Source: a virus (Duplodnaviria > Caudoviricetes). From it: 64,000 bases of DNA. Each line of letters starts with the position of its first letter. The stretch's first letter is position 1. Positions 1-64,000 of the stretch are shown here, one piece after another. The stretch spans positions 620 through 64,619 of the IMG/VR virus record IMGVR_UViG_3300031993_000074. One strand, 5' to 3'. The notes under the pieces are model-generated. The model was not told the origin of the DNA and did not search any database. It was given only the letters and a program-made list of their open reading frames with translations. The translations under genes and the position numbers were made by a program.

Positions 1-83
1 AGTTTAAGAGCGAGTATTGAGCCTGTTGGCAGTTCGCGCTTTAATGCTTTGTATTGGCGCATGATTGGCAGTTCGTCGCTCAT
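1..83 (-). CDS. Partial CDS running off the window start; resembles a MutS N-terminal (MutS_I)-like small phage protein
   Basis: ATG at 83 after SD-like TGAAAGGAATAC. Reads MSDELPIMRQYKALKRELPTGSILALKL, similar to the MutS domain I start 'PMMxQYxxxKxxxPDxILxFxxG'. Only 27 codons are visible. Confidence 0.45.
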   Translation of the reverse strand, partial: MSDELPIMRQYKALKRELPTGSILALK

Positions 84-97
84 TGACTGTATTCCTT

Positions 98-274
98 TCA
101 GTTGCGGATTAGGTCATAGACGAGGACGGCGAGGCAATGAACACCGCCAGCAACCATCCCCCAGAAGAGGACGGCGACGGACAGCGGAGAGGATATGGCC
201 TCGCACACCAAACCCACCACGGCGAGCGTGGCGAGAGGTGCGAGGGCGAAAGCGTAAAGTTTAATTTCCGTCAT
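98..274 (-). CDS. Small hydrophobic membrane protein (58 aa), not in the ORF track
   Basis: Manual translation MTEIKLYAFALAPLATLAVVGLVCEAISSPLSVAVFFWGMVAGGVHCLAVLVYDLIRN*. SD GAAAGGGA; fills the gap in a tight operon. Confidence 0.6.
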   Translation of the reverse strand: MTEIKLYAFALAPLATLAVVGLVCEAISSPLSVAVLFWGMVAGGVHCLAVLVYDLIRN

Positions 275-287
275 GACATATTCCCTT

Positions 288-530
288 TCAGTTTAAGAGG
301 TCGCAACAAACCATCTGGACAGGTTCGCCGTTTTCGGGTGAGGTGCGCTGTTCAATGCGGATTGCTTCACATTCAGCACCAAGCCAAATGTCTAGCCGCT
401 TCATCAGCGACGAATCGCCGCCGACATAATCAGCAACCCATATTTCCTCTAATGGGTCATTGTGGCCTTCAAGGAAGACAGCAACCCATGTTTCGTCTTC
501 CGTTCGGTCTAATAGGTCTTTCAAAGTCAT
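288..530 (-). CDS. Hypothetical acidic protein (80 aa)
   Basis: SD GAAAGGAGG before ATG; operon packing; D/E-rich. Confidence 0.7.
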   Translation of the reverse strand: MTLKDLLDRTEDETWVAVFLEGHNDPLEEIWVADYVGGDSSLMKRLDIWLGAECEAIRIEQRTSPENGEPVQMVCCDLLN

Positions 531-544
531 CTTGCAACCTCCTT

Positions 545-1006
545 TCAGTATGCGTCATGCTCACGGCACCACGCGATATGTTCATTCACGCCCTTGTTGT
601 AGCACTTCTGGAGAAATTCGCCGTTCTTGACCTTTTCCCACTCTATGCGCTCCTCCTTGCGGTTGAAGGGGTAGCCAAAGCAGTTGGCCATGTCGAAGTC
701 GGGATCGAGGTTGATATGATACTCATGATTGCCCGCCTCATGGCGAAACGCCGAGACTGCAAACTCCTCGTTGTGCATCGCCGCTTCCATTTCTTCATCG
801 TGCCGCTTTAGAGTTTCCCAGATGTGCTTCGCGTCAGTCTTGCGGTAGAAGCCACCATTAAAACCGGCGTAGAGTTCGGCCTTTGGGTCGGTCACTCCGA
901 GCGAGGCGCAAACCTCCTTGAATTGCTTGTTCGAGAACGCCCACTTGATAGGCAATTTGTTTACCTCGTCTTGATGGCGTTTCTTCATTTCTAGGTATGT
1001 TTCCAT
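545..1006 (-). CDS. Hypothetical phage protein (153 aa), first gene of the leftward early operon
   Basis: SD AAAGGAAGG; directly downstream of a consensus promoter; normal composition. Confidence 0.8.
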   Translation of the reverse strand: METYLEMKKRHQDEVNKLPIKWAFSNKQFKEVCASLGVTDPKAELYAGFNGGFYRKTDAKHIWETLKRHDEEMEAAMHNEEFAVSAFRHEAGNHEYHINLDPDFDMANCFGYPFNRKEERIEWEKVKNGEFLQKCYNKGVNEHIAWCREHDAY

Positions 1007-1064
1007 GTTGGCCTTGCCTTTCTTTTTGGTGGTTGTTTGTTCTGGTCTGTTGTTGTCGGCGCGT

Positions 1065-1099
1065 ATTATATCATATTTCTGTGTATTCCGTCAATACAC
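1065..1099 (-). promoter_or_regulatory. sigma70-type promoter with an overlapping palindromic operator
   Basis: TTGACG (1094-1089), 18-nt spacer, TGaTATAAT (1073-1065). Inverted repeat GTGTATT-N5-AATACAC at 1081-1099 covers the -35. Confidence 0.75.
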
Positions 1100-1166
1100 A
1101 AAATAACACAAAACGAAAATATTTTTCACTCCCGTTTTTCGGGCGTTTCCCATTTCATTTCCGTTC

Positions 1167-1325
1167 ACTGACATTACTGACATTACTGACATTTGTCAGT
1201 GGTGTCAGTGGCAGTCGGCGTTTACTGACAACTGACATGACAGGGGACACTCTAAAGAGTGTGTCCCCATGTCAGTGTCATTGTTGTCAGTTCACCAACG
1301 CCTTGCGCGTCATGTCATGTCAGTC
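1167..1325. repeat. Cluster of direct and inverted (AC)TGACA/TGTCA(GT) motifs around an imperfect palindrome
   Basis: ACTGACATT x3, TGTCAGT x2, ACTGACA x2, then GGGGACACTCT-AA-AGAGTGTGTCCCC, then several TGTCA(GT) copies. Non-coding. Confidence 0.85.
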
Positions 1326-1846
1326 CATCCCTCGATCTGTCCGCTCGTCTCCATCGGTTCTCATGGTCGGTGCGCGTATGTATTCCGCTTACACAGTTCA
1401 ATACACAAACGGCAAAAGCATGCAAAATGTGGTTCGGCGTCGGGGGCGGGGGTCGCGCGAATGCCTACGGGTCGCGCGCGTATGTGCGTCTGGCGGATCG
1501 TCGGGCAGGTCGCGCCAGTCTCGACGGCTCGGATGGCGTCGATCAGGGCGCGGCTCGTTGCCTGATGCCCATCGCAGGGGTCGAATGAGGGTTGAATCTT
1601 GTGACAATCTTGTGACAATCAAAGGCACGGCTCGATGATGGCGGCTTTTCCGTGGGTTTACGGGCGGTTGGGTGAGGGTAGTGTACCCTCTCGCGCCTGT
1701 TCGCGCCTCGGATCGGGCCGGATGTAAGGTGTGCGGCGGTCGTGGTCGGTCGGCGTCGGTGCTGCGGCGACGGGGTATGGGGGACATGAGGCCCGGCCGC
1801 GCGGGGGCGGGGCAGGACCCGCGTGGGACTCCCGCACCTACCGATG

Positions 1847-1882
1847 GATAAAGCGAGGATAAAGCGGGGGTATCATTCAGGC
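1847..1882 (+). promoter_or_regulatory. Putative late, leaderless promoter of the small terminase gene
   Basis: GATAAAGCGAGGATAAAGCGG (1847-1867), then TATCAT (1871-1876) 6 nt before ATG 1883; no SD. An identical 21-mer lies before the portal gene. Confidence 0.6.
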
Positions 1883-2533
1883 ATGTCGAAGAACGCCCCA
1901 GAAGAGACCGCCGAGTGGGACGCGCTGTACGCGCGTGCCCGGCTTCTGCTTGACGAAGAGGGGTTGGCGCAGGAGGAGAAGCGCAAGGAGGTGGCGGCGA
2001 AGAAGCTTGAGCGTGCTGGTCTTTCGGCGCCGCCTGTCGATCTCGGCAAGGTGCGGCGGATGCTCGTCGAGTACGCGAGGACGAAGCGGTACTGCCTGGC
2101 GCTGGAGTCTACGGACATCAGCAGGGACGACATGAACCTTGCGTACGACCTGTGGCCGGAGGCGAAGACGGTGTACGAGTACGTGCAACGGATGCGCGAC
2201 CGGGTGCGATCGCAGGAGATGGACGAGATAGCGGACACTGCGACGGACAAGCTGAAGGTGCTGCTGAAGGACGACAATGGCAAGTGCCTCGTGAACGCGA
2301 AGCTGGTGATGAAGACCCTGGAACGGCTCGACCGCAAGCGGTTCGGGGAGGAGGCCGCGGGCATGGGGGCCGCTGCGAAGAAGGACGGCGGCGGGGAGCC
2401 GATGGTGTACCAGATATCGAACGTGCAGCTGAACCTGATCGGGACGGACGCGGTGAAGAAGGCGTTTCCGTCCGGCGGTGTGGTTGACGTGGACGCGGTT
2501 GTGAGGGCGCTCGAAGGCGGCGAGGATGGTTGA
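1883..2533 (+). CDS. terS: Probable terminase small subunit
   Basis: Position directly upstream of and overlapping terL; helical, charged 216-aa protein. Start moved from 1823 to 1883. Confidence 0.55.
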   Translation: MSKNAPEETAEWDALYARARLLLDEEGLAQEEKRKEVAAKKLERAGLSAPPVDLGKVRRMLVEYARTKRYCLALESTDISRDDMNLAYDLWPEAKTVYEYVQRMRDRVRSQEMDEIADTATDKLKVLLKDDNGKCLVNAKLVMKTLERLDRKRFGEEAAGMGAAAKKDGGGEPMVYQISNVQLNLIGTDAVKKAFPSGGVVDVDAVVRALEGGEDG

Positions 2534-4133
2534 GCAGCGGATAGTGAGGTACGTGCCGTCGCCGACGTTCCGCGCGTTCCACGCGGTGCCGCCGGGGCTT
2601 GCGGAGTTCCGCATAGTGCGCGGGCCGATGGGGAGCGGGAAGAGCGTGGGGTGCTGCAAGGAGACGATGCTCACGACGGAGTTCCAGCCGGCGTTCGACT
2701 TCGGCGACGACCCGAAGGACCCCGACAACAGCATCATGCCTGACGGGAAGCGGCATCCCGTGCGGTGGTCGAAGTGGCTGATCGGCCGCGACACGAAGCC
2801 GGAGATGTGGAACACGACGATCAAGACGATGCGGGAGGTGCTTCCCGGTTTCCACATAGAGCGGCAGCAGCCGACGATCGAGGGGCGGATGGAGGTTCCG
2901 TCCATGCAGAAGGACGGGACGTGGTGCCGGACGGACTATGTTTTCGTGCCGTTCGACCTGACGCAGGAGGAGTTTGAGGCGGCGCTTAAGTCGTTCGAGC
3001 CGTGCGGGGCGTGGATCAACGAGGGCGACACGGTGCCGTGGAAGCGGATATGGCTTGCGAACTCGCGCGTGGGGCGCTGGCAGCCTGTGAAGCCGCCGAA
3101 CGAGGAGGACCCGCCGCTTTACCTGTCGTTCGGGACGATCATAGACTCGAACTCGCCGAACGAGACGAACTGGATGCACCGTCTGGAGATCGACGAGAAG
3201 CCGAAGAGGATGCTCTTCTTCGTCCAGCCGCCCGGGCTCATCAAGACGGTGGACGACGCCGGGCGCGAGGTGTACCTGAACAACGACGAGGCGAACGCGA
3301 AGAAGTTCGGCATCCGTCCGGCGGAGAACGTGAGGCACCTCAAGGGCGGGTTCGAGTACTACCGCAAGATGCTGGTGGGCGGCGACCCGGACGACATCAA
3401 GCGCTTCGCGCTGAACGAGTACGGCACGTCGGTGGACGGGAAGCCGATCTACACGTCGTGGAACCGGCTGGTGCACGTGAAGAAGGACCTGAAGTTCCTG
3501 CGCGGGCGGCCGCTCATACTCGGAACCGACTTCGGGCTCACGCCGGCGATGGTGTTCTTGCAGATCGGGCCGGACGGCGTGGTGCGCGTCCTCGACGAGC
3601 TGCCGTCCGAGGACATGACGCTCGACACGTTCATATCCACTATGCTGCTGCCGAAGCTGACGGAGCGGTTCGACTATCCGATGAACTGCCCGCCGATCAT
3701 GAACTACTGCGACCCTGCGGGCAAGCAGCGGACGCAGACCTACGGCGACACGTGCCTCGAGCTCCTGAACAGCCGCGGCATCCCGACGGAGCTGTGCCCC
3801 GACATCACCAACGACTTCCGCACGAGGCGCGACGCGGTGGAGAAGCTTTTGCGCGAGCACCGCCTGGAGGTGGACGAGCGGTGCAAGATGCTGATAGCGG
3901 GCTTCGACGGGCACTACTGCCACAAGCGCATCCGCTTCGAGATCGACGGCACGGCGCGGTACGCTGAGGGGCCGGACAAGCACAACCCGTACACGCACAT
4001 CCACGACGCGCTCCAGTACCCGATAGTCGCGGTGACGATGGGGGGCGTGGACTTCTCTCAGCTTCGGCGCGAGAGGGACAGGGGGTATGGCTCTCTGGTA
4101 GGCACTGGGGAGAGCGACTACGGCACGTTGTGA
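2526..4133 (+). CDS. terL: Terminase large subunit
   Basis: Walker A GPMGSGKS; Walker-B-like GAWINE; nuclease motifs LGTDFGLTPA and HIHDALQY; 535 aa. Confidence 0.9.
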   Translation: MVEQRIVRYVPSPTFRAFHAVPPGLAEFRIVRGPMGSGKSVGCCKETMLTTEFQPAFDFGDDPKDPDNSIMPDGKRHPVRWSKWLIGRDTKPEMWNTTIKTMREVLPGFHIERQQPTIEGRMEVPSMQKDGTWCRTDYVFVPFDLTQEEFEAALKSFEPCGAWINEGDTVPWKRIWLANSRVGRWQPVKPPNEEDPPLYLSFGTIIDSNSPNETNWMHRLEIDEKPKRMLFFVQPPGLIKTVDDAGREVYLNNDEANAKKFGIRPAENVRHLKGGFEYYRKMLVGGDPDDIKRFALNEYGTSVDGKPIYTSWNRLVHVKKDLKFLRGRPLILGTDFGLTPAMVFLQIGPDGVVRVLDELPSEDMTLDTFISTMLLPKLTERFDYPMNCPPIMNYCDPAGKQRTQTYGDTCLELLNSRGIPTELCPDITNDFRTRRDAVEKLLREHRLEVDERCKMLIAGFDGHYCHKRIRFEIDGTARYAEGPDKHNPYTHIHDALQYPIVAVTMGGVDFSQLRRERDRGYGSLVGTGESDYGTL

Positions 4134-4152
4134 AGGAATTTCCGGAAGGCAT

Positions 4153-4189
4153 GATAAAGCGAGGATAAAGCGGCGCGATAATACAAGCG
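4153..4189 (+). promoter_or_regulatory. Second copy of the putative late leaderless promoter (portal gene)
   Basis: Exact 21-mer GATAAAGCGAGGATAAAGCGG (4153-4173), then GATAAT (4177-4182) 7 nt before ATG 4190. Confidence 0.6.
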
Positions 4190-6379
4190 ATGTCAGAAGC
4201 AGCACCAGATTCGCTCAGGCCGAAGGAGGCAGAGGAGCGTCCGGCGCAGACCGGCGACCCAGCGCCCGTCGCGGAGATTCCGACGACGGAGGCGCTTCGG
4301 CGCATCGCCGTTTCCGTGTCGGCGGATTTCAGGGTCGGCGCATACCACCGCCAGCAGTCCGGCGTTGACGAAATGCTGGTGAACTCGGCCCGGGCGGCGC
4401 GGATGAAGTATTCTCCGCACCAGGAGGACGTGCTTCGCGCAAATCGCCTTGACCCGCGATCGTATCCGCCGCTCACGGCGATGTACATGCGGGCTTTGCA
4501 GGCGATGCTCTCCAACATCATATCGCAGAGCGGCGACAAGCCGTATGCGCTTTCGCCGTCGCCAAAGCCGACCGTCCCAAAGTCCGTCACGAAGAAGGTC
4601 ATGGCGCGGATCGCGCAGGAGATCGTGCAGTTCTTCGCCTCTCACGGCGGAGCGCTCCAGACCCCGGAGGAGGAGCAGGTTTTCTACGTCGCCATCATAA
4701 ACCGCGTCAACGAGATGTTTGACGAGGTACGCAACGGAGAGGCCGAGTGGGCGCGCATACGCTGCGAGAGGATGGACGCGAAGATACACGACCAGATGGT
4801 CGAAGGGAAGTACATGCGCGAGTTTGCGGAGTTTGTCCGCAACTTCTGCGTTCACGGGACGGCGGTGATGACGTTTTCGCCGCGCGTCGTGCCGATGGCG
4901 AAGTGCCGCGAGAGCGGGAGCCTGGACGCGCTGAAGTACGAGATGGAGTATTCCCGCATACCGGTGTTCGAGAGCGTCAGCCCGTGGGACTGCTACCCGG
5001 CGCCGAACGCGAAGTCCGTTGACGACGGGCCGCTCTGCATCCGCGTTCGCTACACGGCGGACACCCTCTGGCAGTACGCAGACGCGAGCGACGAGGCGGA
5101 GACAGTGGACGGCTGGCAGCGCAGCACCGTCCGTGCACTCCTTTCGCGCTATCCGCGCGGCGGCGTACACCTCATGTCCGAGACAAGCGACCTTGAGCGG
5201 CGCAAGCTGGAACGCGACAGCATCGCGTCCATCAACCAGGACTGCACGCTGGAGGGAATACGCCGCTTCGCGTCCGTGCGCGGCTCGGAGCTGATCGCCG
5301 CCGGCATCGACAAGACGCCGACAGGCGACAAGATAGTGCAGAACCGCTACTACGAGACCGACATAACCGTGATAGCGGACTACGTGGTGTGCTGCCGCGT
5401 TGTGGACGACAGGATGCCGCGTCCCGTCGTGAAGGGTACGCTCTACAAGGTCCCCGGATCGTGGTGGGGCGAATCGCTCGCCGACATACTCTGCTCCTGC
5501 CAGACCATGCAGATGAACGCGCTCAAGAACATGTCGGTGAACGGCGCCATCGCGTCCAATCCCATCTTCGTGTGCAGCAACATCGACCGCGTGGTGTCAC
5601 TGGACGGCAGGCCGGCGCTGGAGATACGCGGCGGCAGGATGATAGGCTTCAAGCGGGATGCGGCGGGAAACGTCGGCTCGCCCGTTGCCATGATGCAGGT
5701 CACGGACATCTCCCGCCAGATGATCGACCAGATGCACGAGGCGCAGGCGTTCGCGAACGACTACAGCGGCGTTCCGCTTCATGCGCTCGGCTCGTCCAGC
5801 AACCTGAACTCGGGCGCCGCCAGAACGGTTGGCGGGATGAACATGCTCCAGGAGTCGGCGCTTCGCACGGTGAACATGAGCGTAATCACGCTCGGCATGG
5901 ACGTAATAGTGCCGTGCGTGGAGATGCTGAACATCTACAACCTGATCTACGACAAGGACATGTCCATCAAGGGCGATGTCGTCGTGGCACCGTCCGGCAT
6001 GATGGGCAAGATACTCCGCGAGGCGGAATCTCAGAAGCGTTTGCAGCTCTTCAACGCGCTCGGTGGTGCGCAGATCATAGGCCCGGCGCTGTCCGTGGAA
6101 AACTTCTTCGAGCTTCTGCGCCCAGAGCTCGCGGCAATCGGCGGAATCAACCCGGACAAGGTGATCCCGTCAAAGGAGCGCATGGAGACATTCCAGCAGA
6201 TACTCGACATCACGAATGCGGCGCGCGCTGCACAGCAGCAGGCGCAGGCCGCAGCAGATCAGCCGCAGCTCCAGCCTGGCGCCGGCGCGAACCCCGGCAA
6301 TCCGTCCGCCGCGCCGGTAGAGTCAGAGCCTAGGCCGCCAGCGCCGGGAACGGTCGCCGAAAGGAGAGGTGCCGCATGA
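4190..6379 (+). CDS. Portal protein (podovirus-like)
   Basis: 729 aa, follows terL; portal-like segments (SPWDCYPAPNA; PGSWWGESLADIL; RTVGGMNMLQESA). Confidence 0.8.
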   Translation: MSEAAPDSLRPKEAEERPAQTGDPAPVAEIPTTEALRRIAVSVSADFRVGAYHRQQSGVDEMLVNSARAARMKYSPHQEDVLRANRLDPRSYPPLTAMYMRALQAMLSNIISQSGDKPYALSPSPKPTVPKSVTKKVMARIAQEIVQFFASHGGALQTPEEEQVFYVAIINRVNEMFDEVRNGEAEWARIRCERMDAKIHDQMVEGKYMREFAEFVRNFCVHGTAVMTFSPRVVPMAKCRESGSLDALKYEMEYSRIPVFESVSPWDCYPAPNAKSVDDGPLCIRVRYTADTLWQYADASDEAETVDGWQRSTVRALLSRYPRGGVHLMSETSDLERRKLERDSIASINQDCTLEGIRRFASVRGSELIAAGIDKTPTGDKIVQNRYYETDITVIADYVVCCRVVDDRMPRPVVKGTLYKVPGSWWGESLADILCSCQTMQMNALKNMSVNGAIASNPIFVCSNIDRVVSLDGRPALEIRGGRMIGFKRDAAGNVGSPVAMMQVTDISRQMIDQMHEAQAFANDYSGVPLHALGSSSNLNSGAARTVGGMNMLQESALRTVNMSVITLGMDVIVPCVEMLNIYNLIYDKDMSIKGDVVVAPSGMMGKILREAESQKRLQLFNALGGAQIIGPALSVENFFELLRPELAAIGGINPDKVIPSKERMETFQQILDITNAARAAQQQAQAAADQPQLQPGAGANPGNPSAAPVESEPRPPAPGTVAERRGAA

Positions 6380-6696
6380 GCGACATGAACGAAATACCGG
6401 AACAGCGCTCGCTCGCGATTATCGACGCGAAGCGCGTCATGGATGTTTGCGGGGACGCCGCCCGCACGGAAAGGCTCGTCGCGTGGATGGACGAGCTTGT
6501 GGAAGAGGACGTGACGCTGATGTGCGCCCTCGCCGAAAGCGGCGACGAGAACCGCGCGGTGCGTCTGGAGCACCTCGCGTCGCAGATTTCAGTCTATCGC
6601 AGGATCAAGGACGCGGCCAACCGCGCTCTGGACTCCGCCGGCGGCCAGCCACCGCCCGACGGAGAACCGGAACCCGCAGGAGGTGACCCGTTATGA
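6376..6696 (+). CDS. Hypothetical protein (106 aa) between portal and scaffold
   Basis: ATGA overlap with the portal stop; SD AAGGAGA. Confidence 0.75.
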   Translation: MSDMNEIPEQRSLAIIDAKRVMDVCGDAARTERLVAWMDELVEEDVTLMCALAESGDENRAVRLEHLASQISVYRRIKDAANRALDSAGGQPPPDGEPEPAGGDPL

Positions 6697-6805
6697 GGTC
6701 CCGCGAAAGACACCGCCGGAGGAATTGGGATTGTCTGCCCCTCCTCACGGCAACTGGAAACTCCGGGCTTGGCGGCTCGGCTTGCAGAAAAAACAGGAGA
6801 CAAGG

Positions 6806-7585
6806 ATGAACGACACGAAAAAGGCAGAAGCGGCACTCGCCGGAATTGGCGAGGACAAAGGCAAAGGCGGAGAAACCCAGACGGGCGAAAACGCCGAGCT
6901 TGAAAAATTGCGCCACACGGCGGACGTGTGGGCCGGACGCGCGAAGCAGTACCAAGAGGAAAAGAAAAAACTCGAGGAAAAGATTGCGCAGCTTGAGGCC
7001 GGACACTCCGTTGAAGACGCGATGAAGTTGCTTTCCGCCGAGGAGAGGGGCGAAACGCCGGACGAATATCTCGGCGCGTCAGCCCGTATGACGGCAAAGC
7101 TCGTAGGCGACGCCCAGGCGAAGCAGGACGAGAAGATAGCAGAGCTCAAGCGAGAGATTGCGGAGAGGGACGAAAGGACGTTCCTCGCCAACATCTCGCA
7201 GAGGCACGGCGACTTCTTTGAATCCGTGGCGCCAGGCGGCGACAAGAGCGAATACTGGGAACGCTTCAAGAAAAACAACAAGGAGACGTTCTCGGCGGTG
7301 ATGGCGACGCACGACGAAGCGCGATTCGCCAACCTCGTCAACAGCTTCTACCGCGAACTCGGCATCCCGGTCCCCGGCGCGGGCGCGACCGCTTCGCCCA
7401 CGCCAAGCACCACAGGCGGGCCGTCGCCGGCGGGAAATCCCAGCGACACCAGAACCATGACCACCGACGAATACCTCAAGGAGCTTGAAAAAGCCGAGGA
7501 GATGCGCCGGGCAGGCAACATGAAGGGGTGGCGCGAGATCAACGACCGGCTCAAAGCAGCCCTCAACGAGGGGCGCGTGAAGTAG
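6806..7585 (+). CDS. Probable capsid scaffolding protein
   Basis: Coiled-coil, charged protein directly before the capsid gene; SD CAGGAGA supports ATG 6806. Confidence 0.6.
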   Translation: MNDTKKAEAALAGIGEDKGKGGETQTGENAELEKLRHTADVWAGRAKQYQEEKKKLEEKIAQLEAGHSVEDAMKLLSAEERGETPDEYLGASARMTAKLVGDAQAKQDEKIAELKREIAERDERTFLANISQRHGDFFESVAPGGDKSEYWERFKKNNKETFSAVMATHDEARFANLVNSFYRELGIPVPGAGATASPTPSTTGGPSPAGNPSDTRTMTTDEYLKELEKAEEMRRAGNMKGWREINDRLKAALNEGRVK

Positions 7586-7627
7586 CGCGTCTCCCGCTCG
7601 GGGGCGGAAAAAAGAAGGAATCAGAAA

Positions 7628-8665
7628 ATGGCAGATGCAGACAAGTTGCATTTCATGGCCCAGCCAGGGGTAGCCCCGAACTTCCCCGGCACTCAGGCCA
7701 TAATCCAGGACGAGTGGCGCCGCCGCGTGCGCGCCGCGTCCGTCATGGACAAGTGCGTCTCTACCGACTGGAAGGGGCGCTTCAAGGGGGTTGGCACGAC
7801 GATAGAGCGTCCCGTGCTGCCCATCATCAAGGTGAACGACCGCAAGCCCGGCGATCTGGTCAAGTACCAGAAGCTCAAGGGCGACATGGAGACGTTCACG
7901 ATCAACCGCATGATGGATGTCGCCTACCACATCGACATCGAGGACCAGGTGTTCTCGATGAAGAATCTGGAGAGCGCGGCGAACAAGGAGTCGCAGGCGG
8001 CTATGGCCGAACACCGCGACCTCAAGTTCTTCGCGGACATCCCGTTCAAGTGCGATTCGACGAACCGCGGCGCGACCGCAGGCGTCGTCTCCGGCCTCTA
8101 CAACCTCGGCACGGCCACCGCGCCGGTCTATCTCTACAAGACCGACTCCGACGTGACCACCGCCAAGACCCGTGGCAGCAATCCGCGTGCGACGGCCTGC
8201 GTGGCGACCGAGTTCCTGACGCGCGGCACCGCCGCCCTGAAGGAGTGGCCGGCAGCGAAGGAGGGCGACGTGCGCATCATCTGCCATTCGTGGCTGAAGA
8301 CGCTGCTCATCAACTCCGAGCTGAAGTACGCCGACCACATGGGCGACCAGATGTCCGTCCTCCGCAAGGGCACGGACTACATCGGCGACATCGACGGCGC
8401 GAACATCATCGGCTGCGACCAGCTCCCGATGTGGGACGCCGGCTCGGCGACTAACGCCGCAGGCTCGTCTGTCACGGTGCCGAAGCGCTTCCTCGTGCTC
8501 TTCGTGAACAACAAGGCGATTCAGTTTGCCGACGAGTTCCAGATCAACGAGAAGCTCAAGGACAAGGACGAGTACGGCGACTTCTACCGTTCGCTCGACA
8601 TCTACGACTGGTTCGCGGACTATCCTGAGCTGTTCGGCTACGGCATCGTCGCTCTCGGCGACTAA
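7628..8665 (+). CDS. Major capsid protein (HK97 fold, P22-coat-like)
   Basis: 345 aa with strong codon bias; N-terminal pattern 'TDWKGRFKGVGTTIERP' resembles podoviral coat proteins; canonical position. Confidence 0.8.
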   Translation: MADADKLHFMAQPGVAPNFPGTQAIIQDEWRRRVRAASVMDKCVSTDWKGRFKGVGTTIERPVLPIIKVNDRKPGDLVKYQKLKGDMETFTINRMMDVAYHIDIEDQVFSMKNLESAANKESQAAMAEHRDLKFFADIPFKCDSTNRGATAGVVSGLYNLGTATAPVYLYKTDSDVTTAKTRGSNPRATACVATEFLTRGTAALKEWPAAKEGDVRIICHSWLKTLLINSELKYADHMGDQMSVLRKGTDYIGDIDGANIIGCDQLPMWDAGSATNAAGSSVTVPKRFLVLFVNNKAIQFADEFQINEKLKDKDEYGDFYRSLDIYDWFADYPELFGYGIVALGD

Positions 8666-8682
8666 CGAAAGGAGAATGAATC

Positions 8683-9240
8683 ATGGCAGCACATAGCAAT
8701 GACAAGTCCATCCTCGGCAACGGCCTGAACGAGAACGTGCGTTCCTACCTTCTGGAGCGCGTGATCGACTTCGGCGTCATGGGTACTGTCGATACGTCCA
8801 AGTACTACGAGATCGGCACGCTTCCCAAGGGGTTCGTCCCGCGCAACATCGCGGTGATCGAGCTTTCCAAGGCCAGCGCGTCGTCCACCGTCAAGGTGTA
8901 CAAGACGGTCGAAGACGCCTCCAGCGGCAGCGCGACCGAAATCGCTTCCTGCTCCGTAGGCGGCGATACGCTCGGTTATGCAACCGCGTCCATGCTCACC
9001 GTCTCTGGCACGGCTCCCGATGGCGGCGGCGCAATCACGTCCACCAGTGTCGGTAGTCTGGCAAACGCGCAGCTCGCCGTCAAGGCGGGTTCGGCGTTCA
9101 CCGCTGGCCGCGTGAAGGTCGCCATTTCCGGCGACTTCATGACCGGCATCTGGGACGAGGGCGAGAAGGCTCCGCCGATCAAGCCGACCGTGGCCATCCA
9201 GAAGGTGCAGTTCGCCGCCGGCGAGCACAACCTCGACTAA
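8683..9240 (+). CDS. Probable capsid decoration/cement protein
   Basis: Follows the capsid gene; SD AAAGGAGA; small-residue, beta-rich; followed by a terminator. Confidence 0.5.
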   Translation: MAAHSNDKSILGNGLNENVRSYLLERVIDFGVMGTVDTSKYYEIGTLPKGFVPRNIAVIELSKASASSTVKVYKTVEDASSGSATEIASCSVGGDTLGYATASMLTVSGTAPDGGGAITSTSVGSLANAQLAVKAGSAFTAGRVKVAISGDFMTGIWDEGEKAPPIKPTVAIQKVQFAAGEHNLD

Positions 9241-9249
9241 CGGCATAGT

Positions 9250-9290
9250 GGCACCTGCGGGTGGTTCGTCTCCAGCTCGCAGGTGCCTTT
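9250..9290 (+). terminator. Intrinsic terminator-like hairpin
   Basis: GGCACCTGCG-N18-CGCAGGTGCC followed by TTT. Confidence 0.55.
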
Positions 9291-9329
9291 CACAACCAAC
9301 TAAGAGACGAGAGGCGAAAGGAAACAGAC

Positions 9330-9785
9330 ATGGCAGCAACACGCTACGCGATACACATGGAGACGGGCGTAATCGTTCCGATGACGAGCGAGACGCTTGA
9401 GAACTACATCTACCAGGAGATTGAGCCTAACGTGGCTCTCATGGTGGATCGCGGCGAACTTGATGCGAAGTATGTGATCGAGCAGATCGAGAAGCAGCTT
9501 CCAAAAACATCCCTCCGCGACAAGCTGAAACTTGTCTCAAAGCAGAACGTGCGCCAGAGCGACTTCGGACTGAAGGAGGCCGCGCGTGCTGCCGTGGACA
9601 TGGGCGAGAGCAGAGTGGTGAAGATTCCGCTTCCAAAGGCAGACAACCCCAAGCCCGGGAAGAAGCCTGCGCCAAAAGCCCCTGCGTCAAAGAAGGAGCC
9701 TGCGCCAGAAGCCCCTGCGTCCGAAGGCGAGTCTGCCTCCGAGGCTCCCGCTCCTGCAACCGCCGAGCCCAAAGTGAACGTATAG
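9330..9785 (+). CDS. Hypothetical protein with a P/A/K/E low-complexity C-terminus
   Basis: SD GAAAGGAAA before ATG 9330. Confidence 0.7.
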   Translation: MAATRYAIHMETGVIVPMTSETLENYIYQEIEPNVALMVDRGELDAKYVIEQIEKQLPKTSLRDKLKLVSKQNVRQSDFGLKEAARAAVDMGESRVVKIPLPKADNPKPGKKPAPKAPASKKEPAPEAPASEGESASEAPAPATAEPKVNV

Positions 9786-9788
9786 CAA

Positions 9789-10493
9789 ATGGGAAATTCC
9801 TTCCAGACAGAATGGGAAGCCCCCGAACTCGAATCTCTCGCGTCACTCGCGGAGAATCTCGTATATCGCATCCCCGGATGCGACAATACGGTTATCCGTA
9901 AGACTTTGCAAGAGGTGGCGCGAGAGTTCGTGTCCGACACGCAGTGCCTCACGTCGCACCAGGTGCTAGAGCCAGATGACGGCGGGATGTGCTACCCGGT
10001 TCCGCGTTTCGGTGGCAAAGTGGCGGACGTGCGGGAAGTCTGGAAGTTTAGGCGCCATCTGCGCAAGGGCGTTGACTGGAACTGGCCGATAGGCACGGGA
10101 ATCAGGATTGCCCCGCACCTGCTTCCGCGTCCAGAGGTTGCAAACGCAAGCCCGGCCGTTCCGAAAGACGCCATCCGCTATGCGCCGCGCACAAACCTCA
10201 TGGACGCGGCTCCAGAGTTTCGTGCGCCGCCGGTCACACCGTTTTCGGCGGTGGTGGTGGAGCATCTGCCGCTCTTCTACGAGAACCTTCCAAAGTGGTT
10301 TTTGCAAAAGCATGGAGACGCGATATGCTCAGGTGTTCTTGGACGGCTCTTTGCCATGACCGGCAAGCCGTGGAGTGATGCGCAGCAGGCGGCTGACGAG
10401 CGCATTCGGTACGACAACGCAAAGAGCGAGCTTCGAATGAGGCACGAAATTCCCGCAGACGGACGGGCAATTGACATGTCGGAGGTGCTATGA
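9789..10493 (+). CDS. Probable head-tail adaptor/connector protein
   Basis: Pattern 'PGCxxxxIxxxLxxxAREF...' and 'SGVLGRLFAMTGKPWSD' resembles podoviral adaptors. Confidence 0.55.
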   Translation: MGNSFQTEWEAPELESLASLAENLVYRIPGCDNTVIRKTLQEVAREFVSDTQCLTSHQVLEPDDGGMCYPVPRFGGKVADVREVWKFRRHLRKGVDWNWPIGTGIRIAPHLLPRPEVANASPAVPKDAIRYAPRTNLMDAAPEFRAPPVTPFSAVVVEHLPLFYENLPKWFLQKHGDAICSGVLGRLFAMTGKPWSDAQQAADERIRYDNAKSELRMRHEIPADGRAIDMSEVL

Positions 10494-10541
10494 CGATTTC
10501 CCCTCGACACGGTGCCGAGGGGGCAATGAAAGGAACGAGCT

Positions 10542-10880
10542 ATGACGAAAGAAATGAAACACGAACTGAAGATGAAGTTCCTCAAGGAAACGAAGGAGAG
10601 ATCCGTTTCGTGCTTGAGGGCGATGGGCGCCGACCCGAAGGACTACGAGCCGTGCTCCTGGGAGGGCGTAATGACGATGCTCTCCGACGTGATGCGACAC
10701 AAGACATACGACGACGCATCCGCCGCGATCATGGCCGCGTCTGCGTGGGTATGGGCGAACAAGGAGTGCGAGATACGCGAGAGTATCGCGCAAATGGACG
10801 AGCTACTTGTGAAGGAGATGGAGGCTGCGCACGTGGGCGACGGCTCCGCCGTGAAGATCGTCCAGTCTCTCGGCAAGTGA
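10542..10880 (+). CDS. Hypothetical protein (112 aa)
   Basis: SD AAAGGAA; codon usage like its neighbours. Confidence 0.7.
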   Translation: MTKEMKHELKMKFLKETKERSVSCLRAMGADPKDYEPCSWEGVMTMLSDVMRHKTYDDASAAIMAASAWVWANKECEIRESIAQMDELLVKEMEAAHVGDGSAVKIVQSLGK

Positions 10881-10938
10881 TTTCCGCGTCCGGTTGGGCG
10901 CGGAACTGTACAGTAAACAACCAACGAAAGGTAAAACT

Positions 10939-11430
10939 ATGGAAAAGGAACAGGTATCAATCGACTGGGGCGGCACACGTGGCGCCGTCTGGACGGGCGC
11001 GGGTGCGCTCATCGGTCTGCTTGCGCAGCGCAGCGGACTTCTCGGAGGCAACGGCATTCTCGGCGGCGGGACGTCGTGCGAGGTTGCCACGCAGCGCGAC
11101 CTCGGCTACGAGCGTGAGCTGACGAAGGCCAACGCCGAAATCGGACAGCTCAAGGCGGAGAAGTACGCGGATGCGTCGGTCCTCGCCGCAGAGCGCCGTC
11201 TCGCCGACAAGATCGAGAAGATCGAGACGACGATGAACGCCGGCTTCCGTGCGCAGGGCGAGTACAACGTGGCGAACACCGCCGCTGTTGCCACTCTTAA
11301 CAACCAGACCATGCAGCTGATGAAGATGACGAATCTCATCATCTCCGGGCCTGCGTTTGCCGAGAGCCAGGCAGCCGCCGCTCCGTTCGTGGCGAAGGCG
11401 TCCACCGCAAGCACGACCTCCGGCTCGTAA
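10939..11430 (+). CDS. Hypothetical protein: Gly-rich hydrophobic N-terminus plus coiled coil
   Basis: SD AAAGGT; strong codon bias; followed by a hairpin. Confidence 0.75.
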   Translation: MEKEQVSIDWGGTRGAVWTGAGALIGLLAQRSGLLGGNGILGGGTSCEVATQRDLGYERELTKANAEIGQLKAEKYADASVLAAERRLADKIEKIETTMNAGFRAQGEYNVANTAAVATLNNQTMQLMKMTNLIISGPAFAESQAAAAPFVAKASTASTTSGS

Positions 11431-11444
11431 GGCTTCTGGCGAAG

Positions 11445-11485
11445 GTCGGGGCCAAGCCCGTTTCTAGGGCGGGCTTGACCCCGAC
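11445..11485 (+). terminator. Strong GC stem-loop (terminator or RNA stabiliser)
   Basis: GTCGGGGCCAAGCCCG ... CGGGCTTGACCCCGAC (16-bp stem, one G-U pair); no U-tract. Confidence 0.5.
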
Positions 11486-11518
11486 GTAAACCAAAAACCA
11501 TACAGGAGGAAACCCAAG

Positions 11519-11857
11519 ATGAAGATGACCATAGACAAGTTCAACGAGCGCGTCAGCAAGTTCGTGTGGCAGGTCGTGATACCCGACGCAAAGGACGTGC
11601 AGACGAAATGCGTGTTCGGCGCGATAGAGAAGCTGGGCATTCTGCGCCTCGACGACAGGTATTGCAAGATGCTCAAGCCACTCGGCATAATCGACGCCGA
11701 CGGACGTCTCGACGTTGACCGACTAAAGCTTGGCGTCAACGGCGCGATGGAGGCTGGCGGCGGTTCGATCTCTCTTGGCGGGCTTCTTCCTGTGAATATC
11801 CCCAAGCCCGTTGTAGACAAACTGTACAAGTTTCTGGAAACAGAGACCGTAGAATGA
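11519..11857 (+). CDS. Hypothetical protein (112 aa)
   Basis: SD AGGAGG. Confidence 0.75.
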   Translation: MKMTIDKFNERVSKFVWQVVIPDAKDVQTKCVFGAIEKLGILRLDDRYCKMLKPLGIIDADGRLDVDRLKLGVNGAMEAGGGSISLGGLLPVNIPKPVVDKLYKFLETETVE

Positions 11858-11876
11858 TTTTCAGGAGGACGGCGGC

Positions 11877-14828
11877 ATGACGGAACTTATCATCACACCG
11901 AAGGTTCAGGACAAGACGGCAAGGTTCAAGGGAGCCATCGCCGCCGGCGAGCATGTCGCCGTCACCATCAAGGGCGGCGCGGAGTGGATAGGAGAGGACG
12001 ACGGCGCAAACCTGATGTTGCGCGTCATCGACCTTATCACGAAGCGCACCCTTGCCGTGTTTCCGCGTCCGCCCGAGACGCTTGCGGAGGGCGAGACCTT
12101 CGCCGAGGGCGAGAACGAGTGGGATAGCGACGAAGCGGACCTCACCTGCACACTCAATCTCAACACGGCGCGGATGGTGAATGCGGCGCGGCACATGATA
12201 ACGGTGCCGGTGCTATTTGTGCTGGGCGACACCGACAATCCGCGAACGCTCTACTTCCGCGACCAGTACGAGGTCGAATACTGGCCGGAGCGCATAGGCG
12301 ACGACGTGCCATACGACCTCGACAGATGGCCGAAGCAGATCGACGACTGGACGGCGCTCGTTGCCGAATGGCAGTCTCAGATGACGGCATTTGGCACGAC
12401 GCTTACGGGGCACGTCGGCAACAACAACATCCATGTCACCGCAGAGCAGAAGATTGCATGGACGAATAAGCAGGATGCGATTGCAGACCTTGAAGCGATC
12501 CGCGCCGGCGCAGCCAAGGGTGCAACAGCGCTTCAAGAGCACCAGGACATTTCGGGGAAGGCTGATCTTGTTGGCGGGAAGGTTCCGCAGTCACAACTTC
12601 CGTCTTACGTTGACGATGTGCTTGAGTATGCTTCGGCGGCGAACTTCCCTGCAACTGGCGAAGAAGGGAAGATATACGTAGCGAAGGACGAGAACAAGAC
12701 CTACCGCTGGAGCGGGTCGCAGTACGTGCAGATCGGCGGAGACGGCTCTTCGGTTACGGTAGATCCCACGCTCTCCGTGCAGGGCGCGGCGGCCGACGCG
12801 AAGGCGACGGGCGACGCGCTGGCACTCCGTCCGACGAAGGCGCAGCTCGACGCGGGCTGGTGGAGCGTGTGGACGATATTGCGCGACGGCGTGGACGTGA
12901 CGGCACAGGTGCAACAGCCGGAATGTATCTCTGATACAGGTGGTGACGAGTGGTATGTATACGTCGTATCTACCGATGAACGAGCCTCATCTCCACGTGA
13001 ATACGACGCAGATGCGTTGGAGCTTTCATGGAAAGGGGTAGACTCTTCCGAAGTCTTCCACGAATACACCGCCACCCGCCACCGCGTGTCCGCCCCCGTG
13101 CCGACTAAGCCCGAGGACATTGGGGCGGCGAGTACGAACGATGTGATGCTGACGCCCGTCTACTCCCAGACGCCGACGTACGGAAACGATTGGACGTTTA
13201 GCGGAACGGAGCCGCCGACGGGGTATCACTATGAATGCTACTGGAGCGCTGCTGACGATTTCTGGATTTTGTCTAAAGTGTCAGATTCCGACCCAACGGA
13301 CAGAGAAGGCATATACTATGCAGGTACCTCGCCCACTGACACGACACTGCACTTTATAATAACGGGCTATGATGTTACCGCCACCCGCGTCCGCACGGAC
13401 ATAATCGGCTACATCCTCGGCTCGCAGACCGACAGGCCGCTCCAGCCGAAGGGCGACTACCAGCCCGCAGGAAGCTACGCATCCCCGTCAGACATCGGCA
13501 TCCCCGCGTTCTCGACGACCGCGACATACGTGTATGGGAATTTGGTCGTTCGCAGCAACGCGGTATGGGAATGCCAAGAACCTTCAATCGTGCCGGGAGA
13601 ATGGATCGACAATTATTGGCGCAAGCTCTTCGACCTTGATACGGGCGCGCCCGTAAGCGGCGGCACGAAGCTCATCACGAACGGGCAGGTGCAGACGGCG
13701 CTCGACGCCAAGGCCGATGCCGAAGCCGTCGCCCCCGCCTACGACGCGACCGCCGCGTATTCGGTCGGCGACGTTGTGACGCACGATGGGAGGCGCTACG
13801 TCTGCAACACGGCGATAGCGACGGGCGGCGAGGCGTGGACCGCCGCGCACTGGACGCTGACGGACGTGGAGACGGAACTTGCCGCCAAGGCCCCTCTCGC
13901 CTCCCCCGCCTTCACCGGCACGCCGACCGCGCCGACGCCGACGGCTGGCGACAACTCCACGAAGGTTGCGACAACCGCGTTCGTGCAGGGAGAAGGTGCG
14001 AACAAACTCGACTCGGCGTCCGCCGCCCCCGCGTGGGTCAGCAACGCGGTATACACGGCAAATGCGCTCGTCACCTACAACGGCGTTATTTATTGCAACA
14101 CGAACGGTGGCACTTTCGTGAGCGACATCCCGCCAAGCTCCGACACGAACTGGAAGGAGAAGAAGGTCAGCGAACTGTTCCTACCGCTCACGGGTGGTGA
14201 GGTGACGGGACCGCTGACGCTGAAACGCGGAGTTGCAGCAGGAGGGGATGCTGCATTCTATGGCGATGGTATCAGGAACCTTGACAATAACGCGGTTTAT
14301 GCTTGGCCAACGAAGTCCGGGAATGGGAAAATCGCCCTCACCGCAGGCATGAACCACTCCGGCAACCTCGCCGCGCTCGACGAGGACGGCAACCCGACGG
14401 ACAGCACGATACCCGCCGCGAACGTCGCGGTGAAAGGCAACATCCCCTACGACCTCGTGACGATTACCACGGGGCAGCTGCAAGACCACGCCGTGCAGGA
14501 GGTGACGCTTTCCGCCGCGACGACGACGCTCGTTCTCCCCGCGCTGACGTCGGGCAAGGTTTCCGACTTCGGCATCGACGTGGTGAACGCCTATGAGGAA
14601 TCCGGCACGCCCGCCGCCGCGTCGATTTCGCTCTCTGGCACAATCGGCACGGACTACAACATCATAACCGCCGACGGCGACGACTTCAGCGAGATGACCG
14701 CGCTCGCAGCGGGCGAAATGGCGGAATACTACTTCACGCTTACTGCGTTCGCGCTCGGCGGACTTCCGACGTGGCGCGTCTACAAGCAGACGGTCAAGCA
14801 GTACACGCCCGCAGTCGTGACGCCGTAA
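11877..14828 (+). CDS. Tail fibre / receptor-binding protein with three CBM5/12-like modules
   Basis: 983 aa. Fibre motifs (KADLVGGKVPQSQLPSYVDDVLEY; KAPLASPAFTGTPTAPT) and three 'PAF/Y/W...Y...V.....Y/W.C' repeats; mosaic GC content. Confidence 0.75.
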   Translation: MTELIITPKVQDKTARFKGAIAAGEHVAVTIKGGAEWIGEDDGANLMLRVIDLITKRTLAVFPRPPETLAEGETFAEGENEWDSDEADLTCTLNLNTARMVNAARHMITVPVLFVLGDTDNPRTLYFRDQYEVEYWPERIGDDVPYDLDRWPKQIDDWTALVAEWQSQMTAFGTTLTGHVGNNNIHVTAEQKIAWTNKQDAIADLEAIRAGAAKGATALQEHQDISGKADLVGGKVPQSQLPSYVDDVLEYASAANFPATGEEGKIYVAKDENKTYRWSGSQYVQIGGDGSSVTVDPTLSVQGAAADAKATGDALALRPTKAQLDAGWWSVWTILRDGVDVTAQVQQPECISDTGGDEWYVYVVSTDERASSPREYDADALELSWKGVDSSEVFHEYTATRHRVSAPVPTKPEDIGAASTNDVMLTPVYSQTPTYGNDWTFSGTEPPTGYHYECYWSAADDFWILSKVSDSDPTDREGIYYAGTSPTDTTLHFIITGYDVTATRVRTDIIGYILGSQTDRPLQPKGDYQPAGSYASPSDIGIPAFSTTATYVYGNLVVRSNAVWECQEPSIVPGEWIDNYWRKLFDLDTGAPVSGGTKLITNGQVQTALDAKADAEAVAPAYDATAAYSVGDVVTHDGRRYVCNTAIATGGEAWTAAHWTLTDVETELAAKAPLASPAFTGTPTAPTPTAGDNSTKVATTAFVQGEGANKLDSASAAPAWVSNAVYTANALVTYNGVIYCNTNGGTFVSDIPPSSDTNWKEKKVSELFLPLTGGEVTGPLTLKRGVAAGGDAAFYGDGIRNLDNNAVYAWPTKSGNGKIALTAGMNHSGNLAALDEDGNPTDSTIPAANVAVKGNIPYDLVTITTGQLQDHAVQEVTLSAATTTLVLPALTSGKVSDFGIDVVNAYEESGTPAAASISLSGTIGTDYNIITADGDDFSEMTALAAGEMAEYYFTLTAFALGGLPTWRVYKQTVKQYTPAVVTP

Positions 14829-14843
14829 AGGAGGGAAGCCGAC

Positions 14844-15344
14844 ATGAGACTCAACCGCAACTTTGCAAAGGCAACGCTCAAGGCAGACGGCACGCCAGAC
14901 TATGCGCCGAACGCCTTTCACTTCAACGGGCGCGACTACCTGCACCCGACCGCCGAGGACTACCACGCGGCGGGGTTCATCGACGTTTTGAACAACCCCG
15001 CGCCGTCCGACGCACCGCAGGGCCAGCACTACGAGTTCCGCTCCTACGAGGTAGCCGACGGCGCGATACGCCGCACCTACGCGCTCGTTGACGACCCGCC
15101 TCCCCCGCCGCGCGTGTTCGTGACCGCCGACTTGGTGGAGGCGCTCATGGCGGAGGGCATCTATCAGCAGGTCCGCGACTGGATCGTCGAACAGGGTATG
15201 CTCGACCTCGTTCTCGCCACCAAGGAGTTCGACGAGAACAACGCGAACTTCCAAGCCGGGAAGACCGCGCTCCAGTCCGCTCTCGGCTGGACGGACGCGG
15301 AGGTGGAGGAACTGCTCGCCAAGTGCGTCAAGGAGGGCGTGTGA
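14844..15344 (+). CDS. Tail-fibre-associated protein (chaperone-like)
   Basis: Directly follows the fibre gene; SD AAGGAGGG. Confidence 0.6.
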   Translation: MRLNRNFAKATLKADGTPDYAPNAFHFNGRDYLHPTAEDYHAAGFIDVLNNPAPSDAPQGQHYEFRSYEVADGAIRRTYALVDDPPPPPRVFVTADLVEALMAEGIYQQVRDWIVEQGMLDLVLATKEFDENNANFQAGKTALQSALGWTDAEVEELLAKCVKEGV

Positions 15345-15345
15345 T

Positions 15346-15996
15346 ATGCTGATCAACAGGCGCGACGCGATGCTCGGCGGTAAGCGCCTCCCCTACGACG
15401 CCGAGGTGGAGTACCTGGAGATTGACAACAGTGAGAATGTCATCTTTACCCCGCTTAGATTTTGCGACCTGCCCGGCGCGAAGCTGACAGTTGCAATATC
15501 TCTGTCTACAAGCGTTGCGCGGAATAGTGGTCAGTTTTTGGGCGTGATTGCCTCCACAAGCGGCGGGTATTTCAGATATGGCGGCTACCAGTCCATAACA
15601 ATCGGGATAGGCATAAACAACTTGGGGACTATTGCGCAAGATACGTCGTATAACGAAACTATCAGGACTTTGGTCATTGATTTTCCAGCAAACAAGATTT
15701 TGATCGACAATTCCGAAACGTCCATCAAGCCGAAAGATGCATGGGACAACAACGTCAGGGAGGCGGTAAAGACGTACACCAGTCTGATATGTCTGGGAGC
15801 CGTCGGATCATCCAGTTATGGCAGGGTTGGCACTCAATTTCACGCCGTATCATGTGTCCTTCGTGGCGATTTATTGTTCGACTTGCTGCCTGTCCGCCGC
15901 ACTCTCGACGGCGTGTCCGTGGGCGAGATGTACGACCGCGTGACGGGCACGTTCATGGAGCGGCACGGGACGTTCGTGACCGGCCCTGACAAGTAA
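15346..15996 (+). CDS. Putative lectin/ConA-like virion accessory protein with a low-GC core
   Basis: GC-rich ends (LPYDAEVEYLE; FDLLPVRR...GEMYDRVTG...GPDK) around an AT-rich, beta-rich core (~15418-15880). Confidence 0.6.
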   Translation: MLINRRDAMLGGKRLPYDAEVEYLEIDNSENVIFTPLRFCDLPGAKLTVAISLSTSVARNSGQFLGVIASTSGGYFRYGGYQSITIGIGINNLGTIAQDTSYNETIRTLVIDFPANKILIDNSETSIKPKDAWDNNVREAVKTYTSLICLGAVGSSSYGRVGTQFHAVSCVLRGDLLFDLLPVRRTLDGVSVGEMYDRVTGTFMERHGTFVTGPDK

Positions 15997-16008
15997 GGAG
16001 ACTTCACC

Positions 16009-16140
16009 ATGCCGACCCCGCAGTCCCAGATAAACAGCCAACTGTTCAACCGCCTCAACTCCCGCGCCCTGACCGCCGCCGAGATAGCGGCGAACCACGC
16101 GATCGACAAGGCGCGGTTCAACCTGCCCGACGCCACGTAA
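16009..16140 (+). CDS. Small protein (43 aa), not in the ORF track
   Basis: SD AAGGAGA; MPTPQSQINSQLFNRLNSRALTAAEIAANHAIDKARFNLPDAT*; GC3-biased codons. Confidence 0.65.
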   Translation: MPTPQSQINSQLFNRLNSRALTAAEIAANHAIDKARFNLPDAT

Positions 16141-16159
16141 GGGAGGAGACTTCGCGACC

Positions 16160-16531
16160 ATGTGCATGAGAAAGACAAAGGAAGGATGCGTGCTCGCCAA
16201 CCAGCAGAAGGCGTTGGAGGCGAAAGTCGCGGACATGGGCACCCGGCTGACGCAGGTTGAAACCGACATCGGCAAGATTCGCTCGGAGACGCAGAACGGC
16301 TTCAAGCAGGGGGCGGAAGCCATGCGTGAGATAAACGTGTCCGTCTCCAACTTGGCGCACGACTTCGGCGCGCGCATGACGAACATGGAGGCGCGAATCA
16401 TAACCGAGAAGGAGAAGTGGGGCGAGGTTCTTCGCACCATCCTCAAATGGGGCGCGAAAGCCCTCATCCTCGGCGCCCTCGTCGCGATGGGCGTCAACAT
16501 CGTAAGCAGCGTCTTAAAGTCATTCAACTGA
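16160..16531 (+). CDS. Coiled-coil protein with a C-terminal TM helix (holin/spanin-like)
   Basis: SD GGGAGGAG; heptad-rich N-part; TM segment ALILGALVAMGVNIV. Confidence 0.55.
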   Translation: MCMRKTKEGCVLANQQKALEAKVADMGTRLTQVETDIGKIRSETQNGFKQGAEAMREINVSVSNLAHDFGARMTNMEARIITEKEKWGEVLRTILKWGAKALILGALVAMGVNIVSSVLKSFN

Positions 16532-16573
16532 AAGAATTTCCGGCATGGGGCCGGGGAACAAACAGGAGGAAAC

Positions 16574-16939
16574 ATGAAACTAACTGAAATGCTGAAGGAG
16601 TTGAACATCGGCAAGTGGTCTGCTTGCTGGGCGTTCATTTCCGACGGGTGGGCTGGAATAGCCCGTTTGGTCTGCGAGGCGTTTACCAAACTGCTCCGCA
16701 GGAAAGACCCCGACAAGTTGCGCGGCTACGCGGAGTTTGTGGGGAAGATTGCCGTGTACGTTGGCGGAGGCGTGGAGACATTCTGCACCGACGACGCGAC
16801 GAAGGCGGCAGGTATGGCTACGGCGAGTGCCGTGTCCGTTCTCTCGGAGCATCTTGCGGACGGCGAGTACACGACCGAAGAGCTCTCCGCAGATATCGAA
16901 AACATAGAAAAGTGCGTGAACGCGTGGAAGGCGGTGTGA
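16574..16939 (+). CDS. Hypothetical protein (121 aa)
   Basis: SD CAGGAGG. Confidence 0.7.
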   Translation: MKLTEMLKELNIGKWSACWAFISDGWAGIARLVCEAFTKLLRRKDPDKLRGYAEFVGKIAVYVGGGVETFCTDDATKAAGMATASAVSVLSEHLADGEYTTEELSADIENIEKCVNAWKAV

Positions 16940-16941
16940 AG

Positions 16942-17496
16942 ATGAAGGTCTCTAATATAAAGGGCAAGGTGGCGGCAAAGGTCGCCAAGGGCAAGGCAAA
17001 GATCGCCGCGAAGTGCGGCAAGTCCGGCAAGGCCGCGAAGGCTTGTGCCGTGCTTGCGCTTCTCGTTGTGTTCACCGGCTGCCACATGGGCGAACAGCCC
17101 ACGGCGCAGCGGGCGCAGACTGCTAACACCGAGGTGAAGTTCCTCGTCGAGGACGGCGGCACGGCCACGTTCAACTTCGGCGCGGAGTTCGTCTCGCAGG
17201 CGCAGGCGAACGAGACGAGCGGCACGGAAACGATGACCGCATCGCCGTCGAACACGCCCACGGTTTCCACCCCCGTCCAGATCGACGCGCGGTACAACGA
17301 CGCGATGGCCGCTGCTTCCAACGTCTCTAAGGGCGTGCTGGAGTCGCTTACGACCGCCGGCGCGAACAAGGTGCTGGAACTGATGTCGTCAAAGGAAACC
17401 GGCACGGTCGAGGTCGAAAAGAAGGACGGCACGACCGCGACGGTTGAGTGCAAGGACGGGCAATGCTCGATCTGCACCGACTGCACCGACAAGTGA
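16942..17496 (+). CDS. Putative lipoprotein (spanin-like candidate)
   Basis: Real start ATG 16942 (MKVSNIKG...). Basic N-region, hydrophobic AVLALLVVF, lipobox FTG-C; C-terminal CKDGQCSICTDC. Confidence 0.6.
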   Translation: MKVSNIKGKVAAKVAKGKAKIAAKCGKSGKAAKACAVLALLVVFTGCHMGEQPTAQRAQTANTEVKFLVEDGGTATFNFGAEFVSQAQANETSGTETMTASPSNTPTVSTPVQIDARYNDAMAAASNVSKGVLESLTTAGANKVLELMSSKETGTVEVEKKDGTTATVECKDGQCSICTDCTDK

Positions 17497-17562
17497 CAAT
17501 GTACGCCCCGTCGCCGTTTTTGGCAGTTTCGCGGCGGCGGGGACTTACGAAAGGAACGGAGA

Positions 17563-17976
17563 ATGACGACGACTTTGCAGAGCATAGTTGATGACGCGAG
17601 AAGGATGCTTGATGTGGCGGCGCAGAGCCACTACACCGACGCAGAACTTTCGCGCTATGCTGTAGAGGGTATGCGGCGGCTATATGCCCTTGCGCCGTCT
17701 TCGCGTTACGGTGAGAACGGCAGCATTGACGACCAGAACTTCCCGACCGCGCCCGACCCGCTGTCGAACACGGCAAGCCAGGAGGCGAGGACGACGAACG
17801 CCGAGGCGATAGCCGCCGCGCTCGCGTTTGAGGTTCGGATCAACGAGCCGCGCTGGCGCATCGGCATTGTTTATTACGCGGCGGGGCGCGCTCACGAAGT
17901 CGGGATAACCGACGCCGTGAACCTCCAGATGGCGGCCACGCTCAAGAAGCAGGCCGACGAGATTTTCATGGCATAG
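17563..17976 (+). CDS. Phage adaptor-like structural protein (DUF6682-like)
   Basis: N-terminal pattern 'SIVDDARRML.....YTDAELSRY' is typical of podoviral adaptor proteins. Confidence 0.55.
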   Translation: MTTTLQSIVDDARRMLDVAAQSHYTDAELSRYAVEGMRRLYALAPSSRYGENGSIDDQNFPTAPDPLSNTASQEARTTNAEAIAAALAFEVRINEPRWRIGIVYYAAGRAHEVGITDAVNLQMAATLKKQADEIFMA

Positions 17977-18007
17977 AGCCAGAAAAACAAACGAAAGGAA
18001 AGCAGAA

Positions 18008-18349
18008 ATGACACTAAGAGATGCATTGGACACAATCGTGTCAAGCTCAAACTACAACGCGATGAAGCGCCCGGCAATGGGCGGATACTTCTTTCGCAGC
18101 GCAATATCGACCACCGAAGGCACGGAGGGCGACTACACGCTCACCCTGCGCAAGCGCGCAAACGTCACGGACAATCCCGTGGACTACGTGTACTCCTACG
18201 ACGCGAGCGCAGGCACATGGACGGCACCGTCCACGAAGCCCGATCTGACTGGCGAGTTCTTCGGAGAACTTCTCGGCGACGACTGGCTTGTCGGCACCAG
18301 CACGGACTTCGAGAACGCCCGCATACCGTCCGGCGGCGACGAGTGGTAA
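18008..18349 (+). CDS. Hypothetical structural protein (113 aa)
   Basis: SD GAAAGGAA. Confidence 0.7.
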   Translation: MTLRDALDTIVSSSNYNAMKRPAMGGYFFRSAISTTEGTEGDYTLTLRKRANVTDNPVDYVYSYDASAGTWTAPSTKPDLTGEFFGELLGDDWLVGTSTDFENARIPSGGDEW

Positions 18350-18356
18350 GTGTGTA

Positions 18357-18436
18357 AATGTAAAATGGAAAATGGAGAATGTAAAATGAGGGAGAGCTGC
18401 CGCAATTCTACATTCTACATTCTCAATTCTCCATTC
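18357..18436. repeat. Inverted heptamer-repeat element (AATG(T/G)A(A/G) units ... (C/A)ATTCT(A/C) units)
   Basis: Five AATGNNN units at 18357-18391 and complementary ATTCT-type units at 18404-18436; intergenic. Confidence 0.8.
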
Positions 18437-18459
18437 AGCGAAAACGAGGAGCAAAGCAG

Positions 18460-20958
18460 ATGGTGTTGAGCGATGATCAGAAGAATCTCTGCGCGGAATG
18501 GGTCGCGGCTCCCAACAGGAAGTGGCAGACCCTCAACCGCTCGCAGTGGAAGTACCAGTTCCACGAGAAGACGCTCGTCCGCTACGTCGAAGAAGCGAAG
18601 ATGGACGAGGACATCGTGCCGCTTCTCCTCGAATACCTCGTTTCCGACGACTGCAAGCGGACGCTCCAGCTCTACGGGCAGGGCGTGTCGGGCGACTGGA
18701 CGCCGATCAAGGCGTGGTACGAGCCTTCCAACAAGTCGGTCGGCAGCGTCCGCTCCGTCCGCCTCTACCATGCGCTGTCTACCGACGTAAACGGCGCGGA
18801 CGGGCCGTACATCGTCGAGAACGGCTGCGCGTACAAGGTCGAATGGACGTACTACTGGAAGTGTCCGACCGTGCAGACGGTCCCGGCTTCCACCTCGGGC
18901 GTCTCGTACCACATAACGAACTTGCAGCGCGATCCCGAGACGGGGCTTTTCAGCTACGCCATCGAGAAGCGCGAGCGCGTCCAGCAGGACATCGCGGAGT
19001 ACCTGACTTCGCGGACGACCTACCAGGACACGAAGGAGGAAGTGCACCTCGGCGTGAAGGGGGCGGAGTCCGCCGGCGGCAAGCCCGCGAGCGTGGCCAA
19101 CGGCAGGACCGTGACGCGCAAGGTGACGAAGAACTCCGACTGCACGCACGACGTCCACAACGTGACTACCGAGGACAAGGCCGTGTCGAGCGCGTCGGTG
19201 GCGAAGACCGAGACGCTTTTCGAGACGCGCACGACTACGGAGCACCGTAACCAGCCAAGCGCGGCGAACATGTCGCTTTCGCCTGGCAGCAGCGCGAAGG
19301 ACGAGAAGACCCCGACGGATCTCCACAACCAGACGCTGTCGCAGACTGTGGAGAAGCCGGTCTCGAACGCCTCCGTCGAGTTCGTCAAGACGCTCCACGG
19401 CACGCAGAAGAGCGTGACCCACCGCAACCAGCGGCAGCCGCTCTCCGGCGACGGCATGAAGATCGGCGAGCGGCGGTCCACCAGAAAGACGGACGGCGGC
19501 AACAACGACAACACCCAGGTCACGATGACCGTGGAGCCCGCCGGAATGATTGAGAAGAGCGAACGCAAGACCGTGTTCGCCAGCTCATCCAGCACGCGGG
19601 AGAACGTCGCCGCCAACGGGGTTCTGCCGGAGCGGGAGACGAAAGATGCCGCGGACGGAGTTACACACGGCAAGGAAGTCCGGCTGCACGACGACGGAAC
19701 CGCCGACATCGTTTCCACCGACACCACGGAGAACGCCGTTGCGTCCGCCGCCGTGGAGATTCGCAGAAGCCTTAGGGGGATCGAGAAGACGGTCACCGAC
19801 CGCAGTCAGCCCACGGCGCTGTCGGAGTCTGACATGGCCATCGGTGAACGCAGGGCGACTCGCAAGACCGACGGCGGCAGAAACGACAACACACGCACGA
19901 CTGTGAAGGCTGCGCCGGTTGGTGCGACGGCGAGGTCCTGCCAGAAGACCGTGTACGAGGAACGCCGCCAGATGACCTCCATCGTCGCGGCGAACGGACT
20001 GCCGCCCATCGATGTCGGTTCTGCTGCGGACGGCAAGGTCAGGCGCAGGGAGGCGCGTCGCAACGAGGACGGCGTGACCGCCGACATAGTTGACGCGGAG
20101 GTCGTGGAGAAGCCCGTCGCAGACGCGGAAGAGACGAAGAGAAGGACCCTGCGCGGCGTGGTGAAGCGCACGGTAAAGCGCAATCAGCAAGGCAAGGACA
20201 CGACAGAGCCAGAACTTGGCAAGCAGGTGACGAATCGGAAGACTGACGGCGGGGTGTGGGACATCGTCCGGGAAGAGGTCAAGGTCGATACCAAGAGCAA
20301 TCCCGTTTCGGAGTCGGCCACTGAAGACAAGTTTTCCAAGACCACGGTCAAGGAAGAGGTGCTTTCCTCGTTTGCATCCCCCGTCGGCGACGTGTCGTTT
20401 TCTGTAGGCGGTTCCATAAAGCACGTGAAAAGCTCCAAGCACGACGATAGTTCCGTGGACAAGGTCACCCGGACGGTCGTGCCGAAGTCGAGCATGAAAC
20501 GTAAGGCATGGAGCGACGATTTCGGAAGATACGAACGGTGCGAATACCACAACCAGCGAGAGCCGCTTCTTCCACAATACGAGAAAGACGCCAAGGTTTC
20601 CGTGTCGTTCCGGGAGAACAAGTTTGGGCTGTTAGATGGCGCGTGGACGACTTCGATTTCCGGGAATAACAATAACAAACAGTCTATAACGAAGACATAC
20701 GACAAGACGGAGGAAGATGTCGTCAAAATCGTCAGAAAAGGGAAAAGCTCAAAATTAGAATACTATCGCACAAGAAGGATAAAGAACGTCTTGCGATACG
20801 ACACCCTCAACCAGAATTGGCGCTTGGCGGCCGAGATGGACATCAGGGAGCATCCGGGAGACGCCGAGCGTCCGTCAAGGGTGATAGCAAATCATATGTG
20901 GGAGTATTGGATAATCAACGATTGGGATATAAAGATAAAAAAAAGGTACATCATGTAA
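18460..20958 (+). CDS. Large T/K/R-rich virion protein with ~125-aa internal repeats
   Basis: 832 aa. RKTDGG at 19483, 19861 and 20236 (378 and 375 bp apart); recurring 'VEKPV/ENAV...R.Q' blocks; lower-GC C-terminus. Confidence 0.75.
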   Translation: MVLSDDQKNLCAEWVAAPNRKWQTLNRSQWKYQFHEKTLVRYVEEAKMDEDIVPLLLEYLVSDDCKRTLQLYGQGVSGDWTPIKAWYEPSNKSVGSVRSVRLYHALSTDVNGADGPYIVENGCAYKVEWTYYWKCPTVQTVPASTSGVSYHITNLQRDPETGLFSYAIEKRERVQQDIAEYLTSRTTYQDTKEEVHLGVKGAESAGGKPASVANGRTVTRKVTKNSDCTHDVHNVTTEDKAVSSASVAKTETLFETRTTTEHRNQPSAANMSLSPGSSAKDEKTPTDLHNQTLSQTVEKPVSNASVEFVKTLHGTQKSVTHRNQRQPLSGDGMKIGERRSTRKTDGGNNDNTQVTMTVEPAGMIEKSERKTVFASSSSTRENVAANGVLPERETKDAADGVTHGKEVRLHDDGTADIVSTDTTENAVASAAVEIRRSLRGIEKTVTDRSQPTALSESDMAIGERRATRKTDGGRNDNTRTTVKAAPVGATARSCQKTVYEERRQMTSIVAANGLPPIDVGSAADGKVRRREARRNEDGVTADIVDAEVVEKPVADAEETKRRTLRGVVKRTVKRNQQGKDTTEPELGKQVTNRKTDGGVWDIVREEVKVDTKSNPVSESATEDKFSKTTVKEEVLSSFASPVGDVSFSVGGSIKHVKSSKHDDSSVDKVTRTVVPKSSMKRKAWSDDFGRYERCEYHNQREPLLPQYEKDAKVSVSFRENKFGLLDGAWTTSISGNNNNKQSITKTYDKTEEDVVKIVRKGKSSKLEYYRTRRIKNVLRYDTLNQNWRLAAEMDIREHPGDAERPSRVIANHMWEYWIINDWDIKIKKRYIM

Positions 20959-20961
20959 CTT

Positions 20962-21633
20962 ATGAACGAAGAACTGTCAAACATAACGCAGCGGCTTGAT
21001 GCGCTGGAGCGGGAGGTCTCGGAACTTGCGGGACTCGTGCGCGACAACGTTGCGATGCGCGAGCCTGGCACGGAGCAGGCGTTGAAGATGAAGGAGCTTG
21101 AAGACACTGTAAGCGACATGAGCGCAACGATAGATGAACTTAGACAGGATGTCCAGGATAGTGCAGACTACACGCCGCCGCCCGTAAGCAAGCAAGACAA
21201 GGTCTTCGACATGTCGGCCCTTCGTCCGTTCGACATTCAGTACGATCCTACGGACGAGAAGTGGGAGATATTCCTTCCGCACGGATGCGTGCGGGTCGGC
21301 AAGGATGTCGCGACCTACGAGGACGGCACCACGTCTGACGGCTGGGCGGAGGTCGAACCCGCCGGAACCATCTACTGCCACGTCTCAGAGGATGACGACG
21401 AGTGGACGTTTTCGCTTGACAAGAAATCGACCAAGGAGGGCGCCGAGTACAATTTCCCCATTGCGGAGTTCACAGACGACAAGGCGGAAGTGGACGTGCA
21501 GCACGTCAACGACACGGTGATTCTGTGCGGCGCGGAGGAGTACATACACGGCGACGACACGTCCATTGTCTTCACGCCGGTCACGTCGGGTGACGACGCG
21601 GGCAAGACAAAGGTCGATGTCTATTACTCGTAG
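20962..21633 (+). CDS. Hypothetical structural protein (coiled-coil N-terminus, acidic beta-rich C-terminus)
   Basis: 223-aa ORF in operon packing. Confidence 0.75.
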   Translation: MNEELSNITQRLDALEREVSELAGLVRDNVAMREPGTEQALKMKELEDTVSDMSATIDELRQDVQDSADYTPPPVSKQDKVFDMSALRPFDIQYDPTDEKWEIFLPHGCVRVGKDVATYEDGTTSDGWAEVEPAGTIYCHVSEDDDEWTFSLDKKSTKEGAEYNFPIAEFTDDKAEVDVQHVNDTVILCGAEEYIHGDDTSIVFTPVTSGDDAGKTKVDVYYS

Positions 21634-21647
21634 AAGGTGACACAACC

Positions 21648-22790
21648 ATGTTCGACCAGGCCACAGACTTTACCTACATAACCGGCGCGGACATCGACGC
21701 CGGACATCCGCACGGCGACCTCGACCGCATACAGCTGCAGGGCGTGGACCTCATGTCAGACCGCACGCCGCCGGTCGATTCCAAGACCGGGAAGCTGAAA
21801 GACCCGTTGTACGGCAAGGACATCGCGTTTCTCAAGGAGGCCGCGTGGGAGAGGCTGTCGCTGTACGGATCGCCGATCTCCAACTCTTCGACATTCACGA
21901 GAAAGCTGTCTGTAGTCCAGGTCCAGGAGATAGCCACGATGCTGTCGAATGCCGCGCAGGGCGCCAATGGTTTGTACTGGATAGATCCGGAACTGTACGT
22001 GTCGGAGCAGCCGATAGCAGACGTTTCCGGATATCGCTACATTGACACGCTTCTCGGCGCGGCGAGATGGCAGGTTCCAATGCAGACGACGGTATATACG
22101 TTCGTCACCGACATAACGCTGCGACGGTTGAATGTCCTGAACCTCTTCGACACGGTTGCCGCGATGAAGCGTTTCGTGAACTGTCGCGGCGAAGAAGTTC
22201 TGCTGCCGACCGGGTACCAGTCGAACGACGGAACTCATTCCATCGACTATTCGTCGCAAGCCCAAGGGTGGATACATGCGTCCACTGTCCACTATGACGC
22301 CAACATGGAGAGCAACGGCGACGGCACCTACAAGATAACCGGCTACACGAAATTCTACGACGCGGAGTGGTACGCGACAGGCGGCTTTGTCTGGCAGATG
22401 CCGACGCCAGGATATCTCGTAGGCAAGGCAAAGGAAGTGTGGGTGCTGCTAGAATGCGACGTGCATGAAGAGATGTCGTACGACCCCAGCGGGTCGCAGA
22501 GCAGCTTTGACAGGTCGCGCGTGGAGCGGCAGACGTCGGAAGCGACCGTGTATCGGCTGGTCAAGTGCACTTTGGCGTCTTCGCAGACAATTACCGCTGG
22601 CGGCTATTTGCAGATTCCATCGGGAGACATTTCGCCGAAGTGTGTAACGCTCCTGCAGCAGGCCAACAAGTCGCGGTGGACCGGCATGCCGAGTCCGCCG
22701 CAGGGGGCGCTGGACTCTTGCACACAGACAATCTGGAGCTACGTAGTCGCCGTCTATCCCGTGTGGGAGATAACGCACACGGCAATTTGA
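21648..22790 (+). CDS. Hypothetical virion protein (380 aa)
   Basis: SD GAAGGTG; aromatic-rich; lower-GC interior. Confidence 0.7.
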   Translation: MFDQATDFTYITGADIDAGHPHGDLDRIQLQGVDLMSDRTPPVDSKTGKLKDPLYGKDIAFLKEAAWERLSLYGSPISNSSTFTRKLSVVQVQEIATMLSNAAQGANGLYWIDPELYVSEQPIADVSGYRYIDTLLGAARWQVPMQTTVYTFVTDITLRRLNVLNLFDTVAAMKRFVNCRGEEVLLPTGYQSNDGTHSIDYSSQAQGWIHASTVHYDANMESNGDGTYKITGYTKFYDAEWYATGGFVWQMPTPGYLVGKAKEVWVLLECDVHEEMSYDPSGSQSSFDRSRVERQTSEATVYRLVKCTLASSQTITAGGYLQIPSGDISPKCVTLLQQANKSRWTGMPSPPQGALDSCTQTIWSYVVAVYPVWEITHTAI

Positions 22791-22820
22791 ATTTGAAGGA
22801 GAAATGAAAGGAGAAAGGAT

Positions 22821-23432
22821 ATGACGCTTGAAAGAACTGAAAACGGAATGCCGAGCATGGGCGGCGGAAATGAAATCCGTGCAACGGTTGAGGCGGCGCT
22901 TGCGCAGCCTCAGAACACGGGGGCGGCTGCGCTTGCGCCGAAGCAGCCGTCGCTCAACGACGTTTCGCCCAGCCCGCCTCCGCAGCCCGATGTCCTCGGC
23001 GGAGCGGGACGCGGCGGAGCTGGCGGCATTGCCGTCCCAGACTTCGTTGTCGGAACACCGTTTGAAAAGGCGTACCAAAAGGCACTTGACACGGCGCGTG
23101 CGGCAGTCGCCCGCAGAGCGTCGGGGATGCTAAGCCCCGCGCCGACCTCTGCGCAAAGTCCAGTGGCAACGCCGACGATCGCTTCTATGCCTGCGACAGC
23201 ACCTACGACAACGCCAGTTCCGGCACCGACGGCTCCTTCGCCTACGCCCACGCCTGCGCCGCAGATAAAGACGGTGGCTCTTGGAGGCGGCAAGTCCGCT
23301 CCGGCGTACGACTACGGCGGCAGCACGATACTGATTGCCGACGGCATCGACGTGAACGACCCCGCCGCCGTTCAGAACTACATGACAGAAACCAACGACC
23401 TCATCGACATGATGAACGAGGCGTACGCATAA
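22821..23432 (+). CDS. Pro/Ala/Thr-rich protein, putative internal (ejection) protein
   Basis: SD AAAGGAGAAAGGA; first of three increasingly large genes before the giant ORF. Confidence 0.6.
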   Translation: MTLERTENGMPSMGGGNEIRATVEAALAQPQNTGAAALAPKQPSLNDVSPSPPPQPDVLGGAGRGGAGGIAVPDFVVGTPFEKAYQKALDTARAAVARRASGMLSPAPTSAQSPVATPTIASMPATAPTTTPVPAPTAPSPTPTPAPQIKTVALGGGKSAPAYDYGGSTILIADGIDVNDPAAVQNYMTETNDLIDMMNEAYA

Positions 23433-23448
23433 ACAAAGGAGGTGCGAC

Positions 23449-25011
23449 ATGACAAACCGCTTTGGATGGACGAAAGAAGAAGAGTCACAGTTTAACAGAA
23501 GCGTGGCAGAAAATCCGATAACGAACGAGGATATTGATTCCGCCATTGCGACTGTCAGTGGAGTTGACGAGCGCGGACATCTTCCCAACTCCGAAGACCT
23601 GCCCACGCCGCCGCCAATGACGGCCGCCGACAGGAAGGCCGAGGCGGAGGAATGGGCTGGGCACGACACCGCGCCGACAGTGCCCAAGCCGAGCGGCGAG
23701 ATTGCGTCCCCCGTTTCGGACAAGCCCTCGCCCTACACGAAGGTCGGCAACGAGACGCGCACGGTCTATGGCTCGAAGGTGCGCTACGTGGATCAGACGA
23801 CGGGCAAGGAGCGCTGGGCGACCATCGACGCCAACGGCAACGAAACCGAGATGAAAGACAACAAGGGGATGCCGACAGTTCCCAAGTCCATGCAGATGAT
23901 GGAGGCGATGAACGCTGGATTTTCGCCGAATCGCGGCAATGCCGGCTCGTGGGAAGAGGCCATAGCGAAGCAGAAGCAGGCCGAGATGGAGAAGTCGATG
24001 CGCATCGCCGAGGGCAAAGTCGCCGCGAACAACGCCGCACTTTCCACCCGTCGCCAGAGGTTCGTCAAGCAGCAGCTCAAGGTCGCGGACAACCTCCAGC
24101 AGGCGCAGGCGAACCTACAGAACAACCTCGCGGACGTGCAGGAGCACATCAAGAACGGCGGGAGCATCGAGAAAAGCGGAGCGTATCTTTCCAAGAAGGA
24201 CAACAAGTGGTACGTTCGCGGCATCGTCGCGCCGACACAGGTTGACCAGTACAACAAGGAGATGGCCGGGCTTGGCGTCGCAGACTCATTGCAAAAGATC
24301 GTCGTCAGCCAGCAAGTCGACAAGTACGGAAATCCGCTCAAGGACAAAGACGGAAACGAAATCGAGCCGACTTTCTCGGCACTCTACATAAAGGACGGAA
24401 ACATCGGCAAGGGGAGCGGCGCATACCCGAAGACTTTGACGATGCGCGAGGCGCTGCGCACCGTCGCAAAGGCGTACGAAGACAGATTCAAGGACCACGA
24501 CGCGGCGGTGAACTACGCGGCGGGCATATTCGGCATCAGCGACCCTGCGAAGTACGGGCTGACGCTCAATGGCGGTGCGAGCGAAAAGGAGCGCATCGCG
24601 CAGCTTCAAGAGACCGGCAAGAACAACCGCGCCGCGATGAGGCAGAGCCAGTTCGACCAGAAGTTTGCGCTAGAGCAGCAGAAGTTGGAAGAGCAGGTTC
24701 AAAAGCGTCTCGCCACCGCCAAAAGCGCAGATGAAAAGAACGCCATACTCAAGGAAGCGAAGGCCGCAGAGCTGAAATTGCGCCAGGATGAGATCGAGAG
24801 CAAGTACGCCCAGATGGGGGTGCAGTACGGCAACGGCGAAACTCGCAAGGCCGCGCAGGCGAAGATAACCGAAAAGCTGACCTCCCAGACCGACGATAAA
24901 GCGACCTCAAAGCCGGGGGATAATACAACTAGCAAGCAGCCTCTCACGCCGGAAGAGCGCAAGAAGATGATCGAGGAGCTGCGGAAACGGACCCAGTCGG
25001 TGAACGAGTAA
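23449..25011 (+). CDS. Putative internal virion/ejection protein (520 aa)
   Basis: SD AAAGGAGG; Q/K/A-rich coiled coils; position typical of ejection proteins. Confidence 0.65.
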   Translation: MTNRFGWTKEEESQFNRSVAENPITNEDIDSAIATVSGVDERGHLPNSEDLPTPPPMTAADRKAEAEEWAGHDTAPTVPKPSGEIASPVSDKPSPYTKVGNETRTVYGSKVRYVDQTTGKERWATIDANGNETEMKDNKGMPTVPKSMQMMEAMNAGFSPNRGNAGSWEEAIAKQKQAEMEKSMRIAEGKVAANNAALSTRRQRFVKQQLKVADNLQQAQANLQNNLADVQEHIKNGGSIEKSGAYLSKKDNKWYVRGIVAPTQVDQYNKEMAGLGVADSLQKIVVSQQVDKYGNPLKDKDGNEIEPTFSALYIKDGNIGKGSGAYPKTLTMREALRTVAKAYEDRFKDHDAAVNYAAGIFGISDPAKYGLTLNGGASEKERIAQLQETGKNNRAAMRQSQFDQKFALEQQKLEEQVQKRLATAKSADEKNAILKEAKAAELKLRQDEIESKYAQMGVQYGNGETRKAAQAKITEKLTSQTDDKATSKPGDNTTSKQPLTPEERKKMIEELRKRTQSVNE

Positions 25012-25022
25012 AGGAGCTTGAA

Positions 25023-28000
25023 ATGGCAGACCGCTATGAATCAATGAGTGACGACGAACTCCGCGCCGCCTACGCCGCGATGCAGTCGAAGCCGCCGGAA
25101 GAGTCAGAACCCGACTATGAGTCAATGAGCGACGACGAGCTCCGAGCAGCCTATGCCGGCCTGTCCTCCACGTCTCCAGTCTCTAGTCCTGCCGCATCCG
25201 CTCCGTCGGATGCGCAGCCCGACCCCAACGCCGAAAGCGCCGCGACAAAGCTCTCCGGCGTGAAGGAGGGCGACTTTGTGGCCGTCACGGGCCGAGATGG
25301 CAAGGTGTCGCTAAAGAAGATGAACGCTCCAGTTGATGGCGCAAGCGTCCTTGAGGACGTGGACGATGTGCCCGACATGAACAAGACCTACACGACGCTT
25401 TCCGCCGCCGAGTGGGACGCGGGGCGCGAGAGCGGCAAGGTGAAGATGAACGTCTCGCCCGCGAGGTATCGGCAGCTCCAGCACATCGCGGAGACGGGAA
25501 GCGATCTCTTTGAAGATGACGGCGGAAAGTTCATGTCGGCGTATGCCGACGTTATGCCGTATGGCGGTCGCAAAGCGGTTGACAAGGAACGCAACAAGAT
25601 CGCCCGTATGGAGAAGTACGTCAAGGGAGAGCCAGACCTTGCGCCGTACTCGAAGATTGCCCGCGAATTGACACCGACCAGCATTGGCCCGACAAAATAC
25701 GTCAGCCCTTTCAGCAAGCAGATGAAAGGCATTTCTCCCGATGAACAGTGGGCGGAGGAGGCGCGTATGCTCGGCGTCAAGGGCGATTTGAAGCGCGGCA
25801 AGGACGAAGACGAGGACGCCTACCACAAGCGCTTGCAGGGGCTTGTCGAGGAGAAGATGAAGGAGACCGTCTCGCGCCAGGACTGGGCGAAGAAGGAGCT
25901 GTCCTACATCGACAAGGACTGGAAGGACACGGTTTTCGGCGAAGGTCGTCAGTCCATTGCGTACGGCCTGGAGTTTGCCGCGACGCCCGTGCCGCTTGGC
26001 GGGTTTCTCAAGGCGGGCAAGGCCGCGAACATCCTCGTCAAGGCGGGAAGCAAGGTTGTCCGTGCGGCGATACAGACGGCTCCCGTCGCAATCGACCATG
26101 CCGCGTCCGACTACGAGAAGTTCCGTGAGAACGGCTACACGATGCGCAACGGCGACTTGATGATCGAGTCGAAAGGTGACGACCCCGGCACCGCGCTTTG
26201 GAAGGCCATCAAGAACAACGAGACGGAGGCGATACTCGAAGTCGTCGGCGGAGACCTCGCCGCGCCAGTCCTACGCGCCATCGGCAAGACAATCGGGAAG
26301 CATGCCGTCGGCAAGACGCTTGTCAGCATCGGCAAGGCATATGGCAAGATAAGGGACATGACGCACTTCGGCGACCCGATCTTTGAAGAAAACCTCTTCG
26401 AGGAAATGCCGCAGTACTTCTTCAGCGATGTCCTCGGCTGGGGCAAAAAGGACTCCGAGTACAAGGGATTCTACGAAGAGCTTGCAAACGCATTCGGCTA
26501 CGAGAAGAAGGTCGATCCCGAAACAGGTGTTGAGCGCTACGAGGGCAGCTGGCTCAAGGGCGAGGGAATGTACACGCCCAAGGGCTTCTGGAACACCTCG
26601 CTCGCCATGCTCCTCCAGATGGGCGGACAGGCCGCGATTGCCGCACCGGGTGCGGGGCTGAAGCACATCAAGAACAACCGCGAGCTCGCCAACATCCTCG
26701 AGGGCACGGGCATGACGAAGGAGCAGGTGGCAAACCTCTCCTACGCCCAGCGCGAGGCGTTCAGGCGCTTCCACGACCATTTCGCCGGCAATCCCGAAAA
26801 GCTGAAGCGCGCGCTTACGCTTTTCGACAAGCAGCTCGGGTCGATGGCTGACGAACTTGTGAGGCAGACGACCTTCAGGACGATGCAGACCATCATGGAC
26901 TACCGCGACGAGAACGGACAGCCCGTGAAGCCGCATCTCTTCGAGGTGCAGACCGAAACGGGGGCGGACGGAAAGCCGCGCCCGAAGTTCAGCAGTCAGT
27001 TCATCGTTCGTGGTGACGGCAAGAACAGCGAGACGCGCAAGCAGATGTTCGACCCCGTCGCGCAGGTGTCGATAGAGGACAACGGCGACGGCACGTACTG
27101 CGTTCATGACGAGGCGCATCCTGACCGCTCCGCATACTTTGACAACTTCGAAGAGGCCGTTAGGCAGGCGAACTTCTATTCCTGCACAAACCAGAAACTG
27201 CGGCTTGACAACAAGGTAAAGGCGCAATACGCCCGTACGCTTACGCAGGGCGAGAACGCGAAGTACAAAAAGCCAGCCGTATTTCTGGAGAGCGTTCGGG
27301 ACGTGCATTTTGCACTTTCCAATGCGATACGTGAACAGGGCGGCATATTCGGCATCAATGCGAAGAACATCGGCCAGGTGTTCCAGACCGACGAGAACGG
27401 TGAAGTCCTCTATCCGCCGCGTCTCGTCGTAGGGAACACGTCTCGCGGATTAACGACACCCGACGGGACGAAGATCGTCATCCTCGACAACATCCGCAGC
27501 CCAGAGGACATGAACACCGTCCTTTCTCACGAGGCCGGGCATGTCGCGGGCCGCGCGAACCAGGAAGAGCGCCTTGAAATGCTGCGCCGCGCATCACCAG
27601 ATTCGGAAGTTGGGCGTGAAATCGCGCGGCTTAAGGCGATAAACGAGAGGCTGGGCAACAAGTATTCCGAAGCGAAGATACTTGACGAGGCGTTTTCCAA
27701 CTGGCTATCAAGGCGTGGACACAATCCATCGCTCATGCAGAGGCTTTCGCACAAGATGCTCGGCAAGGTCGGACAGCTCAACGACGCCGACTTCGAGGTG
27801 ATCGCCTCGCAAATCGAGAAAGACGAGGCGAGCGGAAGCGGCGAAAATGTACACTTCTTTGAAGACAACCAATTTGACTCTACGGCCGAATCTGCCGAAG
27901 AGCCGGAAATGCCAACCGAAACACCAACACAAGGAGAAAGCAATGAGACAGGAAATGTGCCCGATGAAGCACCAGCGCAACCCGAACAAGGGGCATCTGG

Positions 28001-31000
28001 GCAATCGGAAGCCGGAGAAGTGGGCGAAGCTGAAGCACCAGTCGCGCCGCGAGCAGAAACGCCAGATGCGGGAGTGGTAAAGGAAGTCGCCGAACTGGCG
28101 AAGAAGCGTCAAGAGCTGCAATCGCAGTACGACGCTAATCTCGACGAGGACGGCAATCCGCAAGACTCTGAGACGGCTTCAAAGCTCTCGAAGGAGATCG
28201 ACGCGATTGATTCGCGGCTAGGTGAAATCGAGGCGGCAAAACCCGGCATTCTCTCGCCGGAGTTGAAGGCCGTTGCAAGAACGCCGAAGTCGGCGAACGG
28301 CGCAGCGACGCACGTCAATCCAGCGCCAAAGGCAAAATCGAAGGCCGACGAGATCTCCGAGCAGATTGAAGCCGGAAGAAGGAAGCGCGACGATGATGCC
28401 AAGGCGGCAAACGAAAGTCTCGCCAAGACAAATCCATCTGGACGGGCTTTTGCCGACAAGGAGGACTTGAAGCAAAATGGTCAAGTAGGCGATAAACTTG
28501 TTGCAGCTAACGGTGCGGAGATGGAGGTTGTTGGTAAAACAGCCAATGGTCGAAACAAAATCAAAAGGACACGAACGAGAAAATTCACCGTTGATTACGG
28601 CAAGACGTGGCATGACGGTATTGAGTCCGGCGCAACTCTTCCAGCTTCAGACTACTATGGCGACAAACTCGACGAAGGTGATCCCCGTGAAAATGTGAAT
28701 GTCGTCACTTTCGACGATGGAAACAACGAGGAATTGAAAAATCGTTACAACGCCGCCGTTGAGGCTTTTCGTGCGGGCGACGAGCACGCTCTTGACAATT
28801 TCTACTACGAAGCCGAGATTGTGGGAGACAATGATGTTGTATGGCATTTGCGTGAGAAGCCTGGAAATGCCACTGCCGCGCCCGCCGCTTCTCGCGCGTC
28901 TGGCGAGGCTCCGCGCCGCCTTACGAGCGCCGAGGAGGCCATTGCGACGGCCAAGACGCCGTTCAACGCCGCAGAAAAAGCCACCTTGAAGGACGCTGCG
29001 GACGTGTCGGCCATCGACTCCACGGACGAAATGCCGGAGCAGAGGGACTACCTCTCGATTCTCTCCAAGGACGCGCCCGTCGTGCGGCTCAATCCGGCGA
29101 AGGTTGACCGCTCCGACGCGATCCTCCCCAACATGAAGAAGGACGCCAACCGCGTGAGCGGCATCACGAAGCCGCTTTCCGGAGAATGGCACCCGACGAT
29201 GGGCGGAATCGGCGCGGTGTGGCTCACGAAGGACGGAAAGCTTGTCGTGATTACGGGACGGCACCGCTCCGAACTTGCCGAACGCAAGGGCAAGAGCATG
29301 TTGTACTATCTCTACCGCGAGGCCGACGGCTTCACGAAGGACGACGCTTTGATCTACGACGCCGTGGCGAACATCCACGACGAGAAAGGAACGATAAATG
29401 ACTACCTCGGATTCCTCGACAGAATCAACCCAACCAGAGAGCAGGCAGAAAAAGCCGGAATCCTCTCAGGGAAAGGGCTCGTTGCATGGAGCCTTTATAA
29501 AGATGCTACCGAAGCTGTCCGAAGCGCAACGGCAATGGACGGCAACCCAAGCGAGGGCCAAATAAGCCCGCAGCAGGCAACCGTCATAGCCGAAGCGGCG
29601 CCGCGTGACGCGGACAAGCGCAACCCCAGCATTCAGCGGCAACTCCTTAAAACCGCACTTGGCGGGATGCGCGGCAAGGCGTTCGACATGTACGCCAGAA
29701 TCCGCGCGGACGAACTGTCGAGAACGCCGTTGAACGAGAACCTTCTTGCCGGGGAGCAGATGGACTTGTTCTCGTCGCCGGAGGACCAGGCGGCGGACAT
29801 CCTCGCGCAGCGCCAGTCGCAGTACCGCACCAAGAAGGCCAACGGCTACGGCGAAGTCGCGAGGAACCTGCGGACTGCGCTCAACGGCGAGGGCAAGCTT
29901 GAACTCAACGACGAGTACGCCAAGGAGCTTGGCGTCACGGACAAGACCGACAAGAAGCAGCTGGAGGCGGCATACGACAAGGCGGTGGAGCGCGCCAACT
30001 ACTGGGAGAACACCGTCCGGCTGGACGAGGCCGACAAGGCGGCTATGAACGCGGAGATCAACGCGGCTGCGGACGCAAGGGCGAAGAAGCTTGCGGAGCT
30101 TAAAGCAAAGCGCGAGGCGGCGAAGAGCGGCAAGCCGAAAGTGGTTGTTTCCAAAAATGCAACAACCACTCCCGCCGATGAAACGAAACTCCCTGCGGGT
30201 GAAACAAAACCCGCCGCAGGTGAAACGAAAAGGCCAAGCGGTGAAACGAAAAAGGCCGATTCTGAAACGAAAAAGCCCGTTTCGGAAACGCAAAAACCGG
30301 CTTTGGGAACGGAAAACGCCGTTTCGGAAACGAAAACGGGCAAAACCGAAATGTCCAAGGCCGCGTCCAAAACGCCGTCCATCAAGATGAAGGACGAGGC
30401 GGCGGAGAAGCTTGCGCAGCAGCAGGAGGACGATCTCGCCGCGCTGTTCGACACGCCCGAGCTGGACGTCAAGGACGCGGGCGAGAACGAGGCAAAGTAC
30501 CTTTCGTGGGCGAAGAGGTGGAAGCTCGACCCGTCGAAGAAGAAGAACCAGCGCGAATGGGCGGAGCGGAACGGCGTGTCATTCGACACCCCCGAGTTCG
30601 ACCCCGACATATTCCAAAAGCGCGTCGGCGCGGTCGCGAAGCTCGTAAAGACGTATCAGGACAACGGCGTTGCGGACTTCAAGACCCTCGCCACGCGCAT
30701 GGCCGAGCGCTTCCCGGAGAAGTTCGCGACCATGAAGCCGTACCTGCGCGGCGTGTGGAACGCCGTGGCGGACCAGATGAAACTTTCGGACGTTTCGCGC
30801 GACGACGCGGAGCGGATTTTTTCCGCTATTGAGAAACCAGTAGGAAATGCGCCAGCAGAGACACCGAAAGCACCGCCAGCTAATAAGCTCATGTCCACTC
30901 GCATTTCCGACGCGGCCGATGAGATTGTCGCGCTCATCGAGAGCGGCGAGAAGTTCACTCGCAAGGAAGTGACCGACATTGTGGAGCGCCAGCTTGGCGG

Positions 31001-34000
31001 CAAGGTTGCAAACGGCGACTTCGACGCAAAGCAGGTGACGGACATTCTTGAACTGGCTGTAAATCGCTACATCAAAACGGCAAACTTCACCGACGTGGAC
31101 GGCGTGTACTACACGCCGGACGGCGATCAAGGTGCCGCAAAGGACAAGATACGCAATCTGCGAGACCTGCTGTCCAGCATTCCCACGCAGACTACGCGCT
31201 CGGTGGAACAGGATAAAATGCAGCAGTTCTCGACCGTGCCGCACGAGGCGTTTGCCGCCGCATGGGTGGCGAACATTGGCAAAAACGATGTTATGCTTGA
31301 GCCGTCCGCTGGAATTGGTGGCATTGCGGTGTTTGGCGCGAATGCCGGCGCGAAGGTCATTACGAACGAGCTTTCATCGCGTCGCGCCGAGATACTTGAA
31401 CAGCTTGGCATCGGCAAGCCGTATGAGTTTAACGCCGAAAACCTATACGCCTACCTTGAACCGATGATCAAGAGCGGCGAGGTGAAGCGCCCGACGGTCG
31501 TTGTGATGAACCCGCCGTTCAGCAATTCGCAGCGCACGAACAAGAAAAACACGCACATTGGCGCAGACCACGTGGAGCAGGCACTAAAGCTTCTCGCCCC
31601 CGGCGGACGACTTGTTGCAATCGTTGGAAACGGCATGGCGCACGATAAGCCCGCATTCAAGGCATGGTGGGACAGGATTGGCAAGGAGTACACAGTCCGC
31701 GCAAACATCGGCGTGAACGGTCAGGAGTATGCAAAGTACGGAACGACTTTTGACAACAACATAATCGTGATCGACAAGGTTGCGCCGAACGGCTCAATTG
31801 CGCCGATTTATGATATAATATCGTCGCTGGACGAACTTCCGGCGATGCTGGAAGGAGTAAGGAATGACAGACCTAAGATCGAAAATCGAAAACTGGATAC
31901 TCGCGCTGACGAGCGAGTGGAACAGCAGACTGTACGACCAGGACAGGCACGTGCCGAACGACCAATGCTACGACCTGGAGGGAACGGGGATAGAAACTCT
32001 CAACCTGACGGACGACGAGTATCTTTGGGAATACGAGGAGATGATGGAAGGCAAGGAGAACGTGGGGAGCCTGACGGACGAGGAGATAGAGGAGACGGTG
32101 AACAGTCTTCACTCAATGCTCTGCTAGATACCGACGGACTGACAGTCCAGAGCGTCGAGCAGACGCGTGAAGTTGGGGACGGCATGTTCTCCGAGTACAA
32201 GCCGAGCAAAGTCAGCGTTCCAGGCATGAAGCCGCACCCAACGGCGCTTGTGGAGTCTTCCGCAATGGCGTCAGTCCAGCCGCCGAACCCGACGTATTCC
32301 CCGAAGATACCGAAGAAGATTATCGAGGACGGCGTTCTTTCCGAGGCTCAGATCGAGCAGGTCGTGTATGCTGGACAAGCACACCAGCAGAAGCTTGGCA
32401 ACGGCGAACGCAAGGGCTACTTCATAGGTGACGGCACGGGCGTCGGCAAGGGACGCGAAATCTCCGGCATCATCCTTGACAACTTCAATAACGGACGGCG
32501 CAAGGCTTTGTGGATTTCAAAAACCGGGGAACTTTCACGAGACGCAAAGCGCGACCTTACCGCTTTTGGCCTTGGCGACGAGTTATTCACTCTCGAGAGC
32601 AAGAATCTCAAAGGCTTTACATCAAGATCTCACGGTGTTGCGTTCACAACTTATTCGTCGCTCGCAGAAAACCACGAGGGAATTGACGACAACGGAACGA
32701 TACGCGCATCACAGAAAGCAAAAGGCGGATCGCGCATGCAGCTCCTCGCAAAGTGGCTCGGAAGGGACTTTGACGGAGTAATCGTATTTGACGAGTCGCA
32801 CAAGGCCGGCAATGCAGTGTCGGAGAGGGGCAAGCGCGGAATGACGAAGCCGTCAGACATGGCGCTCGCAGTTGTTGACTTGCAGAGGATTCTGCCGAAC
32901 GCTCGCATTGTCTATGTGTCTGCGACTGGCGCGACGGAAGTACGAAACCTCGCCTACGCAACAAGGCTTGGCCTGTGGGGAAAAGGGACGGCGTTCAAGG
33001 ACAGAGAGGCGTTCATCAACCAAGTGTCGAACGGCGGAATCTCCGTAATGGAGATCGTTGCACGAGATATGAAGGCGATGGGCGTTTATATGGCTCGCAC
33101 GCTCTCATACGAGGGAATCGAGAATGAGCGCGTGACACACGAACTTTCTCCAGACCAGATAAAGAACTACAATCTTCTTGCCGACACGTGGCAGATGGTG
33201 ATGGGCGAGATTGAGTCTGCGCTCATATCGTCTAACGGCATACACGGCAAGGCGAACGGCAATGTAAAGAGCGCGTTTTGGGGAGCGCATCAGCGATTCT
33301 TCAACCAGACGCTTACCGCGATGCAGATGCCGTCCGTGCTGAAGAAGGCGCGCGAGATGTGGGAAGCGGGTTATTCGCCCGTGTTCCAGATGGTATCTAC
33401 CGGCGAGGCGGCACAGAAGCGTTCTCTTGAAAAAGCGAGAAAAGCTGGTAATGGAGAAACCGACATTGAGAACCTTGACCTTTCTCCGCGTGAGATACTC
33501 ATACAGTTCGTAGAGCAGAGCTTTCCAACTGTGCAGTATGTCGAAGAGCAAACCGACGGAGGAAAGACGAGATGGGTTCCGCTTGTCGATTCAAACGGAA
33601 ATCCCGTACACGATCCAGCGGCCGTTGAGCGAAAGGAGCGTCTCATTGGCCGGTTGCAGCGGATGAAGCTCGGAGAAGCGCCGCTAGACATGATTCTCAA
33701 CGAGTTCGGGCATGAGAACGTTGCGGAGATCACGGGGCGCACGTCACGCCGCGAAATGGTGCGCAATTCTGATGGCGAAATGGAAATGCGCATGGTACGC
33801 AGGACCAAGAAGACTTCAAGACAGGAAGCGGAGGACTTCAACGACGGAAAGCGTACCGTACTGGTGTTCTCTGGGGCTGGAAATACCGGTTTCTCGTTCC
33901 ATGCCGACCGCAACTTCAAGAACCAGCGTCGCCGCGTTCAGTTCCTCATCGAGGCCGGCTACAATGCCGCCGATGCAATACAAGGGCTTGGCCGCACACA

Positions 34001-37000
34001 CCGCTCAAACGAATCCTCGCACCCGATCTACGAGCTTTGCTCCACAAACCTTCCGGGGCACAAGCGGTTCATGTCAACCATCGCGCGCCGTCTCGCGCAG
34101 CTCGGCTCGCTCACTTCCGGCGACCGTGGCGCGTCTGGCTCCGGAGTGTTCAGCGAATCCGACAACCTCGAAAACCAGTACGCGAAGAACGCCGTCCTTG
34201 ACTTGTTCGAGGAGATGTTCCACGACGACCCGGAGAAGTTCAATCGCATCTGCTCCGAGATGGGCTTCATGAAAGCCCGCGTCAATCCTGAAAGCGGCGA
34301 ACGCGAGTACGTCAACACGCTCATCGACGCGGACGGGAACTTTGACCCGAAGGAAGAGCTTGCGATCCCGCACTTCCTCAACCGCATCCTCGCCATGAAG
34401 ATCGACGCGCAGAACGAGCTGTTTGACGCTTTCTCCGCGAAAATGGCTGATATGATAGAGCGCGCAAAGGATGCGGGAACTTTTGACCCAGGCATGGAGA
34501 AGTTGAAAGGCGTGACGGTGGAAGTGAAGAACCGTACCCGCCTGTGGGAGGACAAGGACAAGATCGGCATGACGGACATCGTTGAGGTCGGCGTCTCCAA
34601 GAAGTCAAAGAAAACGGACTATCAGACGGCACAGTCGCGTCTTGACTATTCTGCCGCCGCCGGCGCGACTCCGACAGTGTATGTCCACAATGCCAGCGGT
34701 GAAGTGTTGATGATGGTTGAAACGAAGTCCACCAAAACGATGGCCGACGGTTCTATTGTTAACGTGTACAGGCAACTGAAACCTAATGGTGAATCGGGTT
34801 ATACAACCGAAACAGCCGTGGAGAAGAACTACACGCCGTTGTTTGCCGAGGGTGAAAAGCGCTGGACAGAAGCTTACGACGCCGTGCCGGAACTCATCGA
34901 GCAATCGCAGTTCTTCGCGCATGGAACGCTCCTACCTATCTGGGATAGGCTCGGTGCGACTAATCCACGCTTCTTCAAGATCGCACCGACGGGCGGCATA
35001 GAGACACAGCCGTTTCTTGGTATGCAGATTGACGCCGACCGTGTGAATGACGTGCTACAGCGTTTTGGCAGGGCCGTAGGAGCTGTAGAGGTGACACCAG
35101 ACATCATCCTGAACCGCATCATGAAGGACGGCAAGAAAGTCGAGTTGCAAAACGGCTGGACCCTAAAGCGCGTCAAGGTGTTGGGTGACAGTCGCATCGA
35201 GATCGACGGCGTGGACGAAGAGGACGAGATAAGACGTCTTGCGAGTGAGGGCTACGCCTACGCAGAGAAGATCGGCTATCTCCGCGCATTCGTGAAGCCA
35301 GATGCCGAGAATGTCGCGGCATTCCTGAATGAGTACCCCGCGATTCCTGACAAGGGCGGGCTTTCAACCGTTTCTGGGACTGCGGAGGATTTGAGCGGTG
35401 ACAAGTACAAGGAACCGCTTGAAACGCTCTACTCGCAGCTGAAAGAAGAACTTTCGGCAAATATGTTCCGGGACAACGACGAGAAAGTTCATGTGGCGGA
35501 AGATAGTGTGCGCAATTTCCTTGTGCGCTTGTCAAACGAGCAGCTGGAAGAGGTGTTCGACAAGTATGCGGCTATAGATTCAGGTCGTCATTCGCCAGGT
35601 CGCATTCTTCGTCGCATAGCTGCAAACGAGTTGTCTGCGCGTGGTGCGCTTGATTGGAACCGCTATGAACAGGCCGAGCGAGAGGCTGGCGGCAATTTCG
35701 TCGATTTCGACACGCCCGAGCTTATGCCAGAGGAACCCGTGCCAGAGACATTCGGGCTTACGAACGACGACATCGCGTTCGCCCGCAAGGTTGCGGAAAT
35801 GAAGCCAATTGGACACACGGAGAAGTCGCACGAGTTCCAGTTTCAGCAGGCAAACGCCCTTCTTTCAAACCGCGAATACATGGAACACTTGGCAAAGGCA
35901 GTTGCAAAAGTGCCGCGCGCGACAAGCCCCCACGTTGACCTTGCGCTTGGAATCTTCCACAAGATCGTGGAGCGCGAAGTAAACGCGGCAAGGGAGAAGG
36001 TAAAGGCGCTACAAGCCGTCGTCGAAGAGCTGAAAGGCGAGAAGGATTCAGAATTCGACGAGGAGCGCAAGCAGTCCGCGCAGGACTTGAAGGACGCCAA
36101 GAAGGAGCTTGAGGCAAAGACGCAGCTTCTCGACAAGATCGGCATTGCCCACAACGAGGGCGGCAGCGAGGCTGCGAGGACGCTCAACCTGCGCCGTGCG
36201 CTGGCGAACGCCGCAGACTATTCCTATGCCGGCATCCGCAACGCAGTCGCGGAAGAGATGGCGAAGATCAAGGGCGCGATAACGCCGGAGCTGGAGAAGC
36301 GCATAGGCGAACTTGCCGACATGTTCTCCGGCCTCGACGAGAAACAGGCGGATGTTCTTGTTTCCATCATGAAGCCATTTGCCGAAAGCGAGCTGAACAA
36401 GATAAAGAACGGCAACAAGATCAAGCGCGCGGCGGAGCGGATGCCGGGCGACGAGGCCAAGCGCGTAGTGCGCAACTACAACGATGCACTTGCGCAGCTG
36501 GAGGTTGCAGCAAGGGAGACAGGGGGCGTGTTTGTCGGGCTTGCCGACGAGAAGCAGCCCGGCTGGGGCAAGTTCCTACGCGCAATCGCCGAGTACCACT
36601 GCTTTGAGAACCCTGACATCAAGGTGGACGAGGTTGTCCAGAAGATGGTTGAGACGCTCCACGCCTGCGGCTTCGAGGATGTGGACGAGGTGTCTGTCTG
36701 GGACGAGTGGACAGGCTACGGACACAGCTTCCGCCAGAGCCGCTACGAGTCGCAGCGCAGGGCGAACTGGCTGAGGAGCCAGGCACTGCACAAGCGGCAG
36801 CTGCACCACATGGACGAGACGAACACGCTTCCGCTCGCCACGGGAATGCAGCGCGACGTTGACCCGACACCAGAGGGCCGTGCGCTGACGAAGGAGGTTT
36901 ACGAGCGCAAGAAGGAGGTTCCGGACGAAGGACGCGCGGAGCGGCATCTAAAGGGGCTGCTCGAATCGGCGAAGACCAGGATTCGGAACACGATAGCCGA

Positions 37001-39227
37001 CCTGGAGAACGCGATCGCGACGGGCGAGAAGATACCGGGGCGCGACCGCACCGTGCCGGAGGACATCGAACTACGGGAACTGCGCAAGCGCAAGGAGGAG
37101 CTGCGCAAGGCCTACGACGAGATTTTCGGCACTACGCGGACGCTTACGGACGCGCAACGGGTCGCGCTTGCCGAGACGGCGGCGGCAAGACAGCTTGAAT
37201 ACGCGATGGCAGACCTTGAGCGCGCACGGCAGGGTGACTTCTCGAAGCGCCCGAAGCGCCCAGGCGTGGAATCTCCCACGCTCGACGTTCTACGCGAAAG
37301 GACGCGACAGGCGCGTGAAGAGCTGTTTGCGCTGAAGAACGCGGCGTTCGAGTACGGCATGACGCCCGAGGAAGTTGAGGCGTACAACGCAAGGCGCATC
37401 AAGCGCAAGGAAGATGCGCTCATGAAGTATGCGGAGCGCATCGCCACGGGCGACATCCGCACGAACGTGAAGCCGAAGCCACCGCTCTCCCCGGAGCAGC
37501 AGAAGCGGTACGACGAGCTTGACGAGCAGCAGAAAAAAGCGCGGCGCAAGATGAAGCAGCTCCGCGAGGACGCCCGCAGGGCGGCATGGTGGCCGGCCGC
37601 GAAATCGGTGGCAGACTACTGGCAGTATCTGACGGGCATGTTCGTCGCGCACAAGGCGTCTGCCGACAGGAGCGCGGTCTTGCGACAGGCCCTCATGCTG
37701 ACGGCTGCGCATCCCGTTCTCGCCGCAAAGGACATGGCAATCGCGGAAAAGGCCGCGTGGAGCAAGAGGAAGTTCGACGAAGTGAACGCCGACATCCTTG
37801 CCGACCCGATCATCAGGGACGCAGTGGAGAACCACGGACTAAAGCTCCGCAGCACCGACATTGCCAACATTCACGATGTCGAAATGTTCAGCGGCGTTGA
37901 TCGCATCCCGCCGAAGATGATTCAACGTCTGAACAAACTGTTCGACATGATTCCGGGCGTCGGCAAAATATACAGCGGTGTCCGCAAGGTGGATAGAGCC
38001 ATTCTCGAAAACTCCGAACGGCACTACGTCACGTTCCTGAACCTTATGTCGTCGCAGACGTACAAGATGCTTCTTGACGCAATCCCGGACGCCTCTGACT
38101 ACCAGAAGAAAAGGATTGCGTATCTCGTCAACATGTACAGCGGACACGGCGCGATGAGCGAGAAGACTCGGAACAACGTCAACAGCCTCAACAACACGCT
38201 GGGACACGCCATCTGGTCGCCGTCCCTTGCGGCAGCGCAGATTCAGCAGGCGATGTTCCTCGATGTTCTCGGAACGCCTGGAATAAGCCGCGAAGGAGGC
38301 AGGGACGGCGGCTTTGCCACGGGCAAGGAGGCTGCGCAGGTCACGAAGAAAGCCGTCAAGATGCGCATTCGCGCAGAATTGGCCATCCTTGCGCTCGGTT
38401 CCCTCCTTGCGCTGCTCTGGTCTGACGACGACTGGAAGAGCGAATGGCTTACAAAATGGCGGAATGTGTGGAATGCAAGCGGTGCGGATAAGGTCCTTGC
38501 GTTCTTCAATGCCGTCGAAGCGACGAAGCATCCCGTGCTTGGCAAGACGCACGTTGACCTCGAAATGGGCAAGCGCACGTTCAACAGGATTCTCGGCCTT
38601 GCCTTGACTGGCGAGTACGAGACATCTACCGGGCGAATGGTCACGACTTCCAGCTTTGTCGGGAAGGACCTTGCGGACATGTTTGGACGGTACTTCTACG
38701 GGAAGTTGTCGCCTCATTATAGCGCGATGTTCTCCATTGCAAACCGTAAGACTTTTACCGGCGAGCCAGTCAGCTTCGACAACATGCTTGCCGACATGCT
38801 TCCGATACCCCTTGCCGCAAAGGATGTTGTGCAGTCGGCAATCGAGGACAAATGGAGCAACCTCCAGGCTCCGGCGGCAATCGTTCTGACGCTTCTCGGC
38901 GCGGGCGGCAACGTCTACGACGAGAAATACTACGAACGCGCCGTGAACAGATACGCGGAATACAAGAAGATCGAGAACGACGATCTTCTGGTCGAAAAGG
39001 ACAAGAATGCCATCCTTGAATCCATGCGTACGTCATACCCGTTCCTGAAGGACGATGTGCGCTACCAGATTGAAGATCACATCCGGGACATCAACCGCGA
39101 CAAGGCCGACATTCAGAAGTGGCGCAAGCAGGGCGCGACCGATGACGACAAGGACATCAAGGAAGCGGAAGCCGCTATTGAGACGGCCAAGACCGCCATT
39201 CTTGAGCTTGTCCGCAAGAACCGCTAA
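25023..39227 (+). CDS. Giant polyvalent (DarB-like) protein, 4734 aa: HExxH peptidase, ParB-like domain, N6-adenine methyltransferase, Strawberry-notch-type SF2 helicase
   Basis: SHEAGH (27528-27542); ParB-like VVITGRHR (~29240); MTase motif I MLEPSAGIG (~31295) and NPPF (~31508); GYFIGDGTGVGKG (~32415), FDESHK, and a helicase-C-like region (QGLGRTHRSN); duplicated N-terminal YESMSDDELRAAYA. Confidence 0.9.
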   Translation: MADRYESMSDDELRAAYAAMQSKPPEESEPDYESMSDDELRAAYAGLSSTSPVSSPAASAPSDAQPDPNAESAATKLSGVKEGDFVAVTGRDGKVSLKKMNAPVDGASVLEDVDDVPDMNKTYTTLSAAEWDAGRESGKVKMNVSPARYRQLQHIAETGSDLFEDDGGKFMSAYADVMPYGGRKAVDKERNKIARMEKYVKGEPDLAPYSKIARELTPTSIGPTKYVSPFSKQMKGISPDEQWAEEARMLGVKGDLKRGKDEDEDAYHKRLQGLVEEKMKETVSRQDWAKKELSYIDKDWKDTVFGEGRQSIAYGLEFAATPVPLGGFLKAGKAANILVKAGSKVVRAAIQTAPVAIDHAASDYEKFRENGYTMRNGDLMIESKGDDPGTALWKAIKNNETEAILEVVGGDLAAPVLRAIGKTIGKHAVGKTLVSIGKAYGKIRDMTHFGDPIFEENLFEEMPQYFFSDVLGWGKKDSEYKGFYEELANAFGYEKKVDPETGVERYEGSWLKGEGMYTPKGFWNTSLAMLLQMGGQAAIAAPGAGLKHIKNNRELANILEGTGMTKEQVANLSYAQREAFRRFHDHFAGNPEKLKRALTLFDKQLGSMADELVRQTTFRTMQTIMDYRDENGQPVKPHLFEVQTETGADGKPRPKFSSQFIVRGDGKNSETRKQMFDPVAQVSIEDNGDGTYCVHDEAHPDRSAYFDNFEEAVRQANFYSCTNQKLRLDNKVKAQYARTLTQGENAKYKKPAVFLESVRDVHFALSNAIREQGGIFGINAKNIGQVFQTDENGEVLYPPRLVVGNTSRGLTTPDGTKIVILDNIRSPEDMNTVLSHEAGHVAGRANQEERLEMLRRASPDSEVGREIARLKAINERLGNKYSEAKILDEAFSNWLSRRGHNPSLMQRLSHKMLGKVGQLNDADFEVIASQIEKDEASGSGENVHFFEDNQFDSTAESAEEPEMPTETPTQGESNETGNVPDEAPAQPEQGASGQSEAGEVGEAEAPVAPRAETPDAGVVKEVAELAKKRQELQSQYDANLDEDGNPQDSETASKLSKEIDAIDSRLGEIEAAKPGILSPELKAVARTPKSANGAATHVNPAPKAKSKADEISEQIEAGRRKRDDDAKAANESLAKTNPSGRAFADKEDLKQNGQVGDKLVAANGAEMEVVGKTANGRNKIKRTRTRKFTVDYGKTWHDGIESGATLPASDYYGDKLDEGDPRENVNVVTFDDGNNEELKNRYNAAVEAFRAGDEHALDNFYYEAEIVGDNDVVWHLREKPGNATAAPAASRASGEAPRRLTSAEEAIATAKTPFNAAEKATLKDAADVSAIDSTDEMPEQRDYLSILSKDAPVVRLNPAKVDRSDAILPNMKKDANRVSGITKPLSGEWHPTMGGIGAVWLTKDGKLVVITGRHRSELAERKGKSMLYYLYREADGFTKDDALIYDAVANIHDEKGTINDYLGFLDRINPTREQAEKAGILSGKGLVAWSLYKDATEAVRSATAMDGNPSEGQISPQQATVIAEAAPRDADKRNPSIQRQLLKTALGGMRGKAFDMYARIRADELSRTPLNENLLAGEQMDLFSSPEDQAADILAQRQSQYRTKKANGYGEVARNLRTALNGEGKLELNDEYAKELGVTDKTDKKQLEAAYDKAVERANYWENTVRLDEADKAAMNAEINAAADARAKKLAELKAKREAAKSGKPKVVVSKNATTTPADETKLPAGETKPAAGETKRPSGETKKADSETKKPVSETQKPALGTENAVSETKTGKTEMSKAASKTPSIKMKDEAAEKLAQQQEDDLAALFDTPELDVKDAGENEAKYLSWAKRWKLDPSKKKNQREWAERNGVSFDTPEFDPDIFQKRVGAVAKLVKTYQDNGVADFKTLATRMAERFPEKFATMKPYLRGVWNAVADQMKLSDVSRDDAERIFSAIEKPVGNAPAETPKAPPANKLMSTRISDAADEIVALIESGEKFTRKEVTDIVERQLGGKVANGDFDAKQVTDILELAVNRYIKTANFTDVDGVYYTPDGDQGAAKDKIRNLRDLLSSIPTQTTRSVEQDKMQQFSTVPHEAFAAAWVANIGKNDVMLEPSAGIGGIAVFGANAGAKVITNELSSRRAEILEQLGIGKPYEFNAENLYAYLEPMIKSGEVKRPTVVVMNPPFSNSQRTNKKNTHIGADHVEQALKLLAPGGRLVAIVGNGMAHDKPAFKAWWDRIGKEYTVRANIGVNGQEYAKYGTTFDNNIIVIDKVAPNGSIAPIYDIISSLDELPAMLEGVRNDRPKIENRKLDTRADERVEQQTVRPGQARAERPMLRPGGNGDRNSQPDGRRVSLGIRGDDGRQGERGEPDGRGDRGDGEQSSLNALLDTDGLTVQSVEQTREVGDGMFSEYKPSKVSVPGMKPHPTALVESSAMASVQPPNPTYSPKIPKKIIEDGVLSEAQIEQVVYAGQAHQQKLGNGERKGYFIGDGTGVGKGREISGIILDNFNNGRRKALWISKTGELSRDAKRDLTAFGLGDELFTLESKNLKGFTSRSHGVAFTTYSSLAENHEGIDDNGTIRASQKAKGGSRMQLLAKWLGRDFDGVIVFDESHKAGNAVSERGKRGMTKPSDMALAVVDLQRILPNARIVYVSATGATEVRNLAYATRLGLWGKGTAFKDREAFINQVSNGGISVMEIVARDMKAMGVYMARTLSYEGIENERVTHELSPDQIKNYNLLADTWQMVMGEIESALISSNGIHGKANGNVKSAFWGAHQRFFNQTLTAMQMPSVLKKAREMWEAGYSPVFQMVSTGEAAQKRSLEKARKAGNGETDIENLDLSPREILIQFVEQSFPTVQYVEEQTDGGKTRWVPLVDSNGNPVHDPAAVERKERLIGRLQRMKLGEAPLDMILNEFGHENVAEITGRTSRREMVRNSDGEMEMRMVRRTKKTSRQEAEDFNDGKRTVLVFSGAGNTGFSFHADRNFKNQRRRVQFLIEAGYNAADAIQGLGRTHRSNESSHPIYELCSTNLPGHKRFMSTIARRLAQLGSLTSGDRGASGSGVFSESDNLENQYAKNAVLDLFEEMFHDDPEKFNRICSEMGFMKARVNPESGEREYVNTLIDADGNFDPKEELAIPHFLNRILAMKIDAQNELFDAFSAKMADMIERAKDAGTFDPGMEKLKGVTVEVKNRTRLWEDKDKIGMTDIVEVGVSKKSKKTDYQTAQSRLDYSAAAGATPTVYVHNASGEVLMMVETKSTKTMADGSIVNVYRQLKPNGESGYTTETAVEKNYTPLFAEGEKRWTEAYDAVPELIEQSQFFAHGTLLPIWDRLGATNPRFFKIAPTGGIETQPFLGMQIDADRVNDVLQRFGRAVGAVEVTPDIILNRIMKDGKKVELQNGWTLKRVKVLGDSRIEIDGVDEEDEIRRLASEGYAYAEKIGYLRAFVKPDAENVAAFLNEYPAIPDKGGLSTVSGTAEDLSGDKYKEPLETLYSQLKEELSANMFRDNDEKVHVAEDSVRNFLVRLSNEQLEEVFDKYAAIDSGRHSPGRILRRIAANELSARGALDWNRYEQAEREAGGNFVDFDTPELMPEEPVPETFGLTNDDIAFARKVAEMKPIGHTEKSHEFQFQQANALLSNREYMEHLAKAVAKVPRATSPHVDLALGIFHKIVEREVNAAREKVKALQAVVEELKGEKDSEFDEERKQSAQDLKDAKKELEAKTQLLDKIGIAHNEGGSEAARTLNLRRALANAADYSYAGIRNAVAEEMAKIKGAITPELEKRIGELADMFSGLDEKQADVLVSIMKPFAESELNKIKNGNKIKRAAERMPGDEAKRVVRNYNDALAQLEVAARETGGVFVGLADEKQPGWGKFLRAIAEYHCFENPDIKVDEVVQKMVETLHACGFEDVDEVSVWDEWTGYGHSFRQSRYESQRRANWLRSQALHKRQLHHMDETNTLPLATGMQRDVDPTPEGRALTKEVYERKKEVPDEGRAERHLKGLLESAKTRIRNTIADLENAIATGEKIPGRDRTVPEDIELRELRKRKEELRKAYDEIFGTTRTLTDAQRVALAETAAARQLEYAMADLERARQGDFSKRPKRPGVESPTLDVLRERTRQAREELFALKNAAFEYGMTPEEVEAYNARRIKRKEDALMKYAERIATGDIRTNVKPKPPLSPEQQKRYDELDEQQKKARRKMKQLREDARRAAWWPAAKSVADYWQYLTGMFVAHKASADRSAVLRQALMLTAAHPVLAAKDMAIAEKAAWSKRKFDEVNADILADPIIRDAVENHGLKLRSTDIANIHDVEMFSGVDRIPPKMIQRLNKLFDMIPGVGKIYSGVRKVDRAILENSERHYVTFLNLMSSQTYKMLLDAIPDASDYQKKRIAYLVNMYSGHGAMSEKTRNNVNSLNNTLGHAIWSPSLAAAQIQQAMFLDVLGTPGISREGGRDGGFATGKEAAQVTKKAVKMRIRAELAILALGSLLALLWSDDDWKSEWLTKWRNVWNASGADKVLAFFNAVEATKHPVLGKTHVDLEMGKRTFNRILGLALTGEYETSTGRMVTTSSFVGKDLADMFGRYFYGKLSPHYSAMFSIANRKTFTGEPVSFDNMLADMLPIPLAAKDVVQSAIEDKWSNLQAPAAIVLTLLGAGGNVYDEKYYERAVNRYAEYKKIENDDLLVEKDKNAILESMRTSYPFLKDDVRYQIEDHIRDINRDKADIQKWRKQGATDDDKDIKEAEAAIETAKTAILELVRKNR
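27943..28080 (+). CDS. Candidate nested (+1 frame) basic peptide (45 aa) inside the giant gene
   Basis: SD AAGGAG at 27931-27936. Third-position G/C bias sits in this frame, while the giant-gene frame becomes A-ending and low-complexity. Confidence 0.5.
   Translation: MRQEMCPMKHQRNPNKGHLGNRKPEKWAKLKHQSRREQKRQMREW
30171..30335 (+). repeat. 21-bp (7-aa, xxxETK) tandem repeat within the giant gene
   Basis: GAAACGAAA-like cores at 30180, 30201, 30222, 30243, 30264 and 30285. Confidence 0.8.
31811..31819 (+). promoter_or_regulatory. Internal extended -10 promoter within the giant gene
   Basis: Exact TGnTATAAT (TGATATAAT), 44 nt upstream of the nested ATG at 31864. Confidence 0.6.
31864..32127 (+). 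CDS. Nested (+1 frame) acidic protein (87 aa) between the MTase and helicase domains
   Basis: SD AAGGAG (31852-31857); upstream TGATATAAT; GC3-rich codons; about 22 D/E vs 5 K/R. The giant frame here is an R/G-rich shadow-like linker. Confidence 0.7.
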   Translation: MTDLRSKIENWILALTSEWNSRLYDQDRHVPNDQCYDLEGTGIETLNLTDDEYLWEYEEMMEGKENVGSLTDEEIEETVNSLHSMLC

Positions 39228-40039
39228 CGCTTGTTCAGCGCCATAATCGCCGCCTCTCCCTTCTTGCACCGCGCCATGACGAACGCGGCGGGGTTATCCA
39301 CCTCGTCGTCGTCGGAATCGACCATCGCCTTGACGAGAACCTTGCGGAACACGGCTTCCTTTCCGATTGCCTCCATGCGTCTCGTCATCTCGGCAATCGG
39401 CTCGTCGAACGTCGTGCAGGTCGATTCGTCCCTGTCGTCGCCGAACAGTTCGTTTCCGACCAGCTCGACGGCATCATCCACGTCCGCCGACAGGAGCTGG
39501 GAGCATCGCATCGTCGGCTTGCCGTTCGCCCGCATTTCTGGTAACGTCGAAATCTGCGGCGCGTTCATGGCGAGGAACTTCTTGGCCTCCTTCTCCGAAA
39601 GAGGGGTGGGCGGCGCGGCATTAGCCCGCGACGCCCCATCCCCTACCGAAGAATTAGATATTCCTTTTGTCATATCTAATTCTTCTTTACTTCGGTTTAT
39701 ATTAGGAACATGAGGCGTCTTATCCCTACTTGTCCCTACATAAGTTGCCCCATCTTTGCCCTTCTTTATAGAACGGCTATTGCATATCTCAAGATAGCTT
39801 TTGACCTTTTTTCTTTGCCTGTTTATGAGCATCTGTAGTACCATGTTTGCAGACGGATCGGTAAGTGTAGGCACGTCTGCGCCGACGAACCATCCAAGAA
39901 GTGCGTCCAAGATAGCATGGCGCAGCTTAACAGGGTATGTAGGAGTAAACAACCCCTCGATATCATCTTTGTTGAGTGTCAAAGCATCGCCACGCTCTGG
40001 GTCAATCTTTTCCGTCTTGCGGACATAGTTTCTGCTCAT
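39224..40039 (-). CDS. Putative replication initiator / replisome-organiser-like protein
   Basis: Start at 40039 (SD AAGGAGA). Helical N-domain, AT-rich repetitive linker and C-terminal 'VDNPAAFVMARC', an architecture like lambda-O/DnaD-type initiators. Confidence 0.45.
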   Translation of the reverse strand: MSRNYVRKTEKIDPERGDALTLNKDDIEGLFTPTYPVKLRHAILDALLGWFVGADVPTLTDPSANMVLQMLINRQRKKVKSYLEICNSRSIKKGKDGATYVGTSRDKTPHVPNINRSKEELDMTKGISNSSVGDGASRANAAPPTPLSEKEAKKFLAMNAPQISTLPEMRANGKPTMRCSQLLSADVDDAVELVGNELFGDDRDESTCTTFDEPIAEMTRRMEAIGKEAVFRKVLVKAMVDSDDDEVDNPAAFVMARCKKGEAAIMALNKR

Positions 40040-40281
40040 TGTTTGTCTCCTTGTTTGTTGTTGTTCCCTGCCGCCCCCAGCACTTGCGGGGCGTTCGGCA
40101 GAGGATAGAAAAACGGTCTGTCCATCGTGTCCGGGTCTGTCCAGTAGCTGCAATAGTCGCCGGCGTTGACCTTCGGAAATCCGACGTTAGCTGTCGGACG
40201 GCTTACATGGCACTTGTACCGGCCATCGGCAATGCTTGTGCCGAAGAAACACCGATTACACTTCTTGTCTGTTGCATTCAT
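40036..40281 (-). CDS. Small Cys-rich protein
   Basis: SD AAGGAGG; CxxC...C...C pattern. Confidence 0.7.
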   Translation of the reverse strand: MNATDKKCNRCFFGTSIADGRYKCHVSRPTANVGFPKVNAGDYCSYWTDPDTMDRPFFYPLPNAPQVLGAAGNNNKQGDKQ

Positions 40282-40295
40282 CGTGTGTTCCTCCT

Positions 40296-40820
40296 TTAGC
40301 ATACCGCGTCAAAGCCAGCAGATTCAAACAGGGAACGAAGCTCTTCTCCTTCGACGAACTGTTCTACGATGAATCCGGGAAGAGTCTGAATGTCAATATT
40401 GCTCTTGTTTGCGTTTGGTCTTTTCTCGTGCAGATAAAGGAACGAATCTGTGAAGCAGAAAACGCGCAGTATATCGGAAAGCGTATAATCGTCTTCCGAC
40501 CACTTGCTCGTGAGTTCCGTGATCTCCTTCAGGTTGGCAAACGCCTTGCCCGTGATCTCGATGGTCACGCGGTCGTCGCCGTCCGTATAGATTATGTCGT
40601 TGTGCGTGAATGATGTGCTGCCTCGGTATAGTTGTGCGAGTTTGTGCAGCCTATCCAAAGCTGACAACATGTTCGTTTTTTTCTGTTTTGTGTCCGCAGG
40701 AGTGTCTTCCCTGCGGATCACAATTTCCCTTGCCTGTTCGAGCGCGTTCATAATGTCGCGTTCGATTCTGCTCTTGTTTTTCGTTGCCGTCTTTCCGGCT
40801 GTCTTGTTCTGTTTGCTCAT
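40296..40820 (-). CDS. Hypothetical protein (174 aa), first gene after the structured leader
   Basis: Lower GC; ATG follows GGAAGTGACACCCC. Confidence 0.75.
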   Translation of the reverse strand: MSKQNKTAGKTATKNKSRIERDIMNALEQAREIVIRREDTPADTKQKKTNMLSALDRLHKLAQLYRGSTSFTHNDIIYTDGDDRVTIEITGKAFANLKEITELTSKWSEDDYTLSDILRVFCFTDSFLYLHEKRPNANKSNIDIQTLPGFIVEQFVEGEELRSLFESAGFDAVC

Positions 40821-40975
40821 GGGGTGTCACTTCCATTTGCATGATAAAACCCGCTCTCGATGGGGTGACACCTATGCGCGGAGGCATAGACCCATCAAGG
40901 GCGGGCAAATCGTGGTTGTGGGATTCCGCGATTCGATTCTCGGCAGGGGTGTCACTTCCTGTTGTCCGAAAACGG
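40821..40975 (-). ncRNA. Structured leader with c4/CI-like antisense architecture
   Basis: 14-bp direct repeat GGAAGTGACACCCC at both ends (40946-40959, 40821-40834). A central stem (40850-40905) has a complementary bulge GGUGUCAC and loop CUCCGC. Confidence 0.5.
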
Positions 40976-40980
40976 CGCGA

Positions 40981-41009
40981 ATTATACCACACAAATTTTG
41001 CGATTGCAA
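40981..41009 (-). promoter_or_regulatory. sigma70 promoter for the Rep-like operon
   Basis: TTGCAA, 17-nt spacer, TGgTATAAT. Confidence 0.7.
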
Positions 41010-41120
41010 GCAATCTAACAAAATCTTATGCAGAAACCGCAAATGCGCGGCTCAACATAAGTTTTTGCTATGTCAAAGAGCGAAATTCAACCGCCGGAGA
41101 GAGCGGGGGAATTGGTGCAT

Positions 41121-41149
41121 ATTATCTCATAATCACCCCCGCGTGTCAA
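41121..41149 (-). promoter_or_regulatory. Second leftward sigma70 promoter
   Basis: TTGACA (41149-41144), 17-nt spacer, GATAAT with extended TG. Confidence 0.65.
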
Positions 41150-41151
41150 CG

Positions 41152-41289
41152 GGGCAGATTCGCAAGGACGAGGCGAGGGCGCGGAAGGACGAGCGCGATG
41201 GCGTGGAGCCAGACGCAACCCTGCTCTCGGAGATCGAGACCGGCAAGGCCAAGCTGATCGAGAAAATCCGCGCGGCCAGACGCAAGTAG
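41152..41289 (+). pseudogene. Start-less coding relic resembling the C-terminus of the giant protein
   Basis: GC3-biased frame ...LLSEIETGKAKLIEKIRAARRK* vs the giant protein end ...AAIETAKTAILELVRKNR*; no start codon or SD. Confidence 0.45.
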
Positions 41290-41426
41290 CCGTAAGAAAA
41301 TCACAAGAAACGCGGCCACATTCGGGTGATAGGGGCTTGATTCTAACAATCTCCTATCACCCTCCAAATGGCCTATCGTTCCCATAAATGGCAAAAACGC
41401 GCCGCTTTATTGTTTGTTTCGCCCGA

Positions 41427-41508
41427 TTGACCTGCAAATGCCGTTCGTGGTATAATACCATTCATGCGACGATAGGCTATTGACTGGCGCGGGGCCTTAT
41501 GGTACAAT
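41427..41508 (+). promoter_or_regulatory. Two tandem sigma70 promoters upstream of the integrase
   Basis: TTGACC-18-TATAAT (41427-41456) and TTGACT-17-TACAAT (41480-41508), both with extended TG. Confidence 0.7.
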
Positions 41509-41605
41509 GCTCTCGTTGTGTTTTCGGTGTGATAGGGTTTTACGATAAAATCCGATTGTCACAACGAAATCACATAGCAAAAACCTAACAAGTGGAGAGA
41601 CGACC

Positions 41606-42823
41606 ATGAGTTATTTGCCAAAGGCAATAGTCGAGAGGAGCATAAAGAAGCGAGTCCGCAAGGACAAGCAGGGGCGGGAAAGAGTGGGCTACGAAGCCTA
41701 TTTCGGCACCGATCCGTTTACGAAGTGCGCCGTGCGCATGACACGCGCAAGCGAAGATGAGTTGAAGAAGGACATAAAGGACTTCTATCAGCGACACCAG
41801 TCCGGAGGCGACGCCGCCGTGCGACTTACGCCCATAGAGGCGATAGACGCGAAGAGCGCACTTGACCTTTTGCATGAGGCGGGCGTGAAGATAAGCCTTG
41901 CGGACGCCGTGCGCGGCTATCTGAACGGAGACGCGCAGAAGAAGGTGGAAGATTCCGGCGTCACCGTTGGCGCGGCATACGCGGAATACTACGCGGCCAA
42001 GAACGAAGGAGCGGACAAGAACAAGACCGCTTCGACTGTCGGGAAGTGGGTGATGGAGGTTGGCGAGGAAACCGCTCTTTCAGCCGTGACGGCGAAAGCG
42101 GTTGACGAATACCTAAAGCGGAAGTATGGCGACCGCAAGCCCAAGACGTACAACTCGCACTTGCTGTATCTAAAGACTTTCCTCAACTGGTGCTGCAAGG
42201 ATGAACGGAAGTATCTCACGGAGAACCCGATACGGTGGATGAAGCCAAGGGAAGAGCCGTGGGAAGAGCCGGAATACATGAAGCCTGGTGACGCCGAAAA
42301 GCTGTTCCGGCTTTTGGAGCGCGGGAAGGACGCACACCCGGAACACCTCGCATACGCGATCATAAGCTTCTTCTGCGGGAGCCGTGCAATCGAGATTCAG
42401 CGTTCCGCCGCTCTTGGTGACGATGCCGTGCGAATCAACCTTGACGATGAAATGGTACGCATCGCCAAGGGCAAGGGGTATCAGCGCGGAAAGAGGCCAA
42501 GGGCATTCCACATCGACCCGACGGCTCTTGCGTGGATGAAGTCGTTTGACTTCTTGAAAGCCGTCAAGATGATCACGAAGAACACGCAATGCGAAATCTA
42601 CACTCTCGCACGCGCCAACAAGATACCCGTGTTCCAGAACTGCGGACGGCACACGTTCATTACCTATCATGTTGCGGCTTTCGGGGACCCCGCAAAGACG
42701 CAGGCTATCGTGGGAACGAGCGCGAAGATGCGAGCGGAGAACTACTGCGGGCTTGCGAGCAAGGCGGACGGCGAGGCGTATTTCAAGATTATGCCAGCGG
42801 AGGCGGTTGATATTTCGCAGTAG
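41606..42823 (+). CDS. int: Tyrosine recombinase / phage integrase
   Basis: 405 aa; SAM-like middle region; box I FCGSRAIE (Arg); IAKGK; box II variant QNCGRHTF; terminal ENY (Tyr). Confidence 0.85.
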   Translation: MSYLPKAIVERSIKKRVRKDKQGRERVGYEAYFGTDPFTKCAVRMTRASEDELKKDIKDFYQRHQSGGDAAVRLTPIEAIDAKSALDLLHEAGVKISLADAVRGYLNGDAQKKVEDSGVTVGAAYAEYYAAKNEGADKNKTASTVGKWVMEVGEETALSAVTAKAVDEYLKRKYGDRKPKTYNSHLLYLKTFLNWCCKDERKYLTENPIRWMKPREEPWEEPEYMKPGDAEKLFRLLERGKDAHPEHLAYAIISFFCGSRAIEIQRSAALGDDAVRINLDDEMVRIAKGKGYQRGKRPRAFHIDPTALAWMKSFDFLKAVKMITKNTQCEIYTLARANKIPVFQNCGRHTFITYHVAAFGDPAKTQAIVGTSAKMRAENYCGLASKADGEAYFKIMPAEAVDISQ

Positions 42824-42834
42824 CTTTGGACGTG

Positions 42835-43018
42835 AATTAGACAATTCGGCAAATAAGAATCGGCGCAAATCAGAAATGAAATGCGCCGATTTCTTTACTT
42901 TGGAATGTGGCTTGCAAATTACCAGCAAATTAAATTAGACAGAAATTGGACATTAGCTACGCGCATGTGGACTAATTTGCGATTGCGTTTCTGAAATTAG
43001 TCCACCTTTGGTAATTTC
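42835..43018. other. Probable attP region with arm/core-type repeats
   Basis: AT-rich. AATT(A/G)GACA at 42835, 42933 and 42944; perfect inverted repeat GTGGACTAATTT-N15-AAATTAGTCCAC (42967-43005); directly after int. Confidence 0.55.
42858..42900 (+). terminator. Terminator after the integrase
   Basis: AATCGGCGCA-N14-TGCGCCGATT followed by TCTTTACTTT. Confidence 0.55.
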
Positions 43019-43248
43019 ACAAACGCCATCCAATGCGTTTTCGACAGGCGACCGCTTTTGTGTCCGTAGAGCGGGTGAACGCCGATGCAGTAGTATTCCG
43101 GCCTGCGCTTTCCCTTGAACTTCGACATGAACGACGCAAACTGCCGTTCGTGCTGCTTGAGGTCTGTTCCGACGAAACAGAGGGCAATCGCGCCGAACAT
43201 TTCGATCTGCGCGAAACGGAAAAACGACTTTCGCTTTGGCTTCTTCAT
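42997..43248 (-). CDS. Hypothetical basic protein (83 aa)
   Basis: SD GAAAGGAA before ATG 43248. Confidence 0.55.
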   Translation of the reverse strand: MKKPKRKSFFRFAQIEMFGAIALCFVGTDLKQHERQFASFMSKFKGKRRPEYYCIGVHPLYGHKSGRLSKTHWMAFVKLPKVD

Positions 43249-43267
43249 ACTGCTGTTCCTTTCTATT

Positions 43268-43540
43268 TCATGGCCGGCGTCTCTTGAAACGCTTGCGGCC
43301 GAACTTTCCCTTGAAGTGCTTGCGAGCCGTCGGGCGACTGTACGGCGTGTGACAGTCGGGGTCGAACGGCAACGGCTTGTGCGGCATGACAACCTTGCAC
43401 AGGCCGAAGTTGGGATGATAGACCCAATATGTCTTGCCGGGCTCAAAATGCGGCTCGGCAAGCGTGACGGCGCAATGGCGAAAAAACTCACATGGCGAGG
43501 TGGCGCCCGACGGAGCGGGCGCGGCAGGACGCTTATTCAT
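43268..43540 (-). CDS. Hypothetical protein (90 aa)
   Basis: SD GAAAGG; ATGA overlap with the upstream gene. Confidence 0.6.
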   Translation of the reverse strand: MNKRPAAPAPSGATSPCEFFRHCAVTLAEPHFEPGKTYWVYHPNFGLCKVVMPHKPLPFDPDCHTPYSRPTARKHFKGKFGRKRFKRRRP

Positions 43541-44049
43541 GGCGTGGCACCTTTCTCTGCGAAGTCGGCGAGGATTGCTTCGAGGTAGCGCTTGGGCAAA
43601 ACACCGTATGAATCGTCCTTCCTGACTACGTAGGCGTAGGTGTCTTTGCATCCGTGGCCGTACACGTCAGCTTCCTTGACCTCGTACTCTCCGGCGGCGA
43701 CATCTGCACGGAGTTTTTCAATGTCAATGGGCTGCGGAGGAGGTGGTGGCGGCGGAACGTATGGTTTGCCGGTGATTTGCTCTTCGGCGAAACGGAAGAA
43801 ATGCTCTTCCATGTCGCGCTTAAAGGCTTCTGCCCTCTCTTTGTTCATACGGAACAACGCCTTCTCCATGCGGTATCCGTACCGTACGACGTCCGCGTTG
43901 TTGGACGCCTTCATTTCCTTGACAATTTGCTTTGGCGTGCTGTTTATTGTTTCGAGCAGTTCGCGGAACGGCGGAACCAGGAGCCCTAACGCAGTTCCCA
44001 GGCTTGGCGCATAGACCAAGTGCCCAATCATCTTTTTGGTTTGCATCAT
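43537..44049 (-). CDS. Hypothetical protein with a poly-Pro linker
   Basis: Start MMQTKK at 44049; operon packing. Confidence 0.65.
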   Translation of the reverse strand: MMQTKKMIGHLVYAPSLGTALGLLVPPFRELLETINSTPKQIVKEMKASNNADVVRYGYRMEKALFRMNKERAEAFKRDMEEHFFRFAEEQITGKPYVPPPPPPPQPIDIEKLRADVAAGEYEVKEADVYGHGCKDTYAYVVRKDDSYGVLPKRYLEAILADFAEKGATP

Positions 44050-44102
44050 TCTCTTGCCTGTTTTCAGCGGAGCCGACACCGCGTCGGCTCCGCCAGATCG
44101 GT

Positions 44103-44528
44103 TTACTTGTTGACGATCACGATGACGTTGATGTTGGGCGTCTTGCCTCCGGCGGCAAGGCCAGCGAGCGGCATTGCGGCGAGGCTGAGCTTCGTGCCGA
44201 GGTCGGCAAAAGCCTTAGTGGCGTCGTCCTTCGGCTCTTCATTTGCGCCAGTCGTCTTTGCGGCGGGCTTGGGTTAGGAATTTGTGTTTTGCTTCCAGGC
44301 GGAATTGCCGGAAAGTGTATCAATCCAGGCTGCAAGTTCGCCGATCTTGTCGCCAAGCTTGTGCAACTCGGCATAATCTTCGACGAGTTGATGCAAAGCA
44401 TTGTCGGCCGTCAACTCGCCCCGACCAACTTCGCGGATGATGTTATAGATTCGCGTTGCGCTGCAATGGGCGTTCGATGCAAGCCCAAGGCATTCAAGAT
44501 ACTTTGTCTCTTTGATCGTGTTAGCCAT
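44103..44528 (-). pseudogene. Gene interrupted by a single in-frame TAA (84 aa + 56 aa)
   Basis: TAA at 44276-44274 is followed in the same frame by PKPAAKTTGANEEPKDD...VIVIVNK* with normal codon bias. Confidence 0.55.
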
Positions 44529-44540
44529 GATATGCTCCTT

Positions 44541-44924
44541 TCAGTTCTTCTCCGCCGCGTCCATGACGGCTTTGACCTTGTGCCAATACTTTAGGGTGGA
44601 TTCCTTGCGCCAGCCGTCAGGGCCGCCGTTGTGGATGCGAGCGAGGACTTCGGCGGTCGGCATCCTGCCGGTCTTGCGGCGATACCGCTCGCCGTAGTGC
44701 CGCCAATACGTCAGCATCATGCGCTTCGACTTCGCGCGGTCTACGCGGTCGATAAAGTAGAACCAGGACTGCCCCTTGTTGATGCGTATGCTGTTTACGT
44801 CCACGACATAGGATATAGTCAGCTGGTACACGTTGTTGCTCGTCTTGCCGTTCTCGCTTTCCACCTCGGCGATGGCGGCGAAGAGCGGCGCGAGCGCGAT
44901 GCCGAATATGGATGCGCTTGTCAT
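44541..44924 (-). CDS. Lysozyme-fold muramidase, i-type/destabilase-like (candidate endolysin)
   Basis: Start at 44924 (SD GAAAGGAG). Hydrophobic N-terminus, AIAEVES (catalytic Glu), C-terminal ARIHNGGPDG....TLKYWHKV. Confidence 0.7.
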   Translation of the reverse strand: MTSASIFGIALAPLFAAIAEVESENGKTSNNVYQLTISYVVDVNSIRINKGQSWFYFIDRVDRAKSKRMMLTYWRHYGERYRRKTGRMPTAEVLARIHNGGPDGWRKESTLKYWHKVKAVMDAAEKN

Positions 44925-45091
44925 TTCGCTCCTTTCGTTTCGGTTTCGAATTGTAGGCACAGTGCGAATTTCCGGCCCTCTGCGCCAAAGCAAATCCTCT
45001 TGTCCCACAGCCCGGCGTGGTCGCAGACGCGGTGCAGCGCGTCCTCCAGTTCGCGCGCCGTGCAGGGAAGGGCGATCAGCGGCTTAGTCAT
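44921..45091 (-). CDS. Hypothetical protein (56 aa)
   Basis: ATGA overlaps on both sides; SD GGAGG. Confidence 0.6.
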   Translation of the reverse strand: MTKPLIALPCTARELEDALHRVCDHAGLWDKRICFGAEGRKFALCLQFETETKGAK

Positions 45092-45297
45092 GGCTCGGCC
45101 CTCCTGTTCCACGCGGCGGCGGCTTCCTCGATGCTGAACACGCTTCCACAGCTTGCGCCACAGTTGTCGCACGAAACCCAGCGAGCACAGATTGTACGTG
45201 GTTGATTGCCGACCTCGTACCCTGTGTGAAACTGTTTGTGCAAACTTGCCTCGCCACCGCAGAACGGGCACTTCTTTAGTTCGATTTCACTTGGCAT
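45088..45297 (-). CDS. Lar-like restriction-alleviation zinc-finger protein
   Basis: ELKKCPFCGG ... CDNC ... AAAAWNRR. Confidence 0.75.
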   Translation of the reverse strand: MPSEIELKKCPFCGGEASLHKQFHTGYEVGNQPRTICARWVSCDNCGASCGSVFSIEEAAAAWNRRAEP

Positions 45298-45505
45298 CGG
45301 TCGCCCTCCTGTTCCAAGCGGCGATCAGCTTGTCGGGATCGTCGCCAATAATGCCGCACGTCTGGACGGGACACCTGGTGCAGTGTATCTGGTGGCACCA
45401 AGTCGGTATGACGGTTCCACGAACCTCGAAAGTTTCCCTTGTCGTCGTGAGTTTCGCTTTCGCCCCGCAGCACGGGCAGGGCTTCAGCTCGGGTTTACTT
45501 GCCAT
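45287..45505 (-). CDS. Second Lar-like zinc-finger protein
   Basis: ELKPCPCCGA ... CTRC ... IAAWNRR. Confidence 0.75.
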   Translation of the reverse strand: MASKPELKPCPCCGAKAKLTTTRETFEVRGTVIPTWCHQIHCTRCPVQTCGIIGDDPDKLIAAWNRRATDAK

Positions 45506-45515
45506 CGTTCACCTC

Positions 45516-45707
45516 TCAGTATTTCTTCGCCCGCACCCACTCCTCGCGGAAGCGGGACAGGGTGCAGTCGTGGATTGTAAGGTCGCAGTCCATGCCGTTC
45601 ACGGTCACGGACAGGTCGTTGCTATTGTCGTCGCTCGGCTCGACATATATGATGCGGCTGGCGTCGATGAGACAGCCGTCCACTTCGATTATGCCGTCAC
45701 CACTCAT
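45516..45707 (-). CDS. Hypothetical acidic protein (63 aa)
   Basis: SD GGAGG before ATG 45707. Confidence 0.6.
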   Translation of the reverse strand: MSGDGIIEVDGCLIDASRIIYVEPSDDNSNDLSVTVNGMDCDLTIHDCTLSRFREEWVRAKKY

Positions 45708-46230
45708 TGACAATCCTCCATTTCTTCCAGTCGTCTGGCAGTCCACACGCCTTCTTCACCGCGTCGCCGATGAGGAAGCCCATAGGGTGTCCGCCGTAAG
45801 CGATGCCGTAGCACTTCAACGGGCGAACGGGTATGAACTGCGGAACGCCCTTGCCGTAGTAGGCGGCTATGACCGCCTCGGCTACGGCGTTAGTCGCCAG
45901 CGCGATTCCACGCGACTGGCAGGGGTTGCCGTCGGGGTGTTCGTCCACCTTGATAGGCTCGTAGCGCGTGTGGCTGACCTCCTTCGTGTGCATGACGCAA
46001 CAGCCCTGAATCCCGTCGGGGCAGGGACACTGCACCTCCTGCGTCGTGGTTATCGCCAGCGCGAGGACTACATTCGTCACGACGCTCATACCACACCGCC
46101 TTTCGTGGTCGCGGGGGTTGATGACAAAGTGGCCTTGTTCCCGCAGCTTGACAGCTGCGGCGCGAAACGCGTCACGGTTCAACTTGGGGTGGCCGGTCAT
46201 CGGCCCGCTGATGTAGATTCGCTTTTTCAT
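45697..46230 (-). CDS. Chimeric ORF: truncated DUF4406-like N-terminus fused to a Cys-rich protein with its own start at 46089
   Basis: MKKRIYISGPMTG...FRAAAVKLREQGHFVINP, then an internal SD GAAAGG and in-frame ATG (MSVVTNVV...). Confidence 0.6.
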   Translation of the reverse strand: MKKRIYISGPMTGHPKLNRDAFRAAAVKLREQGHFVINPRDHERRCGMSVVTNVVLALAITTTQEVQCPCPDGIQGCCVMHTKEVSHTRYEPIKVDEHPDGNPCQSRGIALATNAVAEAVIAAYYGKGVPQFIPVRPLKCYGIAYGGHPMGFLIGDAVKKACGLPDDWKKWRIVNEW

Positions 46231-47036
46231 ACGGACACCTCCACGATTTTGCCATCTTCCATCCTGTACCACGTATCGGCCTTGTATTGCTTTCCGTCGA
46301 TACGCACCATTTGAGCGCCGCGCAGATGCCAGTTGTAGTTTTCGTCCCTTCGCCAGTCCGCGAGAACGATATGCGCACCTATCACGCCTTTTGCTCGGCT
46401 GTAGAAGCCCCAGGCGACCGCTATGGCTGTCGGATTATCGGCCGAGCAAGCGGAGTTGTCGCCCGTGGCCGAGCAAGCGGAGTTGTCGCCCGTGGCCGAG
46501 CAAGCGGATTTGTCGCCCGTGACCGAGCAAGCGGATTTGTCGCCCGTGGCCGAGCAAGCGGAGTTGTAGCCCGTGGCCGAGCAAGCGGATTTGTCGCCCG
46601 TGACCGAGCAAGCGGAGTTGTCGCCCGTGACCGAGCAAGCGGAGTTGTCGCCCGTGGCCGAGCAAGCGGATTTGTCGTCCGTGGCCGAGCAAGCGGCATG
46701 ATTTTCATCTGCCTTTGCCTCCCGCTTGATCCGCTTCTTCGTGTAGTCGATTGCGGCCTTGACCAGCCCGGCGATTGACAGCTGCGCACCGATCTTGATC
46801 TTCGTCGCGGCAACCTTTGTATCGCAACCATCATGGTCGATGTCGCCGTCCAGCTCAACTTCATGATACACCGATCCATTGCCCGGATTGTAATAATCCA
46901 GACAGTCAAGCGGGTATTCGCAAGCATGAAAACCTGTGCTGCAACACTTCGCTTTAGGGGTGGTGTATTCCTTTCCCTCTTCGTATTTGAAGTCACGACA
47001 TGTCATGTCGCGATTAAAACCTTTGTATGCTTTCAT
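46227..47036 (-). CDS. Phage protein with nonapeptide SACSATGD(N/K) repeats
   Basis: N-terminus KAYKGFNRDMTCRDFKYEEGKEY and GFHACEYPLDCLDYY; repeat tract; C-terminal DGKQYKADTWY. Confidence 0.85.
   Translation of the reverse strand: MKAYKGFNRDMTCRDFKYEEGKEYTTPKAKCCSTGFHACEYPLDCLDYYNPGNGSVYHEVELDGDIDHDGCDTKVAATKIKIGAQLSIAGLVKAAIDYTKKRIKREAKADENHAACSATDDKSACSATGDNSACSVTGDNSACSVTGDKSACSATGYNSACSATGDKSACSVTGDKSACSATGDNSACSATGDNSACSADNPTAIAVAWGFYSRAKGVIGAHIVLADWRRDENYNWHLRGAQMVRIDGKQYKADTWYRMEDGKIVEVSV
46441..46697 (-). repeat. 27-bp coding tandem repeat, about 9.5 copies
   Basis: Unit G(C/A)CCGAGCAAGCGGA(G/T)TTGTCGCCCGT with no spacers. Confidence 0.95.
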
Positions 47037-47827
47037 TTGTTTTCTCCTTTTGTTGCCCAGGGTACCTGGCGGATTTGCAGGTGCTTCGGGAATTTGGTTA
47101 TGTTGCGCTCACACTTGCCGTTGAGGTCAAGCTGCTTCACGAACACGGGGACTTTCGCCGCAAGGCATTGATCGACTATGGACTCAATCCACTCGATCTT
47201 GCACGGACGGCGTTTCGGGCCGGACTCGCAGCCGACGACGACCCATTTGAACGGCAACGGCTTTGTCGGATACAACTGCTTGAGGTCTATCGCGCCAAGC
47301 AGAGATTCCGCAGACAACCAGAGGTTGGCCCATTCGGGAAACCCAATGAATGTCGTTGCTCGCCTATCGTTGTAAAACTCCTGGTTTTCGGCGGTGAAGC
47401 CGAAGTAGTGGTTGGAGATGTCGCACTCTTCGTCGTCAAAGCCGAAGTATTCCCCGCTGTCCTCATCATAACCTTCGGGAATCAACAACACCTTTCCATT
47501 CCTAAGCACGCCGCACATCCTGGCTGGTCGCTTTGTCAGCCAAAGGTAGGCATCGCCGCCGCGATTGACGCACCGTCCGATGTTGTCCGCCATATCCTCG
47601 GTGTACATCCATTCACCAAACAGGTCGGTCATGTTCCCGCAGAACACGATGCCGGAGCGCGGCGGCTTCTGTTTCGTGTCGTGAGGCTTGAAGTTCTGCC
47701 CAAACCGCTTTGCCCATGCCGCCGCGTAGCAGTTCTCGCAAGCGGGAGAGCATGGATTGCACCCGATGACGGGATTCCATGTCTTGTCCCAGTATTTAGC
47801 GCGTGACCATTGGATTTGAGGATGCAT
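47033..47827 (-). CDS. Gp37/Gp68 family (DUF5131) protein
   Basis: TWNPVIGCNPCSPACENCY; FCGNMTDLF; WLTKRP; WVVVGCESG; PVFVKQ. Start at 47827. Confidence 0.85.
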   Translation of the reverse strand: MHPQIQWSRAKYWDKTWNPVIGCNPCSPACENCYAAAWAKRFGQNFKPHDTKQKPPRSGIVFCGNMTDLFGEWMYTEDMADNIGRCVNRGGDAYLWLTKRPARMCGVLRNGKVLLIPEGYDEDSGEYFGFDDEECDISNHYFGFTAENQEFYNDRRATTFIGFPEWANLWLSAESLLGAIDLKQLYPTKPLPFKWVVVGCESGPKRRPCKIEWIESIVDQCLAAKVPVFVKQLDLNGKCERNITKFPKHLQIRQVPWATKGENK

Positions 47828-48033
47828 CAGTCGTCCCTCCTGTTGCAGAAGCGCATAAGCTCGATGATATACCAGAGCACGACCACGAGGACGAGGAGCA
47901 GAGAGACCCACGTCGGCGCAAGCACCCACCACCAAGACCACTCGATCTTGTCGATGAGCTTCAGGACGATGAACGCGATCTGGAGCAGGCCCAAGAACCC
48001 GATGCCGGAACTACTTGTTGTTTGAGCTGACAT
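47827..48033 (-). CDS. Small membrane protein (68 aa)
   Basis: GIGFLGLLQIAFIVLKL...WSWWWVLAP, a common phage two-TM family. Confidence 0.8.
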   Translation of the reverse strand: MSAQTTSSSGIGFLGLLQIAFIVLKLIDKIEWSWWWVLAPTWVSLLLVLVVVLWYIIELMRFCNRRDD

Positions 48034-48089
48034 TTGCGGTTTCCTTTATTTGCATGGGCGGCGGGCGCGTGGCCCGCCGGCCCGATGGT

Positions 48090-49523
48090 TCACTTGCCGA
48101 GCAGAATCAACTTGCGTTCCTCCGGAGTCACGCAGTCGTTGGCGGCCTCGAAGCACGTCAGCGTGATGGACGGCGACGTTTCAAGGTCGATTATGTCGTT
48201 CCGAAGCGCCGACAGATAGCCCTCGCGCTGGAGCGGCTCGTCGCCGCGCCAGACGTGGCGCGAAAGCTGGAGCAGCCCCGTGTCAACGCGCTGGAAGTTC
48301 CACTTGTTGACGAAGCCGTAGATGTTGGCGATGGCGAGGAACTTTGCCGCGAAGCAGAGGTCGTCGCGGTAGTCCGTGGCCTCACGCAGGAAGTCGGCAA
48401 GATGCGACTCCTCCCACGTCTTCACCTTCTTCAGGGCGTTCTTCAGGGTCTTGGCGCGCTCCTTGTCGGTGTTGTTGACGGACTTCTCCTCCTGTTCCGG
48501 CGCCTTCGGGTCTTTCGTGGCGAAGCGGACGGCGAGGTTGCCGTTGTAGTCGTGGTAGACACAGGCGAACTTGTGGTCGTCGTCGGGCTGGAGCGTGGCG
48601 TCCTGCGGAACGGCGAAGAAGTCCTTTACCTTGACGACCTTGTGGCCCTTCGACTCAAGGCGGCGAATCTGCCTGTCCTCGGCCTCCTGCTTCTTGAGCT
48701 TGAAGCAGCGGGGGTCGAGGCAATGGCCGTACTTCTCCGGCTCGTCGTCGAAGAGCGTCGGCAGACATGCCGTGTTGTTGGGGCAGACGAGGCACTTCTT
48801 GCGGTCGAACTCGGCTTTCGACAGGTCGGTGACGCGGGAGTCGAACTCGCGCGAAACGTCGCGCCACGAAAGGCGGACGGACGTGTCGTAGGAATCGACG
48901 ATTTCCTCAAACGCCTCCTTCTGGATTTCCTGCGTGTAGCGGGACGCCTTTTCGAGAAGGTCGGTCGTGCAGTTGACCGTGCCGTCCTGAACGGCGGTAG
49001 TCCACTCCGGGGCGAGGTCGATGAGCTTTGCGCGGCGGTAAACCCATGACTCGGGCATGCCGATCTCGGCGGCGATTTCCTCCATCGTCATCTTGTCCTC
49101 GTCGCGCAGGGTCTGTATCGTCTTTGCGACGTACAGGGGCTCGGCATCCTTGCGCTTCAAGTTCTCGATGAGCGTGAGCTGGCGGGCGGTCGCCTCCGTG
49201 CAATGGAATATCTCGCAGGGCACTTCCTTCAGCCCGGCGGCGCGGCAGGCCACGAGGCGGCGGTTTCCGGCAATAACGATGTACTCCAAATCCTCCTTGC
49301 CGCCGTCGCTGGCCCAATCCCATACAACGGCTATACGCTGAATCAAGCCCTTGGACTTGATTGTGGGGATTAAGTCTGCTACGGATTCCTCGGTAATCTC
49401 GCCACGCGGATTCCACGGGGCGATGTGCAGCTTGCCGATCGGAAGCGTGATAGGCTCGCGCTCGATGGACTTCGCCGCGCTCGTCTGCGGCGACTTCTTT
49501 GCCTTCTTCTGTTGTTTTTTCAT
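48090..49523 (-). CDS. ParB/Spo0J-family protein with an extended C-terminus
   Basis: WNPR; KGLIQRI; IAGNRRLVA; ENLKRKD; HTH region. Start at 49523. Confidence 0.85.
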   Translation of the reverse strand: MKKQQKKAKKSPQTSAAKSIEREPITLPIGKLHIAPWNPRGEITEESVADLIPTIKSKGLIQRIAVVWDWASDGGKEDLEYIVIAGNRRLVACRAAGLKEVPCEIFHCTEATARQLTLIENLKRKDAEPLYVAKTIQTLRDEDKMTMEEIAAEIGMPESWVYRRAKLIDLAPEWTTAVQDGTVNCTTDLLEKASRYTQEIQKEAFEEIVDSYDTSVRLSWRDVSREFDSRVTDLSKAEFDRKKCLVCPNNTACLPTLFDDEPEKYGHCLDPRCFKLKKQEAEDRQIRRLESKGHKVVKVKDFFAVPQDATLQPDDDHKFACVYHDYNGNLAVRFATKDPKAPEQEEKSVNNTDKERAKTLKNALKKVKTWEESHLADFLREATDYRDDLCFAAKFLAIANIYGFVNKWNFQRVDTGLLQLSRHVWRGDEPLQREGYLSALRNDIIDLETSPSITLTCFEAANDCVTPEERKLILLGK

Positions 49524-49578
49524 GTGTATGTTGTTTTGTAGGGGCGACGGGCGCAAAGCCCGTCGCCCGGGTGGTGGT

Positions 49579-49950
49579 TTACTTGTACGCGAGCAGAACG
49601 TCCCAGAGGTCGTCGATGGCGTCAATGTGCGCATCGAGCAAACGGAACTTGCCGGTGTCGAAGAGGCGCTTCAACGCGGCGGCGTAGTCCGAGTCCTTGC
49701 CGGGGCCGTTCAGGCCGAGCGACACATGGACGATGGTGTTCTGCACGGGCTCGCCGTAGGCTTTGCCCTTGGTCTTGAGGACCTTGTAAACGTGCATGCG
49801 GTCCTTTTCGGACGAAAGCTCGTTTACGATCTTCTTCGCGTCCTTGGCCGCTGCGGAGCTCTTCGATTCGACGGCCTCGTTGATGTCGTCGAACTTCATG
49901 ATGAGATATCCGGCAGAGCCGAACGTGGGCATTACTTTCTTCTTGCTCAT
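49579..49950 (-). CDS. Hypothetical protein (123 aa)
   Basis: SD GAAAGG; strong codon bias. Confidence 0.75.
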   Translation of the reverse strand: MSKKKVMPTFGSAGYLIMKFDDINEAVESKSSAAAKDAKKIVNELSSEKDRMHVYKVLKTKGKAYGEPVQNTIVHVSLGLNGPGKDSDYAAALKRLFDTGKFRLLDAHIDAIDDLWDVLLAYK

Positions 49951-49977
49951 TGCTTTACCTTTCTGATTGTGGAACGT

Positions 49978-50469
49978 TTACTCAACGATGCACCAGTCGT
50001 CGGACAGCATATCCGTCTGCGAGGCCAGCCAGCCCATGACGATGGTGCCGTCTGCGGCCTTCATCGTGACGTAGGGCACAACCTTGACGGTTCCGCCGTT
50101 CTGCTCGGCATACTCAGCATTCGGCTTCCCCCAGATACCCGTGGCAGGAATTTCCTTCGGGCCGTCGCAGAGAGGAACGCAGAGCCACATGCCCTTGCCG
50201 TTCCAGCCACGCCGAGCAACTTTCTTGCCACGCTTCATAGCCTCGATTGCCATGCCGAACGTCATGCCGTCAATCGGACGGCCGGCTTCCTCGAACTGTG
50301 CCTTGGGGCACCACGATTCGTACCCGTCGAGACAGACAACAAGGTAGCCCTCGTCTGCGGGATTCTCGTTTTCAGGTATCGCCCATCCGCGATACGTGTT
50401 GTAGTCGCCACGCGTCATAGGCCTTGCCTCGACCAAATGGCAACGAACGAATTTCATCATGTCATTCAT
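49978..50469 (-). CDS. DUF2829-like protein
   Basis: MTFGMAIEAMKRGKKVARRGWNGKGMWL ... GWLASQTDMLSDDW. Confidence 0.85.
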   Translation of the reverse strand: MNDMMKFVRCHLVEARPMTRGDYNTYRGWAIPENENPADEGYLVVCLDGYESWCPKAQFEEAGRPIDGMTFGMAIEAMKRGKKVARRGWNGKGMWLCVPLCDGPKEIPATGIWGKPNAEYAEQNGGTVKVVPYVTMKAADGTIVMGWLASQTDMLSDDWCIVE

Positions 50470-50516
50470 TGTTTCACCTTTCTTGTTATCCCGCTTGCAC
50501 CATGCAAGCGAAATTC

Positions 50517-50684
50517 TCATTGTTTGGCTTCCATTTCCGCACGGAGGATTTCGCACTCCGCGCTGAACTGGTCAGGCGTGGCCACAAGAAACAGCCAGAA
50601 AAGCAGGGCGAAGAGCAACAGCGTGAATATCGCGCCAATCGTCTCTCCTATGGCCCTTATCGTCTGCTTGGTATTGTCTTTCAT
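50517..50684 (-). CDS. Small single-TM protein (55 aa)
   Basis: SD AAAGGAGA; TM segment IGAIFTLLLFALLFWLFLV. Confidence 0.7.
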   Translation of the reverse strand: MKDNTKQTIRAIGETIGAIFTLLLFALLFWLFLVATPDQFSAECEILRAEMEAKQ

Positions 50685-50710
50685 GTTTCGTCTCCTTTGT
50701 GTTGAAAGCA

Positions 50711-51052
50711 TCAATAGTCGTCGTCCGACAGCGGCGGTGGCTCCGGCTTCGAGATAAGATCGAGCTGGACTTGCGCAACCTTCTTCGGCTGCGGCTTCCG
50801 CACGACTTTCGGCGGCTCGGACTTCGTTTTCGGCGGCTCTTGAACCGGGAGCGTTATCGGGATGGCCTTGCCCTTGTCGGGCGTCCATCCGGCCTTGCGC
50901 CACTTCTCCGCAACATCGTCGAGCGGGTACTTGCATCCCTCGCCATCGCCTGACTTGACGCACCAGTACACGCCGAACGCATGGTGGCATACGGTCTGCG
51001 TCCACTCGGGACAGTCCTTGCACTTGCGGACAATCTGGTATTTCTCGCTCAT
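50711..51052 (-). CDS. Cys-rich hypothetical protein
   Basis: CKDC..CHH..C..C; ATGA overlap with rusA. Confidence 0.65.
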   Translation of the reverse strand: MSEKYQIVRKCKDCPEWTQTVCHHAFGVYWCVKSGDGEGCKYPLDDVAEKWRKAGWTPDKGKAIPITLPVQEPPKTKSEPPKVVRKPQPKKVAQVQLDLISKPEPPPLSDDDY

Positions 51053-51489
51053 GGTTCGTCGTTCGTAAGGTCGTGAAGTCGAATTTCGACGCCGTGCTTT
51101 GCGTCCGGCGCGGCCCATAGCTTGGCGATGGTTTCAAGGCATACGAGCGCATCGTCCTTGTAGAAGCCGGCTTTCGTCATGCAGTCCTTCAATGTCTTTA
51201 CAACGTTGTCCGTGTCCGGGCTCGTCGTTTTCCAGCCTGTCTTGGTGGCAGACCGGAAATGCCAAACTGTCGTGAGGTGTATCGGGCAATTCCACGGCTT
51301 TGGCGGGGCGTGAGGTTTCAGGAGCGCGATGTACTTGGCTTCAAGATTCAGCAGGGCGGAAGTTTTGTGGAGAAGCGGCTTGCCAGTCCGTGGATTCACG
51401 GCGGGTTCGATGCCGTTCTGGTGCGTCAGCTTCGGAGCGTCCGGCTCAAGACGCACGAACAGCTTTATATCAGAATTCGGGCATGTCAT
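51049..51489 (-). CDS. rusA: RusA-like Holliday junction resolvase
   Basis: SPDTDNVVKTLKDCMT...DDALV. Confidence 0.85.
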   Translation of the reverse strand: MTCPNSDIKLFVRLEPDAPKLTHQNGIEPAVNPRTGKPLLHKTSALLNLEAKYIALLKPHAPPKPWNCPIHLTTVWHFRSATKTGWKTTSPDTDNVVKTLKDCMTKAGFYKDDALVCLETIAKLWAAPDAKHGVEIRLHDLTNDEP

Positions 51490-53719
51490 CGTCGGCCTCC
51501 GTTGGTTTGGGTGTGGGTATGGTTATCACGCCTTTGCTAATAGACCAGCCGAGCGTTTTGCAGTATCTGAAAATTGTTCGCTCTGATACATTGAACTGTT
51601 CGATTGCCTTGCGGACAGTCCATACCTGCGTGGGGTTGCACTCTACAATCTGCTTGAACGCCGTCAGCTTGTCCTGTTTCGGGGCCTTGTCCTTCTTCCG
51701 CGCACCTCCACGGCTGCGCGGCGCGGCCTCTCCTTCGGGCGTGGCGTCGGCAAGGTAGTTCTCATCGTCCGTGAGGTGACGCGGATATGCGAACCAGAAG
51801 TTCTGCGGCTTGGGCGTAGCGAATTCGCGCAGGGTGAACGACGCACGCCAGCCCGTTATCGACTCGCATTCCTTCGCGGCGGCTTCACGCGCCTTGCGGA
51901 TGCCGTCAAGCCTTGCCTCGCCCCAGAGTTCGAGCAACACGCCCTCAAGCCGATTGGGGACGATCTTATCGTCCTGTGAAATCATGCCGAGGGCGGATTG
52001 TCCGTCTGGATTCGCGAGAATGGCGTCCGTCATGGCGTCGCACTCCATGCGCTGCTGCAAGACGGCCCTTGCGGATTCCGCGTCGAGCGGAAGCAAGTCG
52101 ATCATCGCGTCGGGGTCACGGGCGAACACTCCGGAGCCGGATGCGCGGTCCATCGAGCGCTTGTCACCCTGCGAACCCTTGGAGTGGTGGTGGCAGTACA
52201 CGACGGCGCATCCGCAGTCCTTAGAGATTCGGTCGAAGAGGTTGCAGAACGCCGCCATTTCGGACGCGCTGTTCTCGTCGCCAGTCAAAACCTTGTAGAT
52301 CGGGTCGATGATTACAAGCTCGTAGCCGCGCTTCGCCGCCCTGCGGATGAGTTTCGGGGTGAGTTTGTCGAGCGGCATTGTGCGTCCACGAAGATTCCAG
52401 CGGTCGATGAAGGAATAGTGCGTCGGCTTGATTCCGAGAGCGGAATACACGTCAACGAACCGGCGCGTGCAAGAGTTCTTGTCAAGCTCCAGGTTTATGT
52501 AGAGGACGCGTCCCTGTCGGCATTGACGGCCAAGCCAGACGCCGCCCTCTGCGACGGCAATTGCGAGTTCGATGAGGAGGAACGACTTTCCGGCCTTGGA
52601 CGGCCCTACGATGCAGAGCTTGTGGTTTACGCGGAGGATGCCGGAGATAAGCTCCGAGGCGAGCGGCGGAGGATTGCGCAAATCCTCCTCGGTCAGGGAT
52701 TCAAATTCCGGAAGGTCGTCGTTGAGGTCTTTTATCCAGTCCTCCCATTCGTCCCACGACGCCTTGCCGCAGTTGCGTTCGATGATAAACTGCTTCTTGC
52801 CGTCGCGCATGACGCCCGGCATACGGGAATAGCGGGAGGGGTTGCGGTTCTGCTTATCGACGGGCAAGCCGTTGTTGGCGCAGACTTCGTAGAGGAAGTT
52901 CACGCGCTTGCGGTATTCGTCGATTGTCGGGGCGTTCACGCGCACGATGGCGTGGGCGGACTTGCCGCCGGAGTGGACGATGCAGACGCAGGGCAGTTCA
53001 AGCTTCTTGTAGATCGCGACCTGTTCGTCAACTGGCTTGGTGTCGGATTCGATAAGCGCATAGCGGAAGTCCGTCACATTCTCGTCCTTGCGCCCCTTGC
53101 CGTCCACGGGGTTTATCACAATCCATGCGCCGCATTTCTCGTTCGGCGTACCTACGGCCTCCTCAAAGCCGGTCTTGGTGTTCTTCTTAAGCGATTGCAG
53201 GATTTCAGATACAGTCTTGTGGTACGTCCCCTGCGTGGGGATGAAGTGGCCGTCGCGCTCAAACGGGTCTGTACAGTAGGCCACATGCTCGTCCGGCTCA
53301 AAGAGGGTGGTGAGGTATTCGCGCAGCTGTGCGCAGGGATTCCACTTGTCGGGTTCGCGCACGACCTCCGTCTCAAGCCAGTTGGTATCGACGATGCGGT
53401 ATTCGTCGGGGTTTATCACCTCGTCCCATCCGATTGCGTGGGAGTTGGAAGAGGATGGTGCAAGGCTCGTATGCGGCAGGGGCTGTCTCTGGCCGAACGC
53501 GACGGCCTCGTTCCACTTCCGCTCCCCCTGCGACTTGTTGCGGCAGAGCGACACGGCAAGGTCTTTCAGCGAATCGAGTTCGTCTTGCGTAAGGCGTCCG
53601 GCGGCAAAGCATCCCCCGGCGATGCGTCCAACATCGCGCAGACAGGCGTGCATGTTGCCGTCGTACATGCCCTCGTGGAGTTTCGCTTCCACCATGCCGT
53701 AGTCGGAGTATTCGTTCAT
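51470..53719 (-). CDS. Primase-helicase fusion (PrimPol-like plus RepA/AAA_25 ATPase)
   Basis: ALIESD and HSGGKSAH primase motifs; Walker A GPSKAGKS; Walker B VIIDP; HHHSKG; C-terminal HTH. Confidence 0.85.
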   Translation of the reverse strand: MNEYSDYGMVEAKLHEGMYDGNMHACLRDVGRIAGGCFAAGRLTQDELDSLKDLAVSLCRNKSQGERKWNEAVAFGQRQPLPHTSLAPSSSNSHAIGWDEVINPDEYRIVDTNWLETEVVREPDKWNPCAQLREYLTTLFEPDEHVAYCTDPFERDGHFIPTQGTYHKTVSEILQSLKKNTKTGFEEAVGTPNEKCGAWIVINPVDGKGRKDENVTDFRYALIESDTKPVDEQVAIYKKLELPCVCIVHSGGKSAHAIVRVNAPTIDEYRKRVNFLYEVCANNGLPVDKQNRNPSRYSRMPGVMRDGKKQFIIERNCGKASWDEWEDWIKDLNDDLPEFESLTEEDLRNPPPLASELISGILRVNHKLCIVGPSKAGKSFLLIELAIAVAEGGVWLGRQCRQGRVLYINLELDKNSCTRRFVDVYSALGIKPTHYSFIDRWNLRGRTMPLDKLTPKLIRRAAKRGYELVIIDPIYKVLTGDENSASEMAAFCNLFDRISKDCGCAVVYCHHHSKGSQGDKRSMDRASGSGVFARDPDAMIDLLPLDAESARAVLQQRMECDAMTDAILANPDGQSALGMISQDDKIVPNRLEGVLLELWGEARLDGIRKAREAAAKECESITGWRASFTLREFATPKPQNFWFAYPRHLTDDENYLADATPEGEAAPRSRGGARKKDKAPKQDKLTAFKQIVECNPTQVWTVRKAIEQFNVSERTIFRYCKTLGWSISKGVITIPTPKPTEADDDMPEF

Positions 53720-55308
53720 GGCGTGTATGTCTCTGGGTCAATACCGCGCGGATTCCTCCAGCCGGACGCGGCTATCCTGTCGATCATCTTCTTCGCGGCG
53801 GAGAACGGCCATTGGGCGACGTTTCGGAATCCGCGAGAGGTGAGGAGCTTGATTTGCTTGTGGGAAGAGAGGCCGCTATCGACACGCTGTTGATAAGCGG
53901 TCAACAACTTCTCGGCGGCGGTCTGCGAACCCGGACAGGCGAATCCGAGCCGTTCAAGGCGATCGACCATTTCCATCGTCGGGCGGTCGTTCTCCTGAAT
54001 GGTTGTCGGCACGTCGGACAGGTTCGTCACGCCCGTGAGTTCCGCGAACTGTAGCGCGTCGAAGAGCTTGCCTTTCTTGCGCGACTGCGCGGCAAGGCGC
54101 TTCGCAAGCGCGTCCTCGCGCTTCTTCACGGTTTCAGACTGCGCATCTTCAAGTGCTTCGGGCGAAAGGTCTAGCAGCCCGGCTTTTGCCACCTCTTGTT
54201 TAGCAGTAATAGTTTCGCAAACTTCCGGGTCATCGGAGAGGAGACACGCAGGACGGCAGAGGTCATGGGAGGCTGTGAGCCAAAGAAAATCGAGCAGGAG
54301 CAGATTCGCTTTCCCGGGAGCGAGACGCGTTCCTCGTCCAACCATCTGTACAAATAGCGCTCGAACCTTTGTTGCCCGAAGAACAACGATGCAATCAACA
54401 GACGGCTCGTCATATCCTTCGGTGAGAAGCATAGAATTAAGCAGCACGCAGCCGGCAGGGGCGTCAGCGAACCATTGGAGAGTCTCAGCTCGATCGGGCG
54501 ATTCTCCATTAACCTCACGCACTTCATCGACGCCCGTCTCCATAAATATCGACAGCATCTTGCGCGAAGTCGCGATAAGAGGAGTAAAAACAATCGTCTT
54601 TCTGGCATGGCAGCGTTCCTTTATTTCGCGGCAAATCTGCCGCAGATACGGGTCGAGAGCAGAACCGAGAGACGCCGCCTGGAAGTCGCCCGACTGGACG
54701 GCCACGCCGGAGAGGTCGATGCGGAGCGGCACGGTCTGCACGAATATGGGCGAAAGCCATCCGCCCTTGATCGCGTCCACGATGGAATACTCGTAGGCGA
54801 TGGTCTGGAACACCTCGGAGAGGTCGCGCAGGTCGCCACGGTCGGGGGTGGCCGTCACACCCAAGAGCCTCGCTTTCGGGAAGTGGTCGATCACGGCGCG
54901 GTATGTCCCGGTAAGTGCGTGGTGGCATTCGTCTATGACGATAAGCGTAAACTCGTCGGGGGCGAAGCGAGCAAGTCGCTTCTGCGACTTCATCGACTGG
55001 ACAGAGCCGACAACGACGGTGTACGGAATCTCGTCAACGTCAACTGCGGACGTTTCCTCGGCCTTTTCAAGCCCGGCCTCGATGCCCGTCGCGGAGCGCA
55101 GCTTGGCGATTGCCTGCTGCAAGAGTTCTCCGCGATGGGCAAGGATGAGGACGCGACCACCGCGCCGCACCTCCCTCGCGGCAAGATGCGAAAAGACGAT
55201 CGTCTTTCCGCACCCCGTCGCAAGGACGATGAGCGTGGAGCGGACGCCGTTCGAGAACTCCGATTCGACGGAGGCGACGGCCTCGTTCTGGTAGGGGCGA
55301 AGTTCCAT
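53716..55308 (-). CDS. SF2 DEAD/DEAH-box helicase
   Basis: Start MELRPYQ at 55308; ATGCGKT; DECHH; TAT; QMVGRGTR. Confidence 0.9.
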   Translation of the reverse strand: MELRPYQNEAVASVESEFSNGVRSTLIVLATGCGKTIVFSHLAAREVRRGGRVLILAHRGELLQQAIAKLRSATGIEAGLEKAEETSAVDVDEIPYTVVVGSVQSMKSQKRLARFAPDEFTLIVIDECHHALTGTYRAVIDHFPKARLLGVTATPDRGDLRDLSEVFQTIAYEYSIVDAIKGGWLSPIFVQTVPLRIDLSGVAVQSGDFQAASLGSALDPYLRQICREIKERCHARKTIVFTPLIATSRKMLSIFMETGVDEVREVNGESPDRAETLQWFADAPAGCVLLNSMLLTEGYDEPSVDCIVVLRATKVRALFVQMVGRGTRLAPGKANLLLLDFLWLTASHDLCRPACLLSDDPEVCETITAKQEVAKAGLLDLSPEALEDAQSETVKKREDALAKRLAAQSRKKGKLFDALQFAELTGVTNLSDVPTTIQENDRPTMEMVDRLERLGFACPGSQTAAEKLLTAYQQRVDSGLSSHKQIKLLTSRGFRNVAQWPFSAAKKMIDRIAASGWRNPRGIDPETYTP

Positions 55309-55796
55309 CAGAAGTCCGAATCGTCGAGTTCTTCGGATTCGCCCTCTCCGTCGGCGGGATCGGCGGGAAACCACTTCGTGATTTCGTTGTAGGTCTTGCC
55401 GTTCCAGTCGCGGGAAGTGACTTCGCAACGTGCGGTCATTCCCTTCGTGACCTTCTCCCACGGGATGCGTCCGGCGGTGGCGTCGCCTTTCTTCCGCAGA
55501 CCGACGGCCTCAAGGAACTGGTAGATTTTCCAGAGCGTCGAGGTGTGCATGAAGAAGTTGTGGTTGGCCCATCCGCGTCCGGCTTCGCCGCCGTCGAGGA
55601 CAACGCCGATCTTCACCTTGTTGCAGGGCGGAAGCTTGTCGCTCCCCTTGTGAGAGGCGCGTTCGATCTTCATCACCTTGCAGGGATATGTCCCGTCGGG
55701 CAGAATCACGAACTCGTCTTGCTGCTGCGAACCTTCGTCCGCGTCTGCGGTGGAAACCTCATCGTCCCAACCGATTGCACCATTTGCGTTTGCCAT
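55308..55796 (-). CDS. ssDNA-binding-like protein (DUF669-like)
   Basis: FVILPDGTY; acidic C-tail ending DDSDF; located between the AAA ATPase and the helicase. Confidence 0.7.
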   Translation of the reverse strand: MANANGAIGWDDEVSTADADEGSQQQDEFVILPDGTYPCKVMKIERASHKGSDKLPPCNKVKIGVVLDGGEAGRGWANHNFFMHTSTLWKIYQFLEAVGLRKKGDATAGRIPWEKVTKGMTARCEVTSRDWNGKTYNEITKWFPADPADGEGESEELDDSDF

Positions 55797-55817
55797 GTTG
55801 TTTTTCCTTTCTTTGGA

Positions 55818-56909
55818 TTATCCTTTGATTTTCGCGGCGACCTTCTCCATGCCCTTTGAGAGCCACGACACGATGGCGTCGGGCAAGTCCGCGAAAGCGA
55901 TGCCCTCCATCGAGCCGAAGCGTTCGGCAACCTTGGGGTTCCCCGCAAGGTACTTCATAATCTCGTCAGGCGTGATCTTGTAGTTCGCGGCAAGGCGGCG
56001 GAGATTCGCAATCGCCTCGCGCTCCTCCTTCGGCGGCGGGGTCTCGGCGGCGGGTTTCGCCTCCGGCTTCGCGGCGACGGCGCGCTTCTTGGCGAGAGCG
56101 GCCTTTGCCGCGTCCTCGGCAGACGGCGCGGACGGAGCCGCACCGCCACGAGAGACGGCGGCGGCGAGGGCCTTTGGAAGCGTCTCAACCATCTTGTCGA
56201 GAGAGCAGTCCTCCGGCAGGTCGATTCCCGTGCGCGTCTTTGCGTCCCAGTCGTTGGAGTAAGCGCAGAAGCACCAACGCTTGCCACCCTCAACGTGCGC
56301 CTTGTCGCTCTTCTTCTCGCCGGAAACGAGAAACGTCTTGTAGGCGCAGAAGATAACGGCATCCGCCCATTCCATGAAGATGGGCGAGACGGTCTTTGAG
56401 AGTTTCAGTTCGTGGTGGTCGTATGTCCCCGTTGTCTCGCGGTTCTCCAGAGGCTCAACCTTGCGGGAAGTCTCGTGGGCGAGGACAACGACGTCCATGC
56501 CGGACTTGGCAAGTTCCGTAAGCGCATCGAGGACGGACGCCATGCCGGACTTGTGGACGGCGATGGTGCGCCCGTAGTCGTTCACGGCGAAGATGTCCTC
56601 GACCTTCTTCTCCCTTGCCAGTTCCGTCGCCAAGTTCTGCTCAAACTTGTCGGCGGTGTCGATCACAAGGCGTTCGTAGCCCTGATGGTCGCGCTTCAAC
56701 TCCGCGATGAGTCCCTTCATGCCCTCGTATGACTTGGGCAGATCGGACGCGGCGAGCTTGTCCACGTCAAGTCCGTGAGTGCCGTCCTCAAAGTCGAGGA
56801 ACAGGACGCCCGGAAGTTTCGCGGCGAGCGTTGTCTTGCCGATGCCGTGAACGCCGTAGATCACGACGCGCAAGCCCTTCGGCTTCGTCTTTCCTTTTAC
56901 GATGTTCAT
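55818..56909 (-). CDS. AAA ATPase (AAA_24/Sak4-like recombinase)
   Basis: IYGVHGIGKTT; LVIDT; VVVLAH; EWADAV. Confidence 0.85.
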   Translation of the reverse strand: MNIVKGKTKPKGLRVVIYGVHGIGKTTLAAKLPGVLFLDFEDGTHGLDVDKLAASDLPKSYEGMKGLIAELKRDHQGYERLVIDTADKFEQNLATELAREKKVEDIFAVNDYGRTIAVHKSGMASVLDALTELAKSGMDVVVLAHETSRKVEPLENRETTGTYDHHELKLSKTVSPIFMEWADAVIFCAYKTFLVSGEKKSDKAHVEGGKRWCFCAYSNDWDAKTRTGIDLPEDCSLDKMVETLPKALAAAVSRGGAAPSAPSAEDAAKAALAKKRAVAAKPEAKPAAETPPPKEEREAIANLRRLAANYKITPDEIMKYLAGNPKVAERFGSMEGIAFADLPDAIVSWLSKGMEKVAAKIKG

Positions 56910-56958
56910 TTATTCGTCTCCTTTGTCCTCCGACGGCGGAATGCCGCCAGAGAAATTG

Positions 56959-58293
56959 TTAGTAGTCGCTGTCGTCGAGTTCCTCTTCGGACGGCTTCGC
57001 GGCGGGTGCGGGCTTGGCCTTGCGCGGGATAAGAACGCGCTTCTTCTCGCCCTCCTTCACCTCGCCGTCCTCAATGACGAGCGTACATTCGCCGCCAGTC
57101 GAAACGCGGGTGGCGATGCACTGCAAATCCTGCGTCTTGAGCCATGCGTCGAACTCCGCAAGGGTCTTGAGGTCGAGTTGCTCCAACTTGTCCATGAGGA
57201 CAAAGCGGCACGTCGGGTTGATTCGCGACGCGATGGCGCACGAGACGATCAGCTGCTGCGACCCGCTCATGCAGTCCCACGGCTGGCCGTTGTAAACGAG
57301 TTCGGAATCGTCGTTCACGGACAGACCTTCGAGCGGGAAGTCCGCGTCCTTCAGGAGCGCGAGACGCTCGGCGCGGATGTCCTCTATCTCCTTCGTAAGC
57401 GAGTCCTTCTGGTCGTTGAGTGCGTCGGCCTCCTCCATGCGGCGGGTGCGCTCGGCGTTCTCCGCGACCTTGCGGTTCGTATCCTCAAAGTTGGCGATCT
57501 GCTTCTCCAGTTCGGCGGTGGATTCGAGCGTGAAATCCTCGCCCTCGGCGGACTTGACTTTGGCGACGAGTTCCTCGCGGCGTTCGGACAGGCGTTTCAG
57601 TTCCGCGTTTACGCGCCCCAACTCCGACTTGTTAACTTCAAGGTTACGGCGGTGTTCCTCCTTGATTCCGTTCCGCGCAAGAATCTCCTGTTGCTGGTCG
57701 ATGAGTTCCTTCACGGACACTTTCTCTTCGGGCGCGTCCTCGTGCCAGGGCATATCCTCGGCGGCTTTCTGCTTGCGGTCGGCCTCGCGTCCCACCATCG
57801 TGCGGGTGTCGTACTTCTCCTTCTCGCGCTTGGCGAGTTCCGCCAACTTCTCCTCGATGCCGAGGGTTTCAAGGATCATGTGCGCCTTGTCTTTCGCGGA
57901 GGCGTTGTAGAACTTCGGAAGGTCGATGGCGATGTTGCTGATGAACGCATCAAGCAGCTCCTGTCCGTGACGCGCTCCCTCCTTGTCCGTGACTGTAAGC
58001 GAGAGGTTCTTGCCCTTGCGCTCCACGGTGAGGCCGTTCGACAGCTCGACATGGAGCGTCGTGTCGCCGATAGCGCCCTCGCGCTTCGGGTTGGACGGGC
58101 GGTATTTCGCGCCACCGAGCGCGAACGAGAGTATGTCAAGGCAGGTTGACTTTCCCGCTCCGTTGTCGCCGCCGATGATGGTTAGTCCATCTTCGTTCGG
58201 TTCGCACATTACGGCCTTTACGGCCTTGAAGTTCTCCGCAGAGAAGCACAGCACCTTGACCGGCTCCTGCGGCTTGTCGGTTTTGTCTTTCAT
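56959..58293 (-). CDS. SMC/RecN-like ABC ATPase with a coiled coil
   Basis: GGDNGAGKST; signature MSGSQ; VLMDKLE. Start at 58293. Confidence 0.85.
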   Translation of the reverse strand: MKDKTDKPQEPVKVLCFSAENFKAVKAVMCEPNEDGLTIIGGDNGAGKSTCLDILSFALGGAKYRPSNPKREGAIGDTTLHVELSNGLTVERKGKNLSLTVTDKEGARHGQELLDAFISNIAIDLPKFYNASAKDKAHMILETLGIEEKLAELAKREKEKYDTRTMVGREADRKQKAAEDMPWHEDAPEEKVSVKELIDQQQEILARNGIKEEHRRNLEVNKSELGRVNAELKRLSERREELVAKVKSAEGEDFTLESTAELEKQIANFEDTNRKVAENAERTRRMEEADALNDQKDSLTKEIEDIRAERLALLKDADFPLEGLSVNDDSELVYNGQPWDCMSGSQQLIVSCAIASRINPTCRFVLMDKLEQLDLKTLAEFDAWLKTQDLQCIATRVSTGGECTLVIEDGEVKEGEKKRVLIPRKAKPAPAAKPSEEELDDSDY

Positions 58294-58694
58294 TTTTTCG
58301 TCTCCTTTGTTTCCTGTTTGAGGAAGTAGCGGTAAACGCAATAGCCGCTGTTCGTCCTGAACGCAAGGCGGCGTCCTATCACGCCGATGCGCATCATCCG
58401 CTTGAGCGTCCATTGCTTGAGTTGGTTTGAGCAGATGCCGTCAAGGTCGATTTCCGACGAGAACACGGGCTTCCCCGCGTGTTTCAGGCTTTCCGCGATG
58501 AGCGACATGCGGGTGAAGAGCGAGTAGTCCTTTGGCGGCACGGCAATGTCGGCCTCGATGTCGCGGAGAAGCCGCGTGGCCGTGCGCGAATCGCAATGTG
58601 CGCAGTTCTCCTCGCGGCGGTGCAGGCAAGAATAGCAGCGGTTGGCGATCACGCGCACGAATGCGACAACGCGCTGTTCGATCTCTGGTGTCAT
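58290..58694 (-). CDS. Hypothetical protein with CxxC..CxxC and a possible wHTH
   Basis: CYSC...CAHC; ATGA overlaps. Confidence 0.7.
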   Translation of the reverse strand: MTPEIEQRVVAFVRVIANRCYSCLHRREENCAHCDSRTATRLLRDIEADIAVPPKDYSLFTRMSLIAESLKHAGKPVFSSEIDLDGICSNQLKQWTLKRMMRIGVIGRRLAFRTNSGYCVYRYFLKQETKETKK

Positions 58695-59089
58695 ACGAAG
58701 CGCCTCCTTCCCGTGCGCTCTGCGTCCATTGCGCGTTCCGCAAGCCAGTCGAGGAAGAGCGACTTCACGAAGCGCGTGGTCTGCTTGTTAAGCCGGATGA
58801 ATGGCGGCTGGTTATCGGGATTCTCGCGTCGTGTGAATACGAGAATCATGCGGGAAGTCAGTCCGCTGTCCGCAAGTTCCGGCGTTGCGGCAAGTTCATC
58901 CGCCTTTAGGATGTCGGACGGCACATGGTCGAACGGAGCGTCGATGTTGCGGCGCGACTGGTTGACAAGCGCGAGAACGGCGTCTGACGAGACGCACGGG
59001 CCGTAGCCGGAGCGCACCAGCGAATAAGACTGGCGCGGCGACAGGCGCAGGCGGCAGCAAAGCCATTCTCTCGACATGAAGTGGTGCAT
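58691..59089 (-). CDS. Putative excisionase/AlpA-like DNA-binding protein
   Basis: C-terminal PPFIRLNKQTTRFVKSLFLDWL is a winged-helix wing pattern. Confidence 0.45.
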   Translation of the reverse strand: MHHFMSREWLCCRLRLSPRQSYSLVRSGYGPCVSSDAVLALVNQSRRNIDAPFDHVPSDILKADELAATPELADSGLTSRMILVFTRRENPDNQPPFIRLNKQTTRFVKSLFLDWLAERAMDAERTGRRRFV

Positions 59090-59238
59090 CAGGCTTTCTG
59101 CTGCTCGATTGCTTTGCGGACGATGGACACGACAGCGGGTGCGATCGCGTCAACCTTCGTGAGATTGCGCACGGCTTCGATCTCGGCTTGCGTAAGCCGG
59201 ATATTCACCTGCCTGTATTCTTCTTCTGGTGTGTTCAT
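59089..59238 (-). CDS. Ribbon-helix-helix protein (49 aa)
   Basis: QVNIRL strand followed by two helices; SD AAAGGAGA. Confidence 0.6.
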   Translation of the reverse strand: MNTPEEEYRQVNIRLTQAEIEAVRNLTKVDAIAPAVVSIVRKAIEQQKA

Positions 59239-59465
59239 GTGTTCTCCTTTGTGTCGATTTCGAAGCCGGCCTGTTTGCAGATGTCGGCAACGCATTTCCT
59301 CGCCTCGTCGCGAGACGAGAAAACGCCTACTGGAACAGCTGTGGTTGCACATACCATCCAGACATGGAACTTGTCTTGTGAGTCTTTGTCGAGCAACACC
59401 GCACGAACGTCCATGCGGTCTCTGACGATGATGTCGCCATCGTTGATGATTGTTGGATGTGTCAT
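59235..59465 (-). CDS. Hypothetical protein (76 aa)
   Basis: SD AAAGGAGA. Confidence 0.7.
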   Translation of the reverse strand: MTHPTIINDGDIIVRDRMDVRAVLLDKDSQDKFHVWMVCATTAVPVGVFSSRDEARKCVADICKQAGFEIDTKENT

Positions 59466-59517
59466 TTTTTGTCTCCTTTGGTGGGCGCGGGTTGGTTGAA
59501 CCTTTGCGCGAAAAAAA

Positions 59518-59667
59518 CTATTTCCTCGGGATTCTCACCTTGCGCAGGTTGGTTGAACCTTCGAGGTAAAAAGAAATAATCTCTGCACGAGTTGCGTTCA
59601 AACGCGCGGCGAGCGCGTCAATGGCTTCGATTACCTCGGTCGAAAGAGTAAGTGTAATGCGATTCAT
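59518..59667 (-). CDS. CopG-like ribbon-helix-helix protein (49 aa), not in the ORF track
   Basis: MNRITLTLSTEVIEAIDALAARLNATRAEIISFYLEGSTNLRKVRIPRK*; SD AAAGGA; starts 2 nt after the upstream stop. Confidence 0.65.
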   Translation of the reverse strand: MNRITLTLSTEVIEAIDALAARLNATRAEIISFYLEGSTNLRKVRIPRK

Positions 59668-59669
59668 GG

Positions 59670-59894
59670 TTAGTGTCCTTTCCTCGTTTTGCGATTGGCT
59701 TCAATTTCAGCAGCGACTTTCACTTGTTCTTCCTGTGATAGCCTAACCTTTGCAAGTGCAGAGGCAAGAAGGTATTCGGCGACTTCGTTTCGCGTTGACC
59801 CGTCGGCTTTCGCTTTTGCGTCCATTCGCGCTATCGTCTCAATCTTCAACGCAAGCGACACCTTGCGCTTGTAGATGCTTAGCATATTGCTCAT
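59670..59894 (-). CDS. Arc/CopG-like ribbon-helix-helix regulator (74 aa)
   Basis: RKVSLAL-KIETIARMDAKAKADG-STRNEVAEYLL; SD AAGGAGA. Confidence 0.7.
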   Translation of the reverse strand: MSNMLSIYKRKVSLALKIETIARMDAKAKADGSTRNEVAEYLLASALAKVRLSQEEQVKVAAEIEANRKTRKGH

Positions 59895-59943
59895 GTTTTC
59901 GTCTCCTTGTTTTGTTGTCTCTGATGGGGGCTTTCGGGCACAT

Positions 59944-59972
59944 ATTATATCACAGGTTGGTTGAACCCGCAA
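59944..59972 (-). promoter_or_regulatory. Main leftward sigma70 promoter
   Basis: TTGCGG, 17-nt spacer, TGaTATAAT. Confidence 0.75.
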
Positions 59973-60022
59973 TAGGGAAAATAATTTTTTTTTAGATTGC
60001 CATACTCTGCCCATGCTGGATT

Positions 60023-60031
60023 TGGTATAAT
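60023..60031 (+). promoter_or_regulatory. Divergent extended -10 promoter
   Basis: TGGTATAAT, 25 nt upstream of ATG 60057. Confidence 0.65.
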
Positions 60032-60056
60032 ATTCACCAAAACAAGGAAATACGCA

Positions 60057-60293
60057 ATGAAAATCCCATATTCGCCTATGGCGACGAAACACTACATCGA
60101 CTACTTCGATGCAGACCACCTGTGTGTTCGAGAGGTCATGGACAACGGCATTGTCCGCACGCTCGACATTTTTGAGAACACGTCTGCCGGCCTTGACGAG
60201 GCGAGAACGCTTTGCCGTGAGATCGAAGAGCAAGCGGAAGTTGACGCCGACATAGAACGCCAGCAGCAAAGGGGCGATGATTTCGACGATTGA
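60057..60293 (+). CDS. Small acidic protein (78 aa)
   Basis: SD AAGGA; start MKIPYS. Confidence 0.7.
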   Translation: MKIPYSPMATKHYIDYFDADHLCVREVMDNGIVRTLDIFENTSAGLDEARTLCREIEEQAEVDADIERQQQRGDDFDD

Positions 60294-60597
60294 CTGTTTT
60301 CTCGCATTGGGGTTCGTGCCTGATGCGGACGGCTTGTCCGATGTATGGCGGTTGCCGTCAAAGAACAAACGCATTGATCTTTCAATAGTGCGCGGAATGT
60401 CGCTAAAATACGGCTGGCCTGTATGCGTGACGCTGCATGGATTCTTCCCGACCGGCAAGCATAAACTGTGTAGAGTCGAACAGGACTTGCCTCCAGAATG
60501 CAAAGACGGACAAGCATTTAGGGTAATGCTTGGATATGTACTTGGCCCTGATATGACGGTTGATGAACTCTTAAAACTTGCACAGGAGGAAGCATAA
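60277..60597 (+). CDS. Hypothetical low-GC protein (106 aa)
   Basis: Overlaps the upstream gene; SD AAAGGGG. Confidence 0.65.
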   Translation: MISTIDCFLALGFVPDADGLSDVWRLPSKNKRIDLSIVRGMSLKYGWPVCVTLHGFFPTGKHKLCRVEQDLPPECKDGQAFRVMLGYVLGPDMTVDELLKLAQEEA

Positions 60598-60599
60598 AC

Positions 60600-60992
60600 A
60601 TGTTGAAGCAGAAACAGTTTCATTTCATTTGCGTAACCGTGATTGTTGGATTCCTCGTGGCAAAAGCAATCATTGCGGCTCGGAATTCGATTTACATCAT
60701 GGTCAACGAACAACTGTTGGGAATGTTTGTCCTTGTCGTTCCGTTGCTGTGTTGGATATACGAAAAAGTCAAGAACAAAGAACGAACGGAGGATGTAAGC
60801 AATATGATGACGGCATGGTATTTGGGTTTTGCAATTGCTGTCATTTTGCTAAATGGAATTGCCTCAATAAAAGAACAGGATCGGCTTGGACGAGAAATGC
60901 GGGCTAAGATGACGGATGAAGAATGGGAAGAGTTGAACGAACAGATAAGAGAGGATGCCCGGCAAGATTATTATGAATCTCGCCATCCATGA
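60600..60992 (+). CDS. Low-GC membrane protein (3 predicted TM segments)
   Basis: SD AGGAGG; three hydrophobic stretches and an acidic C-tail. Confidence 0.7.
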   Translation: MLKQKQFHFICVTVIVGFLVAKAIIAARNSIYIMVNEQLLGMFVLVVPLLCWIYEKVKNKERTEDVSNMMTAWYLGFAIAVILLNGIASIKEQDRLGREMRAKMTDEEWEELNEQIREDARQDYYESRHP

Positions 60993-61020
60993 ACAATGCC
61001 GATCAATGGAGTATTTGGTA

Positions 61021-61329
61021 ATGAAGCACAATAACAAACTTGCGGAGCGGTTGAAGGAGCTGCGCAAGGCGCGTGGCTTGACGCAACGGGACATGGCGCG
61101 GCAGTTCCGCCTTACCAATGTCGGCTACGGCGGATGGGAACGCGGCGACACAGAGCCGTCAATCGACAACATCATGCGCCTGTGCGAACTGTTTGGATGT
61201 ACGTCGGACAGCCTCATCGGGCTTGCGCCTCCGAAGGTGACAGTCGATGCAAGCGACGTAAAGGCGAAAAGCGAAAAGGCGAAGGGCGCGTTGGATGCGC
61301 TCTTCGCCTCGATTGAACGGCTCGGTTAG
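61021..61329 (+). CDS. XRE-family HTH regulator
   Basis: RLKELRKARGLTQRDMA...WERGDTEPS....LCELFGCTSDSLIG. Confidence 0.9.
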   Translation: MKHNNKLAERLKELRKARGLTQRDMARQFRLTNVGYGGWERGDTEPSIDNIMRLCELFGCTSDSLIGLAPPKVTVDASDVKAKSEKAKGALDALFASIERLG

Positions 61330-61334
61330 TCCGG

Positions 61335-61649
61335 CTACGCCTTGACAGTCGGCGCGTCCTCGCCGAATATCTGCGGGTTGCGCTTCTTCAATCCCTCGGC
61401 GTTCAGGTGCATGAACTCGACAAGCGGAACGTTCGCCGCAAACGCACATTTGACGAACACCTGATAGTCTGGATCGCGAACACTCATAGTGCGATTGGGT
61501 ATGCCCTTGGCTGTTGGGTTAGCCGTTCCTTTTTTTCGACCGACATTGGCATATCCAACTGCCTTGCGAGCAGCTGCGCCTTTCTTCGCGGCTTCTGAAC
61601 GAATGCGCGATAGTTCTTCTGGTGTGTGCTTGGTCTTTCCCTTCTTCAT
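61335..61649 (-). CDS. Basic hypothetical protein (104 aa), possible DNA binder
   Basis: SD AAAGGAAG; own consensus promoter upstream. Confidence 0.7.
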   Translation of the reverse strand: MKKGKTKHTPEELSRIRSEAAKKGAAARKAVGYANVGRKKGTANPTAKGIPNRTMSVRDPDYQVFVKCAFAANVPLVEFMHLNAEGLKKRNPQIFGEDAPTVKA

Positions 61650-61667
61650 TTTAGCTTCCTTTCAAAA

Positions 61668-61710
61668 GAATCACGACGGACATTATATCATTCCGCCGTG
61701 ATTCTGTCTA
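61668..61710 (-). promoter_or_regulatory. sigma70 promoter with its -10 box in the loop of a 13-bp inverted repeat
   Basis: TAGACA-17-TGaTATAAT; GAATCACGACGGA-N11-TCCGCCGTGATTC (one mismatch). Confidence 0.65.
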
Positions 61711-61723
61711 TTGCGACAATATA

Positions 61724-62158
61724 CTATTTGTTCTCTGTCGGTATTTCGGCAATGATGCGCTTGCGCCTGTCCACGACGAGGACGGGGTAGGCTTCAAGCG
61801 ACGCGACAACGCCCTGCTTCTGTAGTGCCGCGTGGAACATTTCGCCGATGTACGGCTCTTCAATCTCGTCCGTCGGCTTGGAGACGGCCACGCGGCGCGT
61901 AGAGCCGTCCTTGAAGCGCAACATGGCCTGCAAGACGGGGACGGAATCGAACCGCTTGCGGCGTTCCTCGATCTTGCGCGTGAGTTCCTCCGCAGTGTGC
62001 GTGAGTTCCGTCATGAGCGCGACGAACTGCGGCAGTTCCGGGGTTTCCGTGCCGCCATGCCCTGCGGCACGGCGGTAGGCGGTGTAGAAGTTGTGGGCTG
62101 ACGCTACCTTGAGGTAGGATTCCTGAATAAGGTCAAGTTGCGTGCGTAGGCTTTCCAT
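61724..62158 (-). CDS. Hypothetical protein (144 aa)
   Basis: SD GGAGG; operon packing. Confidence 0.75.
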   Translation of the reverse strand: MESLRTQLDLIQESYLKVASAHNFYTAYRRAAGHGGTETPELPQFVALMTELTHTAEELTRKIEERRKRFDSVPVLQAMLRFKDGSTRRVAVSKPTDEIEEPYIGEMFHAALQKQGVVASLEAYPVLVVDRRKRIIAEIPTENK

Positions 62159-62159
62159 G

Positions 62160-62312
62160 TCACGCCTCCCTTGCTTGCCAGTACATCGTGTCGGACGAAT
62201 CGGCGCAACGTCCGTAGATTCGCCAACGGATGTTCGCTATCGCCTTCTTCGCGGATACTGCCCATGTCTCGAAGTTCCCGAGGTGTGTGCTGACGATGTA
62301 TTTCTTCTTCAT
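62160..62312 (-). CDS. Small hypothetical protein (50 aa)
   Basis: SD GGAGGT before MKKKYIV. Confidence 0.65.
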   Translation of the reverse strand: MKKKYIVSTHLGNFETWAVSAKKAIANIRWRIYGRCADSSDTMYWQAREA

Positions 62313-62332
62313 GGTTCTTACCTCCGACGGCG

Positions 62333-63634
62333 TTAGGCCGCGCGTTTCATCTGTTTTGCGAAGTAGCGAGCCATGCGATTTGCATAGCGTCTGGTTGACA
62401 GCGGCACATTCTTGTTGCCAGCGGTGTAGCATTGCTTGATGCGTCCGTTGAGCGACATTTCCACATCTGCGTGAGGTTCGCCGTTCTTGCGGATGAAGAA
62501 GCAGAAGGTCGAGCCGTCGGCTTGGCGGCGATAGTAGCCACCAATGCAGTTGCGCATGGCGTGACCCTCTGCGGTGAACTCCTCTTGCGTGTGCGGGATG
62601 ATGACGGACAGATCGCCGACACGCCACGCCAGACGCTTCTTTGCGCGTTCCAGCAGATAGTTGATGCGAGCCGCCGTCCGCTTCAATGCCGCCTCGTACT
62701 TGCGTTTCCGCTCCTCGTTCTGACGGCGCAGCTGCTCGTCATACTGCGCGTGTAGCTGCGCGGCAGTCGTCTGGAAGTCACGCGGGAAGGTGTAGCCAAA
62801 CGCGTGAATGTCAAGGCCGAGACGCGAGACGATGCGGCAGTAGTCGAGATATTCGTCCACGCTGAGATTGTTGGCGGCGATATACTTCGCAAGCTCCATG
62901 CGGTTGATGCCTTTCGGTGCGCGTGTGAGCCGATACCGTGCAATCTCCGTTTCAAGGGCGCGTTGAAGCGTCCAGCCGTTAGCATGTGCGCGGATGAGCA
63001 TTTGCGGCGTGTAGGTCGCGCGGTCGGCGTTCGCAATGATCGTGCGGACATTCGAGCGGAAGAAGTCATGCAGAGACTTGTCGGCGGCCAGCCGGTCGAG
63101 GAAGCGGGGAACGATGAAGCTGTTGAGGTCGTTTTTCGCCAGCAGTTCGACTTCCTTGTGACGGACGCAGAGGCGGCAGTATTCCACGAGGGACATTTCG
63201 CCCTGGTATCGGTCGAATGCGCAATACTTGTACTTGGTAGAGGCGAGCGCGTCAAGGTTGGCGTAGCGTACATCCTGCATGAACCAGCTTGTATGCTTGC
63301 CGTCTTCGTTCCACTTGACATGATTGTTGCCCCAACGACCGCGATACCAGCCGTAGGATTCTTGCGGTCGGTTTCGCATTTCGTCGAACTCCACCATAGT
63401 TTGCCCCCATACATTCTGCCAGACATCCTTGCAGATGAAATAGGGGCGGTCGCTCCATGCGCGGTTTACCTCGATTATGCGGACGCCCTTGGCCTTGGTG
63501 TTCCGCACGGCGTAGACAGTAAGGGTAAATTCGCCGTGCAGTCGCGGCTTGATGAAGCCGTAGTATTGCGTTGTGAAGTTGTGTATGTCGGCGTTGTAGG
63601 CCGCCAGCACTTGCGCGTGTTCGCTCTTTGTCAT
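62333..63634 (-). CDS. PcfJ-domain protein
   Basis: C-terminal IIPHTQEEFTAEGHAMRNCIGGY...FFIRK; YLDY motif. Confidence 0.85.
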   Translation of the reverse strand: MTKSEHAQVLAAYNADIHNFTTQYYGFIKPRLHGEFTLTVYAVRNTKAKGVRIIEVNRAWSDRPYFICKDVWQNVWGQTMVEFDEMRNRPQESYGWYRGRWGNNHVKWNEDGKHTSWFMQDVRYANLDALASTKYKYCAFDRYQGEMSLVEYCRLCVRHKEVELLAKNDLNSFIVPRFLDRLAADKSLHDFFRSNVRTIIANADRATYTPQMLIRAHANGWTLQRALETEIARYRLTRAPKGINRMELAKYIAANNLSVDEYLDYCRIVSRLGLDIHAFGYTFPRDFQTTAAQLHAQYDEQLRRQNEERKRKYEAALKRTAARINYLLERAKKRLAWRVGDLSVIIPHTQEEFTAEGHAMRNCIGGYYRRQADGSTFCFFIRKNGEPHADVEMSLNGRIKQCYTAGNKNVPLSTRRYANRMARYFAKQMKRAA

Positions 63635-63648
63635 GGTGTCCTCCTCGC

Positions 63649-64000
63649 TCAGAACAGGGTCATTTGAGCCTGCTCGAACTTCTTGGCGATCTTCTTGGAC
63701 TTCTCGGCCTCGGCTTTGGCGCGTTCGCGGACAGCGGCGGCCTCCTTCTTGGCTTTCGCCGCCTCGTGCTCGGCCTTAGCTACATCGTCAGCGGTGACGG
63801 AGATTAACGCGCCCTTGTTCAAGCTCGCGGCCTTGGCCTCAAGCTCCGCCCGCTTCTTGGCGGCCTTTTCCTCGGCTTCCTTGCGCTTGCGCTCGGCGGC
63901 CTCGGCCTTGCGCTTCGCCTCGGCCTCAATTTCCTCTGGGGTCTGATACTTTACACCCTCCTTCTCATGTTCCATGTATTCCATGAGAAGCCAATAGGCA
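63649..64000 (-). CDS. Partial CDS, probably PcfK-like partner of PcfJ; frame open to the window end
   Basis: Coiled coil ending QMTLF, typical of the gene preceding PcfJ; no stop in frame between 63984 and 64000. Confidence 0.55.
   Translation of the reverse strand, partial: AYWLLMEYMEHEKEGVKYQTPEEIEAEAKRKAEAAERKRKEAEEKAAKKRAELEAKAASLNKGALISVTADDVAKAEHEAAKAKKEAAAVRERAKAEAEKSKKIAKKFEQAQMTLF

Follow-up and report, generated by a model that had tools for sequence, protein, structure and literature searches.

Can the linker between the two enzyme modules of a giant phage protein, a low-complexity segment that looks meaningless as protein, be the trace of a second gene read in another frame? The question is raised by a 64,000-nt stretch of DNA from a tailed phage (in the following, the window), in which a single frame-0 ORF of 4,734 codons (25,023–39,227, plus strand) encodes a polyvalent DarB-like protein. 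A methyltransferase (MTase)-like Pfam match has been located at about residues 2097–2235 of this protein, and a Strawberry-notch helicase follows, with Pfam AAA_34 at residues 2404–2717 and Helicase_C_4 at residues 2887–3159. Between the MTase-like and AAA_34 matches, at about residues 2281–2368, lies a +1-frame ORF, for which the original prediction had proposed a hidden, self-contained gene overprinted on the linker. Conservation in the +1 frame and the substitution pattern have both supported this proposal, and it is very probable that 31,864–32,127 is a true gene, which overlaps the giant gene on the same strand and encodes a small, acidic, helical protein. Pipelines used to annotate bacteria and phages do not allow long out-of-frame overlaps, and beyond the tiny genomes of some viruses, few long out-of-frame pairs are known to be conserved between distant lineages. 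For the pair described here, support comes from the conserved start codon, from selection that differs between the frames, and from predicted folds of high confidence.

The Nested Reading Frame and Its Start Signals

The nested ORF (31,864–32,127, plus strand) comprises 87 codons and a TAG stop, and its acidic product P0001 (22 D/E vs. 5 K/R; pI 4.05) is predicted to fold into four helices, with aromatic residues spaced along the chain (W11, W19, Y24, Y36, Y53, W55, and Y57). All of its start signals are made from frame-0 codons of the motif LEGVRNDR (31,848–31,871, plus strand), the last conserved motif on the methyltransferase side, inside which the nested ORF begins. The Shine-Dalgarno sequence AAGGAG (31,852–31,857, plus strand) arises from the codons GAA GGA GTA and is separated by a 6-nt spacer from the ATG at 31,864, which itself arises from AAT GAC. 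The same motif provides a +1-frame TAA (31,858–31,860, plus strand) one codon upstream of the nested ATG, and the nested frame can therefore not be entered by read-through from upstream. Changing the AAT at 31,863–31,865 to AAC would be silent in the giant protein and would remove the nested ATG. The sequence features named in the original prediction, that is, the element TGATATAAT, the spacing of AAGGAG, the 87-aa ORF, and its acidity, have all been confirmed.

Downstream of the motif, frame 0 encodes an R/G/D/E-rich linker (31,872–32,186, plus strand) that is unconstrained in sequence and stop-free, and that gives way to the conserved helicase-side start FSEYKPSK... (32,187–32,232, plus strand), with the AAA_34 match beginning at about 32,232. 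The nested ORF ends about 20–21 codons short of the anchor at 32,187. Its GC content at codon positions 1/2/3 is 0.52/0.31/0.76, compared with 0.61/0.41/0.71 for the giant gene overall. Across the nested ORF the codon-position GC pattern switches to the +1 frame, and the GC3 of the giant frame drops to 0.32–0.45 over the same stretch.

Conservation of the Start Site Across the Family

A corresponding ATG has been found at the identical position in 110 of 151 homologous loci, and others have GTG or a nearby ATG, which bears out the earlier suggestion of an unannotated gene layer in the linkers of DarB-like/Strawberry-notch giant genes. In the frame-0 context LEG(I/V)RNDR, the nested start combines the AT of an NAT codon with the G that opens the next codon. 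The third base of the Asn/Asp/His codon at this site is T in 94 of 95 clusters, where 41 are expected (P about 8e-37; such very small P values are rough, since clustering at 80% identity does not make the clusters fully independent). A Shine-Dalgarno match of at least 4 nt precedes 98% of the nested ATGs of the family vs. 28% of control out-of-frame ATGs; it is formed by Glu-Gly(-Val) codons and is located 5–10 nt upstream of the ATG. The +1 stop one codon before the ATG is shared by the window and many relatives, and the N-terminus of the +1 product is conserved in the family from the Met onward. At the 110 loci with the identical ATG, the +1 ORFs are 87–152 codons long and end 8–30 codons before the helicase anchor.

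The carriers are about a hundred methylase-helicase genes of phages, plasmids, and chromosomes from several phyla, with a plasmid of Methylotuvimicrobium alcaliphilum 20Z (NC_016108.1) and Sporomusa ovata DSM 2662 as cultured examples. A profile search has revealed one plasmid with the nested ORF, and the ORF has not been found in the plasmids of Phaeobacter, Rhizobium, and Nostoc that were examined. Among cultured phages and plasmids, tblastn with the canonical nested product has returned no match; tblastn with the carrier region has likewise returned none from the cultured-phage collection, and no DNA similar to the window locus has been found in cultured phages. Two products related to P0001 (92% and 64% identical) occur in rumen-type metagenome contigs; a search of viral contigs and JGI metagenome contigs for P0001 relatives has found none.

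Two family members are free-standing (in G377 and G325; E 1e-26 to 1e-28). Both begin at the same Met as the nested copies, and one of them has a Shine-Dalgarno sequence of its own, while its frame equivalent to that of the carrier is interrupted by several stops. Their surroundings are a prophage early region and adjoining McrBC-like genes.

Within the family, P0001 stands apart. The main family HMM reaches it, together with P0003 and P0004, at E 0.01–0.05 only (in a search of these three sequences), and the canonical motifs N..P.N..A and LYLLQL..W.L are missing from it. A profile built from P0001, P0003, and P0004 matches the nested product of locus L095 over its full length (E = 1e-6) and has no match in the frame-0 and +2 control sets. 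As the match to the main profile is not significant, the membership of P0001 rests on where it lies, on how its start is built, and on the connection via L095. Judged by these sequence features, P0001 belongs to the family as a short and divergent member. No matching family has been found for the nested products in Pfam (P0001 and 60 members), NCBIfam, or PHROG, nor has a description of the nested gene been found in the literature. The nested products form an unnamed protein family that extends the repertoire of mobile elements.

Frame-Specific Selection

Across the family, the mean GC content of the linker at codon positions 1/2/3 is 0.61/0.35/0.72 in the +1 frame and 0.71/0.61/0.35 in frame 0, compared with 0.58/0.42/0.63 in the flanks. 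Among 4,656 sequence pairs, significant BLASTP matches have been obtained for 646 in the +1 frame, 61 in frame 0, and 43 in +2. Of 13 independent close pairs, all have a frame-0 omega of at least 1, while the 12 pairs for which the +1 omega could be computed range from 0.09 to 0.58; pooled over the family, omega is 0.28 in +1 vs. 1.59 in frame 0. Together with the low frame-0 GC3 of 0.35, this upholds the earlier view that in the linker the giant frame has degraded to a compositional shadow. Synonymous resampling that preserves the nested protein leaves frame 0 open in a mean of 3.5% of cases across the family and in 0 of 300 resamplings for the window; such rare openness implies that both frames are maintained. 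Conservation and purifying selection in the +1 frame of homologues had been set beforehand as the test on which the gene should stand or fall, and the outcome clearly favors the gene.

At the window locus itself, the pairwise test has been performed against one independent relative with DNA, as the loci L012 and L013 are identical in sequence; in both, frame 0 and +1 are open. Over the whole nested ORF, the comparison with L012 gives an omega of 0.43 in +1 and 1.24 in frame 0, compared with a frame-0 omega of 0.10 in the flanks. The 5′ third (31,864–31,944, plus strand) has a single change in 81 nt, while the synonymous divergence in the flanks amounts to 0.33–0.46. Such suppression is expected under constraint on both frames; the invariant block could also stem from recombination in the recent past, or from an element that acts as RNA or DNA. 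In the middle segment (31,945–32,010, plus strand), the substitutions are synonymous in +1 and nonsynonymous in frame 0, with a +1 omega of 0.096 (pS 0.67, pN 0.14) and a frame-0 omega of about 14. The 3′ third is saturated, with an omega of 0.6–0.85 in all frames.

These results bear on two explanations that would do without a separately initiated gene. The nested ORF might be a mere by-product of a hydrophobic-poor linker, in which codons starting with G would produce both an open +1 frame and a high GC3. Indeed, when the frame-0 protein was kept and its codons were resampled synonymously with local codon usage, the +1 frame at the window locus was open in 28% of cases, close to the 29% averaged across loci. 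Such openness is not unusual, because a linker with few hydrophobic residues seldom has T as the second base of its codons, and frame-0 R/G codons are necessarily read as D/E/T in +1. The signal above chance therefore lies in conservation and in the substitution pattern rather than in ORF length alone. Composition leaves several observations unexplained: the ATG-creating T in 94 of the 95 clusters with its conserved Shine-Dalgarno sequence, the combination of a low frame-0 GC3 (0.35) with normal GC2 and GC3 in +1, the tenfold stronger conservation of the +1 products, the opposed omega values of the two frames in the family (0.28 vs. 1.59) and in the window pair (0.10 vs. 14), the confident predicted folds, and the free-standing homologues. 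The by-product reading is hence very improbable and has already been largely refuted. Even less credit can be given to a frameshift product, in which ribosomes slipping to +1 in the linker would yield a truncated methyltransferase with an acidic tail, although the two open frames share a strand and a product lacking the helicase could be useful. Against it stands the +1 stop that precedes the ATG by one codon in the window and in many relatives. What is conserved is a start codon with its Shine-Dalgarno sequence and not a slippery site, and the conserved +1 N-terminus begins at a Met that the free-standing copies share.

A double compensating frameshift, by which the acidic sequence would be the true in-frame linker, has been rejected, since the giant frame of all homologues reads a G/R/S/A-rich linker and no protein carrying P0001 in frame has been found among 1.84 billion representatives. 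The only other match among these, the repeat protein P0005 (667 aa, E = 9e-7), covers about 41 residues in four repeats and has been set aside as a chance match inflated by repeats.

Expression and the Candidate Internal Promoter

For the preferred reading, a same-strand overlapping gene, the following course of expression may be proposed. Ribosomes would initiate at the ATG at 31,864, directed by AAGGAG; the codons of LEGVRNDR, with which the methyltransferase module ends, supply both signals. From there, +1 translation would cross the DNA whose frame 0 encodes the disordered methyltransferase-helicase spacer. Selection targets the +1 amino-acid sequence, with stop codons alone being forbidden in frame 0, so that the giant protein stays in one piece. 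As the signal that is common to the family consists of the Shine-Dalgarno sequence and the ATG, translation off the mRNA of the giant gene would be sufficient, and internal initiation on this mRNA is probably the general route.

In the phage lineage of the window, an extra transcript may start from TGATATAAT (31,811–31,819, plus strand), an extended −10-like element without mismatch that lies 44 nt ahead of the nested start codon and makes a candidate promoter. The motif TGNTATAAT occurs seven times in the window vs. 0.18 expected from shuffles, and the counterparts of the element in relatives read TGGTACAAT in L012 and TGGTAAAAT in L014. A consensus scan of 31,000–32,600 has found no −35 hexamer at a distance of 16–18 nt and no two-hexamer promoter; an extended −10 can function without a −35. 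Family-wide, −10 elements are not enriched (16% vs. 10% of control windows). Of the host sigma-70 promoter that had been predicted here, the exact extended −10 and the enrichment of its motif in this phage have stood, whereas neither a −35 nor a family-wide enrichment has been found, and an internal sigma-70 promoter is, from its sequence, plausible in this phage.

Predicted Fold of the Nested Product

AlphaFold2 has modeled P0001 with four helices (pLDDT 84.2, pTM 0.76, from an alignment of only 4 sequences) and a canonical family member with seven (pLDDT 88.4, pTM 0.82), which suggests that the nested product is a small acidic all-helical protein. The best structural neighbors of the P0001 model are the ACDC domain (Z 9.2) and DAXX (Z 6.8), from which no function has been inferred because generic four-helix bundles score in the same range; weak neighbors include the epsilon and PezA antitoxins (Z 4.8). 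For the canonical model, Foldseek has returned no match below E = 1, and the best VIA Z is 4.2. The best ESM Atlas score of 0.83 is under the level of a lead, and no significant match has been found between the nested family and PDB sequences.

Possible Functions of the Nested Product

Regarding its function, our best guess, which we hold tentatively, is that the nested gene encodes an autonomous accessory protein of mobile elements, whose target would be the host or a defence system and not the carrier enzyme. A more specific form of this idea, which we consider rather doubtful, takes the family for a new and widespread class of anti-defence or host-takeover factors in phages and conjugative elements, with the linker persisting largely as its carrier and a host-type promoter having been acquired in the lineage of this phage. 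Such a factor would be invisible to annotation because it resides in a second reading frame, and if this is true, its own promoter would let the nested gene function ahead of the late giant gene or independently of it.

It is somewhat unlikely that the nested protein is a cognate partner of the methylase-helicase, whose methyltransferase or helicase, translated from the shared mRNA, it would bind as an inhibitor (immunity factor), as a folding or packaging chaperone, or as an adaptor or regulator; nesting would then ensure co-inheritance and local co-synthesis. In almost every homologue the nested gene occupies this linker of the methylase-helicase, and its translation signals are embedded in the codons of that enzyme. 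Many secretion and packaging chaperones and antitoxins are small acidic helical proteins, a character which the nested product shares, and the epsilon/PezA antitoxins are among the weak neighbors of its model; all of these structural neighbors are, however, at the level of generic helical bundles. Two strong members are free-standing, and AAA_34 has not been found in the G377 and G325 assemblies that hold them (which may be incomplete); this argues against an obligate cognate inhibitor. The proposed role as inhibitor of the flanking enzyme is thereby weakened, and the obligate linkage to a target gene by which type II antitoxins are recognized is not seen in G377 and G325. Improbable, in our judgment, is an anti-restriction DNA mimic of the Ocr/ArdA kind, which would block restriction or other DNA-binding defences of the host and would here be expressed early from its own promoter. 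The strong acidity of P0001 (22 D/E vs. 5 K/R, pI 4.05) and the family medians (pI 4.7, net charge −8) fit such a role, as do its residence in a gene family that is regarded as anti-restriction (P1 DarB), the exact extended −10 upstream, and the free-standing copies in a prophage early region and beside McrBC-like genes. The acidity is uneven, however, with a pI of up to 9.15 and 26% of the members above pI 5; no Pfam match to ArdA or Ocr has been obtained, and neither protein is listed among the structural neighbors of either model, which is inconclusive.

In a giant anti-restriction protein, a low-complexity linker without apparent meaning can be a shadow cast by a real gene, and the “disordered linkers” of polyvalent proteins merit checks in their other frames.

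Comparison With Known Systems

A close parallel is the small Rz1 gene of phage lambda and many other phages, which likewise lies complete inside a larger gene, Rz, on its strand and in its +1 frame; the inner gene is expressed alongside the outer one from start signals of its own, and nested start signals are found here too. An embedded Rz1 class has been noted for phage JC1 (PMC9144972). Rz and Rz1 are, unlike the present pair, two subunits of one complex, with Rz1 being a lipoprotein. The outer gene here is a polyvalent enzyme gene of roughly 14 kb, the inner gene is limited to an unconstrained disordered linker, and free-standing copies of the inner gene exist.

In Bacillus subtilis, comS is a small out-of-frame gene inside the giant srfA-B that is translated from an internal Shine-Dalgarno sequence, and hence another accessory or regulatory gene hidden in the gene of a giant multidomain enzyme. 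It differs in having 46 codons and being restricted to a narrow taxonomic group, whereas the family described here has 87–150 codons, a predicted helical domain, and carriers in several phyla and element types. An out-of-frame ORF in a phage methylase gene, with the host frame kept open and missed by annotation, has also been described for ShiLan, where HNH endonucleases are inserted in actinophage DNA methylase genes (PMC11855218). These are sporadic homing insertions that carry an HNH nuclease, while no nuclease motif and no Pfam family with an HNH or homing-nuclease domain has been found in the hidden frame (P0001 and 60 family members), and the nested gene stays at one fixed site set by a conserved motif of the host frame and diverges along with its carrier.

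Ocr (T7 gp0.3) and ArdA are also small, very acidic mobile-element proteins tied to restriction escape, Ocr being helical. No sequence or detectable fold similarity has been found between them and the nested products, whose charge is moderate on average across the family. The carrier shares with P1 DarB and DarB-like proteins the fusion of methyltransferase and helicase and the location in an operon on the morphogenesis side of the phage, and its helicase differs in being of the Strawberry-notch type (AAA_34 with Helicase_C_4). In phage JC1, a DarB-like protein of 4,515 aa is virion-associated (PMC9144972). The closest full-length relatives are the proteins P0127, P0129, and P0130.

The Nested ORF and the Weight of an Open Frame

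The IMG/VR virus record holding the window (64.6 kb, estimated to be 98% complete) carries a giant ORF at 25023-39227, whose 4,734-residue product contains a methyltransferase-like stretch (residues about 2097-2235, Pfam) and a Strawberry-notch helicase (Pfam AAA_34 at residues 2404-2717 and Helicase_C_4 at 2887-3159). The original prediction had placed a hidden acidic gene in the linker between these domains, and all features listed for it, i.e., the -10-like element, AAGGAG, the ATG, the 87-codon ORF and the acidity, have been found at the locus. TGATATAAT lies at 31811-31819 upstream of the nested ATG, AAGGAG at 31852-31857 precedes ATG 31864 by 6 bases, and the ORF extends in the +1 frame over 87 codons to a TAG stop at 32125-32127; its product P0001 contains 22 D/E vs. 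5 K/R and has a pI of 4.05. The giant-frame reading over this ORF is of low complexity and rich in R/G/D/E, with a GC3 of 0.32-0.45 compared to 0.71 for the whole gene, and the codon-position GC of the nested ORF in the +1 frame is 0.52/0.31/0.76. Scanning of the whole giant gene has located a flip of the GC pattern to +1 only at 31833-32193 and 27843-28143. In the latter region, the difference between GC3 and GC2 is larger in +1 than in frame 0 by >0.35, and a +1 ORF of 77 aa (27847-28080), coinciding with an ORF noted separately at 27943 in the original prediction, is a candidate for a further nested gene, located in a different linker of the giant gene.

Part of this picture could arise by chance. 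A +1-frame stop can arise only where a frame-0 codon has T as its middle base, and such codons encode hydrophobic residues. In a disordered linker poor in these residues, the +1 frame is therefore open almost automatically, and its high GC3 results from the G-starting frame-0 codons of the linker. When the synonymous codons of the frame-0 linker were resampled with local codon usage, the +1 frame was open in 28% of the resamplings for the window and in 29% on average. Consequently, the existence, length and linker fit of the nested ORF are no evidence by themselves. The claim of a hidden gene overprinted on the linker is instead supported by conserved start signals and frame-specific selection.

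Conserved Start Signals

Methyltransferase-linker-helicase regions were taken from viral contigs, one genome per GTDB species and one closer Logan contig, giving a family set of 151 usable loci with 35-74% protein identity. A +1-frame ATG has been observed at the identical place in 110 of the 151 loci; its A and T end the sixth codon of the conserved frame-0 motif LEG(I/V)RNDR, and its G opens the seventh. Of the 95 clusters formed at 80% identity, 94 have T as the third base of the sixth codon (Asn/Asp/His), with 41 expected (P about 8e-37, a rough value as the clusters are not fully independent), and this T is kept even in GC-rich elements with a background T use of 6-20% at such codons. An SD match of at least 4 nt, provided by the upstream Glu-Gly codons, is present in 98%, compared to 28% for other out-of-frame ATGs of the same genes. 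Loci lacking the canonical ATG mostly possess a GTG one codon upstream or a nearby ATG, and are still matched by the family profile.

A planctomycete group uses a different SD-ATG derived from Glu-Glu-Asp codons, with a +1 ORF of 113-117 codons. In these Planctomycetota contigs (L120-L137, L152-L156, L165-L173), the frame-0 motif is L..LSQED, the Glu-Glu-Asp codons form GAGGAGGATG..ATG, the +1 ORF is of constant length and the main family profile gives no match; the group probably represents a strongly diverged offshoot of the same nested arrangement.

Selection and Maintenance of Both Frames

Among 5.8 billion protein clusters searched, two relatives of P0001 have been found (92 and 94 aa, 92% and 64% identical), both from short metagenome contigs. 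Two of the relatives' contigs, L012 and L013, were readable and share the same sequence, in which neither the giant frame nor the +1 frame is interrupted by a stop. Between the window and L012, the flanks show normal purifying selection in the giant frame (omega 0.10, pS 0.33-0.46). Over the initial 81 nt of the nested ORF, 1 change is seen in any frame; the next 66 nt carry +1-synonymous changes (pS 0.67, pN 0.14, omega 0.10), including two-step changes such as AGG -> CGC and CTC -> TTG, and when read in frame 0, these changes replace the residue at most positions (omega about 14). The last third is saturated and uninformative. This codon-position comparison is decisive for the window locus.

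Across the family, the linkers show a mean GC1/2/3 of 0.61/0.35/0.72 in the +1 frame and 0.71/0.61/0.35 in frame 0, with 0.58/0.42/0.63 in flanking frame 0, and genomic GC is tracked by the +1 third codon position. Significantly similar pairs among 4,656 are about ten times commoner for +1 (646) than for frame 0 (61) or +2 (43), and the +1 products have the motifs N..P(L/I)N..A and LY.LQL..W.L in common. Thirteen independent close pairs gave an omega(+1) of 0.09-0.58 (twelve computable cases) and an omega(frame 0) of 1.0-2.2 (all thirteen). The purifying selection on the +1 frame of homologues, by which the original prediction proposed to be judged, is therefore present, with a pooled omega of 0.28 compared to 1.59 in frame 0. 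Frame 0 in turn was open in only 3.5% of resamplings that keep the nested protein (0/300 for the window), indicating that the codon choice of the nested gene is constrained such that the giant protein stays in one piece. Both frames are thus maintained, +1 for its protein and frame 0 only as an open flexible tether.

At L139:1262-1656, on a Pseudomonadota MAG contig, a mid-linker one-base frame change splits the giant and nested ORFs across frames, attributable either to misassembly or to pseudogenization. In the contigs L158-L163 (Pyrinomonadaceae / Acidobacteriota), the methyltransferase and the helicase are encoded by two neighboring ORFs, there is hardly any linker between them, and the nested ORF is absent.

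Place of the Window's Copy in the Family

P0001 comprises 87 aa compared to a family median of 126, is devoid of the canonical N-terminal motifs and has no significant match to the family profile. A profile of the P0001 clade has matched the nested product of L095, a locus with a 58% identical carrier, over its full length (E = 1e-6), with nothing in control frames. The nested product of L014, whose carrier is 74% identical in the aligned region (67% by protein search), starts MTDLKSVI... (MTDLRSKI... in the window) and retains the canonical motif. Because its start site, start signals, frame and span are identical to those of the family, and owing to the L095 match and the L014 relative, P0001 may be read as a fast-diverged, truncated family member. 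Its AlphaFold2 model, with an alignment of four sequences only, consists of four helices (mean pLDDT 84) and resembles only generic four-helix bundles. For the canonical member L098 (Sporomusa ovata DSM 2662 chromosome), a fold of seven helices has been predicted (pLDDT 88.4, pTM 0.82), with no structural neighbor above Z 4.2.

Expression

What is conserved is an SD together with a start codon, which points to internal initiation: family-wide, ribosomes would start the nested protein internally on the mRNA of the giant gene. A frameshift fusion product is disfavored by a +1-frame TAA one codon upstream of the window's nested ATG and by the conserved Met-first N-terminus.

The promoter of the original prediction is to be judged separately. 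In its favor, TGNTATAAT occurs in 7 copies in the window vs. 0.18 expected from shuffles, and variants of the element are kept in L012 (TGGTACAAT) and L014 (TGGTAAAAT); against it, no -35 has been found at the window locus, and -10-like elements upstream of the nested start are barely enriched across the family (16% vs. 10% elsewhere in the same genes). An internal promoter in the window's lineage is plausible but unproven. The virion-gene block contains none of the other six exact copies of TGNTATAAT. These are located near 1.07 kb (1065-1073(-)) and between about 41 and 62 kb (40981-40989(-), 41448-41456(+), 59944-59952(-), 60023-60031(+) and 61682-61690(-)), and look like candidate host-type extended -10 promoters of the phage. 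Several copies adjoin regions that had been flagged as switches in the original prediction.

Function, Known Systems and Distribution

The nested family is acidic (median pI 4.7, net charge -8) and has no match in Pfam, NCBIfam, PHROGs, PDB sequences or the ESM Atlas. When 401 genomes of Sporomusa's phylum were searched by profile, six matches were obtained at E <= 7e-8, five of them <1e-25; of the latter, three lie within giant methylase-helicase ORFs and the remaining two are free-standing (L187:8276-8710 and L188:4768-5154, both on the (-) strand, E 1e-26 to 1e-28 with the family profile). In 401 genomes of Rugamonas's phylum, the only two matches are both nested. One free-standing copy resides in a prophage between DnaC-like/replication protein O-like genes and an integrase; in the frame equivalent to the carrier it retains the remnant GIRDDR, which indicates descent from a nested copy with loss of the carrier. 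The other is preceded by an SD of its own, shows many stop codons in the frame equivalent to the carrier, and adjoins McrBC-like, HD, ADP-ribosylglycohydrolase and HIRAN genes. Neither genome assembly, possibly incomplete, contains an AAA_34 match. Given these free-standing copies, an obligate role in inhibiting or chaperoning the carrier appears less likely, and they would favor a nested protein with its own target.

Genes nested in genes are exemplified by Rz1 inside Rz and comS inside srfA-B, whose layout is like that of the nested gene in the giant gene. Unlike the nested family, the HNH genes inserted out of frame into the methylases of actinophages are sporadic homing elements (PMC11855218). 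DarB-like giant proteins are virion components (PMC9144972), and our literature search has found no paper on a gene in the methylase-helicase linker. The nested gene is a same-strand overprinted gene, unusual in its breadth and in having a giant-protein linker as carrier.

RefSeq has no annotation of the nested gene in the four plasmids examined, of which one, NC_016108.1 of Methylotuvimicrobium alcaliphilum 20Z, clearly contains it. There, the nested gene (L174:1856-2209, family profile E = 4e-15) sits inside the 2,547-codon Strawberry-notch gene MEALZ_RS20390. Strain 20Z is a cultured, genetically tractable methanotroph.
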